From: Heterodontus francisci | Lineage: Eukaryota | NCBI RefSeq assembly: GCF_036365525.1 | Contig: NC_090371.1 | Span: forward strand, 115,954,388-116,018,387 | Direction of reading: 5' to 3' | DNA length: 64,000 nt | Part shown: piece after piece, positions 1-64,000 of the stretch | Numbering within the stretch: the first letter of the stretch is position 1 | Layout: every line of letters begins with the position of its first letter | Notes under the pieces: model-generated | Databases searched by the model: none | The model's input: the letters and a program-made list of their open reading frames with translations, nothing else | What the model was told of the DNA's origin: nothing | Program-made: the position numbers and the translations under genes

Positions 1-1915
1 CCACAAGAAGAAACATTCTCTCCATACCCACTCTATCAAAACCACTCATAATTTAGAAGTGTGATCTAACCAAGGTTTGATACAAGTTTACCGTAACTTC
101 CCCACTTTTCAGTTCTATCTCTCTGGAAGTAAATCCTAGTGCTTGGTTTGTTTTCTTCTGACTTTGCTAATCTTTTAGTAATTGGTATATTTGTACTCCG
201 AGCACAGTGGCGCAGTGGTTAGCACCGCAGCCTCACAGCTCCAGGGACCCGGGTTCGATTCTGGGTACTGCCTGTGTGGAGTTTGCAAGTTCTCCCTGTG
301 TCTGCGTGGGTTTTCTCCGGGTGCTCCGGTTTCCTCCCACAAGCCAAAAGACTTGCAGGTTGATAGGTAAATTGGCCATTATAAATTGTCACTAGTATAG
401 GTAGGTGGTAGGGAAATATAGGGACAGGTGGGGATGTTTGGTAGGAATATGGGATTAGTGTAGGATTAGTATAAATGGGTGGTTGATGGTCAGCACAGAC
501 TCGGTGGGCCGAAGGGCCTGTTTCAGTGCTGTATCTCTAATCTAATCTAATCTTTACCCCACATAGACTCGCACTTTCCAAGTAATAAGTAACCTCCACA
601 TCCTTCCTACCGAAATGTGCTACCTTGCATTTATCTGTATTGAACTTTATTTGCCAATTATTTGCCCATTCTGCAAGTTTATTAATGTCCTCCTGTAATT
701 TCGCAGAATCACAGATTAACGGAATTGTTACAGCGCAAAAGGAGGCTGTTTGGCCCATTGTGTCTACACTGGCTCGCCGAATGAGCAATTCACCTAATGT
801 CATTCCCTGCCTTCTCCCCGTAATCCTGCACATTTGTCATTTTTGGATAACAGTCTAATTCATTTTTGAATCCCTTGATTGAACCTGTCTCCACCACACT
901 CTCAGGCAGTGTATTTCAGATCCTAACCATTTGCTGTGTGGACTTGTTGCACTCTTCCTCAGTATTAACTATCTCCCCCACCACCCCTGCAATTTGGCGT
1001 TATCCGCAAATTTAGAAATTGCATTTTTTGATTCCAAAGACCAAATCATTACTGTAAATTGTGAACAGCAGTGGTCCCAGTACTGATCCTTGTGGAACAC
1101 CACTTCCCACCTTCTGCCATTCTGAATAACTACCCTTTCCTCCTGCTCTCTGCTTTGTCTTGAAGCAAGTTCACAATCCATTCTGCTACTTGTCCTCTGA
1201 CTTTGCATTCTCTGACCTTATTCATCAATCTGTTATGGGGCACTTTATGGAAGGCCTTTTGAAAATTCAGATAAATTACATTTACTGCATTATCATTGTC
1301 TACTCCCTCTGTTACCTCAAAAAATTCAGTAAGGTTGATCAAGCAAGATTTTCCCTTTTGAATCCATCCTGCCTATTCATTATTATATTTTTCTTTTCTA
1401 GATATTTTTCTATTCTCTCCTTTAGTAGGGATTCAATTATTTTCCTCCCAGCAGTGTTAAGCTGACTAGTTTATAATTCCCTGGACATGTTCTGACCTCC
1501 TTCTTAAATATTGGAATTACGTTATCTATCCACCAATCTTCAGGCATTACACCTTTTTTTCTAACGAATTATTAAGTATCTGTCATAATGCCTCTGCTAT
1601 CATTTCCCTAGATTCTTTTAAAATGCATGGATTCAATCCATCTGGACCAGAAGTTTTATCCTCTTTGAGTCAATTAGTTTATTCAATACACCCCTTTTTT
1701 ATTTTAAATGCATTTATCTCATTATTCAATGTCGTGTCGACTTGTTCTATCTCCCTTGTAAATACCATAGCAAAATTATTATTTCATATTTCTGTCATCA
1801 GTCTATCCTGTTTATCTCTTAATGGTCCTATTCCCATCCCAGCCTTCCTATTTTATTGATGTGCCTGCAAAGTACTTTACTATTTTGTTTTATGTTTCTT
1901 GATATTTTAAGTTTG
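1..1915 (-). mobile_element. Decayed CR1 LINE ORF2 (RT region), split by a V-SINE and by a nested CR1 3' fragment (~704-950)
   Basis: Minus-strand peptides INLTEFFEVTEGVDNDNAVNVIYLNFQKAFHKVPH, ISKFADNAKL and WQIKFNTDKCKVAHFGRK are typical of CR1 RT. Many frameshifts. Confidence 0.85.
202..552 (+). mobile_element. V-SINE (HE1-like tRNA-derived SINE)
   Basis: A box TGGCGCAGTGG, B box GGTTCGATTC, central V-domain (GTGTGGAGTTTGCA...GGTGCTCCGGTTTCCTCCCAC), CR1-type tail GGGCCGAAGGGCCTGTTTCAGTGCTGTAT, then (CTAAT)n. Confidence 0.92.
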
Positions 1916-1944
1916 TAGACTTGGAGTCAACCTGCAGGTTCCCC

Positions 1945-2187
1945 TGCATTTGCTACCCTGGTTCTTCAAGGTGGTAGAGGTCATAGGTTTGGAAGGTGCT
2001 GTTGAAGGAGCCTTGGCGAGTTGCTACAGGGCATCTTGTAGATGGTACACACTGCTGCCACTGTGCACCAGTGGCGAAGGGAGTGAATGTTTTAAGTGGT
2101 GGATGGGATGCCAGTCAAGTGGGCTGCTTTGTCTTGGATGGTGTTGACATTCTTGAGTGTTGTTGGAGCTGCATTCATCCAGGCAAA
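1945..2187 (-). mobile_element. Fragment of the tRNA-headed CR1-group LINE (family A)
   Basis: Reverse complement matches the ORF C-terminal region of the copy at ~10680-10920. Confidence 0.8.
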
Positions 2188-2777
2188 TTGTAAACATTTT
2201 ATTTTACTTATTCTGGTTCATACATGAGAGTTACAGAAAATAATGGAGCACACTAAAACTTCTGGATTACTCCACTATGAATGACTACTTGGCAGTAATA
2301 AATTGTTTGAAATATGAAGCAAGCAAAACACCTACAATTGCCCATGAGGAGTCAATTTCACCTTGTTTGTAGTTCTGTAATGACTAACAAATTCACTCCT
2401 CTCCTACGGTTGTAACACTGAAGTTCCTTTGACAATTTCTTTTATATGTCACTTCTAGGGAGGGACAAGATAAATACTGTCAGGGGATTACAGTGCAATT
2501 AGTATTAATTTCAGGCCAAAACACCTTTTCACATACAGAGCCCTTTGTTTGAAAAAGCCCATCCTGTCAGTGGAAATCTTCTTTAAGCTTCCTTCAGTCA
2601 GTTTTTATCGGTTGGTGGGGGAGGTGGAGAGGTGTTTGTGATGGCTCCTTACCCTCTGATGATCAAAATTGTTAATTCTCAAGGCCTGTTAAAAATTTTC
2701 AAACAGATGTTTCATTTCTGTACACTATGGCTTTGTTCAATTTGATAGCAATGTCTGGAAAAACACAATTACTGCAG

Positions 2778-3119
2778 GGCGGCACAGTGGCGCAGTGGTT
2801 AGCACCGCAGCCTCACAGCTCCAGTGACCTGGGCTCAATTCTGGGTACTGCCTGTGTGGAGTTTGCAAGTTCTCCCTGTGTCTGCATGGGTTTTCTGCAG
2901 GTGCTCCGGTTTCCTCCCACAGCCAAAAGACTTGCAGGTTGGTAGGTAAATTGGCCATAATAAATTGCCCCTAGTATAGGTAGGTGATAGGGACAGGTGG
3001 GGATGTGGTAGGAATATGGGATGAGTGGAGGATTAGTATAAATGGGTGGTTGATGGTCGGCACAGACTCGGTGGGCCGAAGGGCCTGTTTCCGTGCTGTA
3101 TCTCTAAACTAAACTAGGA
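2778..3119 (+). mobile_element. V-SINE, full length
   Basis: Same structure as 202-552, with a (CTAAA)n tail. Imperfect TSD TACTGCAG (2770-2777) / TACTACAG (3120-3127). Confidence 0.92.
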
Positions 3120-3267
3120 TACTACAGTTCAGCAAGTTTTAATTTTAAAAGGATGACGACCAGATGCTCTCAGCACTGTCCACAGTTCATCGCAGGGCAT
3201 GACGGTTAATATGGTCAAGCTTTAGCATGAGGCTAATTTTTGGTAAAGCCATTACTGTCTTACAAAG

Positions 3268-4645
3268 TGGAGAGTATTCCATTGTGTTCCTGATTTATGC
3301 CCCGTAGATTGTGGACAGGCTTTAGGGCATCAAAAAGTGATTTACTCGCTGAAGAATCCCCAGCCTCTGACCTGCTCTTTTAGCCACAGTATTTATATGG
3401 CTAGTCAAGTTTCTGGTCAATGGCAACCCTCAGGATATTGATGGTGGGGGATTCACCAATGGGAATGCGGTTAAATGTCAAGAGGAAATGGTTCTCTCTT
3501 GTTGGAGATGGTCATTGTCTGGTACTTGTGTGGTGTGCATGTTACTTGCCACTTATCGGCTCAAGCCTGAATATTGTCCAGGTTTTGCTGCGTATGGGCA
3601 TGGACTGTTTCAGTATCTGAGGAGTCACGAATGGTACTGAACTCTGCGCAATCAGCGAACATCCCCACATCTGACGTTATATTCCACCGATGCACAGTGG
3701 CAGCAGTGTGTACCGTCTACAAGATGCACTGCAGCAACGCACCAAACCTGCGACCTCTACCAACTAGAAGGACAAGGGCAGCAAATGCATGGGAACACCA
3801 CCACTCACAAGTTCCCCTCCAAGTCACACACCATCCTGACTTGGAACTATATCGCAGTTCCTTCACTGTCGCTGGGTCAAATTCCTGGAACTCCCTCCCT
3901 AACAACACTGTGGGTGTACTTACCTTACATGGACTGCAGCGGTTCAAGAAGGCAACTCACCACCACCTTCTCAAGGGCAATTAGGGATGGGCAATAAATG
4001 CTAGCCTAGCCAGTGACGCCCACATCCCATGAATGAAAAAAAAAATCACTTTGCTGATGATTGAGAGTAGACTGATAGGACGATAATTGGCTGGTTTGGA
4101 TTTGTACTGCTTTTTGCAGACAGGACATACCTGAACAATTTTCCATATTGTTGGGTAGATGCCAATGTTGTAGTTGTACTGGAATAACTCAGCGAAGGGC
4201 GCAGTTAGGTCTGGAGCACAAGTCTTCAGTATTAAAGCTGGGATGCTGTCAGGGCCCATAACCTTTGCTGTATCCAGTGCGTTCAGTCATTACTTGATAT
4301 CACATGGAGTGAATCGAATTGGCTGAAAATTGGCATCTATGATGGTGGGGACCTTCGGAGGCAACCAAGCTTGATCATCCACTTGGCACTTCTAACTGAA
4401 GATGGGTGAAAATTCTTCAGCCTTGTCTTTTGCACTGACCAGCTGGGCCCACCCATCATTGAGGGTGAGGATGTTTGTGGAACCTCCTCTTCCTCCAGTT
4501 AGTTGTTTAATTGTCCACCACCATTCATGACTGGATGTGGAAGGACTGCAGAGTTTTGATCTGATCTATTGGTTGTAGGATCGCTTAGCCCTGTCTACAG
4601 CATACTGTTTCCACTTATTAGCATGCATATAGGTGCCTGGTTGTC
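3268..4645. mobile_element. Family A LINE pieces: minus 3268-3680, plus 3' end 3683-4045 with A-rich tail, minus 4046-4645
   Basis: Minus-strand peptide GPDSIPALILKTCAP...PANYRPISLLSIISKV. The plus-strand piece ends GGGCAATAAATGCT...CCCATGAATGAAAAA. Confidence 0.85.
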
Positions 4646-4870
4646 GATTTAAGGCAATTGGCAAAAGCACGAGAAGAGAGATGAATAACAATATTTTTAC
4701 GCAGTGATTTGTTGCAATTGAGAATGTTGTCTGAGAGGGTGGTGAAACTAGAGGAAAAATCTGCAGGACTATGGGGGAAAGGACAGGGAAATGGGACTAA
4801 ATGTATTTCAAAGAGCTGGTCCAAACATGATGGGCTGAATAGTCTCCTTCTGTGCTGTACAATTCTCTGG
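4645..4870 (+). mobile_element. CR1 3' end fragment
   Basis: TTTTTACGCAG...GAGAGGGTGGTG, ending in the tail GGGCTGAATAGTCTCCTTCTGTGCTGTA. Confidence 0.7.
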
Positions 4871-5191
4871 TTCTGTTGACTTTGAAGTCTCGCCATAATT
4901 CATTTTGGTTCATCTCTTCTGTCCATGCACTGAAACAAAAGGCATGCACAGAACAGGTGAACCATGCTGGATTATGGGGGGTGGGGGGGGGGGGTGGGGT
5001 GCGGACTTTGGCAAACTCCAAATTAACTGATTTTCAGGGTCCTGTGTAAGCAGCATAAACAAGGACAGAAAACAATTGACATAGCAGATGCTTTGATAGT
5101 TTTTCCCTCCCGTTCTTGTTTTTATTCAACACTGTGATTGCCAGTCCAGCACAGATTAAGAATCTGATACATTGGGGAAGATGCCAACAGA

Positions 5192-5960
5192 GGGCTGAAT
5201 TTTATTCTCCCACCGCAGGGTGCAGCGGCAGGCGAAAAAATTCCCCCCAGTCATGTGGCGGGGGCGGGCTCTGCGACACTGTCAATGATGTTAACTGCCT
5301 GTGCGCAGGCACTGACACCAATTTTAAAGGGCTGCCAGGCCTGCGGTGACAGATGAAAATTGTCCCCGTTCCCCCCACAAGTGTAACAAGAAATAAAGTT
5401 TGACCCACCCACCGCGCACCACCCCACCTCCCAAACAACACCAGGAAAGCTCAGATTAACCCTTTTCTATCCCAACTGCATGAAGTGCAGAGTTGACCCC
5501 TTTCACCCCCTCCAACTGAACTAAGTGCAGAATTCAACCCTTCTTCCCCCTCCCCACTACACTGACAATGCAGAGTTGACCCCATCCCAGCCCCCACTTC
5601 ACTATAATGCAGAGCTCCCCCCTTTCCCATCTCAGTGGCATCAGCTTTCCCTGGATGGGAAAGTGAAGGCGCTGGAGTGCTGGTCATCACTCTGGAGTTC
5701 ACGGACAGCCAGCAAGATCACAGTTAAAGGTATGTAAATATATGCATTTCCTTTATTTAAGTATGCAAAGTTGGATTCTGTCACTGAGTGGCGGGGGGGC
5801 TGCTATGGTGCCTTGCCACCGCCAGGAAGATCAAGCCCGATAATCCCAGCATCGTGCTCCATGACAGGCCACCACTGGTGCGATCTTCCGGCCCTCCCCC
5901 ACCCCACCCCCCCAACACCACCACGGTGCCCGATGCCAGGACCTCAACAAAATGCCAGCC
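5192..5960. mobile_element. Non-autonomous PIF/Harbinger-type element (MITE) with an internal ~40-bp tandem repeat
   Basis: Left end GGGCTGAATTTTATTCTCCC is nearly identical to the Harbinger left end at 16310. Degenerate right end AAAATGCCAGCC. About four units starting TGCAGAGTTGACCCC at ~5487-5630. Confidence 0.65.
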
Positions 5961-6499
5961 AGAATCTATACATTGCTTAATCATGAGCCAAAATATTGCA
6001 TCTATTAAGGAATACCACTCAAGTTTCACATTTAAAGTCTGAATTGTACAATTTAAGAGCTGTCTTTGAAAACTTTGATTCAGGCGGAAAATCCTGGTAA
6101 GGTTATTGGTGAATGGCTCTCATCAATCATTGAAGCAGAACAGAAAACAATGTTGGTTTCAAAACCTGGTAACCTAGTGCGAATGTCAGACTGTTAAGAT
6201 TCAGACACAGGACTGATGGTTAGTGTCACACATTTGATGGTTTATTGCTGGAATAATATGGCCATTTTAACCAGCAGCCCAATATTAGACCCTAAACAAC
6301 AGAAAGGAGTGAGTCATCCATCTAACCATGAATTTATATCTTTAAAGCACTTGAAGGATAAAAACAGGCAAATGTTTTGGCTATGCCTGGTAGCTTTGGG
6401 CACTGTTGATTGCAATCTGAGAGCTAAATGCTGTTCTACATTCTTGATCAAAATAATGTAACGGCATCTCAATGATTTAACCGACAGGTGCACGTGTTC

Positions 6500-6640
6500 A
6501 ATTGTACGGAGCTAACCTGACCACGACAGATCTAGATTCAATCCCTGGTCTACTAAATTAGCAAATAGAGCTGGGGCAGTGGTGGGAATGGTTCAGTCCA
6601 ACTTACCAAGAAAGTTAACAAAAATCTGCTATGTTTCTGT
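6500..6640 (+). mobile_element. Possible ancient tRNA-derived SINE remnant
   Basis: Degenerate B-box-like GATTCAATCCCTGGTCT followed by TTAGC...GAGCTGGGGCAGTGGTGGG. Heavily decayed. Confidence 0.3.
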
Positions 6641-6963
6641 TAAAAATTTGGTTCTGACATAAATATCTTCTGATTCAATGGACTTATTCTGTCCTGTAAA
6701 TGATCTGAGCATCATCATTTTATGGGAGTTGACTTACACAGCTCTGCATCTATTTTTCCCGTAACTCCATGTTTGAATCCCTCCAATCGGGTTTCCATTC
6801 CTGTCATAGTACCGAAACCGCTCTTACCAAAGTCACAAATAACATCCTCTGTGGCTGTGACAAAGATAAACTTTCCTTCCTCATCCTTGTCGACTCGTCT
6901 GCAGCCTTTGATATGGTTGACCATACCATCCTTCTTCAATGCCTGTCCACTGTCATCCAGCTG

Positions 6964-9900
6964 TCACTGGATTAGTAACCCAGAGACCCAGGGTATTGCT
7001 CTGGGGACATGGGTTTGAATCCCATCACAGCAGAAGGTGGGAGTTGAATTCAACTAATAAATCTGGAATCTGAAAAAAAAAGCCAGTCTAATGATGGCCT
7101 TGAAACCATTGTCGATTATTGTAAAAACCCATCTGGTTCACTAATATCCTTTTGGGAAGGAAATCTGCCTCCTTATCTGGTCTAGCCTACATGTGACACT
7201 AGACCCACAGCAAGGTTGTTGGCTCTTAAATGCCCTCTGAAATGGCCTGGCAAGCCTCTCAGTTGCATCTAACCACTACGAAGTCAATATGGAATGAAAC
7301 CGGATGGACTACCCGGAATTCGACCTCGGCACCGGAAACGACAATGGCAAACCCAGCCCTGTCAACCCTGCGAAGTCCTCCTTACTAATATCTGGGGGGC
7401 TTGTGCCAAAGTTGGGAGAGCTGTCCCACAGACTAGTCAAGCAGCAGCCTGACAGTCATACTCACGGAATCATAACTTACAGACAATGTCCCAGACACTG
7501 CCATCACCATCCCCTGGTATGTCCTATCCCACTGGCAGGACAGACCCAGCAGAGGCCGTGGCACAGTGGTATACAGTCAGGAGGGAGTTTCCATGAAGTC
7601 TCACGGCATCAGGTCAAACTTGGGCAAGGAAATCTCCTGCTGATTACCACCAATCGCACCCCCACTCACCCCCCGCACCCCTCCCGACAGCTGATGAGTC
7701 AGTACTCCTCCAGGTTGAACAGCAGGAAACACTAAGGGTGGCTAAGATGCAAAATGTACTCTGGGTGGGGGACCTCAATGTCCATCACCAAGAGTGGTTC
7801 AGTAGCATCACTACTGACTGAGCTGGTCGACTCCTAAAGGACATAGGTGCTACACTAGGTCAGTAGCAGGTGGTGAGGGAACCAACAAGAGGGAAACATA
7901 TACTTGACCTCATCCTCACCAATCTGCCTGCCGCAGATGCATTTGTGCATGACAGTATTGGTAGGAGTGACCACCGCACAGTCCTTGTGAAGATCAAGTC
8001 TCGTCTTCACATTGAGGATACCCTCCATCGTGTTGTGTGGCACGATTACTGTGCTAAATGGGATAGATTTTGAACAGATCTAGCAATGCAAAACTGGACT
8101 TCCACGAGGCACTGTGGGCCATCAGCAGCAGCAATATTGAACTTAACCACAATCTATAATCACATGGCCCAGCATATCCCCCACTCTACTATTACCATCA
8201 AGCCAGGGGATCAACCCTGGTTCAATGAACAGTGTAGGAGGGCATGCCAAGAGCAGCACCAGGCATGCCTCAAAATGAAGTGTCAACCTGTTGAAGTTAC
8301 AACCCAGGACTACTTGCATGCCAAACAACATAAGCAACATGCAATAGACAGAGCTAAGTGATCCCATAGTCAATGGATCAGATCTAAGCTCTGCAGTCCT
8401 GCCACATCCATTCATAAATGGTGGTGGACAATTAAACAACTAACTGGAGGAGGTGCCTCCACAAATATCCCCATCCTCAATGATTGGGGAGCCCAGCACA
8501 TTAGTGAAAAAGATAATGTTGAAGCATTTGCAACAAGCTTCAGCTAGAAGTGCCGAGCTGATGATCCATCTCGGCCTCCTCCTGAATTCCCAGCATCACA
8601 ACTGCCAGACTTCAGCGAATTCGATTCACTCCGCGTGATATCAAGAAATGACTGAGGGCACTGGATCTGCAAAGGCTATGGGCCCTGACAACATTCCGGC
8701 AATAGTACTGAAGACCTGTGCTCCAGAACATGCTGCACCCCTAGCCAAGCTGTTACAGTCCAGCTACAACACTGGCATTTACCTAGCAATGTGGAAAATT
8801 GCCCAGGTATGACCTGTAAACAAAAAGCAGGACAAGTCCAACCCAGCCAATTACCGCCCCATCTGTCTACTCACAATTATCGGTAAAGTGTCTGCAGAGC
8901 CTCATCGACAGGACTGTGGCTGCCTGCAACGAATTTGACTTAACCATCAGCCTCAAGAAAACGAACATCATGGGACAGGATGTCAGAAATGCTCCATCCA
9001 TCAATATCAGCGATCATGATCTGGAAGTGGTTCAAGAGTTCACCTACCTAGACTCAACTATCACCAGTAACCGGTCTCTCGATGCAGAAGTCAACAAGTG
9101 CATGGCAAAGGTTTCCACTGCTATGTCCAGACTGGCCAAGAGGAGGTGGAAAAATGGCGCACTGACACGGAACACAAAAGTCAGTGTTTCAAGCCTGTGT
9201 CCGCAGTACCTTGCTCTACGGCAGCGAGGCCTGGACAACGTATGTCAGCCAAGAGCGATGTCTCAACTCATTCCATCTTCGCTGCCTCGAAGATTCCTTG
9301 GCATCAGGTGGCAGGACCATATCTCCAACGCAGAAGTCCTCGAAGCGGCCAACATTCCCAGCATATACACTCTACTGAGCCAGCGGCGCTTGAGATGGCT
9401 TGGCCATGTTAGCCGCATGGAAGATGGCAGGATCCCCAAGGACACATTGTACAGCGAGCTCGCCACTGGTATCAGACCCACCGGCCGTCCATGTCTCCGC
9501 TTTAAAGACGTCTGCAAACGCAACATGAAGTCCTGTGACATTGATCACAAGTCGTGGGAGTCAGTTGCCAGTGATCGCCAGAGCTGGCAGACAGCCATAA
9601 AGGCGGGGTTAACGAGTGGTGAGTCGAAGTGACTTAGCAGTTGGCAGGAAAAAGGACAGAAGTGCAAGGGGAGAGCCAACTGTGTAACAGCCCCGACAAC
9701 CAATTTTATCTGCAGCGCCTGTGAAAGAGACTGCCACTCTAGAATTGGCCTTTATAGCCACTCCAGGCACTGCTCCACAAACCACTGACCACCTCTAGGC
9801 GCTTACCCATTGTCTCCCGAGATAACGAGGCCAAAGAAGAAGATGGAAGGTGTCATCAACAGTGCTATCAAGCGGCACTTGCCTAGCAATAACCTGCTCA

Positions 9901-11170
9901 CTGATGCCGAACTTGGGTTCCTCCAGGGCCACTCAGCTCCTGACCTCATTACAGCTATGTTTCAAACATGGACACAAGAGCTGAACTCAAGAGGTGAGGT
10001 GAGAGTGACTGCCCTTGATATCAAGGCAGCATTTTATCGAGTATGGCATCAAGGAGTTCTATGGTTCTAAGGAGCCCCAGCAAAACTGGAGTCAATGGGA
10101 ATCAGGGCGAAAACTGTCTGCTGGTTGGAGTCGTACTTAGAACAAAGGAAGATGGATGTGGTTGTTGGAGGTCAATCATCTCAGCTCCAGGACATCACTG
10201 CAGGAGTTCCTCAGGGTAGTCTTCTAGGCCCAACCATCTTTAGCTGCTACATCAATGACCTATTTTCAATCAAAAGGTTAGAAACGGGGATATTCGCTGA
10301 TGATTGCACAGTGTTCAGCACCATTTCCGACTCCTCAAGATACTGAAGCAGTCCATGTAGAAATGCAGCGAGAGCTGGACAATATCCAGGCTTGAGCTGA
10401 TAAGTGGCAAGTGCCAGGCAATGACCATCTCCAACAAAAGAGAATCTAACCATCTCCCCTTGACATTCAATGGCATTACGATCGCTGAATCTCCCACTAT
10501 CAACATCCTGGGGCTACCATTGACCAGAAACTGAAATGGAGTAGCCATATAAATACCATGGCTACAAGAGCAGGTCAGAGGCTGGGAATCCTGTGGCAAG
10601 CAACTCACCTCCTGACTCCCCAAAGTCTGTCCACCATCTATAAGGCACAAGTCAGGAGTGTGATGGAATACTCTCCACTTGCCTGGATGAGTGCAGCTCC
10701 AACTACACTCAAGAAGCTCAATATCATCCAGGATAAAACAGCCCGCTTGATTGTCACCCCACCCACAAACATTCACTCCCTCCACCACTGACGCACAGTG
10801 GCAGCAGTTTGTACCATCTACAAGATGCACTGCAGCAACACAAAAAGGCTCCTTAGATAGCACCTTCCAAACCCACAAACTCTACTACCTAGAAGGACAA
10901 GGGCAGCAGATGCTTTGGAACACCACCACCTGCAAGTTCACCTCCAAGCCACACACCATCCTGACTTGGAACTATATCACCATTCCTTCACTGTTGCTGG
11001 ATCAAAATCTTGGAACTCCCTTCCTAACAGCACTGTTGGTGTACCTACCCCACATGATTGTAGCGGTTCAAGAAAGCAGCTCACCACCATCTTCTCAAGG
11101 GCAATTAGGGATGGGAAAGAAAATGCTGGCCTGGCCAGCGATGCCCACATCCCATGAACGAATGAAAAAA
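6964..11170 (+). mobile_element. Near full-length CR1-group LINE (family A): tRNA-like head, one decayed EN-RT ORF, no ORF1
   Basis: TSD AGCTG at 6959-6963 / 11171-11175. APE endonuclease motifs (NIWG, EPTRGKHILDLILTN, SDH) and RT motifs (ALDIKAAF, GVPQGSLLGP, FADD). A-rich tail. About 3.25 kb once the nested RTE is removed. Confidence 0.88.
8891..9842 (+). mobile_element. RTE-clade LINE, 5'-truncated, nested in the family A LINE
   Basis: ORF 8916-9632 (FTYLDSTI, RLRWLGHVSRMEDGRIPK) and (GAA)n tail. The host reads AAAGTG|ATGGAAGG across the insert. Confidence 0.92.
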
Positions 11171-12027
11171 AGCTGGATGGGACTGTCCTCACCTGGTTCC
11201 ATTCTTACCTATCTAATCGTAGCCAGGGAATCACTTGCAATGGCTTCTCTTCCTGCTCCCACACCTTTATCTTTGGTGTCCTCCAAGGATCTATCCTTGG
11301 TTGCCTCCTATTTCTTATCTACATACTACCCCTCGGTGACATCATCCGAAAGCACTGCATTGGGTTTCACATGTACGCTGATGACACTTAGCTTTACCTC
11401 ACCACTACCTTTCTCGACTCCTCCACTGTTGCTAAACTATCAGTCTGCTTATTCGGCATCTATATTTGGATGATCAGAAATTTCCTCCCATTAAATATTG
11501 GGAAGACTGAAGTCATTGTTTTTAGTCCCTGCTCCAAGCACCATTCCCTAGCCACAAACTCCGTCCCTCTCCCTGAGAGCAGTCTGAGATTAAGCCAGTC
11601 TCTTTACAATCTTGGTATTGCATTTGACTCCGAGTTGAGCTTACGACCTCATATTCGCACCATCACTAAGGCAGCCTATTTTGCACCTCTAACATCGCCT
11701 GATTTCTCCCCTGTTGAAACCCTCATTCATGTCTTCGTTACCTCTACACTTGAGTATTCCAACATACTCCTGGCTGGTTTCCCACATTTGACCCTCTATA
11801 AACTTGGGTTCATTCAAAACTCTGCTCTTTGTGTCTTAACTTGCACCAAGTCCTGTTCCGCTTTCATCCTGTGCTCGCTGACCTACATTGGCTCCCGGTC
11901 AAGCAACATCTTGATTTTAAAATTCTCATCCTTGTTTTCAAATTCCTCCGTGGCCTCCTCCCTACCTCTGTAATATGTTCCAGCCCTACAACATTCCTAG
12001 ATATCTGCGCTCCTCTGGATCTGGCCT

Positions 12028-12575
12028 TGATGAAATATCGGTATAGTAGGAATAATTAGGAAAGAATACACTTTATTAGGTAGAATTCAGATATAATGAA
12101 TACATTACACATTTGGAATTAAGTTTCATTTAATATAATTAAAGATTAAATAAACTGTCGGAATAAAGATTCATTTAATGCAATTAAAGATTGAATAAAT
12201 CGTCAGTTTTCAAGATCCTGGATTACCTTTTAAAGGCAGGGTTAAAAATTCATGATCCTTTTAGTTAAAAATCCATCCCACCATCTCTACTACATTGGAA
12301 TGTAAACTAATTGAAGTGAGACACACAATACATGGTACACACCGATAACTATAGTGTTAATAAGCTGATAATGATATACAATATAGACAGGCTGTCTTAA
12401 GAAACTGGTACAGAATGGTACCAAAGACCCATTATCAATGATTAATTGCAAAATGGAAGATCACTTATAAAAAAACAGATGTTATGTAACCCTGAGTTAT
12501 GTGAGAGAGATTAGCAGAGGAGTGATCCTGATTTAGTTTAGCTCCTATAAGGGGTGAAGATCATAAATCAATTCA
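12028..12575 (+). mobile_element. Solo LTR (548 bp) inserted in L2
   Basis: TG...CA termini (TGATGAA...AATTCA) and 4-bp TSD GCCT at 12024-12027 / 12576-12579. The L2 sequence resumes exactly after it. Orientation is tentative. Confidence 0.75.
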
Positions 12576-13436
12576 GCCTCTTGAGCATCCCTAATTTTAA
12601 TCATGCCATCCTCGGTGGTCGTGCCTTCAGTTGCCTAGCCCTAAGCTCTGGAATACCCTCCTTACAGCTCTCCACTTCTTCACCTAGCTTTCCTCCTTTA
12701 GGACATCCCTTAAAACCTACCTCTTTGACCAAGCTTTTGGTCATCTGACTGACCCAATATCTCCTTGTGGTGCAGCTTTGTTTTATGCAAAGAGCCTTGG
12801 GATGTTTTGTTACATTAAAGGTACTATATAAATATAAGTTGTTGTTGTAATCATAATACTAGTATGATAGTGTGACTCCAAGCACGTAACAATAGCCTCT
12901 GTCATGATCAGGAATGAATATTTATCTTTTGCAGATTTGCTACTTTAATCTATTTGAAGATAGACTAAGTAAACACTTGGTGAGACAAGGATTGACATGA
13001 ATTGGTAAGCTGCATTATTTCACAGTAAAGTGTACATACAGAACAGCAGCTATTAGATTCACTTAGCTCAAACAGCACAATTTACATTCATGTGAAGAAC
13101 ATATGGTGTACATCCCATATCAGTGGATTATCTTATGCGACTTAAACAAGATACCTTCTAACTGTTCCCTCAGCAGTTCTGACCTCCAAGTCTCAGCAAA
13201 GGTCTTTGTAGCATTCTTTCTTAAAACCTGTGCAACATCCTGTTTCCCAGAAGCTTATGTCTTCTATCAGCTTGTTCACAGCCAAAAGTGGATCAATGAC
13301 TTTCCAACAATGAATGTGTGATGTTTTCTGATTGCTGAAACAGTCCAATGCTAATTATTTACAGTCCATGGATAATCAACACCAATGCCAGGTTTAGCAA
13401 TTTAAATTAGCATCTTAACTGCCTATTATACTAAAG

Positions 13437-13746
13437 CAGGGGGTCTGCAACCTACGGCTCACTAAGGACTCATGTGGCTCCCGACCTTGATTGATCAAAC
13501 CCGTTTTGATGGTAATTAAATGGCTTGTTTTGTTTTTTTAAACTTTTATTAACATTGCACTTGTGAGAAAGTATCATTCAATTAATAACTTTGTTGTAAA
13601 AATCTTTAAAATATTGTGGAAATTGTCTTTGCCTTGTTTTTCATTATTATTGGCATTTAAGAAACAGCATTGTGGCTCTTAAGATATTGTGATTTTGACT
13701 AAATTTTAAAAATGGCTCTTCTTGTTATTACAGTTGCTGACACCTG
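13437..13746. mobile_element. hAT (Charlie-like) MITE
   Basis: TIRs CAGGGGGTCTGCAAC / GTTGCTGACACCTG, imperfect 8-bp TSD TACTAAAG / TCCTAAAC, and subterminal GGCTC motifs. Confidence 0.78.
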
Positions 13747-13789
13747 TCCTAAACTCTCTTTCAAATATTTGAATATTCTATTTGTTTCA

Positions 13790-15095
13790 TGTGGTATATA
13801 AAACGGCAAGTGCCAAAAGCTTTTATTGTGACTGCGTGGGTTTCCGCCGGGTACTCCGGTTTCCTCCCACAGCCAAAGACTTGCAGGTTGATAGGTAAAT
13901 TGGCCACTGTAAATTGCCCCTAGTGCAGGTAGGTGGTAGAAGAATGGTGGGGATGTGGTAGGGAATATGGGATTAATGTAGGATTAGTATAATTGGGTGG
14001 TTGTTGTTGGCATGGACTTGGTGGGCTGAAGGGCCTGTTTCAGTGCTGCATCACGAAATAAAAAATAAATAAATGACATCGGAGGTCAAGCCAAAGTGTA
14101 CAAAAGTATTTCTCTAAAAATCTCCCTATTCATAAAAAGTCTGTTCTTTCTTGTTCTTTCAAATTTGTCTATCCCGACACATGCGTTTCACACAACAATC
14201 TTTAAAGTGTTCAGGTCCTTTATGGTATATGCGCAAATTGCTATTGGCTGTTTGTCTGGTGTCTGCTAGTTCCTTGGATGATGTTGTTAGTGTTCCTTCT
14301 TTGGGGAATGTTGTTGCTGTGGTGAGTGTTACTGCTGTGGTCATTGTTGCTGCTCATCTGTTGTGCTGGTTGGAGTACGGTTAACTTCTGGGACTGATGG
14401 TCATTCAGTTCCTTGTTCAGTTGGCGAACTCAGATCTGTCTCATCAGCCATCTGCTGTGAAGGAGCAGCTTCTCCAGCTGAGTGTAGATGTCTGCAGTTA
14501 CGACAATAGATCTGATTGTTCATCTTCATTTTGTATGATCTTCATGCAAGTCCCAAGTTGCGACGTAAAGATGGCCTGAAATCATCAAGGACATACCCGT
14601 TGCTGTACTGGGCATACAGAAAAGAAGTGACCACCCAAGATGGCATCTTGTACAAAGGGACTAGAGTCATTGTCGCTAAAGAAATGAGAAAAGAGATGCT
14701 GAAGTGTGTCCACATAAGCCATCAAGGATTCGAGCCTCGTCTGAGGAAGACAAGAGAAGTGCTCTACTGACCAAACATGAACAATGAGATTAAGGACCAC
14801 TTCAGCCAGTGCAGTACTTGCAATGAACATCAAGCTGAGGAAGCTGGAGAGCCCCTCATGACTCATGATATCCCAGACAGACTATGAATAAAGCTTGGAG
14901 CAGACCTCTTCATTCCCACTGGGACTGATTGTTCGGTCACAGTTGATTAACATTTGGACTACTGGGAGTTACACCACGAGTGAAGAATTCAGACACTTTA
15001 TGAACAATTGGAAAATTCAGCACTACACATCATCTCCACACTATCCCCAGTCAAATGGAAAGGCTGAGGTAGCAGTGAAAATTGCCAAAACATCC
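13790..15095. mobile_element. Ty3/Gypsy remnant: short LTR, PPT and integrase C-terminus on minus (13790-~14565); integrase H2C2 and core on plus (~14570-15095)
   Basis: Plus strand: QDGILYKGTRVIV...HISHQG...CSTC and HYTSSPHYPQSNGKAEVAVK. Minus strand: RNCRHL-type and KGPEHFKD-type C-terminal motifs, then purine tract AATAGGGAGA. Confidence 0.72.
13833..14073 (+). mobile_element. V-SINE, 5'-truncated
   Basis: End of the V-domain plus CR1-type tail and (AAAT)n. Possible TSD TGAC. Confidence 0.88.
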
Positions 15096-15114
15096 CACGA
15101 ATTAATTAAAAAAA

Positions 15115-15915
15115 ACACTTCACTGTTGCTGGGTCAAAATCTTGAACTCCATAATAACAGCATAGTGGAAGTACCTTGACCACATGGCCTGTGGCAGCCA
15201 AAAAGAAAGGTTTAGGGCAATTAGGGATGGGCAATAAATGCTGGCCTTGCTGTTGGAATGTACTCCCAGGTCAGAGGCACCTGCAATAAATATTAAATGA
15301 ATAACTAATAACATATAATTCTAGCCAGCAATGAAATGTTTTCAAGGCACCATGGGACTCAGCTAACTTGACCACATTCCTTACAAGGGATGATTCACAT
15401 AAATTCAGCACAGTCTAATCAAGTGGCCTCTAGCCGATGCCCTCATGAAATGTCGACAAAGATGGAATGCTGACAAAGATACCAGCCTGTAACAAGGTTA
15501 AGATAAGATGTTATGTATACATAAGGCCCAAGGATGGTGAATCAGGGGATCTGGAAGACATCATGTACGCATGAGTAACCCGCTAGCTGTCGAAGAGCAT
15601 GAGCTGATCACGCAGTCCCCCAATGTCTAGTAACCCATTTCATTGGTTCTACTAATCAATGTATATAATCTATAATCACTATGATTGGACCATGTCCAGC
15701 CGGCATGGGCTGAGTAACTGTTTGAAACTGTATAAGTATTGATGATTTTCCTTTGTTCGGTGAAGAGGAATCTGGATTGCCCAGTGGCCTGCTCCCCGCC
15801 GGCGTAACCCAATAAACTGTTCGACATTTGGAGCAGACCCGAGTGTCGAGTGATTCTTTCAGATTCATTCCCACTAACACTTGCCAACAATGCATACATC
15901 CTGAGAATTAATTTT
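15115..15915 (+). mobile_element. Family A LINE 3' end, split by a solo LTR
   Basis: GGGCAATTAGGGATGGGCAATAAATGCTGGCCTTGC on the left continues as CAACAATGCATACATCC after the LTR. Confidence 0.75.
15251..15879 (+). mobile_element. Solo LTR (629 bp) with 5-bp TSD
   Basis: TGTTGG...CTAACA termini, TSD CTTGC at 15246-15250 / 15880-15884, TATAAG at 15731, AATAAA at 15811. Confidence 0.85.
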
Positions 15916-15973
15916 TGCAATTGGTTCACTCCATTACAGGCATAGCATCTTTCCTGCCTGATTTTTCTCTTAG

Positions 15974-16212
15974 AGCTGTGCCCAAGAGATAATTAAAGCT
16001 CAAATGCAAAAGAGCAAACTATGGTCGATAGCTTTACATCCCTTGATGAGGAAGAGAGCGGCAGTACAGGAGGAGCTGAAACAGAGACTGTCAGAGCCAG
16101 GGGCAGAACAAGAAACCGAAAACTGCGGCATCCAGCCTGCCATCCACAGTCATTGCCGCCATCCACTTGTCATCAGTCAACACCCCCAGCAATACGTTTT
16201 GAAGTCCATTCT
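15974..16212 (+). other. Candidate host exon (unidentified)
   Basis: Pyrimidine tract plus AG (ATTTTTCTCTTAG) upstream and GTGAGT donor downstream. One frame is open throughout; a second frame opens at a strong-context ATG (16021). Several CpGs are retained. Confidence 0.3.
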
Positions 16213-16645
16213 GTGAGTTTGGGCTTCATTCTGTCCCTGACTTGGAAGCAAACAAAGTCAAACTAGTCTCACATTGAATCTTCTGTGAAGTCTAGCCTCT
16301 TCACTCTTTGGGTTGAATTTTATTCTCCCGCTGCCAAAGCGGTGGCGGGCGCACAAAATGGCAACGGTCTCGCCGGTGACGTTAGCGGCTGTGATTATGC
16401 AGCAGTCGGCCAGTTAGCATAATGATGGCAGCTCTCCCCGCCAATCATGTGGTGGCAGCGACATAGGCAACACCGTTCATGGTATCACCTGATGTTGGAT
16501 CAGGTGCTGGTGCCATCTTTAAAAGGCTGCCAGCCCTGCATTTACTCTCTGTGTTCTTTCAGCATCAGGTTCCTGAGGCTAAAAGTCTGTGCTCTTCAAA
16601 ATGTTATTTTATCTGCAAGCAGCCCTCCTGGGCATCATTATAACA

Positions 16646-18439
16646 ATGGCAGATGGATGGTCAAGAGTGCCCCCATGATTCAGTGATGCCTCCCTGCTGA
16701 TTCTCCTGCAGGCTGCAAGGGAAAGGCGGGAGGTCCTTTTCCCCAGTGATGGCAAGAAGAGGTCCTCCCGCCTGACCAAGCAAGCCTGGACGGAGATCAA
16801 GAGGAGTTCTGATGAAAGGTCACTGACCTGAAATGTTAACTCTGCTTCTCTCTCCACAGATGCTGCCAGACCTGCTGATTATTTCCAACATTTCTTGTTT
16901 TAATCAAGAGGAGGTTAGTAGGCATGGGTCACCCATCATAAGTGCAGGAAGAGGGTCAATGACCTCCTATGCTCAGCAAAGGTAAGTGGCGTGGTTCCAG
17001 ATAGATTATTCTGATCTGCCTACCCACAAGTGTAATGCCGCACGGTTGCCAGAGCCATTCCAATGATAGAAAGGTCATAGCGTAATGATGGCAGATGACT
17101 GACTGCATAGGTGAGACCAGTCTCCCTCGTTTCTATCTTAGCCCAATTGAGACCCATGACAGGTAGAGTTAGTCTGAGAGAAGAAACATCCCCCAGGTGC
17201 TGATGAAGGGTGCATGTTAGTATTGACATGATGTAATTACATTTACAACTTGACAATAGCTGCATCCTTGATCTTTCAGGAGAAGACGGCCCACCACAGC
17301 AGGGAGGTGCCCAAGTGAGGTGCCCAACCTGCGGCCTTTGTCTCAAGAACACATGCCATCTCCAACATCAAGCTCAGGGTCACAGCTGAAGAGAGTGAAT
17401 AAATTGTAATCATATTTTATAGAGATACACCATTGGACAGGTGGGACATGTGGGACATGTGTCCCATAACATCTAAATGTCTGTTCTTTAGATTGGATCT
17501 TGCAGGACACCACTCACAAATGATTCCAGATAATGATCGAAAGACAATAACCTCTGAAGACGAGGAACACTTAGAGGATGCAGCATCCCATGACACCCCT
17601 GCACCTTCCACCAGCGCAGATACTTTCACCTCGGTGGGTATCCGATCGGCATTAGAGTCAGTGTCACAAGCTGCTGAGAGCACAACACATGCACCCAAGC
17701 AGCTGGCTGTGGCAGAGACAGCTGAGGCCTCTGACAGCTGGAGGACTGTGGGTCTCCAGGCCCATGCTGACCTCTAGGCTGATGATGAGCCTCTGGTGTC
17801 ATCAGCACATGGCATGCTAGAGTTACAGGGAGAGGTAAGGCAACATCTGGCAGAGATTGCAGAAGCCATGCCCAGCCATGAGCAGTCGATGGAGGAGTCC
17901 ATCCATGCCATGACTGCTGCCATGTCCCACGCTTATGAGCACATGGCTTCATCCATTGAGATGTTGGCGACCCTCATGGAAAGCCATATTCCACAGGTGT
18001 GCCATGACCTGCAAACCCTCACCTTGGCCATCAGCAGTTGCAGGGCGAGAGAAGGACGAGAAGCCTGTAGAGTTTTCCTACTCCTAATCCTTCTCCAGAG
18101 AGCAGGGATGTTCCAACAAGCCTTGAGAGTGAGGAGGAGAAACTGTGCTCCACATCTGGGGTCTCCCCTCAAGGTGATTTAAGTGTGGACACGCAGTCCT
18201 CAGCCTCTCCTCTAGTGAGTCCAGCTTCAACAGCTGCTATGCCTGAGAACAGCCCTGCACCAGTGCAGGAAGCCTTCTGGCTGTCGGGGTCCTCCAGGCC
18301 TCAGGCACCCAGAGAACAACCACCGAATTCATCACAGGCCAACGAGTGTCCTGATCAGCAGCCTGCCTCCAGTCTAGCTGCCAGTGCAGAGGTAACACCG
18401 CAAAGGAGCACCCACCAACATATTAAAGAGACAGCTTGA
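16646..18439 (+). pseudogene. Harbinger Myb/SANT-like DNA-binding gene (multi-exon, decayed)
   Basis: Peptides FSDASLLILLQAARERREVLFPSDGKKR...KQAWTEI...CRKRVNDL. GTAAG donor at 16982; the next exon starts EKTAHHSRE at 17280. In-frame stop and a Penelope-type insert. Confidence 0.8.
16804..16842 (+). ncRNA. Minimal type I hammerhead ribozyme motif in a 96-bp Penelope-type insert (16807-16902)
   Basis: GAGTT-CTGATGA-A-AGGTC/ACT/GACCT-GAAA-T-GTT-AACTC contains stem I, the canonical core, stem II and GAAA. TSD ATCAAGAGGAG at 16796-16806 / 16903-16913. Confidence 0.8.
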
Positions 18440-18772
18440 CACACTTGGGTTTTCACGGGTAAGACAATTATGTCATGTTTTCTTCAATTAAATGTGTTTA
18501 CCTGTCAATCATCAGCCTTTATCATTTGAAAACCACATGGAGTGATTGTGACTTCTGCAATATCATCATAAGCCTTGCAGCATTGCCAATGTGACCACTG
18601 ACATCATTAACATGCCAATAAGCATGATGTTTCATTGCTCGAATGATGTCACATGGGCAATAGCTTAATTTGTTGTTGCCATTCATGCTGCAGAGACAGA
18701 TAGTACAGAGGCAGAGGATTTGAGACAACATGTATGATGGTGAGTTTTGGTAGCAAACGTATTTATTGAAAT

Positions 18773-19460
18773 TCATGGATTGTGAAATCTCAAAATTATT
18801 AGGCTCTGCCTTGCCTCACGTGTGCGCTGCTTACCATGTCTGGCCTCCATTACTGCTGTCTGATTTTCCATACATGCTTGGCCTTGTGTGCCCTCTGTGT
18901 CCTCTTCATCAAAGGATATCTCATGCTCTTGTACTTCTTCATCTTGCAAGGCCTCCCCTCTCTGTAGTACTATATTGCTTAGAACACAGGAAACCTTAAC
19001 GATGTGTGTAACCATCTCTGGGGCACACTGAAGGACTCCACCAGATCTATCAAGGCTGCAGAACCGCATCTTAAGCATACCAATGGCCTGCTTGATGGTT
19101 GCTCGGATGGATCCATGACAAGCATTGTAACACTCTTCCGCACCATTGCTGGGATTCCTTACTGGTGTCAGAAGCCATGTCATTAATGAGTAGCCCTTAT
19201 CCCCAAGAATTCATCCTTGAAGGTGAGTGGGGGGGGGGGGAGTGAAAAGCAGTGGTATGTGGGACTGCCAAAATATGTATGAGTCGTAGCAGCTTCCCAG
19301 GAAGGAGGCACATACTTGTATGAAACACTTTCTGTGGTCACATACCAGTTGGACAATGATTGAATGAAATCCCTTTCTGTTTATGAAGGTGGTTGATTGA
19401 TCCGTGGAAGCCTTGATAGCCACATGTGTGCAGTTGATCAACTCTGATGCTGGTTGAAAC
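18773..19460 (-). pseudogene. Harbinger DDE transposase, C-terminal half
   Basis: Motifs INCTHVAIKA, FINRKGFHS, GSCYDS, LGDKGY, YNACH...[16 protein letters not shown]. Confidence 0.88.
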
Positions 19461-19665
19461 TTGAATCAATCCGCACTGGTTTGATTTTATTTTACATTTT
19501 GCTGTATTCTTCAACTTTTCGTACTGCTGTTTCTGCATTATTGTTGTTATTGACTCTGCTGTTTGCTGATGAGTTTTTACAATGCATTTCGCCTTTGGCA
19601 CAGACTTCTAAACACAGCGCAGCTGTCAGCAGTTACAACCCTGAGCTCCAACCAGCCTTTGTAGC

Positions 19666-20170
19666 ATGGGCATTGCATTGGGTCTGCCAATAGTTGTCAG
19701 GGATGTGAAGAGGAAGAGTCGTTCAGGCAGCTGGAAAAAAAAAGATGTGCTTAGAACTCAGGTGACTTCATCACTCTGCACTGGCACAGGAACAAATCTT
19801 CCAGACCTCAGCACAACTACTTGGCCAAGTACGAGGAGACCTCCTTTCACCTCTGTTTCACAAAGAGGTCTATTGAAGTCATTACTGGAGCCTGTCCTGC
19901 AGTAAAATCTCATACAGATACAGCCTTTAGCACTACAGTGAAAGTCACCACAGCACTTATCATGTCCACCACCAGATCCCTTCAAGCCACCACTGGCGAC
20001 ACTCGCCACATCAATCAAACTACAGTCCATTGATGCACCACATAGGTCAAAGAAGCTTTGCTTGCCAGTGGAAATACATTTGTCACTTCCACCATATAAA
20101 AAGAGACAGCAGCATAAAAGGCACAGCAGGTAGCAAGCCTCCCTAAACTGCAGAAATTTATTGATACTAT
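19666..20170 (+). pseudogene. Harbinger transposase, N-terminal half (older, opposite orientation)
   Basis: Starts MGIALGLP; TAFSTTVKVTTAL...SLQATTGD is the HTH region; ends near SLPKLQKFID. Confidence 0.65.
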
Positions 20171-21166
20171 TATAGAATTTTTTTTGCAGCTGATGGAAGC
20201 ACCATTAATTGTAATTTAGAGCCAATAACAGGCCCCAAATGTCATTATTAAGGAATGTGCATCAAAATATTGGCAGGACTTTGTCGGGAAAGCACAAAAA
20301 AACAGCAGTTGCCACTGGTACTTTTTCCTGGTTTTCTTCCCCTTTCAACCAGTGTGGGTACTAACAGCAGAAAACATACTTCACACAAATGCATTGGGCT
20401 CAGTGGGATGACAGTATGATTCACTGTTTTGAAATCTAACAAGATACAATGTCCTTTCAAAATGACATTGTTCTTTTATTCAGTAATGAATAATTACATT
20501 TATAATACTGTCTGCAGATAAACTTTCAAAAAAAAATTTCAAATCATTTATAATCAAATGAGATGTCAACTGACAACTGATTAAAACACAATGGACGATT
20601 AATCTGGAGAACATTCACTAGTTCATGAGATTGCAATGTGCTTAGTACTTATTTCAGGTTCTAAATGCACAATGAATGGGTAGTGATAAAAAACAGCTAA
20701 AATAAATGTATGAAGTGTGATGCAGCAAGTAGATGATGATAATGTGCCTCTATTTGCACAGTTGGGTCCAGACTGAAGATTGCTGTAAAATACCAGCAAA
20801 GTAACATGTCAGAGCAACAGTGTTAAGTATGTGGAAATTACATACTGTGAATGTGTCAGTGGTGGATGAAAAGAGGTGAAAATAATATACTGGTTTTATC
20901 AGTGTAATCTTAGGCAGGATGCTTTGGAGTCAACACTACAGAAGTTAAGACAGATGGGGCAGAATTTTCCCAGTGGAGGCGGGCTAGGGAGCATGCAGCG
21001 TGGGAAAGTCCTGGACAAGGACATCATGTCAGGATCCTGATGTGATCCCACCCTCTTCCAGCTTTCCCTGGTGAGGCTTGCAAGGCCAACGGGAAACCCA
21101 CATGGGTCTGGCAGGAAACCAATTGTGATAGCTGAAAAGGCAATTGAGAGTCTTTTGAAGCATGGA

Positions 21167-21400
21167 TTTTTTTTTCCCAAAATATACTTTATTCATAAAA
21201 ATCTGTAAAGACATACATTACAAACCAGTTCCAATTTGACATTCCAGACAGTGCAAAAGAAATCAGTTTCCTTCGATACAGAAAGTGAGTTGCGCCACAA
21301 CCCTTGCCATTCCATTTTACATGCAATGTACATTTGCATTACACATCAAAACCATAATTTGGTGCATACAGCCCGAGGGGTTTTACATGGGTTCCAGCCA
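21167..21400 (-). mobile_element. Poly(A)-tailed LINE 3' end (Tx1/L1-like), nested in H2
   Basis: Minus strand ends ATGAATAAAGTATATTTTGGG-poly(A). The 5' boundary is approximate. Confidence 0.55.
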
Positions 21401-21704
21401 CTCGGTATACTATGTCCCTTTCTACCAACAGCACACAAGTCACATACTGCATCTGCAACTTGCCCGGTTAGACAAGCAGCAGCAAATCATTGTAGAGTGA
21501 AACTGACCTGATATGAGCAGTATAAAGGGTGAAACCAGCAAGCGTGTGGTCAGTCACAGTAAAAGGCTTGTGCTGACAGGAGCAGTTCCTTCAGCCTAAA
21601 TTCATTGAATTCAGTGGGGACAGAAACTTTGTGCTACTTATTGCAAGTGCCTTGATACTTCAGAGGCTACTCTCATGTTATTGCCTGTGAGACTTCCCTA
21701 TGAC

Positions 21705-22880
21705 ATGGGGTTGACATATTCTGAAGTTGATTTGACTTCTGAGGTGGAGGTGCAGCTTGCTCCAGCTTGGCAGCCCCAGCGACAGGGGTAACAATTCCGG
21801 AAGCAACAGTTTCTTTCTCCACGGCCACATGCAGCTGCATGGAACAGAGTAGATGGACACAAGGCTCCACCTTGAAGGAGGCAATAAATAGCCTTAGCAC
21901 ATTGTCTATTGGCCAAGGGTCAACATCCTCAACCTCTCTGAACAGCAGTGTCTTCGAAGGCTCAGGCTCTCATGCCAGGTGGTCACAGATATCTGCAGCC
22001 TCTTGGAAGAAGATCTCTGCGTAAGAGAAGCACGTGGCCACCCATTATCTGTGGCTGTCAAGGTGACCACAGCCCTCAATTTCTTTGCATTCAGGTCCTT
22101 CCAGGACTCAGCTGCTGCCATATGTAGTACCTTGCAATTTGTAGTCCATAGCTGCATCAGCCAGATCACCAATGCCTTCTTTGCGAAAGCCTCCAACCAT
22201 ATTCACTTTGTGATGGATGAAGCTAGTCAAGCCCAGGGGGCTGTGGGCTTTGCTTCCCTTGCAGGATTTCTTTAGGTTCAGAGAGTTGTAGACTGCACTC
22301 ATGTGACAATGAAGGCACCATCAGAACAGCCAGGCATATTTGTCAATCAGAAGAGATTCCACTCCTTTAATATGCAGGTGGTATGTGACCACTACAAGAG
22401 GATAATGCAAGTGTGCACCAAGTATCCAGGGAGCTGCCATGATGCCTTCATCGTTTGGCATCCTCAGGTTCCACAGCTCTTCTGTCCACCAGACAGCCTC
22501 AGCAGTTGGCTCCTGGGGGACAAAGGATACCCACTGAAGACCTGGCTGATGACCCAGTGAGGAATCCCACCACAGAGGCAATCTTACCATCAGGGACACA
22601 ATATAGCAAGCCATTGACTTGCTCAAAATGAGGTTCTGCTGCCTTGGCCAATCTGGAATCACCCTTCAATATGCCCCAGAAAGAGTCACCCCGATGGTAT
22701 GAGTGTGCTGTGCCCTGCACAACATGGCGCTGCAGAGAGCACTGGCGCTGGCACCAGAGGAAGGTGGACAGCGCTTGGCATCCTCGGAGCAGGAGCATTC
22801 TGACGTGCCGCTGGTGCCTGCAGCTGCAAACCTGCTTGTCCGAGAAGCCTGTGATACCCTGATCCAGGCTGGCTTCTCTT
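21705..22880 (+). pseudogene. Harbinger DDE transposase of H2
   Basis: Motifs [69 protein letters not shown]. Stops and frameshifts present. Confidence 0.88.
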
Positions 22881-22999
22881 GAGAATTGTGCTTGCAGCAT
22901 TGAAATCTTCCCACATAATTAACACCCAAGTGATTCCCTTTGTGCAACTAAGACCTTTTCCTCATACACTATCTATTACTTCTATGTGGTGCTGCCCCT

Positions 23000-24632
23000 G
23001 TGACTTCAGCAAAGCTTGAGACAGGCTGCTCGTTCTCCTGATCTGACACATGAGGTGCCCGTGGCGGGCATCGTCTGGGTTTTGGAGCCTGACAGCCCTG
23101 CCAATGACTGCCTCATCTACACCTGTGCAGACTCAGTCATAGGGGCAGGACGCAGCATGTGAGATTCTTTTAGAGCAGGGAGAGCGAGGGCCGTGAATTG
23201 GGGGTGCCTTGAGAAGAGCCCACATTGCCATCAGCTCTTTCTCCATTTTCCCTCTCAGGTTTCACCAACACTTGCCTGCTAACCTAGAGCAGGAGAACAC
23301 TTGGCTGCATGTGAGTGTGATGCTCAGCCACCAAGGCGAGGCTTTGAACAATGTTGTGTAAACTGGCAGCCAGAGTGTGCAGGCAATTGGTGTGGGCCAG
23401 CATGCACTGGGTGGCCTGCTGCATCTGACACTCTATGAGGTTGGCCACTCTTTCAATAGAGGTGGTCATCAGCACAAAAGCCTGAGACATTATGACACTT
23501 CTGCTAGAGAGAGACTCCTCCAGTTTCTGTTCAAGGGTGTGCACTGTCTCTGGAAATTCTGACAGATGCACACATATTTCCCATTGCTGTTCCACAAGTA
23601 TCCGTTCAGTGGATGACCCCTGAGGCTTAGTATCTGTGTCCAGCTGACAGAGATTAAAGTGTCCTGCGCCTTCTGACAGGGAGTCTCCACTGCTATCCCT
23701 GTCTCCAGCATCTGCTCCTGCTCATGTGATGTGCTCCTTATCACATCATGTGATGGTGCATCCTCAGAGTGCTACACCTCCTCTGAGGACACCTCAGACT
23801 CATCCTTCATCTCCTCCGCCAGGACCCGCGAAGCACCTGTGGGAGATAAAAGACATGAGCTAGTGCTGAAAGTTGGTGAAATAGGGTTCCAAGTTAGCAT
23901 AGTGACTCACATTTAGTGAGTGACAGTTAAGTGCCAACAAGCAGTGTAGGATCTAATGCAGTCACCAGGTTTCTGGGCTAACCCCATCTCTCCATCAGCA
24001 ATGGCCTGTACCGGTGCCACCGTGCCAAGCTCCATGGCTTCCTCCTCCATTATAGTCAGGATGGCCATGGCTGCAAATCCATGTTCTCTGCCTCTTCCTG
24101 GAATTTTAAGCTCTCTTCTTCTGTAATGAGAAAAGGCAGAGAGTTAGGAGTGTGAGAATGAACTGATTGCTGAGGATGGAGGGTTGACACTTGAGGAGGG
24201 TGACTATGAGGAATGGGAGCCAGAGGGCAATAGGTTATGGGTGTGTGTGGGTGTTGTCTGTTGAGATGGAGATTTGAGGAGGAGGCTGGAAGGAATGTGT
24301 GTGACAGTAAGGTATATTGGTCAGAGGAGTGTTGTCCAGGAGTGTGCTAGACAGGTGAGAGATTGATGGCAGCCATCTGAAGAGTTGCAGGACACTCAGT
24401 TTGCTGGATCTCATGAGGTCATTAAACCTTTTCTGGCACTAGATCCAGGTCCTCAGCAGCACACAGCAGTTGCTCACCACCTCAGCAACTTGAAATCATG
24501 CCTGCTTGGCTGGCCTCCTCTTGCCATCCTCAGGGAAGAGGACTTCTCTCTGTGCCTTCACTGCTTGAATCGTCACCTCTGGGGCGAGTCTGCGAACCGG
24601 GTGGAAGGAACCTTTCCACTTCTTCCATCCAT
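23000..24632 (-). pseudogene. Harbinger Myb/SANT-like gene of H2
   Basis: Peptides MDGRSGK...QAVKAQREVLFPEDGKRRPAKQA*...RTWI*CQKRFNDL. TATTTAAA box on minus near 24710. Later exons are similar to those of H1. Confidence 0.8.
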
Positions 24633-25524
24633 GCTGCAGCTTTTTCCTCCCTCACACTGGATTTTTTTACTGCTAACACTGCTGCCAGTGTGATTCCTGC
24701 CGGGGTCCCTTTAAATAGAGATCCTTCATTGCTGCTTTCGGGGTTTCATCCCACCCACCCTCCTTGATTGGTCGGGGAACCCAGAGACAGGTTAATAATT
24801 GGTTTACTCTGGGAAAGAGAAACCACAAGGCACGCAAATTAGACAGTCGTTTTCCCGGCCCGAAAATAGTCCCGAGTTCCAGCAGGGACTAAAGTGAGAA
24901 GATTTTGCCCATGATTTCTGACATTTTTCTGCAAAGTGGAATAAATGTTTCTGATGTCAGTTGTAAAAAATGATTACAAACCTTGAATTTTATGATGTAG
25001 TTATTTTAATTTCAATTTATGATATCTTGCATTATCTTCCTTGCATGTAACACATCCAGCTATTCAGACACCAGGGCACCAAACCAGACAGCATCTTTTA
25101 CAAATGACTTTTAACACATCTAGGCCCAAGCTTTCAATTATCAAATACATGTCACTGCAGATGACAGGACAACATCTCCCATACCATATGCAATAATAAA
25201 GTATCTGTGAAGAACAGTCTCTTCATCTCCCTTAGGGAAAATTTCTATCTGATGAAGTGAATCCTGTTAATGCAGTCACATTCATTCAGGTTTAGGAGCA
25301 GATGCTTTCCCTTCACTTTAGATTGGCACAGAAGTGTAAAGATACCAGACAGTTGGGCTGAGCTGTACTAAAAATGAAGTAGATGAATCTAGGCAGGTAA
25401 TGGTGCAGAGTCGACAGCATTCTATTTCACTAGCAGCTGCTCTGTAAAAATAGTTTGCTGAAACATAAATCGCCACCACCTGCAATGCAAATGAGATACA
25501 GCAAAAGTAAAGCCTAGAAATTAC

Positions 25525-26315
25525 TTTTTTAATTCGCTCATGGGATATGAATGTTGTTGGAAAGGCCAGCATTTATTGCCTATCCCTAATTGCTCTTGAA
25601 AAGGTGGTGGTGAGCCGCCTTCTTGAACCGCTGCAGTCCATGGGATGTAGGTACACCTACAGTGCTGTTAAGAAGAGAGTTCCAGGATTTTGATCCAGCA
25701 ACAGTGAAAGAATGGCGATATAGTTTCAAGTCAGGATGGTGTTGGAGGGGAAATTGCAGGTGGTGGTGTTCCCATGCGTCTACTGCCCTTGTCCTTCTAG
25801 GTGGTAGAGGTTGCGGGATTATCGAAAGAGCCTTGGTGAGTTGCTGCAATGCATCTTTGACCTCGTCAGCAGATGTGGCCTCTTCAGACTACTAGAAAAG
25901 ATTGGATGCCCACCAAAGCGACTAAGTATCATCACCTCATTCCATGACAATATGAAAGGCACAATTCAACATGGTGGCTCCTCATCAGAGCCCTTTCCTA
26001 TCCTGAGTGGCATGAAACAGGGCTGTGTTCTCGCACCCACACTTTTTGGTACACACTGCTGCCACTGTGTATCGGTGCTGGAGGGCATAAATGTTTAAGG
26101 TGGTGAATGGGTGCTGATCAATTGGACTTCTTTGTCCTGGATACTGTTGAACTTCTTGAGTGTTTTCTGAAGCTGTACTCATCCAGGCAAGTGGAGAGTA
26201 TTCTATACACTCCTGGCTTGTGCTTGTAGATGGTGAACTGGCTTTAGGGAGACAGGAGATGAGTTACTTGCAGCAGAATTCCCAGCTTCTGTCCTGCTCT
26301 TGAGGCTGCAGTTTT
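25525..26315 (-). mobile_element. Family A LINE 3' fragment
   Basis: Family A tail on the minus strand and peptide HSFTVAGSKSWNSL...KKAAHHHL. Confidence 0.85.
25855..26049 (+). mobile_element. Internal RTE fragment with no tail and no TSD
   Basis: Near-identical to ~27255-27449 (FDLVSRCGLFRLLEKIGCP...KQGCVLAPTLF). Confidence 0.88.
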
Positions 26316-26319
26316 TGGC

Positions 26320-26485
26320 CATGCTAATTGGTTGGCTAGCACTCTCTTCTCACATAGTATAACGCTGTTGTTTTCCCTTACATTGGTATTCTTGTGGATG
26401 TCCTGATGAGTGCAAGACAAAAAGCTTCAACAACATGTCTCTATTTTCAGCAATACTCAGTTCCGTACTACTAACCGACTATTTC
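26320..26485 (+). mobile_element. Penelope-type terminal-repeat fragment with a degenerate hammerhead (26399-26432)
   Basis: TGTC-CTGATGA-GT/GCAAG/AC-(A)AAA-AGCT-TC-(A)ACA. Two CpG-type G>A changes separate it from a complete minimal hammerhead. Boundaries are approximate. Confidence 0.55.
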
Positions 26486-27155
26486 CAACCCATTCATTGG
26501 AAAACTGAACAGATCGGATGCAACCCTGGTTTGTCAACAATGTCAACAATGAAGAGTAACATTAAGCAGGGTGTAAAATTAACATTCCACACAATCCTGC
26601 TTGGCAAGTTAGGTTAAACTCACCCCCAATGTCACTGAGATACAAATGAGTGCAGATGGAATCTCTCAATCTTCCTGTTCGCAGTACCCTGTGCACACAG
26701 TTCACTCATATAATGGTGATAAAGACTAGTAGCATTCCAGACTTTCAGGAAGTTAGCTATATTTTTTATTGCTACAATCAACATTATAAATTTGGAAGTT
26801 GATATCGGCATTTTCTGTTTGAGGTTTCTGAGGAGGAGGACGAAGAATTTAAAAACAGTGATGCAAGGCAAGTTCACTTCCATCAGAACCCATTACTCAC
26901 ACCCACCCTTACTCACCAGAACAGATACACAGATCCAGGTACACCTATCTGGCATTGCTTGAGAACAACTACCTTTGCAGGGTTCACTTCACTAGGGTGA
27001 CAATGACTGAGTCTGCTCGAATTTGACCATAAACAACACTGACCACAGGGATGGAATTCCGAGTGACAATGGAGGTCCTTGTAGCACTGAACCTTTATGC
27101 CTTGGGCTCACTCAAGTTATCACAGGGGTTAACAACAGCATCAGTCAATTAAAAG

Positions 27156-28588
27156 ATCGACCGTTGACATGCTGTTCTCCCTTCGTCAGATACAGGAGAA
27201 ATTCCATGAACAACAGATGCCCCTCTACATTGCTTTCATTGATCTCACCAAAGCCTTTGACCTCGTCAGCAGATGTGGCCTCTTCAGACTACTAGAAAAG
27301 ATTGGATGCCCACCACGGCTACTAAGTATCATCACCTCATTCCATGACAATATGAAAGGCACAATTCAACATGGTGGCTCCTCATCAGAGCCCTTTCCTT
27401 TCCTGAGTGGCGTGAAACAGGGCTGTGTTCTCGCACTCACACTTTTTGGGATTTTCTTCTCCCTGCTGCTTTCACATGCGTTCAAGTCCTCTGAAGAAGG
27501 AATTTTCCTCCACACAAGATCAGGGGGCAGGTTGTTCAACCTTGCCCGTCTAAGAGCGAAGAGCAAAGTACGGAAAGTCCTCATCAGGGAACTCCTCTTT
27601 GCTGACGATGCTGCTTTAACATCTCACACTGAAGAGTGCCTGCAGAGTCTCATCGACAGGTTTGCGGCTGCCTGCAATGAATTTGGCCTAACCATCAGCC
27701 TCAAGAAAATGAACATCATGGGGCAGGACGTCAGAAATGCTCCATCCATCAATATTGGCGACCACGCTCTGGAAGTGGTTCAAGAGTTCACCTACCTAGG
27801 CTCAACTATCACCAGTAACCTGTCTCTAGATGCAGAAATCAACAAGCGCATGGGAAAGGCTTCCACTGCTATGTCCAGACTGGCCAAGAGAGTGTGGGAA
27901 AATGGCGCACTGACACGGAACACAAAAGTCCGAGTGTATCAGGCCTGTGTCCTCAGTACCTTGCTCTATGGCAGCGAGGCCTGGACAACGTATGTCAGCC
28001 AAGAGCGACGTCTCTATTCATTCCATCTTCGCTGCCTCCGGAGAATACTTGGCATCAGGTGGCAGGACCGTATCTCCAACGCAGAAGTCCTCAAGGCGGC
28101 CAACATCCCCAGCTTATACACACTACTGAGTCAGCGGCGCTTGAGATGGCTTGGCCATGTGAGCCGCATGGAAGATGGCAGGATCCCCAAAGACACATTG
28201 TACAGCGAGCTCGCCACTGGTATCAGACCCACCGGCCGTCCATGTCTCCGCTTTAAAGACGTCTGCAAACGCGACATGAAATCCTGTGACATTGATCACA
28301 AGTCGTGGGAGTCAGTTGCCAGCGTTCGCCAGAGCTGGCGGGCAGCCATAAAGATGGGGTTAAAGTGTGGCGAGTCGAAGAGACTTAGTAGTTGGCAGGA
28401 AAAAAGACAGAGGTGCAAGGGGAGAGCCAACTGTGTAACAGCCCCGACAAACAAATTTTTCTGCAGCACCTGTGGAAGAGCCTGTCACTCTTGAATTGGC
28501 CTTTATAGCCACTCCAGGCGCTGCTTCACAAACCACTGACCACCTCCAGGCGCATATCCATTGTCTCTCGAGATAAGGAGGCCAAAGA
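27156..28588 (+). mobile_element. Young 5'-truncated RTE-clade LINE
   Basis: Perfect 13-bp TSD AGTCAATTAAAAG at 27143-27155 / 28589-28601 and a GAA-type tail. Confidence 0.95.
27169..28494 (+). CDS. RTE reverse transcriptase, C-terminal 441 aa (uninterrupted but N-truncated)
   Basis: Motifs FIDLTKAFD, GVKQGCVL, LLFADD, FTYLGS, LLYGSEAW, RLRWLGH, C-terminal CSTC. The stop falls just before the C-terminus seen in the 60.5 kb copy. Confidence 0.85.
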   Translation: MLFSLRQIQEKFHEQQMPLYIAFIDLTKAFDLVSRCGLFRLLEKIGCPPRLLSIITSFHDNMKGTIQHGGSSSEPFPFLSGVKQGCVLALTLFGIFFSLLLSHAFKSSEEGIFLHTRSGGRLFNLARLRAKSKVRKVLIRELLFADDAALTSHTEECLQSLIDRFAAACNEFGLTISLKKMNIMGQDVRNAPSINIGDHALEVVQEFTYLGSTITSNLSLDAEINKRMGKASTAMSRLAKRVWENGALTRNTKVRVYQACVLSTLLYGSEAWTTYVSQERRLYSFHLRCLRRILGIRWQDRISNAEVLKAANIPSLYTLLSQRRLRWLGHVSRMEDGRIPKDTLYSELATGIRPTGRPCLRFKDVCKRDMKSCDIDHKSWESVASVRQSWRAAIKMGLKCGESKRLSSWQEKRQRCKGRANCVTAPTNKFFCSTCGRACHS

Positions 28589-29544
28589 AGTCAATTAAAA
28601 GCACTCTCTTGCCTCAAGCAGGTCACTGATGTGCTGTTCATCCACTTCCTCTTGGAAAAGCAGCAGTAGAATAAGAGGGCACTGCAGTTTTTCTGTGCTT
28701 CAGGATTCCCCAAAGCTTAGAGCATTAGGAATAGCATTCATCTGACCTTTAGCTCTGTACACACAATGCCATAGTGTTCATGAACCAGAAAGGCTTCTGC
28801 TCAGTCAATGTGCAAACTGTCAATACTTGCCAAGCATTCGGCATGATTATTTTAAGACAATCCTATCTACCCATGTTATTTAAAGAAAAAGGGAGAGCAA
28901 AGAGTGATGACTCCGAGCAAACTAAGACGATCCATTTTAACCCTGGATCGTGGGATCCTGTAGATCGGTAAAAACAAAGTGAAGGCAGATACAAGACCTT
29001 CACCTATGTAGTAAATGCACCAGCTGTCCTGTTCACTTTGCAGTGGCCCAATACTAATATTTACCTCTGCTTTATCTCAATTAATAGGGAGATCATCCTT
29101 TGATCTGTACCATTAGAAGTTAATTCACTGGATAAAGTTGAACCAACATATTTTACTATAAATAATCTGAGTGCATATCTTCACTGAACTTTAACTCAAC
29201 ATTTTCCCTTAGTGAGTGTCCATGGCGTGTGTCTTCTGGAAGCTATCCTAGTCATTCTTCTAGGTACTTCCATAGTGGGGGAAGGAAATATGGTGACTTT
29301 CTGTAGGACATCACTTGTGATTGAAGTATCCATATACTTCCTTGTGGTAGATCATGAGTTGGTACTGCAACTAATTCTGCGATGGACCCTGCTGCAGTAG
29401 CTGGCTAGTACCTCCTCCATTCTCCTCCATTCCATTCCTCCCTGTATGCACTCACTCCCTGTGATTTCAAAAGGCTTCTTCAAAATAATTCAAAGGACTT
29501 GACATTTCTACATCCTCTGACTATGTGGGCTTGCTCCCTCCTGT

Positions 29545-29854
29545 ATAAAATTAAAACCTGACCCAGGCCCAACCTGACCACAGCCAACCTGGACCCGAGT
29601 CCTTTAATTATTTTTCGCGCCCGACCTGACTCGACCCAAGATGAATAGCGTTCATCCGTTCCGGCAGCAGGCCATTCCTGCAGATGGAGTTGTGGGGAAT
29701 CATGGGTAAGCCTGATCCCGTGACTTCCTGGAAGCAGCACTGTCCAGCCTGACCCGACCCGAGTCTGAATGCTGGACTCGGAATATCGACCCGACCCGAC
29801 CTGAACCCGACACATGAAGTTCACGTCGGGTTCAGGTCGGGTAGCCAGGCTTTA
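29545..29854. mobile_element. Non-autonomous DNA transposon with CCCGA/TCGGG subterminal repeats (hAT-like)
   Basis: Many (C)CCGA pentamers that switch to TCGGG near the right end GGGTAGCCAGGCTTTA. Left end unclear. Confidence 0.55.
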
Positions 29855-30479
29855 CACCAGTATATATGTAAATGCAAAAAATATTATAATTTGCAGCTAT
29901 GCATGTGAAGATGTGAAACAGCTTTAAGGTGAGTTTTTTGTATGAGGCGAAAGACACAGTAGAACAGAGGAAAACTTTATAGAACTTATACTTTGCCTGT
30001 TCACTTTATATAGGAAATACTGGGTGGCTTTTCCTTGGCAGATTTTCTCATACTGCTAGATTTCTTTTTTTATCCTTTCTGTTACCTCATCCCTTGCAAT
30101 CTGAATCAATCAGTCAACGGAGAAAGACATTTAGATTTTTGTTACATTATCTAGCAAGTATTTGTCAGTCTGATAACTTAAAAACATATTTAGATTGTAA
30201 CTAAATTTGATCTAGACTCTCATAATGGTCTGAGGGGACGTAATTAATTTTGGTGGATTGCTGCAGGGTTCAAAATTATAGCATTCGGCAGAAGGATTTG
30301 TCAGTTCCTTACCAAGCTACAATAGGATGATGATCGCAAAACACTATGGGTCCCACATGTACATACTTGCCCACATATTGGGAAATTTTGCATTCAGAGG
30401 GACCTGGATGGCCTTGTAGAAGAATCACAGAACAATAATATGCAGGTATAGCAAACAATTAAGAAAGAAAATGGTATAT

Positions 30480-31722
30480 GCTTCCGGCTGCAGAAGCTTG
30501 AGCTCCGGGTTTCGGAACGCAAGCAGCAGCTGGAGTCACTTGTGCATCCGTGAGGGTGAGGATTATGTGGATAGCATGTTTAAGGAGGTGGTCACACTGC
30601 AGGTTAGGAACATGGAGGCAGAGAGGGAATGGGTGACCACCAGGCAGTCTAAGAGAACCAGGCAGGTAGTGCAGAAGTTCCCTCAGTTTGTCTTGCTTGC
30701 TAATTGGTTTTCCATTTTGGATACTGATGAGGGTGAAGGTTCCTCAGGGGAGGGCAGCCAGAGCAAAGCCTGTGGCACTTTGGGGGTGGCTCAGCTGCAC
30801 AGGAGGGGAGGAAGAAGAGTGGAAGAACAATAGTGATAGGGAATTCGTTAGTCAGGGGATCAGACAGGCAGTAAACTGTGGCAGTAAACATGATTCCAGG
30901 ATGGTGCGTTTCCTTCCTGGTGCCAGGGTCAAGGATGTCACGGAGCATCTGTAGGACATCCTTCTTGAGGAGGGTGAACAACCAGAGGTCATGGTCCACA
31001 TTGGTACCAATGACATAGGTAGGAAGAGTGATGAGGTCCTGAAAACAGATTTTAGGGAGTTAGGAAGGAAATTAAAAAGCAGGACCGCAAGAGCAGTAAT
31101 CTCAGGATTACTCCCAGTGCCATGTACTAGTGAGCATAGGAATAGGAGGATTATTCAATTGAACACATGCTGCAGAATTGGTATAGGAGGGAGGGCATCA
31201 GATTTCTGAAGCATTGGGACCGGTGCTGGGGCAGGTGGGATATGTACAAGATAGACAGGATACTCCTTAACAGCACCGGAACTAATATCCTGACAGGGAG
31301 ATTTACTAGTGCTGTTGGGGAGAGTTTAAACTAGCTTGCCAGGGGGATGAGAACCTGAGGGGTAGCTCAAATTGGAAGGAAGTAAAGCTGGTAACAGGAA
31401 GTAGAAAAGTAGCAAGCGACATTAGAAGGCAGGCGAAACAAAGGCAAGCATCAACGAGGCTTAGAATGGAGAATAATGTCAAAAAGGCAAAGATAAGGCA
31501 CTCTACCTGAATGCAACAAGGTAGATGATTTAAAGGCACAAATAGAGGTAAATGGGTATGATCTAATTGCCATTATGGAACCATAGTTACAGGGGGTCCA
31601 AGACGAACTGAATATTCAAGGATATTCTACATTTAGGAAGGACAGAAAAAAAGGAAAAGGAGGTGGTGTTGCACTGATAATATGGGATGGGATCAGTACA
31701 TTAGTAAGGGAGGATCTCAGAT
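30480..31722 (+). mobile_element. CR1 5' part: ORF1 with SGNH/GDSL esterase domain and start of the ORF2 endonuclease
   Basis: Motifs IVIGNSLVRG, LPGARVKDV and VHIGTNDIG (esterase), then LYLNA, YDLIAIME and RKDR..GKGGGVAL (APE endonuclease). Confidence 0.85.
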
Positions 31723-31859
31723 TGCCAGTGTGAAACACTGATAGTGGGAACATATTCTGTATGTGTTAAAGTTTTCTTATTCCCTTCCAGTTCACATCTG
31801 CCTTCAGCTAACCAAGCAGTCACTGACACACCTACAGGCCAGTCAGAGACTTAAGCTGA

Positions 31860-32965
31860 GCTATATCCATGGAGTAAAAGGTACAGTTGCAGAATGGATA
31901 TGAAATTTGCAGAATAACAGGAAACAGATTAGTGATAAACAATTGTTTTTTGGACTGGAGGAAGGTATAAAATGGGGTTCCCCAGGGGTTGTGTTAGGAC
32001 CCCTGCTTTTCATGAAATGTGTTAATGACCTGGATTTGGGTGCACAGGGCACAATTTCAAAATTTGTAGATGACACAAAACTTGGAGGTATTGTGAATTG
32101 TGAGGAGGATAGCGATAGACGTCAAGAGGACATAGGCTTGTGAAATTGGTGGGCAAGTGGCAGACGAAATTTAATGCACAGTAGTATGAAGTGATTCATT
32201 TTGGTAGGAAGAACGAGGAGAGGCAATACAAAATAAAGGATACAATTCTAAAGTGGGTGCAGGAACACAGGGACCTGGGGGTATATGTGCACAAATCATT
32301 GAAGGTGGCAGGGCAGATTGAGAAAGCAGTTAATAAAGCATACAGGATCTTGGGCTTTATAAATGGAGGTATAAAGTACAGAAACAAGGAAGTTATGATG
32401 AAGCAATATAAAATACAGCCTCATCTGGAGTACTGAGTCGAGTTCTGGGCACCACATTTTAGGAAGGATGTGAAGGCATTAGAGAGGGTGCAGAAAAGAT
32501 TCACAAGAATGGTTCCAGCCATGAGGAACTTCAATTGCATGGATAGATTGGAGAAGCTGGGGCTGTTCTCCTTGGAGAAGAAAAGATTCAGAGGATGTTT
32601 GATAGAGGTGTTCAAAAACATGAAGGATCTGGATAGAGTAGATAGGGAGAAACCATCTCCATTGGTGGAAGGATCAAGAACTAGAGGACACTGATTTAAG
32701 GTAATTGGCATACTAAGCAATGGTGACATGAGGAAAACTTTTATTACGCAGCAAGTGGTTTGGATCTGGAATGCACTGCCCGAGAGTGTGGTGTCGGCAT
32801 ATTCAATTGTGGCTTTCAAAAGGGATGAAGTGAAAAACTTTGCAGGGCTACAGGGGAAAGGCTGGGGAGTGGGACGAGGTGAGCTGCTCTTGCAGAGAGC
32901 CGGCACGCACATGATGGGACAAATGGCCTCCATTTGTGCAGTGACCATTCTATGATTCTATGATA
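31860..32965 (+). mobile_element. CR1 LINE 3' part
   Basis: Peptides PGVVLGPLLF, KFVDDTKLGG and ALERVQKRFTRM, with a (ATTCTATG)n tail. Confidence 0.9.
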
Positions 32966-33336
32966 ACTAGGCTACATGGGACTATTATGTGAACTAATTT
33001 CTCAAATCTCACTCAGCAACTCTGATTTCCTGATCATTTGAGAAGCAGAATACCAGCCAATTTATACATCCTAAATATGTTTCACAGCTCTTTTTGAGTG
33101 GCTAAAATACAAAATATCTAATTATCTTACAAGTCACTGCTTAAAATGGGTGGCGCTAAAATGCCACCCTTCATCATCTGCAGCATAACAATGGTAAAGT
33201 GCAACTTCTGGCTGCCAGTAAATTGTATCCTGACCCCGTACGGATTCTTGAGGTCAGGGACATTTGCAAACGTCTGTCAGGTACTTACACTGCCTGTGGT
33301 GCATTTTGGTATTCTGTTTTTATTTGTTTGGTGGTT

Positions 33337-34109
33337 GTGGGGTCCATCCTGCTGGTGGGGCAGGACATACCCAGGGATGGTGATGGTTGTGTCTGGGACA
33401 TTTTCTGCAAGGTGTGATTCCATGAGTATGACTATGTCAGGCTGTTGCTCGACTGGTCTGTGGGATAGCTCTTCCAACTTTATCACAAGCCCCCAGATGT
33501 TAATAAAGAGGACTTTGCAGGGTCGACAGGGATGGGTTTGCCTGTGCCATTTCCGATGCCTAGGTCGATACTGGGTTGTCTGTCCAGTTTCATTCCTTTT
33601 CTTCGACTTTGTAGCAGTTTGATACAACTGAGTGGCTGGCTAGGCCATTTCAGAGGGCAGTTAAGAGTCAACCACATTGCTGTGGGTCTGGAGTCACATG
33701 TAGGCCAGACCAGGTAAGGATGGCAGTGTAAGGCGGAGGTAGATAGATTCTTGTTAGGCAAGGGAATCAAGGGTTATCAGGGGCAGATGGGAGTGTGGAA
33801 TTCAAAACACAAACAGATCAGCCATGATTTTATTGAATGGTGGAGCAGGCCCAAAGGGCCGAATGGCCTGCTTCTGCTCCTATCTCGTATGTTCCTTCCC
33901 TAAAAGACATAAGTGAACCAGATGTTTTTTTTTACAACCATCGACAATGGCTTCATGGTCACCACTCGATTAGCATTTCATTCCAGATTTATTAATTGAA
34001 TTCAAGTTCCACCATCAGCCGTGGTGGGATTCGAACCCATGTCCCAGAGCATTAGCCTGGGGCTCTGGGTTACTAGTCCAGTGACATTACCATTACGCCA
34101 CCACCTCCC
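33337..34109 (-). mobile_element. Family A LINE 5' end with complete tRNA-like head; nested CR1 3' fragment at ~33728-33893
   Basis: Minus strand begins GGGAGGTGGTGGCGTAATGGTAA (A box)...GGGTTCGAATCCC (B box) and runs into NIWGL...QQPDIVILMES (APE endonuclease). Confidence 0.88.
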
Positions 34110-34479
34110 ACTGTATAGGCTGCAGAGCAGTGTCATGGCTCCAGAATACCAACTTGCAGCCTGAGGATTTCCAAAATATATTTTGATCAATCAATCAAAA
34201 TATCTTTTAATTGATCGATCGCAGTAAGAAAATGAGCCTTTAAAGTTACTATGAGCTTCACTTCTGCCAACACTAGAACCTGGCCTGCTAGTTCACCGGC
34301 TTCCTGCAGACTAACAGAGCACCAGGGGCAATGGAGGCTAAACTGGCATTGTCCTGCCAGACTTGGCTCTTTCACTGAAATCTGTATGAAAGGGAGAGCA
34401 AAAAGTCCCAGCTCCCATTTCTGGAGAAAACACTGATGGGCACCTAATGGCGATTCAGTGGAACCAGGTCCCACCTCAC

Positions 34480-35640
34480 AAGCAAAAATGAAAGTGCACA
34501 GAATTGGAGGTAACCTTGTGATATGAGCTGATAATTGATTGGGAGGTCAAAGACAGAGAGTAAGAAGAATGTGATCCACAGATGCTGTCAGACCTGCTGA
34601 ATATTTACAGCACTTTTTGTTTTTATTTCAGAATTCTAGCATCTGCAGTACTTTGCTTTTGTGTTCTAATGTGATCGTTGTCTGTTTGGCCTCAATGTGA
34701 CAAGTGCTGTTTCCCAGGGATCTATACTGGGGCCTCAACTTTTCACCATATACAACAATGACTTGGATGAAGGAATAGAGAGTTGTATAGTCAAGTTTGC
34801 AGATGGCACTAACATAGGAGGCGAGTAAAATGGGAGCTGGAAGCTATAAAGGGAGATAGACAGATCACACAAGTGGGAAAAACTATGGTAGATGGAGCTT
34901 AATATGGGGAAGTGGGAGCTTATCCACGTTGGATCCAAAAAAGACAAATCATACTTTTTAAATGGTGAGAAATTAAGAGCTTTAGCGGAGTAAAAAAATT
35001 TAGGTATCATTATATACAAATCACTCAAGGCTTGTGCACTGATACAATAAGTAATCAACAGTCTAATGGAAGGAGGGCTTTTTATCTCCATGGGACTGGA
35101 ATACAAAGGGAAGGAAGTGATGCTTCAGTTGCACACAGCCTTGATCAGACACCATCTGGAATGCTGCATTCAGTTTTCGGTGGCGCACGTCAGGAAGGGT
35201 ATATTTGTCTTGGAGAGCTACAGGTATGATACAGAGGTTTAAGAGGTTAAAGTATGAGGATAGGCTGCATAAACTTGGCTTGTATTCCTTTGACTTTAAA
35301 AGGCTAAGGGAAAAGCGCATGGGGGCATCTAAGCCGAGGGGACACTGTTTCAGAATCAGAGGTCTTCCATTTAAGAAGGAAATGAGGAGGAATTTCTTCT
35401 CTCAAAGAGTCGTTAATCTTTGGAGTTCTCTTCCCCAGAGAGCAGTGGAGGCCGGATCATTGAATATATTCACTGTTGAGTTAGACAGATTTTTAATCTA
35501 CAAAGGAATCAAGGGTTATGGGAGGCAGGCAGGAAAGTAGAGTTAAGACCATAATCAGATCAGCCATGATCTTTTTAAATGATGGAACCAACTTGAGGGG
35601 CCAAATGGCCTGCTTCTGCTTCTATTTCTTATGTTCTAAT
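34480..35640 (+). mobile_element. Decayed CR1 3' part(s)
   Basis: PQGSILGPQLF-type and KFADGT-type motifs, then RRNFFSQRVVNLWSSLPQRAVEAG and a CR1 tail. Confidence 0.82.
34577..34667 (+). mobile_element. 91-bp Penelope-type terminal-repeat fragment (no ribozyme core)
   Basis: Homologous to 16855-16902 and to the reverse complement of 56472-56555. TSD AATGTGATC at 34568-34576 / 34668-34676. Confidence 0.8.
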
Positions 35641-35749
35641 ATTCTAAGGTATTTAAAATGGCAAAGGAATTTGATAAGGTGGATTGAAGAATGCATCATC
35701 TTAAAATTCAAGCTAGGTCATTTAGGAGTGATATCAGGAAGAATGGTAG

Positions 35750-36381
35750 TAGCTGAAATTGGTTGGCAGAGGCTGCAGTCTCACCACTGGCGCTTAAGGT
35801 CAGGGCGGCAACGCTGCTTCGGGGGGCGGCGGGACCCAGGGACGCATTCGGATGGTGATAGCTAATTAAGTGGCTGTCGCTGCTAGTGGTGGCCATTGTT
35901 GGGCTGCACCTGGCAGATGAAGTTGCATCGATGGCTGGCGAGCACCCTTGAAGAGTGTTAAGTGGGATTGGGGGTAGCCGGGACCTGGCAGGCTGGCCCT
36001 AGCAATTGAATGGTGGGGTCTTGGTGGACAAGCGCCACTGACGGGGGAGACCTCTATGAGCCAAAGAGTGCTAAAAGAGGGCCTAACCCCACCGGAGACC
36101 ACTGGGAGGCTGCCAGGTTGAACTGGATGTTCTCCCATGTGGCGGTGGGCCCCGTCCATGGCTGGCAAAATGCCAGTGGAGGCAGGAGGTGCCCTTTAAT
36201 TGGCCACTTAAGTGGCTCAATTAGACTCTGGGCAGGCAGCTTGTCTGGCATCATTCCCACCACTGGCAAAATGGCATGATGGCGGGAAGACACCGAGCAC
36301 ACCACCTGACGCCTTCCCGTGCCTTTTTGCCAGCCTTCCCACCTCCTCACCCATCCCCAATGGGCTGATAAAATTCAGCCC
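35750..36381. mobile_element. Harbinger-type MITE A
   Basis: Right end AAAATTCAGCCC is the reverse complement of GGGCTGAATTTT. GC-rich interior is related to MITE B. Confidence 0.65.
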
Positions 36382-36425
36382 ATAGAACTATCTCCCCAAA
36401 AGGCTGTGGATGTTGGAACGACTAA

Positions 36426-37137
36426 AGGCTGGAATTTTTCGTCAGAGGCAGCAGTTGCACCGCTTGGGCTGAATGCGAGGGCAGGGGAATCCTGCTTTGG
36501 CAGGCAGCAGGTCCCAGGGCTGCATTTTGCTGGTGGCAGCCAATCAAGTGGCCGCCGTTGGGGCTGCCAGCCCAATCAGAGGGTCAGCAGCTCAGCAGCG
36601 CCACCAATAGCAGTGGTCATTGCTGGGGCTGCGCCTGGAGGATGAGGGTTCATCGATTTCTGGCACCCTTGAAGAGGGGTAAGTAGGGTTGTGGTATCCA
36701 GGGCCTGTCAGGCAGACCCTGACGATTGATAGCGGGATTGGGGGCCAGTATCTCAGTGCCTGGTGGCACCAGTGCTGCGGGGTGGCCATTACCACCAGGG
36801 GCCCTCCCTTGGGCTAAAGAGTGCCCAAAAAGGGCTCCCCCCAGAGCTTGCCGGGAAGCTGCTAGTTTGCACTGCATGGTCTCCCCAAACGGCAGCAGGA
36901 CCCCACCCCACACCCCATCACTGACAAAATACCTGCAGAGGTGGGAACTGGCCCTTAATTGGTCACTTAAGTGGCTCAATTGGGCTCCAGGCCGGCAGCT
37001 CATCTGCCATCCTTTCCGTCACTGGCAAAATGATATGGTGGCAGGAAAACATTGGGCACACTGCCTGATGCCTTCCCATGCCATTTCCCACCTTCCCACC
37101 TCCCAGACGATCCCCAAAGGCCTGGAAAATTCAGCTC
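36426..37137. mobile_element. Harbinger-type MITE B, inserted in a CR1 3' fragment
   Basis: Ends AGGCTGGAATTTT / GAAAATTCAGCTC. Shares GCACCCTTGAAGAG and TAATTGGYCACTTAAGTGGCTCAATT blocks with MITE A. Confidence 0.68.
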
Positions 37138-37301
37138 AAAATGTTCAAGACAGAAATTGATAGATATCTATTAGATAAAGCTATCAAGGAGTAAGGAGCA
37201 AAGGTGAGTAAATTGATTTGAGGTACAGATTTACATGATCTAATCAAATCCTTTGTTTCACCCTCACACAGAGCAATTCATCATCATCGTCGACATCATT
37301 A

Positions 37302-38255
37302 GCAACAACAACAACTTATGTTTATATAGCACCTTTAACATAATAAACCGCCCCGAGGCACTTCACAGGAGGATTACTAAACAAAATATGACATCAAGAC
37401 ACAAAGGGAGATATGAAGTCAAATGACCAAACGCTTGTCAAAGACATAGATTTTAAGAAGCCTCTTAAGGAGGAAGGTGAGGTGGAGATGCGGAGGTGTA
37501 GGGAGGGTATTGCAGAGCTTAAGGTCTGGGCAACTGAAAGTGCAGCCACTGACGATGGAGCAGTTAAAATCAGGGATGCACAAGATGTCTTGGAGGGTTG
37601 TGGGGCTGGAGAAGATTACAGAGGTAGGGAGGGGTGAGACCATGGAGGAATTTGAAAACAAGGATGAGAATTTTAAAATCATGACGTTGCTTGACCGGGA
37701 GCAAATGTAGGTCAGCGAGCACAGGGTGATAGAGGAATGGGACTTGGTGTGAGTGAAGACACAGGGAGTTGAGTTTTAGATTACCTCAAATTTACAGAGG
37801 GCAGAATATGGGAGACCAGCCAGGAGTGTTTTGGAATAGTCTAAAGATAATGGAAGCATGAATGAGAGTTTCAACAGCAGATGAGCTGGGCAAAGTCGGG
37901 CAATGTTGCAGAGGTGGAAATAGGCAGTCTTAATGATGTCATGTATATGAGGTCAGAAGCTTATCTCGGGGAAAATGTGACACCTAGGTTGCAAATAGAC
38001 TGGCTTAATCTCAGACAGTTGCCAGGGAAAGGGATGGAGGCAGTAGCAAGGGAATGGAGTTTGAAGTGGAGACCAAAAACAATGGCTTCAGTCTTCCCAG
38101 TATTTAATTGGGGGAAATTTATGCTCATCCAGTATTGGGTGTCAGATAAGTAGTCTGATAATTTAGCAACAGTGGAAGAGTCAAGAGAATTGGCAGTGAG
38201 GTAGAGCTGAGTGTCGTCAGCATACATATGAAAAGTAACGCTGTGCTTTCGAATT
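37302..38255 (-). mobile_element. L2 LINE 3' part
   Basis: Peptide MYADDTQLYL...QLNTGKTEAIVF and a (TTG)n tail on minus. Confidence 0.88.
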
Positions 38256-38375
38256 CAGACCAAATATGATGTGATTATGCCAAAAGAACTGAAGATATTT
38301 GGGAATTAGCAATTCTAAGTTTGTAATTGCCTGTGGTTGGCCAACTGTAAACTTTACACTCATAAATACACTCAT

Positions 38376-38584
38376 GCCAAAGACTTGCAGGTTGATAGGT
38401 AAATTGGCCATTATAAATTGCCCCTAGTATAGGTAGGTGGTAGGGTAATATAGGGACAGGTGGGGATGTGGTAGGAATATGGGAGTAGTGTAGGATTAGT
38501 ATAAATGGGTGGTTAATGGTCGGCACAGACTCGGTGGGCCGAAGGGCCTGTTTCAGTGCTGTATCTCTAAATCTAAATCTAAAT
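38376..38584 (+). mobile_element. V-SINE 3' half
   Basis: GCCAAAGACTTGCAGGTTGATAGG through the tail, ending (CTAAAT)n. Confidence 0.88.
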
Positions 38585-39769
38585 AATATATTACATTAAA
38601 TTTCAAAGTATTGTGTGGAGCAGGTATTTATTTAGTTATGCTTATGATATCCCTCAGCAACATGGAGATACCTCCAATATATTGACAGAACAGGCTGATA
38701 GAACTCATTCGCAGTAAAGCCACTACAGCTCCAGGCACCACAACAGCTCTACGAGACTCATAGAAACTGTCAACTACCACTGTTCAATCTTCCTGTGAAG
38801 TGATTCCTCGAGGCCAAGCATGGAAAATCAAAAATTATCACAATCTTCCCACATTGAAAATGGAGTCTTGAAACCCTCTGTCAACAGGGCCAAGATGATA
38901 CTTAAGATGCAGGACCGACAATTCATTGAAGTAAAATTTCTGAACAGAGGCCAAGAGTTTCTGCTTTGGGCGCAATCAGTGATCCGGGCTCAAATTGCAT
39001 TCAACATTCCATTTGTTTTCAGAAGTGATTTCTTTCCTTAAGTTTCCCCTCAAACTCATTTGCATATCAGGGAACATAAATTCTTCCATAAACCAGTGCA
39101 ATTGGGCAGAATTTTAGAACTTATTTTTAATTTTGCATTAAAAAAATTATATTTGATATGTGTAAGAGTGGCAACCTGGTGCAATATTATTAATACAGCT
39201 GAAAATGTTTTTTTACTCATGAAGCATTTTTAGTCAGTGTCTAGTCCATCCCCTGTGAGTAACACAATTTTAAATAACTAAAACGGATGTTAAAAAAGCA
39301 ATACAGAACCATTTACTAGTTACATTGGTGTACAGTAATCAGTTTCTTAGTAAATTGAAAAGAAAAATGTATAAACTCTGAAAAAGTGCCTATTAGTGCC
39401 CTTGCACCTAAAACAAATCCCCCCTGTAACTCTGGCAACAAATAGTGTGTGTTGCAGGAACTGTTATTGGGACAATGCAAGAGCAACAGCAGACCCCATC
39501 CTGTATGCATTGGTGTTGGTGATAGAAATGTAAAAGAAAATTGGAAAAAAAAATCAGTGTATTGGATTAGTAAAGCAAAAGATAAACAGAATTCCCCAAA
39601 AAATATGAGGCAGGAGGGGGAAAAGAGAAAAAATAAATGGGAAGTTCTGTATGGATTGCTGCTAATACATTTTTTCTTACCAAAAAAAGGCTGACAGTTG
39701 TGCAACTTGCTCCCATTATTATTCGCTAAATCAAATGCTTTCATGGATTAGGTAAACACAGCTCATTTA

Positions 39770-40018
39770 ACTTTGCGAGTTTAAACAGGTTGGGGCTCTT
39801 TTCTTTGGAAAAGAGAAGATTGAGAGGTGACCATTTAGAGGTTTTTAAAATTATGAAGGGGGTTGAAAGAATATATACAGAAAAGATGTTTCCACTTGGG
39901 GGGCATCCACAACTATGGGCCATAAATATAAAATAGTCACTAATAAATCCAATAAGGAAGGTGAGACTGTGGAACTCACCATCACAGGGAATGGTTGAGG
40001 TGAACAGCATAGATGAAT
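39770..40018 (+). mobile_element. CR1 3' fragment
   Basis: Peptide LGLFSLEKRRLRGD...VFKIMKG. Confidence 0.75.
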
Positions 40019-42560
40019 TTGCAACCATCTTCAGCCAGAAGTACTGAGTGGATGATTCATCTTGGCCTCCTCCTGAGGACCCCAGCTTCACAGTTGCCAG
40101 TCTTCAGCCAATCTGATTCATTCCACGTGATATCAAGAAATGGCTGAAGGCACTGGATACTGCCAAGGTATGGGCCCTGACAACATTCCGGCAATAGTAC
40201 GGAAGACTTGTGCTCCTGAACTAGCTGCACCCCTAGCCAAGCTGTTCCAGTACAGCTACAACACAGGCAATGTGGCAAATTGCCCAGGTATATCCTGTGC
40301 ACAAAAAGCAGGACAAATCCTACCTGGCCAATTACCGCCCGATCATTCTACTCCCGATGATCAGCAAAGTTATGGAAGGGGTTGTTGACAGCGCTATCAA
40401 GCGGAACTTGCTCAGCGAGAACATGCTCACTGATGCTCAATTTGGGTTCTTGACATCAAGGCAGCATTTGACTGAGTATGGCATCAAGGAGCCCGAGCGA
40501 AACTGGAGTCAATGGGAATCAGGGGACAAACTCTCCACTGGTTGGAGACATACCAAGCACAAAGAAAGATGGTTGTAGTTGTTGGAGGTCAATCATCTCA
40601 GTTCCAGGACATCACTGCAAGAGTTCCTCAAGGTAGTGTCCTGGGCCCAACCATCTTCAGGTGCTTCATCAATGAACTTCCCTCCATCATAATGTCAGAT
40701 GTGGGATGTTCATTGATGATTGCATAATGTTCAGCACCAATCATGGCTCCTCAGATAGTGAAGCAGCCCATGTTCATATGCAGCATAGAGTCATAGAGTC
40801 ATACAGCACAGAAACAGGCCCATCGGACCATCGTGTCTGTGCCGGCCATCAAGCACCTACCTATTCTAATCCCATTTTCCAGCACTTGGCCTGTAGCCTT
40901 GTATGCTATGGCGTTTCAAATGCTCATCTAAATACTTCTTAAATGTTGTGATGGTTCCTGCCTCTACCATCACTTCAGGCAGTGTGTTCCAGATTCGAAC
41001 CACACTCCGGGTGAAAATTTTTTTTTTCCTCAAATCCCCTCTAAACCTCCTACCCCTTACCTTAAATCTATGCCCACTGGTTATTGACCCCTCCGCTAAG
41101 GGAAAAAGTTTCTTCCTATCTAATCTATCAATGCCCCTCATAATTTTGTATACCTCAATCATATGCCCCCTCAGCCTACTCTGCTCTAAGGAAAAGGACC
41201 CTAGCCTTTTCAGTCTTTCTTCATAGCTGAAACACTTCAGCCCAGGCAACATCCTGGTGAATCTCCTCTGCACCCTCTCCAGCGCAATCACATCCTTCCT
41301 GTAGTGTGGCGATCAGAACTGTACACAGTACTCCAGCTGTGGCTTAACTAGCGTTTTATACAGCTCCATCATAACCTCCCTGCTCTTATATTCTATGCCT
41401 CGGCTAAGAGAGGCAAGTATCCCATATGCCTTCCTAACCACCTTATCTACCTGTGCTGCTGCCTTCAGTGATCTATGGACTGGTATACCAAGGTCCCTTT
41501 GACCTTCTGTACTTGCTAGGGTCCTACCATCCATTGTATATTCCCTTGCCTTGTTAGTCCTCCCAAAATGCATCACCTCACACTTCTCAGGATGAAATTC
41601 CATTTGCCACAGCTCCACCTATCATACCAGCCCATCTATATCGTCCTTTAATCTAAGGCTTTCCTCCTCACTATTTACAACACCACCAATTTTCGTGTCA
41701 CCTGTCAACTTACTGATCATACCTTCAATATTCAAGTCTAAATCAATAATTGTACACTACAAACAGCAAAGGTCCCAGCACTGATCCCTGTGGTGCACCA
41801 CCGGTCACAGGCTTGCACTCGCAGAAACAACCTTCGACCATCACCCTCTGCCTCTCCCATGGACCTTCTTAACCAATCTCCCATGCGGAACCTTATCAAA
41901 AGTCTTACTGAAGTCCATGTAGACTACATCAATTGCCTTACCCTCATCTACACATCTAGTCACCTCCTTGAAAAATTCAATCAAGTTAATGAGACACAAT
42001 CTCCCCCTGACAAAGCCATGCTGACTATCCCTCATTAATCCCTGCCTTAGGAGTAAGATGGAATACTCTCCAGTTGCCTGGAGGAGTGCAGTCTAACAAC
42101 ACTCAAAAGCTCAACACCATCCAGGACAAACCAGCCTGCTTGATTGGCACCACATCCACAACCTTCACCATTCACTCCCGTCACCACCGACACACAGTGG
42201 CAGCAGTGTGTACCATCTACAAGCAATTCACCAAGGCTCCTTAGACAGCACCTTCCAAACCTGCGACCTCTACCATCTAGAAGGACAAGGGCAGCAGATA
42301 TATGAGAACACCACCACCTGCAAGTTCCTCTCCAAGCCACACAACATCCTGACTTGGAACTGTATCACTGTTCCTTCATTGTCACTGGGTCAAAATCCTG
42401 GAACTCCCTTACTAACAGCACTGTGAGTTTAGCTACATCCCAAGGACTGCAACAGTTCAAGAAGGCAGCTCACCACCATCTTCCGAAGGACAATTAGGGT
42501 TGGGCAATAAATGCTGGCCTAGCCATCAATGCTCACATCCCACGATTGAATAAAAAAAAC
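40019..42560 (+). mobile_element. Family A LINE RT region, split by a minus-strand CR1
   Basis: ANYRPII...KVMEGVV and VPQGSVLGPTIF at 40019-40785; 3' end and A-rich tail at 42048-42560. Confidence 0.85.
40786..42047 (-). mobile_element. CR1 (HER1-like) LINE 3' part
   Basis: Peptides QHGFVRGRLCLINLIEFF and ALERVQRRFTRM, with a (CTCTATGA)n tail. The 3' end matches the V-SINE tails. Confidence 0.9.
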
Positions 42561-43402
42561 TTAAAGGGACACTAGATAGGTATATAAGGGAAAAAGGAAT
42601 AGAAGGTTATGTTGATAGGATGAGATGAAGTAAGGTTGGAGGAGACTAGTGTGGAGCAGAAACATTGGCATCGACCAGTTAGGTCAAATGGCCTATTTCT
42701 ATACTGTAAAATTCTATGTAAGACCATTTAACTTGTTACTTTGTTTCAAAAAGGTAAGCTAACATTACAATGTTGGATTGACCCTATTTGCTGGTTCAGC
42801 TAATTAAAGTTAGTACTGCGTCTATTGGCTGCAATTGGTAAGTGATTCAATTACATATGCGATTAAATGCATTAGAGCTACTTGGATAATGGCTTTTCTT
42901 AAGTACATTTATACAAGTGCAATTACCTTCATCTAGCCAGGCCCAGGAAGTTGCTGATATCTAGCCATATTCTTGTCAATCAATAGCAGGTGATAAATCT
43001 TTTCTTTTGATGATGTACTGCTTTGAAAAATCACTTAACCATGATTCCTGTAAAGTTTACAATGTGATTACAATTTGAAATTTGCCATAAAATAACACAA
43101 GAAATGATGGGATACTGGCAGCTCTCCTGTGTCACATTGAAGAACAATAGCAGCAGAAACAGCCATTTTTTCCCCCAAATTTCTAGGCCAAAGTGCCAGT
43201 TTCTAGTTGCTGTGCATGTGCATAACTGGTTGGATTTAGTGAGGCCGTTTGGGGCAGGAATGGAGGTGCAGGGGCCGGAGAAAAACATTGGATTCGTCTG
43301 CCCTGCAAACCAACCTCGTAACGTTGCTTCCAGATTTAGTCAGTGGTGGGAAAGGTCCAAGGCAGCGGTGTTATCCTGACGTGACAGGACTGCAATTTAA
43401 AT

Positions 43403-45870
43403 TAGAGTCATAGAGTGGTACAGCATAGAAACAGACCCTTCGGTCTACTGGGTCCGTACCGACCATAATGCCGATCTATACTAATCCCACCTGCCTGCAT
43501 TAATTCCATATCCCTCTATGCCTTGCTCAGTCAAGTACCTGTCCAGATGCCTCTTAAGTGTTTCTACTGTTCCTGCCTCCACCACCTCCTCTGGCAGCTC
43601 ATTCCAGATAGCCACTATTCTTTGTGTGAAAAATTTACCCCTTTGATCCCCTTTAAACCTCCTCCCTCGCACCTTAAATCTATGCCCTCTAGTTTTAGTC
43701 ACCCCTACCATGGGAAACAGACTCTGGCTATCTACCCTATCTATGCCTCTCATAATTTTATATACCTCTATCATGTCCCCTCTCAGCCTCCTTTGCTCCA
43801 GGGAAAACAGACCCAGCCTATCCAAACTCTCTTTATAACTCAAGCCCTCCAAACCAGGCAACATCCTTGTGAATCTTTTCTGCACCCTCTCTAGCTTAAT
43901 CACATCTTTCCTGTAGTGCGGCGACCAGAACTGCACACAGTATTCCAAATGTGGCCTAACCAACGTCATGTACAACTGTAACATGACATCTCAACTCTTG
44001 TACTCAGTACCTCGGCCGATGAAGGCAAGCATGGCATACACCTTCTTCACCACCCTGTCTATCTGTGTTGCCACTTTCAGGAAACTATGTACTTGCACCC
44101 CAAGGTCTCTTTGCTCAACAACACTCCCCAGGGCCCTGCCATTCACTGTATATGTCCTGCCCTGGTTTAACTTCCCAAAATGCAACACTTCACATTTGTC
44201 TGCATTAAATTCCATTTGCCAATCCCTTGCCCACTTTCCCAGTTGATCTATATCCTGTTGTAACCTTAGACAACCTTCTTCACTGTCCGCTTTACCACCA
44301 ATTTTGGTGTCATCTGCAAACTTATTAATCATGCCTCCTACATTCACATCCAAGTCATTAATATATATAACAAACAACAGAGGGCCCAGCACCGATCCCT
44401 GCGGCACACCACTAGTCACCGGCCTCCAATCTGAAAAACAACTCTCCACTACCATCCATTGCCTTCTATCACCAAGCCAATTTTGTATCCAATTGTCTAG
44501 CTCACCTTGGATCCCATGTGTTCGAACCTTCCGGACCAGCCTACCATGCAGGACCTTGTCAAAGGCTTTGCTAAAGTCTATGTAGACAACGTTCACCGCC
44601 CTGCCCTCTCCAATCCTCTTGGTCACCTCCTCAAAAAACTCGTGAGACATGATTTCCCACGCACAAAGCCATGCAAACTATCCCTAATCAGACCATGCCT
44701 TTCCAAATGCATATAAATCCTGTCTTTCAGAATCCCTTCCAATAACTTTCCCACCACTGATGTAAGGCTCACCGGCCTGTAGTTCCCTGGCTTATCCCTG
44801 CTGCCCTTCTTAAATAAAGGCACAACATTAGCTATCCTCCAGTCTTCCGGTACCTCCCCCGTGGCTAACGATGACACAAAAATCTCTGCCAGGGCCCCAG
44901 CAATCTCCTCCCTTGCTTCCCATAGCATCCTAGGATACACCTGGTTAGGCCCTGGGGATTTATCCAGCTTAATGCACTTCAAAACTTCCAACACCTCATC
45001 CTTTGTAATGTTGATATGCTCATGAATATTGCTGTTCCCTCCCTTGAACTCACGAGCTTCCATGACCTTCTCCATGGATGAGAAGTATTCATTTAAGACC
45101 TCGCCCATTTCCCATGGCTCCACACATAGATTATCACAGTGATCCTTAAGGGGACCTACTCTCTCCCTAGCTACCCTTTTACTCTTAATATATTTATAGA
45201 ATCTTTTAGGATTCTCCTTTATCTTATCTGCCAGGGAAATCTCTTGACCCCTTTTCACCCTCCTAATTTCCTTCTTAAGTGTATTCCTACATCCCTTATA
45301 TGCCTCGAGGGACTCGCTTGATCCCAGCTGCCTATACCTGACATATGCCTCCTTCTTTGTCCTGACCAGACCCTCAATATCCCTCGTCAACCAAGGTTCC
45401 CTCAACTTCCTAGCCTTGCTCTTCAATCTAACAGAAAGATGCCAGCCCTGAACTCTTCCTATCTCACTTTTAAAAGCCACCCACTTGCCAGACATCCCTT
45501 TACCTGTAAACAGCCTCTCCCATTCAACTTTTGAGAGTTCCTGTCTGATGCCATTGAAATTAGCCTTCCCTCAATTTAGGACCTCAACTTGAAGACCAGT
45601 CCCATCCTTTTCCATAACTATCTTGAAGCCAGTAGAGTTATGGTCACTGGTCCCAAAGTGCTCCCCCACTGACACATCAACCACCTGCCCAGCCTCATTT
45701 CCTAAGAGGAGGTCGAGTGTAGCCCCTTCTCTGGTAGGGCCATCCACATACTGTTTCAGAAAACTATCCTGGACACACTTAACAAATTCTTCCCCAGTTG
45801 ATCCCTTAGCACTAAGGCAGTCCCAGTCAATATTAGGGAAGTTAAAATCACCTACTATTACAACCCTATA
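43403..45870 (-). mobile_element. CR1 (HER1-like) LINE, ~2.5 kb of ORF2 with few disruptions
   Basis: Consecutive ORFs 44623-45495, 43991-44650 and 43481-43984 (PGNYRPVSLTS, GVPQGSVLGP, KFADDTK), then a (CTCTATGA)n tail. Confidence 0.93.
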
Positions 45871-47613
45871 ATTATAGATAGCTACAGCACATTTGCATGC
45901 AAGTGATGGCGATCCAATGGGAGGGCTTGGAGTTCAGTGGACAATGGGTGACTCTTACATGCCTTCAGATCCCTGGCCTTTGTAAGGTGGCGGCACTGAG
46001 GCAAGGGCATGACAAGCACGGAATAGAGGAAGAGGAGGAGCGGAGCTCATTGTTGGCCTGCAGTGCTGTGAAATCTGCACGGGTGAGCTTGGTCTCGGGT
46101 GGTTTACTGTGTGGGCTTGGTCTCAGGTTGCAATACCGGGTGGGCATAGTCTTGATTAGCAGTACCTAGGTGATCTTGGTCTCGGGTAATCTACATGGGT
46201 GGCCATACTGTTAGGTGAACGGATTGGGTAGCCATACTCGTGGGTGAGGGGGCTGGCTCGCAGCAAGAGTGAGCATCGAAAGCCATTAGGGTGTAAGCCG
46301 AGAGGACTAGTAAAGGCAAAGGTGCCAAGGCAAGTTCGTCTCTGCAAGGACAGCGCTCTGGATGCCTACTGATCAGCCAGCATGGGACTCATACACCCTG
46401 TCTTTGTGGACCCCTCTGGCATGATACAGCACCTCTGATGGAGGGAGGGCCAGGAGGCAGCTGCGCCTCTAATCACTTCGAATGTTAGTAGTTGAGTTGG
46501 TGGTTAGTGAATTATGCTAGCATCCAACATTAGATTGGATGGGTGGATGAAGAAAGAGGTTTGACAGTAATCGGGTAGGTAAATATAATCAGGACTCTTT
46601 GTTCGATATGGAGTGGCTTATTTGAATGGTCATGTTTTAATTTCTCTTTATTTCTAAAAACCACAGAATGTTCCTCTGAATTTCTTTTTTGTACTGTGGC
46701 TGTTCTAGAGAGGAAAGTATATCATTGTATTTATTACTGGAGGCTTTAAATAATCTTTATAATCTTGACTCACATTACTGGGAAACAATATTTTACAAAA
46801 CAGAAACATTCACAAATGTATTGAAGCTGCATTGACAGTGCCAAAAACTGTCACCAGTAATTTACACATCCCCATTAGCCATGTTAGATATAATAAAATA
46901 GGGGGCAGCTGAATTCCATGCACTTCAAAATCTAAAACATCCTCAACAAATGGATTTATGCTTGTTCATGTAAGATAGAATTGCTTTGCCACAGCATGAT
47001 TCCTGAGCTGACAGTCTTCGTAAATATTAAATAGCTCTGTTAAATACTTTTTCACTATAAGGTATCACTATAATGAAGAAAGTTGTTAGAAAATGGACTC
47101 AGTTTACAGCTACCTTTTAATCAGGAGTGTTGTTTTGTGGTTCTACACGATTGATTCCAAATACATTGCCTATATTCCAGCAGATGGAGAGGCCTTCAAC
47201 GAATAGTGGAAAACCTACATCTCCAATGCACTGGAAAATCTAAATTTCTCATTTTAGCTCATCTTGCTTGTTAGATTACCATTAAATTCTGATAGATTGC
47301 CATTAAATATCATACTCTTTGGTATAAACTTCAACCTTATCAAGAATTTCATTCTAAAAAATGTAAAATGTCTACCACTGTGCAAATCTTTCATTCTTGC
47401 AAAACACAATGCATGCATAGTTTTCAGTCATTGCGAGAAACCTTAACTAATGTTGTCAACAGATAAATTACATTCTATTCAGCTTCTGACACAACAATAA
47501 GGTTATGTTACTTTCAGGAGCAGTGTTTGCCTTGCAGGAGCCTCTTTCAAAAGTTCAGGTTGGGGCTCCTACATTTTACTAGACACTGATACTAAATATT
47601 ACCTGTTTAACAT

Positions 47614-48660
47614 TGATACGACCAAGGCGGGAGTAATGCACTGTTAATTCAGTCCCACTATTCCACAGGTCATAGCATATTAGTACCCACCTACCAGAAA
47701 AATTGCCAAATTAAACATTCTATTTGTCCCCCAGTATAAAGCACACCAAACCAGGTTTCTTTAAACAACAACAAAATTAACTATTTATTAAAAAACTAAG
47801 TCTTAAAGAATAATGAGATAACTCTATATGTGAAAGGACTCTTTTCAAACTTCTTATTCTACCTAATCCTCATGCACACACACACACACACATGCAAAAA
47901 AAAACTTCAACTGGTTTTAAAAGGAAGTTTTCAGATTACAGTTGTTTCTTAGGAATAATAAAATAACTAGGTTGTAACGTTCTGGTAGGATAGTTCTGGG
48001 TCAGTGCGGTGCCCTAGAGTCAAATAGTTGGATGCCACTCAAAGTCTGTCCAGGCGAGGTTGATAAACAGTCTGTGCTGGGTAGGCATTCACGGCACTTC
48101 GTCTGCAGCAGGTGTCACACAGATCTTTCAGCAAAGGGTGTAGCAACAGGTCTACTTGGGTTTTGAAATAGCAGTCTAGCCATAGAAGATTTCTTGTGAG
48201 TTCAGGATCTCTCAAAACATAAGAGGTACCAGGAATCACTCCTGGTGATTTTTCAGAGACTGGAGGCCATAGGCATTCGCTACCTTTTAAAATGTAGGGT
48301 TTCCTCTCAGCAAAGGAGCCTTTCTCCGCAGAGAGCAACAACTCCTCTTTTCCTGGGTGTTTTCCTCTCCAGGGGCCTTTTCTCTCTCCAGGCAGACTAC
48401 AGCCACCACCTCAAATGTAGAATTTCTTTTTACAAGAGAGGCAAGCCTTCTTTTTCAGAGAATAGGTCTTTTCTCTCTGGTCTGCAAACACAGCCAGCTC
48501 CACTGCTAGCTGCTTCCAGCTCCCTGGTCTTTTTCACACTGCAAAACTGAAACTGAAACTCTCACAATAAATTATTTGACAGCCATAAATCTTCCTGTCA
48601 TTTCCCTGTTGAGCTGCTTGGAAATAGGTGCCTTACAATCTGCACTCAGTTCAAACGCCA
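47614..48660 (-). mobile_element. Truncated LTR, distantly related to the Gmr1-type LTRs in this window
   Basis: Starts TGATACGACCA (compare TGTTACGACCA at 53349) and shares the AAACCAGGTTTCTTTA...TTTATT block. Contains a (CA)n tract. The other end was not found. Confidence 0.55.
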
Positions 48661-48665
48661 AGTTT

Positions 48666-50835
48666 GGAATGGATGGGCTATCTTATGAGGAAAGATTGGA
48701 CAGGCTAGGCTTGTATCTGCTTGAATTCAGAAGAGTAAGAAGTGACTTGATTGAAACATATACGATCCTGAGGGGTCTTGAGAGGGTGGATGTGGAAAGA
48801 ATGTTTCCCCTTGTGGGAGAATCTAGAACTAGGGGTCACTGTTTAAAAATAAGGGGTCGCCCATTTAAGACAGAGATGAGGAGAATGTTTTACTCTCAGA
48901 GGTTCATGAGTCTTTGGAATTCTCTTCCTCAAAAGGAAGTGGAAGCAGAGTCTTTGAATATTTTTAAGGCACCCCCTGTATCTCTGCAATCTCTCAGCAT
49001 TTAGATAATATCCTTCTTTATTATTCTTCCTATCAAAATGGACAACTTTGCATTTTCCTACATTATACTCGAACTGCCAGATTTTTGCCCAGTCACTTAA
49101 CCTAGCTATATCCCTTTGTAGCCTCCTTATTTCCTCTTCACATCCTACTTTCCTACCTATCTTTGTGTCATCAGCAAATTTAGCAACCATACCTTTGGTC
49201 CCTTCATCTAAATCATTTATATAAATTGTAAAAAGTTGAGGCCCCAGCACCGATCCCTGTGACACACCATTTGTTACATCTTGCCAACCAGAAAATGACC
49301 CAATTATGCCTACTCTCTGTTTCCTGTCAGTTAGCCAGTCCTCTATCCATGCTAATATATTAATATATCTAGCAAAATATCTAGCTAACAGGAAACAGAG
49401 CGCCAGGATAAGCAGGGCATTTTCAGGTAGGAAAATTGTGGAGTGCCGCAGGGATCAGTACTGGGGTCGTAACTATTTACAATCCATAGCAATGACTTGG
49501 ATGAAGGGACCGAATGTATTATAACCAAATTTGCTGATGATACAAAGAAAGATAGGAAAGCAAGTTGTGAGGAAGGCACAAAGTGTCTGCAAAGAGATGT
49601 GGATAGTGTTATGACCAGGTGAGAAAGGTGTCTAGGGGTTCCTTTCAGCCTTCACCTGGTCTTACTGTAACAGGGTTTTATTTTTAAACACACTGTGTTT
49701 TGAGCTGCCGCTTGATGAATCTTTTATCACTGCTTTCCAATTATAAGGCAAAGAAATGAGCATAAACAGGCTTTCTTAGGTTTAAAGAAGAAAAGTAAAG
49801 TTTATTAGAACTTAAACTTAAATTCTAATTTGGTTAATGCCTACAGATACACTCCGCGTCCATGCTAGCAGGCATATGCGATATGCACATGTAAATAGAG
49901 ACCGAAAAGAGCAGAAGAAAATTAGTGGAGTGGTTTGAGGCAATCTCTGAAGAGGGGATCTTTGTTACTGTGCTTCGAGCTCGTTGTAGTCCTAGCTTCT
50001 AGGTAGATCTTGCTTTTCATTGGGGTCCAATATTCCTCTTAAATCTTGTTCATTGTAGGAGACTTTTCTCTCTTGGGGTTCAAATGCCTTCACTGGTTTC
50101 CGAAGCTGGTGAGAGAGATGAGAACAGAGAGGAGAGGCAGTGGCAAGCCAGCAACGAGAGGTCTTTTCAGTCCAGGAGCAAACAGCTTTTGGACTTCAAA
50201 CACTGTTTCTCCAATTTAAAACGCCCTTAGTTGGTCAGCAGGTGGTCACATGACTGACTGATTTCACCAGGTCACTTCTATGTATTGAGAGCATCTTAGC
50301 AGTCAACCTGGAATGCAAGTTTCTCCACCTTCAACATCTGGTAATCAAAAGTCCATTGTGGATTAAATTGGAGCAGGAAATGGCCCCTTTGTCCTTTCCA
50401 AGTACTCTCTATTACTATGCGAATGTATTTCCAGTCAAGAGTCTAGTGTTTTTTTTAAAGTTATTTCTTTACTCCAGTAACAGTTTAAAAATCAATGTTT
50501 GTGTGGTGAAATTAATGTGCCCCATTATTGGCAGATGGGGGCCTGCATGACAATAGGTTAAGTGAGTGTGCAAATATTTGGCAGATGGAATATAATGTGG
50601 GAAAATGTGAGGTTGTCCATTTTGGTGGCAAGAATAAAAAAGCAGAGTATTGTTTAGACGGAGAGAGACTGCAGAATGCTGCGGTACAGAGGGATCTGGG
50701 TGTCCTTGTACATGAATCACAAAAAGTTAGCATGCAGGTACAGCAAGTAATTAGGAAAGCAAATGGAATGTTTGCCTTTATTGAAGGGGGACAGGGTATA
50801 AAAGTAGGGAAGTCCTTCTACAGCTGTACAGGGTG
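48666..50835. mobile_element. CR1 fragments: plus 48666-48970, minus 48972-49355, plus 49380-50835 (split by a solo LTR)
   Basis: Peptides LSYEERLDRLGL, QGSVLGPQLFTIYINDL...KFADDTK and WQMEYNVGKCEVVHFG. Confidence 0.85.
49607..50552 (-). mobile_element. Solo LTR (946 bp) of the Gmr1-type family
   Basis: TGTTATGACCAGG...GCCTGCATGACA termini and 4-bp TSD ATAG at 49603-49606 / 50553-50556. Homologous to 53349-54289. Confidence 0.92.
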
Positions 50836-51569
50836 ATCACACCTAAGTCTGGTTTTATGATCCTGTTGAAGGCGGGATCATGGGGGGGTGGGGGGGGGCG
50901 GGGGAGGGCGTGGAGAATCCCTGCCACCCCGACGTGACAGTATCATCATTTAAATGTTTTACCTACTGACATACATATATTTGAATGTTTTTCACCACGA
51001 TTCAACAAAGACATTCTCAATTTTGTGTTTGACATGCGGTACTCACATGCCTTCAGTTTTGTGTCTTTCAAAAGCTGGTTCCACCAAAGTGAGAGTCCTT
51101 GGTGCCTTGAGAGAGAAGGTAACTTCACTGGAGTTATGTGGGAAAGTGGAGTTTGCAGCAGACATTGCACTAGGCTGACTCTGCCAGGGGATTGTATGTC
51201 GAGGTGGTGGGAGCACTCTACAAGTGGATTATGTTTGAAGCAGAGGAACTCTGAGAAAGTATAGGTTATGTTTGTTGGGGGTGGGTGAATTACAGGGTAG
51301 TTTAGATGGTGTTGGTATGGTAATGTTGGCTCGCACTTATGGAAAGGTTGTCAGACCAACATTATTCCATACTATAGAGCTACTGCAGGCATCATGCAGA
51401 AGCAAAATTCACACACTTCTTTGCCCAGACAAATTTATTTTAGCTTTTGAAGTAAGCTGACGATCCAAGGAGAATAGAGATGGTATATGCAGAGTTGGCA
51501 GTCTTTTAAATATGGCCTTTGTAGTTGGGCTGAGAACACGTTGATCAAGGAGGTTCACCCGAACACATT

Positions 51570-51760
51570 TCAGAAATTCTTCCCTTTCCTACCTTCCATT
51601 CCAGAATTATCCCAATCAATATTTAGGTAATTAAAGTCCCCCAATATTACCACTCGATAGTTCTTGCACATTTCTGTGGTTACCCCGCAGGTTTGCTCCT
51701 CTAACTCTCTCTCACTATTTGAAGGCCTATAGAATGCCCCTAGCAATGTGATCATACCCA
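51570..51760 (-). mobile_element. CR1 endonuclease fragment
   Basis: Peptide LLGAFYRPSN...VVILGDFNYLNIDW. Confidence 0.8.
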
Positions 51761-53052
51761 TACTGGATTATGGGAAAATACCATGTAATTGTGCAACTCA
51801 CAATTCACACCTAGGCTGTGACGCTGATGAGTTCAAGGCCCTTTATCACTTTGAAAATGTTTTTCAAGGTTCCACTGCACTTAATGTTTTATAATATCAT
51901 TAGAGGGTACACAAAAATCAGGTAATCTGAACTGACTATCTAAGACAACTTCATAGAAACTTAATGCTTCAACCAGAGCCAATAAATTCCTCAGTGCAAT
52001 GCAACGCAATCGAATTCTGAAAAGATGGCTTTTAGCTTTTAAGATCTGCAACATGTGTTTATAGACCTGAACCAATGACCTTCTAAATAATGCAAAACCA
52101 ATACATATCGACTTTTCTATCAGTCCAGCTGAATTCAACGAGTGAGGTAAATCTTAAATCTCAGGGTTCAATTAACCTTGGCTATAAATAAAAGCAGCAG
52201 TTAAATTTCCATTACAAAGCATTTAACAAATCAATGCTGTGATCCAGAAATGTTTGGGATTGCACAGGCACTTATCAGGCGATTCGCCTGACTAAGACAA
52301 ACAGGCATTATTGACTAATCTTTAGCGGGAGATAGTTATTTTTATCTATTAGCCATCTACAGATTAGGTTTACAAAACAATTTGAATATGTCCCACGTCC
52401 TACCAGTTGTAAAAGATCAAGTGAAACTTACTGGTGGTAATTCTATGAGGAGAGGCTCCTAATATAGAGCCTCGCTACTGGTGAGCACAAATGAGAAAAT
52501 TGAGGCGACAATGTCTTGCTCACTGACAGCTTCCATTTACAATTTGGTAATATGTGCCCCTGGCATGCTGCCGCAGTACAGAAGTAAAATAATTATCCTT
52601 ATATGCTCTACCTATCATACAATCAAGTTTTGTGACAGGGACTAAGCATTCCCATTGGCAAGCCAGAGGACGCATAGTTGCCAACCATCAGCTTTTAAGG
52701 CAAGTAGTCAGAATTTCTCATCTTCGGTCATACTACTGGTGCGGTGCCCCAAAGGCTTTAGCACTTTTGCAAAAGGCATTATAGATGGTTTCATCACGTT
52801 AATGGGGGCTGGAAGGATTGGCAGTTAAGACAACTTTCAGAAAAAGAGAGAAAAATCTTCAAAAATAAACTCATTGCCAATATAGTAAACCGGTAACCTG
52901 AGACCTCCTTTTGTTTGGTAGTTTAGAACCATCATGGCAGAAGCTGTATCTGTAGTCCAGCATGCATCACGTATAATACAGCAATGCTTTTTCTTTGTTC
53001 AAGTGAGATTCAGTTGCAAGTCTAATATGCTAAACTATAAATAGCTAAATGC

Positions 53053-53348
53053 ATAGAATTGCAAAGAGTGTACAGCACAGAAACAAGCCATTCAGGCCAA
53101 CTGATCCATGCCAGTGCCCATGCTTCACATGACCCTCTTTCATCCCCTACTTCATTGAAACTTATCAGCATAAACTTGTATTCCTTTCTCCTCAACTATG
53201 TATCTAGCTTCCTCCTTAAATGCATCAAGGCCAGTTTCCTCAACTAATTATTTTGGCAGTGAGTTACATATTCTAACCAGTCTTGGGGTCAAGAAGTTTC
53301 TCCTAAACTCCCTAATGATTTAATAGTGACTATCTTATACTTATGGCT
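53053..53348 (-). mobile_element. CR1 3' end hosting the Gypsy element (continues at 59280-59330)
   Basis: GTGACTATCTTATACTTATGGC|...|CAAGTGGAAACATC is collinear with the CR1 at ~39885-39945. Confidence 0.7.
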
Positions 53349-56300
53349 TGTTACGACCAGGTGAGAAACAAGTCCAGGGTTCCCTTTCAGCCTTCACCTA
53401 GTCTCACCGTAACAGGGTTTAATTTTCAACACATCATGTTTTTTAGCTCCCCCTTGGTGAATCCTTATTCACCGCTTTCCAATTATAAGGCAAAGAAACC
53501 AGCACAAACAGGCTTTCTTAGGTTTAAAGAAGAAAAGTTGAAATTTATTAAACTTAAACTTTAATTCAGCTAATGCCTACGGATACATGATGTGCCTACG
53601 CTAGCATTCATACGCGATACACACATGCAAATAGAGACAGAAAAGAGCTGAAGAAAAATAAAGTGGAAAAGTTTGAGGCAATATCTGAAGAGTTCTTCTT
53701 ACATTTCTTCAAGCTCACTGTAGAGCCCTTGATTGCAGGTCGATCTTGCTTTTTGTTGTGGGCCAGTATTCTTCTTAAACCTTGTTTGCTGTAGGAGACT
53801 TTTCTCTCTTGGGGTTCATGTGTCTTCAGTGGATTCAGAGACTTGTGAGGAAGAGATGGGAGCAGGCGAACAGAAGGGGCTGTGGTGAGCCAGCCAGGAG
53901 AGATCTTCTCAGTCCAGGAGCATTCTGCTTTCTGCCCAAACTGTGTGTACAAATTCAAAAAGCTCAGTTTGCCCAGCTGGTTAGTTATGCAACTAGCTGG
54001 TTTGACCATGTCCGTTTGTGTATTCGGCCATTTTAGCAGTCAATCTGGAATGCGAGCTCCCCCACCTTCAACATCTGGTGATCAAAAGTCCATTGTGAGT
54101 TGAATGTGTCAGGGAATGACTGCTTTGTCCTTCCAAACACTGTTTGTTAATATGCAAATGTCTTTCCAGCCAAGATCTGGCAATTTTTGAAAGCAAGTCC
54201 TTTCTTCACTTCAACAACAGTTTGAAATTTAATGTCCATGTGGTGAAATTAATATGCCTCATGCTTGGCAGGTGGGGGCCTGCATGACACCTTCACACCC
54301 AGTGGAATGAAATGCAATTTGAGAAAAGCACATTTAATTAAAAGGGTCGAGAAAAAAATGTAAGATATAGAAAAAACATGCATTTCTCTCATTCATTCCC
54401 ATTCATTCATAAATCCTAAAACTTATTACAGTCTGTCTTTTCTTGATGCCAATGCTACTTTAATGGCCCCCTTTTTGGCATCTCAATAAACATGTCATTC
54501 TTTTTTTTTGGAAAGTTTCTCTTCCGTTTGCCCATTTCCATGGCTGCCTGGGGTCTTTGTTCCTGTTGAGATCTGAAAAGGTGAATGGGTGGTTTCTCTT
54601 TGCTTCTGACTGTGGGGAAGGATTCTTTGCTAATCTCCCCTTTGTTCCAGAGGACAGTTCTGCCTGCAGGTATTTGTGCAGACTCCACTGCACTCCCCTG
54701 TGACACTTTGACGAGGTGAGACATCATTGTCACGGTTTCTCTGCCCATAAGAGGTCTTTCTTTGTCTCTACAGGTTCCTGTCAGTGCTGTTAGCAACTCT
54801 GGTGGGGTGCTTCTAGTGTCTGCATTTACATAGGAGGATGTGGGTCTAACCTTTTACACTTTTCGGTGTTAGCTGACCGGATAATAGGGGTTTTCATCCA
54901 GAATTATTCCCAGACTTCCTTTAACCTGCCCTCTTGGTCACTTATTCCCCTTTTCTGTCTGATCTTTTCCCAGCCTTGTGCCTGCCTGTTCCTTTTTGTT
55001 CTCGGTGGGGGTCCCTTACAGTTCACCAGCCCCATGCTGGAGGGTCCTCCTAAAACTGGTGCAGGACTTAGGGGTGCAGGTTTCACAGTAGGTTGGGGTT
55101 CCCCTCAACTTGGCACATGTGGCAACTCCTGCAGTACTTCACCACATCTTTGTGGAGTTTTGGCCAGTCAAACCATTGTCTTATGCGGGCTATGGTCTTT
55201 CCTATACCGGCATGTATAGCCACTGTAGTCTCATGGGTCCTTCTTAATATTTCTCTCTGGTACCTCTGTGGCACCACTAACTTGTGAACTATTGTCTACT
55301 CCTTGCTCTCAGTTCTGTGAGGAGAACTCCATTTCCTCATCAGTACCTCATTCTTTAAATAGTAGCGATCAGGGACTCCATCTGCATCACTTTCAGACTG
55401 GGCAGCCTGTGCTAACGCTCACAATACTGGTTCAGCTCGCTGAGCCTCAGCTAGGGAAAATCCATTTAATTCATTTCCTGGTCTCCTAACTTTGCAAAGA
55501 AAGTCTTGGACAGGCAGACCTCATGGTCATCTGCCTGCGGTTCCAATGCAGTCTCCTCTGGGGAGCTGGTTTGATCATAGCCTGACCCACTACACATTCA
55601 GGGAAACTGCAGGGGTCCGTCTCCCACCACTGTCCTGTCTCTCTGACATCCTGTGGTCTTTCTTTCACTACTGGGGGAGCTACCACCTTCACCCCCAGCA
55701 GATCATTACCTAGGAGCAGGTCAACCCCGTCCACAGGCAAACTAGGGACAATCCCTACGGTCACCGGTCCTGAAACTAGGTTACACTCCAGGTGCACCTG
55801 GTGTATAGTTACATTCATACACTGCCCTCCAATACCATTCACCACCATTCCGGTGTTCACTGCACTCTCTGGGGGAAAGGTCAGGTCTGTTCCCAGTAAA
55901 AGGGATCTAGCGGCCCCTGTGTCCCTGAGAATTACTGTAGGCTTGCTTGCCCCTCTCGAGTGGTATGGGGTTACCCTCCCTTCAGACACAAAACCTTGAT
56001 AATCCTCAGGAATCCTATTACATTTTCCTGGACTTGCAGCCATAAGGGTTCTGGGTCTCACTCTTACTGCTGTTAAAGCTACAGCTTGTTCTGCTGTGCT
56101 TTCCATCAAGTTCACTTCTTCACTGATCGGCTGTGCTCTGATTAACCCTACAGGTTTTCCCTTTAGTTTCCAGCAGTCAGCTTTTAAATGCCCTGCTTTA
56201 TTACAATAGAAGCACACAGGTCTCCAGGTCTCATTCCTGCTCCCAGCACCTTCCTGCTTGGCTAAAGGAGACACAAGGCCCCTGTGTCACCTGCTTCTCT

Positions 56301-56461
56301 TTCTCTCCCAGGACTGCTTGGGCTCCTATTACCTTCCCACCCTTTGTCCACTTCGGATTTGTGGGGGTGATTAGGAAAGGTTCTCCCCTGGGAAACTGAC
56401 TTATAAATTAAAGCAAACTCATCAGCTAGAATGGCTGCTTGCCGGGCTCTCTGAACTCACT

Positions 56462-56824
56462 CACATAAAACAAAAGCAAAATACTGCGGATGCTGGAAAT
56501 CTGAAACAAAAACAAGAAATGCTGGAATCACTCAGCAGGTCTGGCAGCATCTGTGGAAAGAGAAGCAGAGTTAACGTTTCGGGTCAGTGACCCTTCTTCG
56601 GAACTGACAAATATTAGAAAAGTCACAGATCCCGTCGGAGAAAAGAGCAGAACTTCTTCAAGGTAGGCATTCCTGGAAGAGAAGTGGCAGTGAATTAAAC
56701 ACTAAAATAAAAGCAAAATACTGCGGATGCTGGAAATCTGAAACAAAAACAAGAAATGCTGGAATCACTCAGCAGGTCTGGCAGCATCTGTGGAAAGAGA
56801 AGCAGAGTTAACGTTTCGGGTCAG
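56462..56824 (-). mobile_element. Young Penelope-type partial-tandem insert within gag
   Basis: Two identical ~119-bp direct repeats (56472-56590 and 56709-56827). TSD TGAACTCACT at 56452-56461 / 56825-56834. Short ORF start MPTLKKFCSFLRRD from 56670. Confidence 0.85.
56569..56605 (-). ncRNA. Minimal type I hammerhead ribozyme motif
   Basis: Minus strand AGTT-CCGAAGA-A-GGGTC/ACT/GACCC-GAAA-C-GTT-AACT. The palindromic ACGT stem III is typical of hammerheads that need a dimer. Core variant CCGA. Confidence 0.78.
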
Positions 56825-57674
56825 TGAACTCACTGTTCCTCTACATGGGTCTTTATGGAGAGTGGGAGAGAGTGTTTAAATTCCTCTAACATAATTGCTT
56901 CTCTAAGACTCTCATAGCTGAGCTGTACTTTAGGAGCCCTCAGCCACAGGTCAAAAGCCAGCTGCTTACTTTTTTCAAACTCCAGATAACTTTGATTAGC
57001 TTGCTTCTTGAGGGTTCTAAACTTTTGGTGATAGGCTTCAGGTAATAATTCATAGGCACGAGGATAGCACTTTTTGTCAGTTCATAATTTGATGAACTCT
57101 CATCTGGCAACAGGGAATAAACGCTTTTCCAGTTAGCTTGCTTTGCAGTAAAAGAGGCCACATTTCAGCTGGCCATTTTAGCTGCCTTGTCAGTTTCTCA
57201 AAGGACCCAAAAATACTTCTACATCCTCCTCATTGAATTTTGGAATTAATTGAGCTAGTTTTAACAATTTTGTACTCAGTCCTGAATTATGCTCCTCCAT
57301 ATTGGCCATGCTTTCACTGAGGTTACTCTGTCGCCCCCCCGCACCCCCCCCCCCCCCCCCCAAGTTAACTCAAGCCACTACACAAACTCTCTTTCTTTGC
57401 ATTCCTTCCAGAATATTATTTCTCTCTCCCTCTCCTGTCTTTCATTTTCTTCATGTTCCTTTTGGCAGGCTCTTTCTTTCTCCCTCTCCTCTAATTCAAG
57501 TTTCCTCTGTTACAATTGTATCTTTGCTAACAATACCCTGTCAGAGTCTGCTTCTAACCCTGTTTCTGCTTCTTCAGATTCAAGGGAAAAATGGTTGGCC
57601 ACTAGCCTTAGGAGTTCAGACTTCCCAGCCTTGCCACAAACAGTGATCCCACACTGCTCAGCCATTTTCCTCAA

Positions 57675-58032
57675 CACAGTGGCGCAGTGGTTAGCACCAC
57701 AGCCTCGCAGCTCCAGCGACCCGGGTTCAATTCTGGGTACTGCCTGTGTGGAGTTTGCAAGTTCTCCCTGTGTCTGCGTGGGTTTTCGCCGGGTGCTCCG
57801 GTTTCCTCCCACCACCAAAGACTTGCAGGTTGATAGGTAAATTGGCCATTATAAATTGCCCCTAGTATAGGTAGGTGGTAGGGGAAGATAGGGACAGGTG
57901 GGGATGTGGTAGGAATTTGGGATTAGTAGGGTTAGTATAAATGGGTGGTTGATGGTTGGCACAGACTTGGTGGGCCGAAGGGCCTGTTTCAGTGCTGTAT
58001 CTCTAAATAAATAAATAAAAATAAATAAATAA
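57675..58032 (+). mobile_element. V-SINE inserted in the gag 5' region
   Basis: Full SINE structure with an (AAAT)n tail. The gag frame reads MEE|LRKMAE across it. Confidence 0.92.
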
Positions 58033-59683
58033 ACTCCTCCATAGTCAGCGCTTTTAACAAATCCCAAGTTACTTCACCCTGGCTTGGAGAGCTACTAGCT
58101 TCAGTTGCAGACATGTTAGTATTCAAGCACACACAACCACAAGAAAAGCTGGATTGAAATCTAGCACTTTTTGTTTGGGAACAATTTGGCTTCCCACTTC
58201 CAATTTCTTTCGTTTGTCTGTGGGTCAATTCCAGACGCTAGCACCAACATTTTTGTTACAACCAGATGAGAAAGAGGTCTGGGGTTCCCTTTCAGCCTTC
58301 ACCTGGTCTTACCATAACAGGGTTTAATTTTAAAACACCATTTTTTTAGCTCCCCCTTCGTGAATCCTTGTTCACCACTTTCCAATTATAAGGCAAAGAA
58401 ACCAGCACAAACAGGCTTTCTTAGGTTTAAAGAAAAAAGTTGAAATTTATGAAACTTAAACTCTAATTCGGTTAACGCCTACGGATACATGACGTGCCCA
58501 CGCTAGCTTTCATATGCGATATACACATGCAGATAGCGACAGAAAAGAGCTGAAGAAAAATAAAGTGAAAAAGTTTGAGGCAATATCTGAAGAGTTCTTC
58601 TTACAGTTCTTCAAGCTCACTGTAGAGCCCTTGATTGCAGGTCGATCTTGCTTTTTGTTGGGGCCCAGTATTCTCCTTAAACCTTGTTTGCTGTAGGAGA
58701 CTTTTCTCTCTTGGGGTTCATGTGTCTTCAGTGGATTCAAAGGCTTGTGAGGAAGAGATGAGAGCAGGCAGACAGGAGGGGCTGTGGTGAGTCAGCCAGG
58801 AGAGATCTTCTCAGTCCAGGAGCATTCTGCTTTCTGCCCAAACTGTGTGTACAAATTCAAAAAGCTCAGTTTGCCCAGCAGGTTAGTCATGTGACTAGCT
58901 GATTTGACCATGTCCATTTGTGTATTTGATCATCTTAGCAGTCAAACTGGAATGCGAGCTCCCCCACTTTCAGCATCTGGTGATCAAAAGTCCATTGTGG
59001 GCTGAATGTGACAGGGAATGGTCCTTTGTCCTTTCCAAGCACTGTTTGTTAATATGCAACTGTCTTTCCAGCCAAAGGTCCATTATGGGTTGAATGTGTC
59101 AGGGAATGGCTGCTTTATCCTTCCAAACACTGTCTGTTAATATGCAAATATATTTTCAGCCAAGATCTGGCAATTTTTTAAAGCAAGTCCTTTCTTCACT
59201 TCAACAACAGTTTGTAATTTAATGTTCAATTGGCGAAATTAATATGCCTCATGCTTGGCAGGTCGGGGCCTGCATAACATAGCCCAACAAGTGGAAACAT
59301 CCTCTCTATGTTTACCCCAACAACGCTTTTCACAGGACTGAATTTAAACATTTGGTCCCACTCACAGTGCGGGGAGGTCGGCAGCTGGTTGGGAAACTGC
59401 AAGTTCTTGGATTGATTTTTCAGTAGCTTTTTAACTGAGCCATAGCATTAACATCCCAATTCTGGGTTTCACAACCAATCGGAGCAGGCAGCTGTGAACA
59501 TATCCTGCAACAGACTGTTGAAGCCTCGGTATTTAGAAGGACACTAGTGGGAGACAGAATGGAACCATTCGACAACTGGCAAGTGAGAGACAACAATTCA
59601 AGTGATGGAATCTCAACAAGGAAAGGGTGTTCCCCCCCCACCCTCCCCAACCTTCCTCCCCATTCTATTACCGGAACCCCGGT

Positions 59684-59938
59684 TTTGGGTACTGCCTGTG
59701 ACCGCGTGAGTTTCCGCCAGGTGCTCCGGTTTCCTCCCACCGCCAAAGACTTGCAGGTTGATAGGTAAATTGGCCATTGTAAATTACCTAGTGTAGGTAG
59801 ATGGTAGGAGAATTGTGGGGATGTGGTAGGGAATATGGGATTTATGTAGGATTAGTATAAATGGGTGGTTGATGGTCGGCACAGACTCGGTGGGCTGAAG
59901 GGCCTGTTTCAGTGCTGTATCTCTCTATGACTCTATGA
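59684..59938 (+). mobile_element. V-SINE, 5'-truncated and internally deleted
   Basis: End of the V-domain and a tail ending (CTCTATGA)2. Confidence 0.85.
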
Positions 59939-60296
59939 CATGCCTGGAGATCATGCTGTGGCCAAAAGGGCCCCTGGAGAAAACCTGTTCCCAGCAGCTG
60001 TGAGGAAATGTTCTAAGGCCTCTGAAATCAAGCTGGCATGGATAGAAGTGGCTGAGGAAGTGAGAAGCAGGAGTGCGGTCCCTCGCTCATGGATACAGTG
60101 CGGCAAGAGGTTCAATGACCTACCCAAGGTAAGAAAGGACCAAATACCAACTGCCTCACTCTGATCATCATTCTTCTGCACAGAACCCCTCAGACCAACA
60201 CAGCTTGCAGGTCCATCCATTCCTCTTTCCCAAGGCGCCTCCTTGCATCCCTATCAGAAAAACCACATTGACACTCACCTTCATCTTATTGCTATT

Positions 60297-63262
60297 TCAC
60301 AACAATGCAGCAAGACGTGGACAATATCCAGGCTTGGGCTGATAAGTGACAAGCAACATTCGCGCCACACAAGTGCCAGGCAATGACCATCTCCAACAAG
60401 AGAGAATCTAACCATCTCCTCTTGACATTCTGTGGCATTACCATCGTTGAATCCCCCACTATCAACATTCTGGGGGTTACCATTGACCAGAAACTGAACT
60501 GGAGTCTTCTTCTTCTTCTTCTTTGGCCTCCCTATCTCGAGAGACAATGGGTAAGTGCCTGGAGGTGGTCAGTGGTTTGTGAATCAGCACCTGGAATGGC
60601 TATAAAGGCCAATTCTAGAGTGACAGACTCTTCCACAGGTGCTGCAGATAAAATTGGTTGTCGGGGCTGTTACACAGTTGGCTCTCCCCTTGCGCTTCTG
60701 TCTTTTTTCCTGCCAACAGCTAAGTCTCTTCGACTCGCCACTCTTTAGCCCCGCCTTTATGGCTATCCGCCAGCTCTGGCAACCACTGACAACTGACTTC
60801 CACGACTTCTGCAAACGCGACATGATCAATGTCACAGGATTACATGTCGCATTTGCAGATGTCTTTAAAGCAGAGCCATGGACGGCCCATGGGTCTGATA
60901 CCAGTGACGAGCTCACTGTACAACATGTCCTTGGGGATTCTGGCATCTTCCATGCGGCTCACATGGCCAAGCCATTTCAAGCGCCGCTGGCTCAGTAGGG
61001 TGTAGATGCTGGGGATGTTGGCCGGCTTGAGGACTTCTGCGTTGGAGATACGGTCCTGCCACCTGATGCCAAGGATTCTCCGGAGGCAGCAAAGATGGAA
61101 TGAATTGAGACGTCGCTCTTGGCTGACATACGTTGTCGAGGCCTCGCTGCCATAGAGCAAGATACTGAGGACACAGGCTTGATACACTTGGACTTTTGTG
61201 TTCCGTGTCAGTGCACCGTGTCAGTCCCACACCCTCTTGGCCAGTCTGGACATAGCAGCGGATGCCTTTCCCATGCACTTGTTGATTTCTGCATCGAGAG
61301 ACAGTTTACTGGTGATAGTTGAGACTAGGTAGGTGAACTCTTGAACCACTTCCAGAGCGTGGTCACCGATATTGACAGATGGAGCATTTCTGATGTCCTG
61401 TCCCATGATGTTCATTTTCTTGAGGCTGATGGTTAGGCCAAATTCGCTGTAGGCAGCCGCAATCCTGTCGATGAGTCTCTGCAGACACTCTTCTGTTGGG
61501 ATGTTACTGCAGCAGCATCATCAGCAAAGAGGAGTTCCCTGATGAGGACCTTCCGTACTTTGGTCTTTGCTCTTAGACAGGCAAGGCTGAACAACCTGCC
61601 AATTGAACTTGTGTGGAGGAAAATTCTTTCTTCTAAAGACTTGAACGCATGTGAGAGCAGCAGGGAGAAGAAGATCCCAAACAGTGTAGGTGCGAGAACA
61701 CAGCCCTGTTTCACGCCACTCAGGATAGGAAAGGGGTCTGATGAGGCGCTGCTATGCTGAATTGTGCCTTTCATATCGTCATGGAATGAGGTGATGATAC
61801 TAGTTTTGGTGGACATTCGATCTTTGCTAGTAGTTTGAAGAGACCATGTCTGCTGACGAGGTCAAAGGCTTTGGTGAGATCAATGAAAGCAACATAGAGG
61901 GGCATCTGTTATTTGCGGCATTTCTCCTGTAGCTGGCGAAGGGAGAACAGCATGTCAATGGTGGATCTCTTTGCTCGAAAGCCACAGTGTGCCTCAGGGT
62001 AGACACACTCAGCCAGCTCTGGAGCCTGTTTAAAACGACTCGAACAAAGACTTTCCCCACTATGCTGAGCAGGGAGATTCCACGGTAGTTATTGCAGTCA
62101 CCGCGGTCACCTTTGTTTTTATAGAGGGTGATGATATTGGCATCACGCATATTCTGTGGTACTGCTCCCTCATCCCAGCACAGGCGTAGCAGTTCATGGA
62201 GTGCTGAGAGTATAGCAGACTTGGCACTCTTGATTATTTCAGGGGTAATGCCATCCTTCCCAGGGGCTTTTCCACTGTCTAGAGAAGCAATGGCATCACC
62301 GAGTTCCGATTTTGTTGGCTGTTCGTCCAGCTCATCCATAACTGGCAGAGACTGGGCTGCATTGAGGGCAGTCTCAGTGACAACATTTTCCCTGGAGTAC
62401 AGTTCTAGGTAGTGCTCCACCCAGCGGTCCATTTGCTTGCGTTGGTCAGTGATCGTGTCCCCTGATTTATATTTGAGGGTGCCATCTTCTTGATGGTTTG
62501 CCCAAAAGCTCTCTTAATGCCATCATACATTCCTCCGATGTTTACATTGTCGGAGGCCAGCTGAATACGACTGCATAGGTGTTGCCAGTAGTCATTTACG
62601 CAGCACCTGGCTGTTCTTTGTGCAGCGCTTCTGGCTGCTGGAGTAGTCATATTAATACCATGGCTACAAGAGCAGTCAGAGGCTAGGAATCCTGCGTCAA
62701 GTAACTCACCTCCTGACTTCCCAAAGCCTGTCCACCATCTACAAAGCACAAGTCAGGAGTGTGATGGAATCTTCTCCACTTGCCTGGATGGATGCAGCCC
62801 CAAAACACTCAAGAAGCTCGGCACCATCCAGGACAAATCAGCCCGCTTGATTGGCACCCCATCCACTCTCTCCACTACCGACGTACAGTGGCAGCAGTAT
62901 GTACCATCTACAAGATGCACTGTAGCAACACACCAAGACTCCTTCGACAGCACCTTCCAAACCCGCAACCTCTACCACCTAGAAGGACAAGGGCAGCAAA
63001 CGCATGGGAACACCACCATCTGCAACTTCCCCTCCAAGCCACACACTATCCTGACTTGGAACTATATCACCGTTTCTTCACTATCACTGGGTCAAAATCC
63101 TGGAACTCCCTTCCTAACAGCACTGTGGGTGTACCTACCCCACTTGGACTGCAGCGGTTCAAGAAGGCAGCTCACCACCACCTTCTCAAGGGCAATTAGC
63201 GATGGGCAATAAATGCTGGCCTAGCCAGCGATGCCCACATCCCATAAATGAATTTTAAAAAA
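60297..63262 (+). mobile_element. Family A LINE 3' part, split by RTE
   Basis: MTISNKRESNHL...INILGVTIDQKLNW resumes at 62638; family A tail near 63250. Confidence 0.88.
60506..62637 (-). mobile_element. RTE-clade LINE, 2.1 kb, 5'-truncated
   Basis: TSD CTGGAGT at 60499-60505 / 62638-62644, (GAA)n tail, peptides KAPGKDGI, NNYRGISLL and LLFADD. Confidence 0.93.
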
Positions 63263-64000
63263 CTATCATCACAGTCACTCTCCGAGATGTTGTCCTTCCA
63301 TCCTCTCAGCACATTCCACTTCTCACACTCAGAATTCTCTTCTCTCTCTCCTTACAACCACATGGCACACAGCACTCACTCATATTGACATGATGTGAGC
63401 AGCCAATGAAATATGATGATCTGCACAATGATGATTTTAAACCATTCTCCTTGTCATTTCCAATTCATGGCTGTAATCACCCATAGGTCCTGCAAGTCTC
63501 ACTCAGGAACTGGTGCCGGAGGATGAGAAATACTCCTCAGAGGAGGTCACAGACTCTGAGGAAGCACCATTACATGACTCATGTGCAACCTCCACCAGCT
63601 CAGATACATGCACCTCAGTGGGGCCTCTAAGACAGATATTTGGGATGTCACATGGTGAAGCACACATCACAAGCGAGTTGGAACAGGTGTTGGTGACAGG
63701 GACAGCAGTGGAGAGTCCTTTTTGAAGGAAGAAGAACACTTCAAGCTCTTCTCAGCTAGATGCAGACGTGAGCCTGAGGGGTCATCAATGAAGAGGAGTA
63801 TTCTGGAGCAGCAACAGAAAATGTGTGAGGTTCTGTTAGCCTTTCCAGAAACACTGCACACCATTGAAGAGAGATTGGAGGAGTCTGTCTCCACCATAAG
63901 TCTCATGATGTTTCAGGCCTTTGCACTGATGTCTGTCTCCATGGAAAGAGTGCATGCAGCATCAGACATGACAGGCAGCCGTGTGCATGCTGGCCCTCGC

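Follow-up and report, generated by a model that had tools for sequence, protein, structure and literature searches.

How a LINE comes to begin inside a tRNA-like sequence, and which RNA polymerase would then transcribe it, are the questions raised by positions 6964-11171 of a 64,000-nt stretch of the Heterodontus francisci genome (contig NC_090371.1; hereafter the window). By the working rule stated in PMC10886601 and PMC5786205, LINEs are Pol II-transcribed, coding and autonomous, and SINEs Pol III-transcribed and non-coding. A first-pass annotation, made from the letters of the window alone, had described the locus as a CR1-group LINE with a tRNA-like head, possibly transcribed by Pol III.

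The copy in the window

The locus is a dead, decayed copy of the elasmobranch Zenon (CR1-Zenon) LINE. It is 8.6% divergent from the majority sequence of the young family and contains stops, frameshifts and four TTTT runs, all decay-derived. Its 5′ end corresponds to family nt 27, so that 26 nt at the start, with the A box, are lost. It does start inside the tRNA-like sequence, as first noticed: the B box GGTTTGAATCC occupies 7012-7022. The first APE motif (L-T-N-I-W-G, Asn codon 7387-7389) does follow about 420 nt past 6964. The size of about 3.3 kb given at that time fits the element (3.25 kb) but not the span (4.2 kb), which is inflated by an RTE insertion. Likewise, the copy was called TSD-bounded, and a short duplication is present, but it consists only of the 4 nt GCTG, visible as an extra stretch when aligned to the majority sequence of the L2 host. 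The features are as follows.

6960-6963, plus strand: left TSD GCTG (right copy 11172-11175); the host is an older L2 ORF2
6964-7030, plus strand: what is left of the tRNA-derived head (family nt 27 to about 93), without A box, B box at 7012-7022
7031-7264, plus strand: 5′ body common to the LINE and a companion SINE of about 390 nt; the SINE head ends in CAGTT (7260-7264)
7242-7244, plus strand: AUG299, followed by GCC-UAG in most copies; TGG replaces UAG in this copy
7251-8889, plus strand: single long ORF, 5′ part (basic leader, APE endonuclease, RT start), broken here
7294-7296, plus strand: AUG354, invariant and out of frame; its 46-codon frame overlaps the beginning of the endonuclease; candidate translation start
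8890-9842, plus strand: nested 5′-truncated RTE-type LINE insertion of 953 bp, foreign to the Zenon element
9843-11108, plus strand: single long ORF, 3′ part (RT with FADD motif, C-terminal region, TAG stop at 11106-11108), broken here
11096-11171, plus strand: 3′ tail, the last 67 family nt and a short poly-A (11165-11171), common to the companion SINE
33340-34109, minus strand: second 5′ fragment with complete A and B boxes and an older-type head, ending within the endonuclease
33727-33892: foreign insert of 166 nt in the second 5′ fragment
62638-63264, plus strand: 5′-truncated family fragment
42049-42559, 40017-40785, 25525-26302, 3265-4632, 1938-2186, 60304-60505 and 15118-15250: further 5′-truncated family fragments

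The estimate of at least eight family pieces is borne out: BLAST finds 16 pieces, distributed over about 10 places in the window. The minus-strand copy at 34109 indeed has the same head with both boxes, joined to the same ORF once the 166-nt insert is removed, and ARAGORN calls a tRNA-Thr(AGT) within it (34016-34108). An HDV-ribozyme match at 7690-7754 (E 0.87) lies within the ORF and was treated as chance. A predicted stem-loop in the 3′ tail is not significant by itself (z −1.4).

The tRNA-derived head is the 5′ end of the family

In the family, the A box TGGCGTAGTGG lies at +11 and the B box GGTTCGAATCC at +75. The 5′ end is sharp: from +1 to +21 the majority base is found in 58-91 of 93 copies, and from −1 upstream no base exceeds 40. 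When copies were picked by the endonuclease alone, 20 of 29 had the head and the other nine were 5′-truncated at scattered points. The head-ORF junction has 5,167 exact matches in the genome, and 25/39 and 15/20 loci in two sets are colinear and full-length. Neither an ORF1 nor any other extension upstream of the head was found in the genome copies. The 5′ end, the junction and the endonuclease-selected copies support the view that the head belongs permanently to an autonomous LINE, and the tRNA-derived A/B-box head is the 5′ end of the family. ARAGORN predicts tRNA-Thr in 8 of 27 loci; the Rfam tRNA model gives no match to the head. The A box, the B box and the +1 position are conserved across subfamilies and from galeomorph to squalomorph sharks; in the stingray consensus the B box is degenerate, which counts against transcription by Pol III.

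Family identity and what is new

The family is the catalogued elasmobranch Zenon of PMC13343379, which was first flagged in the whale shark (bioRxiv 10.1101/443036). In that catalogue, six elasmobranch consensuses from five species (CarCar_Zenon-1, RhiTyp_Zenon-1, ScyCan_Zenon-1, HypSab_Zenon-1, SquAca_Zenon-1 and SquAca_Zenon-2) are near-identical by eye to the family here over their first 400 nt and share the head, and the head-ORF junction is also present in five other species. Like the family here, the five Zenon-1 consensuses are 3.24-3.31 kb long, lack ORF1 and end in poly-A, a tail described there as unique to Zenon among CR1-group elements (PMC13343379). The absence of ORF1 claimed for the window copy is therefore real but not a novelty, since it is the rule for Zenon. 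The main text of PMC13343379 never mentions tRNA, promoter, polymerase, Pol III or start codon; new with respect to it are the tRNA head, the avoidance of T-runs, the missing AUG and the companion SINE.

In a quick RT tree, which contains no labelled Zenon RT, the family stands apart from shark CR1, RTE and L2 and is joined to invertebrate single-ORF elements (SH-aLRT 94). Features of canonical, HER1-type CR1 were not found: there is no esterase-type ORF1, and the RT is 33% identical to that of shark CR1, on a separate branch. A profile-free search of cluster representatives returned short close fragments and 25-39% relatives only.

The head was likely captured, in an early elasmobranch, from a SINE sharing the tail. 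The hagfish and coelacanth Zenon consensuses, as far as their first 400 nt, have no such head at the start. Searches with the head gave no match at E < 3 in invertebrate relatives (160 loci) and none in viral contigs. At ORF-bearing relative loci, a B-box-like word was seen upstream in 4 of 80 and a relaxed ARAGORN call in 7 of 80.

Avoidance of T-runs

Depletion of sense-strand TTTT had been suggested as a check for Pol III read-through, and many Pol III terminators as evidence against it. The first of these outcomes was obtained: the sense strand of the majority (3,289 nt) contains no TTTT against 4.5 expected (P 0.0097), and TTT occurs 8 times against 22.1 expected (0/3000 shuffles). Under synonymous shuffling, TTT in the ORF is found 4 times against 12.8 expected (0/3000); the absence of TTTT from the ORF alone is not significant (P 0.073), so that the T-run signal stands on TTT and on stricter nulls. 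Codon junctions able to form TTT do so in 0/27 and 0/24 cases in Zenon; the figures are 7/40 and 7/36 for RTE and 16/60 and 8/28 for CR1. Runs of A, C and G have normal frequency. The controls, three LINE families from the same single genome, each as a partial majority, have TTT near expectation: 23 against 23.5 in RTE, which has equal T content, 35 against 38.1 in CR1 and 19 against 20.2 in L2. TT dinucleotides are depleted also in RTE (z −3.2) and CR1 (z −2.4), compared with z −3.4 in Zenon, a point against the Pol III reading. Among the related intact ORFs taken from metagenome and MAG contigs, all 80 contain TTTT. Phe is used at 18 of 975 codons, and 12 of these fall at the 13 columns where Phe is conserved in relatives.

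Against a Pol III reading, TATTT stands at nt 57 of the commonest subfamily; it is a minimal terminator in T+ SINEs (PMC8466645). A 3′ T-run inherited as terminator was considered and rejected: T4-6 precedes the A-run in 11 of 49 full-length copies, shows no correlation with divergence (rho 0.04), and may stem from elongation after insertion.

The ORF and its translation start

The majority of 25 copies has one frame of 975 codons, all other sense frames being at most 123 codons. Pfam detects APE (PF14529, PF03372) on genome copy L041 and RT (PF00078, RVT_1) on genome copy L039. Changes common to two older copies are 60 synonymous and 40 replacement, compared with 449 and 1322 among private changes; the older master is defined by these two copies only, a search for the older subfamily having given young copies. 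Judged from these codon changes, purifying selection acts on the APE-RT frame between masters.

No in-frame AUG was found in the ORF upstream of the endonuclease. Upstream AUGs are conserved in fair Kozak context, and AUG354 is invariant in the family and likewise in the published consensuses. The preferred, still tentative, route would be initiation at AUG354 and entry into the long frame by a −1 shift. There is neither a canonical slippery heptamer nor a special RNA structure in support of this shift; folding after nt 440 is unremarkable as a frameshift stimulator (z ≤ −2 in 17 of 73 windows; z +0.4 in the older copy L076), and a by-eye tally of substitutions in the two-frame overlap favours neither frame. 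A non-AUG codon near AUG354 is the second choice and might also serve. A master with AUG354 brought in frame by one extra A was rejected (6 against 7,912 matches), which argues against transcriptional slippage.

The third choice, read-through of UAG from AUG299, is improbable. Of 99 copies, 94 keep AUG299-GCC-UAG-CAA in frame, as do three published consensuses. However, in the Squalus Zenon-1 consensus a TAA follows in frame six codons further along and the frame is shifted, as it also is in the whale-shark consensus (by eye). TAG-to-GAG variants in 9 of 99 copies were dismissed as a sign of selection, since they show no linkage and CCTAG is also a T>G hotspot at other sites within the element.

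Tail and companion SINE

The family ends in poly-A, and AATAAA occurs both 46 nt before the end and at the end itself; this arrangement is equally compatible with Pol II and counts against the Pol III reading. AATAAA is also tolerated internally, at nt 119 and 343, and none occurs in the partial RTE and CR1 majorities, a weak difference. The companion SINE, short and non-coding like SINE2 elements, is made of Zenon's own head and tail; its existence implies that Zenon protein is able to act in trans on the shared tail. Family-wide TSDs barely exceed chance (41 copies, mean 1.37 non-A bases against 1.00 ± 0.14; the maximum of 500 permutations was 1.39).

Transcription and expression

From these sequence features, Zenon is probably an autonomous LINE transcribed by Pol III from its head and translated non-canonically. 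TFIIIC would bind the internal A and B boxes and Pol III would initiate at the 5′ G, read through the whole 3.3 kb because terminators have been purged from the element, and halt at a T-run in or past the tail. The uncapped RNA would then be translated non-canonically, and Zenon protein would copy it by target-primed reverse transcription, like other LINEs. A fuller version is favoured somewhat less firmly: that elasmobranch Zenon is transcribed by Pol III end to end, captured its SINE head before the shark-ray split, had its 2.9-kb ORF recoded, even in Phe usage, for terminator purging, is translated uncapped without AUG, and as a LINE-SINE hybrid would also mobilise a SINE of its own head and tail. 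Length counts against Pol III, since SINEs are 100-700 nt (PMC10886601) and a 3.3-kb transcript is far longer. In public runs guessed to be from RNA, contigs cover the element; they show no start, strand, cap or polymerase.

The best-surviving alternative, although rather unlikely, is that the SINE-derived 5′ part is, or adjoins, an internal Pol II promoter and that the RNA is capped and polyadenylated as in other LINEs, which are described as Pol II elements (PMC10886601). T-runs would then be avoided owing to RT slippage, U-rich decay or premature processing, or as a relic of a Pol III phase. The poly-A tail with its two AATAAA and the TATTT at nt 57 agree with Pol II, and capped RNA with scanning ribosomes could explain the conserved upstream AUGs. 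However, the deficit is specific to T-runs and to the sense strand and is missing in the three co-resident LINE families, and the boxes and +1 are conserved across subfamilies and from galeomorph to squalomorph sharks.

Less likely still is mixed expression, in which Pol III RNA is the template only and Pol II transcripts, from host read-through or rare capped copies, supply the protein in trans. T-run purging would be explained without translation of uncapped RNA; family fragments are plentiful in the RNA-guessed assemblies, and the companion SINE shows that the protein can act in trans on the tail. However, the 29 endonuclease-selected copies include no alternative 5′ end, the in-frame-AUG variant is rare (6 against 7,912), and purifying selection on the ORF of head-bearing masters suggests that each master is copied by its own protein.

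Finally, SINE insertion is known to form composite elements (Metulj subfamilies, PMC4016481) and the head-bearing SINE is abundant (6,962 exact junction matches), but a head arising by chance SINE insertion, or as an assembly or consensus artefact outside the LINE proper, is highly improbable and is refuted by the 5′-end profile, the endonuclease-selected copies and the junction counts (5,167 matches, with the colinear full-length loci), neither a SINE tail nor poly-A lying between head and ORF and the junction being identical in five other species.

If the Pol III reading is true, a family with thousands of near-full-length copies fuses LINE and SINE and breaks the working rule. It would provide a natural 3.3-kb Pol III messenger, a direct test of how vertebrates translate uncapped, AUG-less RNA, and a compact retrotransposon of one promoter and one ORF, the ORF recoded by a constraint of transcription. 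If Pol II is responsible, the finding reduces to an unnoticed SINE-derived 5′ end of a catalogued family.

Comparison with known systems

Invertebrate single-ORF LINEs (those named being from amphioxus, Hydra and Sycon) are 42-49% identical to Zenon over the RT region, and many have a basic N-terminal leader, as here. In the basic-leader relatives a Met start is predicted 26-37 residues before the first APE motif, whereas shark Zenon has no such AUG; the related ORFs with DNA contain TTTT in 80/80, unlike the shark Zenon majority.

tRNA-derived SINEs (SINE2) combine an A/B-box head with a LINE-type tail, both also found in Zenon. However, SINEs are 100-700 nt long and encode no protein, whereas Zenon has 3.29 kb and a selected 975-codon APE-RT frame. 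The 5′ part of Zenon may resemble the Meta domain of MetaSINEs, 66 bp that follow a tRNA-Thr-like head. The head of MetaSINEs (PMC4824008) is of tRNA-Thr, the same call as for the Zenon head. In T+ SINEs, the T-run lengthens at the T/A boundary as the tail shortens, as in Zenon (PMC8466645).

Among LINEs, one precedent is RTE-1_DAn (Repbase, RTE clade), which is reported in passing, in a single sentence of PMC5786205, to contain a tRNA-like sequence. Outside the SINE class, Cassandra, Helenus and Ajax (TRIMp3; PMC10886601) have a Pol III promoter derived from a small RNA, as proposed for Zenon; unlike Zenon, they are short, non-autonomous LTR elements that encode no protein.

Copies of the Zenon LINE in the window

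Members of the Zenon LINE (CR1-Zenon), a single-ORF retrotransposon with a tRNA-like head, account for 16 BLAST pieces in about 10 places, in line with the first-pass annotation, which had described an abundant family with at least 8 pieces. The genome measures 6.0 Gb, and published relatives of the family all come from sharks and rays.

Features of the window
6964-11171 (+): decayed Zenon copy, ending in a short poly-A at 11165-11171
7012-7022: B box of this copy
7387: first APE motif of this copy
8890-9842: RTE fragment (953 bp) splitting this copy
33340-34109 (-): second Zenon copy, 5' fragment starting at 34109, A and B boxes both present, called tRNA-Thr by ARAGORN
33727-33892: foreign sequence of 166 nt inserted into the second copy, within its 5' body
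8890-9842, 27151-28590, 60514-61971, 25855-26049: young RTE family
6800-6963, 11176-12006, 37583-38254: old L2-like family
202-549, 2782-3116, 13827-14074, 38376-38586, 57675-58026, 59689-59924: separate repeat of about 340 bp, probably a SINE
49607-50552, 53348-54289, 58253-59279: repeat of about 950 bp

The copy at 6964 had been read as beginning within tRNA-like sequence with a B box. The B box is there, but the A box is missing, because the copy starts only at nt 27 of the majority sequence. Complete A and B boxes, as first described, are indeed carried by the copy at 34109. The 6964 copy is 8.6% diverged from the young majority, contains stops and frameshifts, and lies in an older L2 ORF2. 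Its description as TSD-bounded holds in so far as a 4-bp duplication, GCTG, flanks it, but Zenon TSDs in general (0-5 bp) exceed chance just marginally.

Genome copies of the young RTE family are 97-98% identical, and at least two insertions of this family into Zenon copies are seen within the window. The insert at 33727-33892 is 75% like 35478-35634 (repeat listed as 35478-35636), and it may correspond to the 3' end of a canonical CR1 in the opposite orientation. The 340-bp repeat is presumably of the HE1/V-SINE type. The L2 label of the old family is our assumption from motifs and a long branch in an RT tree; first-look candidates number about 15,000 in the genome. By contrast, PMC13343379 reports galeomorph sharks to be without L2.

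The tRNA-like head as the 5' end of an autonomous LINE

The Zenon LINE is autonomous. The majority sequence of 25 copies (3,289 nt) has a 975-codon frame starting at nt 308, with no second sense frame longer than 123 codons, which bears out the initial reading of a LINE without ORF1, and APE and RT domains were found by Pfam on genome copies. Changes common to both older copies were 60 synonymous and 40 replacement, against 449 and 1,322 among private changes, a relative replacement/synonymous ratio of about 0.23 that comes from two old copies and may include some parallel CpG decay.

The head is part of this autonomous element. A head-plus-endonuclease query found 39 other loci, with the head matched in all 39 and full-length colinearity in 25; with a second head-containing query, 15 of 20 fetched copies were full-length, and two came from an older subfamily at 86%. 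Because both queries included the head, an endonuclease-only search was run as a control. Among its 29 non-self loci, 19 extend to nt 30 or further upstream, one has the head in rearranged form, and nine end at scattered points (nt 134-414) where the flanks appear, by eye, unrelated. Conservation begins sharply, in 93 copies, at a G ten bases upstream of the A box. These two results confirm the earlier claim that the head belongs to the element and is not a chance SINE insertion. Genome-wide, 5,167 exact matches were counted for the motif spanning the junction of head and ORF. ARAGORN called tRNA-Thr(AGT) on the head in 8/27 loci; the Rfam tRNA model gave no match there, the sole Rfam match being a weak tmRNA over the T-arm. 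Two full-length copies on unplaced contigs, L086 and L087, have a common upstream flank, probably through segmental duplication or as a haplotig, and L087 was excluded from most per-copy mutation counts.

Depletion of T-runs on the sense strand

Purging of T-runs is specific to the Zenon family relative to three in-genome controls. The sense-strand TTTT count of the consensus, a check proposed in the first-pass annotation, turned out depleted (0 versus 4.5 expected, P 0.0097; AAAA runs, 14). TTT occurs 8 times versus 22.1 expected, a value reached in 0/3,000 shuffles. With protein and codon usage held fixed, the ORF has 4 TTT versus 12.8 expected (0/3,000 shuffles), all of them Phe codons, and its lack of TTTT (0 versus 2.1) is not significant (P 0.073). 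Phe occurs just 18 times in the protein, and 12 of these residues fall in the 13 columns with Phe conserved among 19 relatives. Runs of A, C and G occur at normal levels. RTE, CR1 and L2 controls, each made by this procedure from 24-25 copies and spanning part of its element, have no TTT deficit (RTE, at the same 21% T, 23 versus 23.5 expected; CR1, 35 versus 38.1; L2, 19 versus 20.2). Codon junctions that make TTT are 0/27 and 0/24 in Zenon, 7/40 and 7/36 in RTE, and 16/60 and 8/28 in CR1. TTTT is present in all 80 related long ORFs from 160 metagenome/MAG loci, mostly near expectation. LINE ORFs of animal type are found intact on many GTDB 'bacterial' or 'archaeal' MAG contigs (L170-L249), which suggests that those assemblies are contaminated with host DNA.

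We consider it fairly probable, judging from these sequence features, that Pol III transcribes the whole LINE from its own head and that the uncapped RNA would then be translated non-canonically. Transcription by Pol II is compatible with the poly-A tail and AATAAA, which count against Pol III. Two further points weigh the same way: the commonest subfamily carries TATTT at nt 57, a minimal terminator in T+ SINEs according to PMC8466645, and TT dinucleotides are low also in RTE and CR1. At the 3' end, T4-6 precedes the A-run in 11/49 full-length copies. PMC8466645 describes a similar lengthening of the terminator in T+ SINEs, but the T-runs of these copies may have arisen by mutation after insertion. 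Copies end in T1-T6 and then a shrinking A-run, T plus A being about 10 in most. Separately, T>G is about 7-fold enriched at CCTA (3.8% versus 0.57% overall; family nt 305, 385, 1818 and 2184), mostly CCTAG and in unlinked copies.

Translation start

In the long frame, Met first appears at codon 285, downstream of the endonuclease. Relatives with a basic leader have a predicted start 26-37 residues upstream of the first APE motif; the shark Zenon frame also has such a leader, with an out-of-frame AUG at nt 354, 92 nt before that motif. AUG354 is kept in 49/54 copies and in 6/6 published elasmobranch consensuses (PMC13343379). A one-base variant setting it in frame has 6 matches versus 7,912, and thus the masters lack an in-frame AUG354. 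In the SquAca_Zenon-2 consensus (PMC13343379), a 14-nt gap brings it in frame by eye, among other gaps and in a possibly imperfect consensus. No slippery heptamer or special RNA structure for frameshifting was found. AUG354 with a -1 shift would be slightly favoured over a non-AUG start. Parallels to these putative routes are RTE, with its overlapping short ORFs, and R2, which initiates without an AUG. H. francisci copies retain AUG299 in frame, with GCC-UAG after it. Read-through from this AUG is unlikely to be general, because the Squalus and whale-shark consensuses (PMC13343379) do not preserve its frame.

Companion SINE and relation to known families

A companion SINE of about 390 nt joins the 5' ~321 nt of Zenon to its 3'-terminal 67 nt (6,962 exact junction matches).

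Companion SINE loci
L035, L045, L057, L303, L313, L375-L404 (G000)

The head start is reached in 16 of 30 loci examined, at least two junction variants exist, and the junction also occurs in contigs of sequencing runs from four other organisms. The commonest form carries young-LINE head diagnostics, so that head exchange or repeated deletion continues. In the simplest order of events, Zenon would have captured the head of a tail-sharing SINE, since no such head is present within the first 400 nt of the Zenon consensuses from hagfish and coelacanth (PMC13343379 supplement).

Zenon is a catalogued family whose architecture is apparently undescribed. A quick RT tree of 36 selected rows, with no labelled Zenon references, placed the element with invertebrate single-ORF elements, apart from shark CR1. 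Zenon elements of elasmobranchs, coelacanth and hagfish are described in PMC13343379 as ending in poly-A and having no ORF1. The supplement of that paper contains consensuses of the family for white shark, whale shark, catshark, dogfish and stingray, each opening with the head (species from row labels, first 400 nt), and the terms tRNA, promoter, polymerase, Pol III and start codon have no match in its main text. Titles, abstract openings and passages yielded no description of a Pol III-driven autonomous LINE, and Repbase, Dfam, subscription journals, figures or supplements may hold one; further related literature was also covered (PMC5499810; 10.1101/443036; PMC4016481; PMC7245038; PMC8466645; PMC4758252; PMC5804259). 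Pol III TRIMs are non-autonomous (PMC10886601), MetaSINEs have a tRNA-Thr head with partner LINEs given as unknown (PMC4824008), and CR1-Zenon tails in bivalves are tied to Meta and other SINEs (PMC11481361). The clades listed in PMC5786205 include no bipartite non-autonomous derivative from the CR1 group, the kind of element that the companion SINE represents.

Follow-up and report, generated by a model that had tools for sequence, protein, structure and literature searches.

The stretch of DNA analysed here (the window) comprises 64,000 nucleotides of contig NC_090371.1 of Heterodontus francisci. Between positions 53348 and 59279, its minus strand carries an older, decayed LTR retroelement of approximately 5.9 kb, which retains remnants of SCAN, zinc-knuckle and protease domains and is framed by LTR-like repeats (53348-54289 and 58253-59279) that are about 92% identical; no RT is present among the stop-free segments listed for this element. 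Its SCAN-bearing gag-like region is interrupted by a single insert of 363 bp (56462-56824). The insert is flanked on both sides by a 10-bp TSD, TGAACTCACT, one copy of which lies at its 3' end (56452-56461) and the other at its 5' end (56825-56834), an arrangement with a chance probability of about 3e-5. The preliminary description had given the same boundaries and had suspected that three base pairs of the TSD could be microhomology; indeed, the last three bases of the TSD (TCA on the minus strand), at the insert's 5' end, also fit the element. Other repeats in the window include an older sequence related to the host LTR element (around 50001-50552, 76% alike) and two related short repeats (57690-58004 and 59689-59924, 86% alike) with a tRNA-like start, one of which lies inside the LTR element and which, judged by these features, are probably SINEs.

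Read on the minus strand, the insert consists of a half hammerhead, a leader, an ATG with 14 codons, a junction, the end of a 3'UTR, a complete hammerhead and again the leader. It contains two 125-bp repeats (56466-56590 and 56703-56827) at a spacing of 237 bp; the repeat pair described earlier is therefore real, but its members are near-identical rather than identical, with 124 of 125 positions matching (99%) and the one mismatch located near the 3' end. In the coordinates of the source family, where the predicted ribozyme cut is position 0 and the ATG lies at +139, the insert runs from -15 to +180 and then from -58 to +106. The upstream turn (56629-56824, minus strand) comprises the half hammerhead, the leader and the ORF start, begins in the stem II loop, as had been noticed before, and is identical to the family copy L005 at 196 of 196 positions. 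Its ORF starts with the ATG at 56670 and yields MPTLKKFCSFLRRD, the first 14 codons of the Penelope ORF (56629-56670), before the junction is reached, again in line with the earlier reading. The junction itself, previously called abrupt, is present but not clean, since +180 is joined to -58 through a 3-nt GAT microhomology (56631-56629) common to both sides. The downstream turn (56466-56631, minus strand) stops at the distal of the two usual 3' ends of the family and is followed at the priming end by TGTG (56462-56465), four bases without a match to the reference copy. Each half of the insert is 100% identical to other family copies (196/196 and 159/159), which shows that the insert is young and agrees with the very recent event proposed earlier, the LTR-like repeats of the host being about 92% identical.

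On sequence grounds, the insert derives from a young and very abundant Neptune-type Penelope family with a 3.3-kb unit, and the Penelope-type origin suggested earlier is supported. In the source copies L036 and L037, RVT_1 (E 1.5e-5) and GIY-YIG (E 0.0015) both remain under the Pfam curated cut-offs, with their motifs visible, and the linker that joins RT to EN, CNRRRCNTC, agrees with the CX2-5CxxC definition for EN+ Penelope-like elements (PLEs) given in PMC8557442 (statements on this and all other papers cited here refer to their available sections). Across the 6.0 Gb of genome scanned, the ORF start was found 2,404 times and the hammerhead 35-mer 28,152 times, both as exact matches. Full-length copies are also found in tandem (pLTRs), with three units in L119 and two in L052. 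In L119 (G000:C1:104036000-104045999), at least three full-length units lie head to tail, 3,296 bp apart, and this tandem is a possible source of read-through RNA. The 3' ends of 69 family copies fall into two groups, 35 at +60..78 and 32 at +99..112, which fits the optional 30-40-bp tail that is known from EN+ PLEs together with partial tandems, pLTRs and inverted 5' copies (PMC8557442, PMC3846280). The family thus resembles the Neptune/Nematis EN+ PLEs (Craig et al. 2021, PMC8557442; Arkhipova et al. 2013, PMC3846280) in its single ORF with RT, CxxxxCxxC and GIY-YIG, its 3.3-kb tandem units, a pLTR that contains the hammerhead, two 3' ends separated by about 35 nt and TSDs of 9-16 bp; PMC8557442 gives this layout for Neptune/Nematis, and the assignment to Neptune is putative. 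Elsewhere in the window (16805-16901 and 34575-34665), two older pieces of this Penelope terminal repeat remain, with identities of 90% and 86%; the first of them has the canonical CTGATGA core.

The complete hammerhead (56569-56605, minus strand) is of the minimal type I, with a predicted cut at 56573/56572, and the half hammerhead (56806-56824, minus strand; predicted cut at 56810/56809) consists of the 3' strand of stem II, GAAAC-GUU and the 3' strand of stem I; both cut sites were predicted from hammerhead numbering. Stem I, G10.1-C11.1, the extra base after A9 (an A before stem II), GAAA, the NUH triplet and a palindromic 15.2-16.2 are all present, stem II reads GGGUC/GACCC and the palindrome AACGUU; the one complete and one half minimal hammerhead recognised before are real. 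The canonical core C3-U4-G5-A6-N7-G8-A9, in contrast, is altered, with CCGAAGA (U4C) in place of CUGANGA, and an Rfam search returned no hammerhead at E<=10. CCGAAGA occurs in 141 of 176 motifs of the fetched loci, a pattern-biased set, and the 28,152 exact 35-mers of the U4C form compare with 3,349 of the CTGATGA form, numbers that reflect the decay of older copies and are not total copy counts. The U4C change is reported to reduce hammerhead activity considerably in vitro and yet to permit viroid infectivity (PMC3088659). Since the U4C subfamily holds by far most of the identical copies, its probably weakened ribozyme was no obstacle to expansion. Approximately 18 matches of one hammerhead variant lie within 270 kb at G000:C1:235.84-236.11 Mb, a cluster which suggests local segmental amplification.

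Folding predictions place the hammerhead of the insert in an unfavourable context. An 11-bp hairpin (56587-56626, minus strand; 56626-56616 with 56597-56587) is predicted, in which upstream 3'UTR sequence pairs with the core and stem II. For RNA from -58 to +106, the predicted probability of this helix is 0.90 and that of stem II 0.02, so that the hammerhead core would be sequestered in the insert RNA; in RNA beginning at -33, stem II has a predicted probability of 0.69, and in longer natural context the 11-bp helix is predicted to be weaker (0.34-0.45). As there is just one complete core, at most the upstream site could be cleaved in cis. The whole insert is no more stably folded than shuffled sequences (z -0.78), and the 363-bp insert itself is likely inert.

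Position -33 is the main 5' stop of the family. It corresponds to the A at 56605 within the motif TCAGTT (56602-56607, minus strand), which resembles the initiator consensus, and it is likely the transcription start. Copies beginning at -33 gave 5,776 matches, of which 24 of 30 checked were true ends (approximately 4,600), compared with 790 matches for copies beginning at the cut, of which 11 of 30 checked were true ends (about 290 or fewer). In a sample selected by hammerhead, 33 of 69 copies begin at -36..-30. As a candidate cap-derived base, a G is found at the start of 41 of 100 listed -33 matches (hand count; background 28%, p 0.003), several of these Gs coming from inverted arms. Ahead of many of the copies that start at -33 in L204-L233 (G000:C1), the first bases of the copy recur as short repeats (e.g., AGTTCCGA repeated in L218), which look as if the RT may slip and re-copy at the 5' end of its template.

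Following the preliminary description, the insert could be read as retrozyme-like, with hammerheads that cleave as dimers to free a 237-nt RNA or circle, which would then spread. The period of 237 lies within the retrozyme range (roughly 150-400 nt), the two copies can be drawn as a nested fold in which a 5-bp helix III forms between them, and the insert is in sense orientation to the host LTR element, which makes read-through possible. However, the exact junction has a single match in 6 Gb, at this locus, and a CpG-tolerant version of the search likewise gave one match, whereas the units of non-LTR retrozymes occur at many loci; a unique junction was the very result that the description had named as speaking against its proposal, and the insert therefore does not belong to a retrozyme family. 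Retrozymes also carry more than one hammerhead copy, compared with one complete and one half here, although the sibling loci L011 and L143 have at least two. Furthermore, the unit closes at +180/-58, away from the predicted ribozyme cut, which makes a ribozyme-made circle unlikely. Ribozyme processing to a 237-nt RNA is also opposed by the single complete core, its U4C change, the rarity of true 5' ends at the cut relative to -33 and the predicted energetics, in which the active two-copy fold lies 12-13 kcal/mol above the minimum, with a stem II probability of 0.004. Altogether, we consider the retrozyme-like reading very improbable.

The origin of the layout can be addressed through the siblings of the insert. 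Of the first 100 ORF-start matches listed, all on the single contig C1, 98 were fetched and merged into 92 loci; the exact ORF start was required, so that donors below +157 lie outside the sample. Among these loci, 41 extend deep into the ORF, 31 turn back to a position upstream of the hammerhead and 20 show other arrangements, which extrapolates from this one contig to about 800 loops genome-wide (range 580-1,070). The donors lie at +166..+322 in 27 of the 31 loops and the acceptors at -33..-310, eight of them at -33/-34; 29 of 31 loops end in the two 3' clusters of the family (+64..75 and +101..109), and a flanking repeat of at least 8 bp is present at 19. None of the loop junctions listed lies at the ribozyme cut site. 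Older copies that have the canonical core show loops too, as in L116. Splicing or back-splicing as a source of the junctions is rejected: acceptor-like AG motifs exist, but no listed junction joins a GT donor to the base that follows the AG. An assembly artefact would be in keeping with the absence of a junction-spanning piece from the contigs of four public runs, which are dominated by repeated family copies; given the exact 10-bp TSD, the one-base difference between the repeats and 30 other sampled loci with the same layout and junctions of their own, it is hardly conceivable.

Six loops from a separate search were added to the 31 from C1, giving 37 loop loci. Of these, 25 end before the acceptor position and hence say nothing on repeats, and 12 reach it again: seven repeat the same junction (L003, L011, L066, L069, L072, L143 and L155), four stop at the acceptor (L016, L068, L113 and L162) and one, L062, continues for 259 nt past its own acceptor (five, three and one, respectively, in the C1 sample alone). 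Ordinary copies also stop at -33, the position of three of the four exact stops. In six of the seven repeaters, the middle turn holds 24-591 bases that are absent from both flanking pieces, which rules out unequal crossing-over after insertion for these six. At four loci, each of the two inverted arms contains one and the same junction; in L055, one arm ends at +70 and the other at +101, both of them usual 3' ends, which would fit two separately primed cDNAs. All four junctions tested proved private, occurring at one locus only, and those of L011, L055 and L069 are each found twice at their own locus and at no other place in the genome. L069 and L116 were examined as a candidate shared-junction family, since their junctions have the same coordinates (+192/-62); they belong to different subfamilies, however, and the L069 junction is confined to its own locus. 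The repeats within a locus, the sharing between both arms and the private nature of the junctions together indicate that the junction goes with the template molecule and not with a parent locus. In L072 (G000:C1:67248495-67251518), a loop of 1,488 nt (-94..+1394) has its junction three times, two direct and one inverted, and is flanked by a 14-bp TSD.

These observations bear on the simplest competing explanation, namely that the insert is a collapsed element, which lost about 3.05 kb between +180 and -58 in a one-off event, either through one RT jump on full-length RNA or through microhomology-mediated DNA deletion in a full-length copy already inserted. Such a loss yields exactly the 363-bp sequence, agrees with the 3-nt microhomology at the junction and with L062, and has precedents in rotifer Penelope copies (PMC3846280). 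It leaves unexplained, however, why a second turn or the opposite arm shows the junction again, why both breakpoints cluster no more than about 300 nt from the hammerhead when the unit measures 3.3 kb and why eight of 31 acceptors are exactly at -33/-34; moreover, the 100% identity leaves little time for a later deletion. We therefore regard a collapsed element as rather unlikely, although it is the alternative to be taken most seriously.

Exact repetition of junctions is also expected if the template was a covalent 237-nt circular RNA, ligated by the host from a trimmed fragment at a site other than that of the ribozyme and copied by true rolling-circle RT. In L003 (G000:C15:66956847-66960186), where +216 is joined to -33, five untemplated As are even present on both turns, which suggests that the template was a short RNA with an oligo(A) tail; the junctions shared by inverted arms are likewise accommodated by a circle, and a host-type ligase can close retrozyme RNAs into circles in vitro (PMC7229834). 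Ligation, however, should not enrich microhomology. Among the 26 clean junctions, microhomology of at least 1 nt was found at 20 (null 51%) and of at least 3 nt at seven (null 8%), with p of about 0.005 in both cases; the null consisted of random pairs, the better of two references was taken, and 11 of the 37 junctions were left out of the count, five without an anchor and six with nearby mismatches. This enrichment favours an RT jump by pairing over ligation. In addition, four inserts halt exactly at the acceptor, and L125 and L162 have a single extra G before -33, as a capped linear end might give. A covalent circle is therefore considered improbable, and we favour a linear RNA whose ends are fixed and on which the RT jumps from end to end.

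We thus think that the insert was probably written by target-primed reverse transcription (TPRT) of a short, uncut element RNA (about -58 to +180), which was copied about 1.5 times round. A read-through transcript over the 3'UTR, the hammerhead and the ORF start would be trimmed to a piece of 200-500 nt, probably the part bound by the element's protein. The endonuclease would cut the target, and the RT would begin inside the RNA at about +101-106 and copy through the uncut hammerhead up to the RNA 5' end at -58. The end of the cDNA could then pair through three bases (GAT) with the same RNA near +180, whereupon a second round would start; synthesis would halt at -15, the foot of the predicted hairpin, and joining to the target would leave the 10-bp TSD. 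As the junction is crossed just once in this insert, its assignment rests on the family pattern. In the family, the seven repeaters, the junctions shared by both arms and the single case among 12 that reads past its acceptor suggest rolling-circle-like RT of short uncut RNA pieces. The circle-like template proposed earlier thus gains support at the level of the family, as the source of the insert; as its product, it does not.

Several known systems resemble parts of this picture. The PLE partial tandem described in PMC8557442 and PMC3846280 consists of a truncated copy ahead of a full-length one, whereas the ORF in this insert breaks off after 14 codons and the sequence loops back, and siblings repeat a private junction. 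In vitro, Poseidon of Anolis uses internal RT starts and an uncut RNA substrate (Frangieh et al. 2024, PMC11167929); two internal start sites set the tail and both target strands are extended, as appears to be the case here. Poseidon belongs to another clade, however, and its ORF starts inside the hammerhead, compared with 139 nt after the cut here; looped or repeated-junction products were not found in the available text of that paper. The minimal hammerheads of metazoan PLEs (Cervera and de la Pena 2014, PMC4209133) likewise lack a helix III loop and have a palindrome at 15.2-16.2, an extra base between 9 and 10.1 and G10.1-C11.1, whereas the expanding subfamily here has the U4C core. In the proposal of these authors, the templates are circles whose ends join at the ribozyme cut; the loops described here close elsewhere. 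R2 RT, too, moves between template ends (Pimentel et al. 2022, PMC8857657), but it jumps between separate templates and needs untemplated bases, while the jump here is likely back to the same RNA and often by microhomology.

The closest functional parallel is with the non-LTR retrozymes (Cervera and de la Pena 2020, PMC7229834; Li et al. 2026, 10.64898/2026.07.22.740005), which share the tandem unit of 200-500 nt, one type I hammerhead per turn and an origin from PLE pLTRs. The insert differs from them in having 1.5 units at one locus and a minimal instead of a canonical ribozyme, and it is known from DNA alone; in its workings it resembles a retrozyme tandem in the course of being written, yet it is not a retrozyme. 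Li et al. link retrozymes to pLTRs and attribute their birth to tandem duplication and unequal crossover after insertion, whereas the tandems here appear to be written at insertion. Rolling-circle-like RT of uncut pieces is thus a plausible birth route for retrozyme-like tandems. That the Penelope RT routinely acts in this way on short uncut RNA, so that hammerhead-bearing tandems with private junctions are written within one insertion, with about 800 events in this genome, and that these events are the step at which non-LTR retrozymes are born, without need of ribozyme cleavage or of later DNA duplication, is put forward tentatively, as a proposal about which we are slightly more doubtful than confident.

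What is new is the loop layout at 31 of 92 ORF-start loci with private junctions repeated within inserts; no description of such repeated private junctions within single Penelope insertions was found in the available sections of the literature searched, subscription papers lying outside this search. As a locus, the 363-bp sequence is an ordinary dead insert, and it is informative as one among hundreds of looped copies. The looped inserts record both ends of the template at hundreds of sites; they show a template that closes away from the ribozyme cut, in a family whose fastest-expanding subfamily has the U4C core. The finding bears on the formation of Penelope partial tandems, the role of the hammerhead and the origin of retrozymes, and the young, nearly intact family allows a direct in vitro test.
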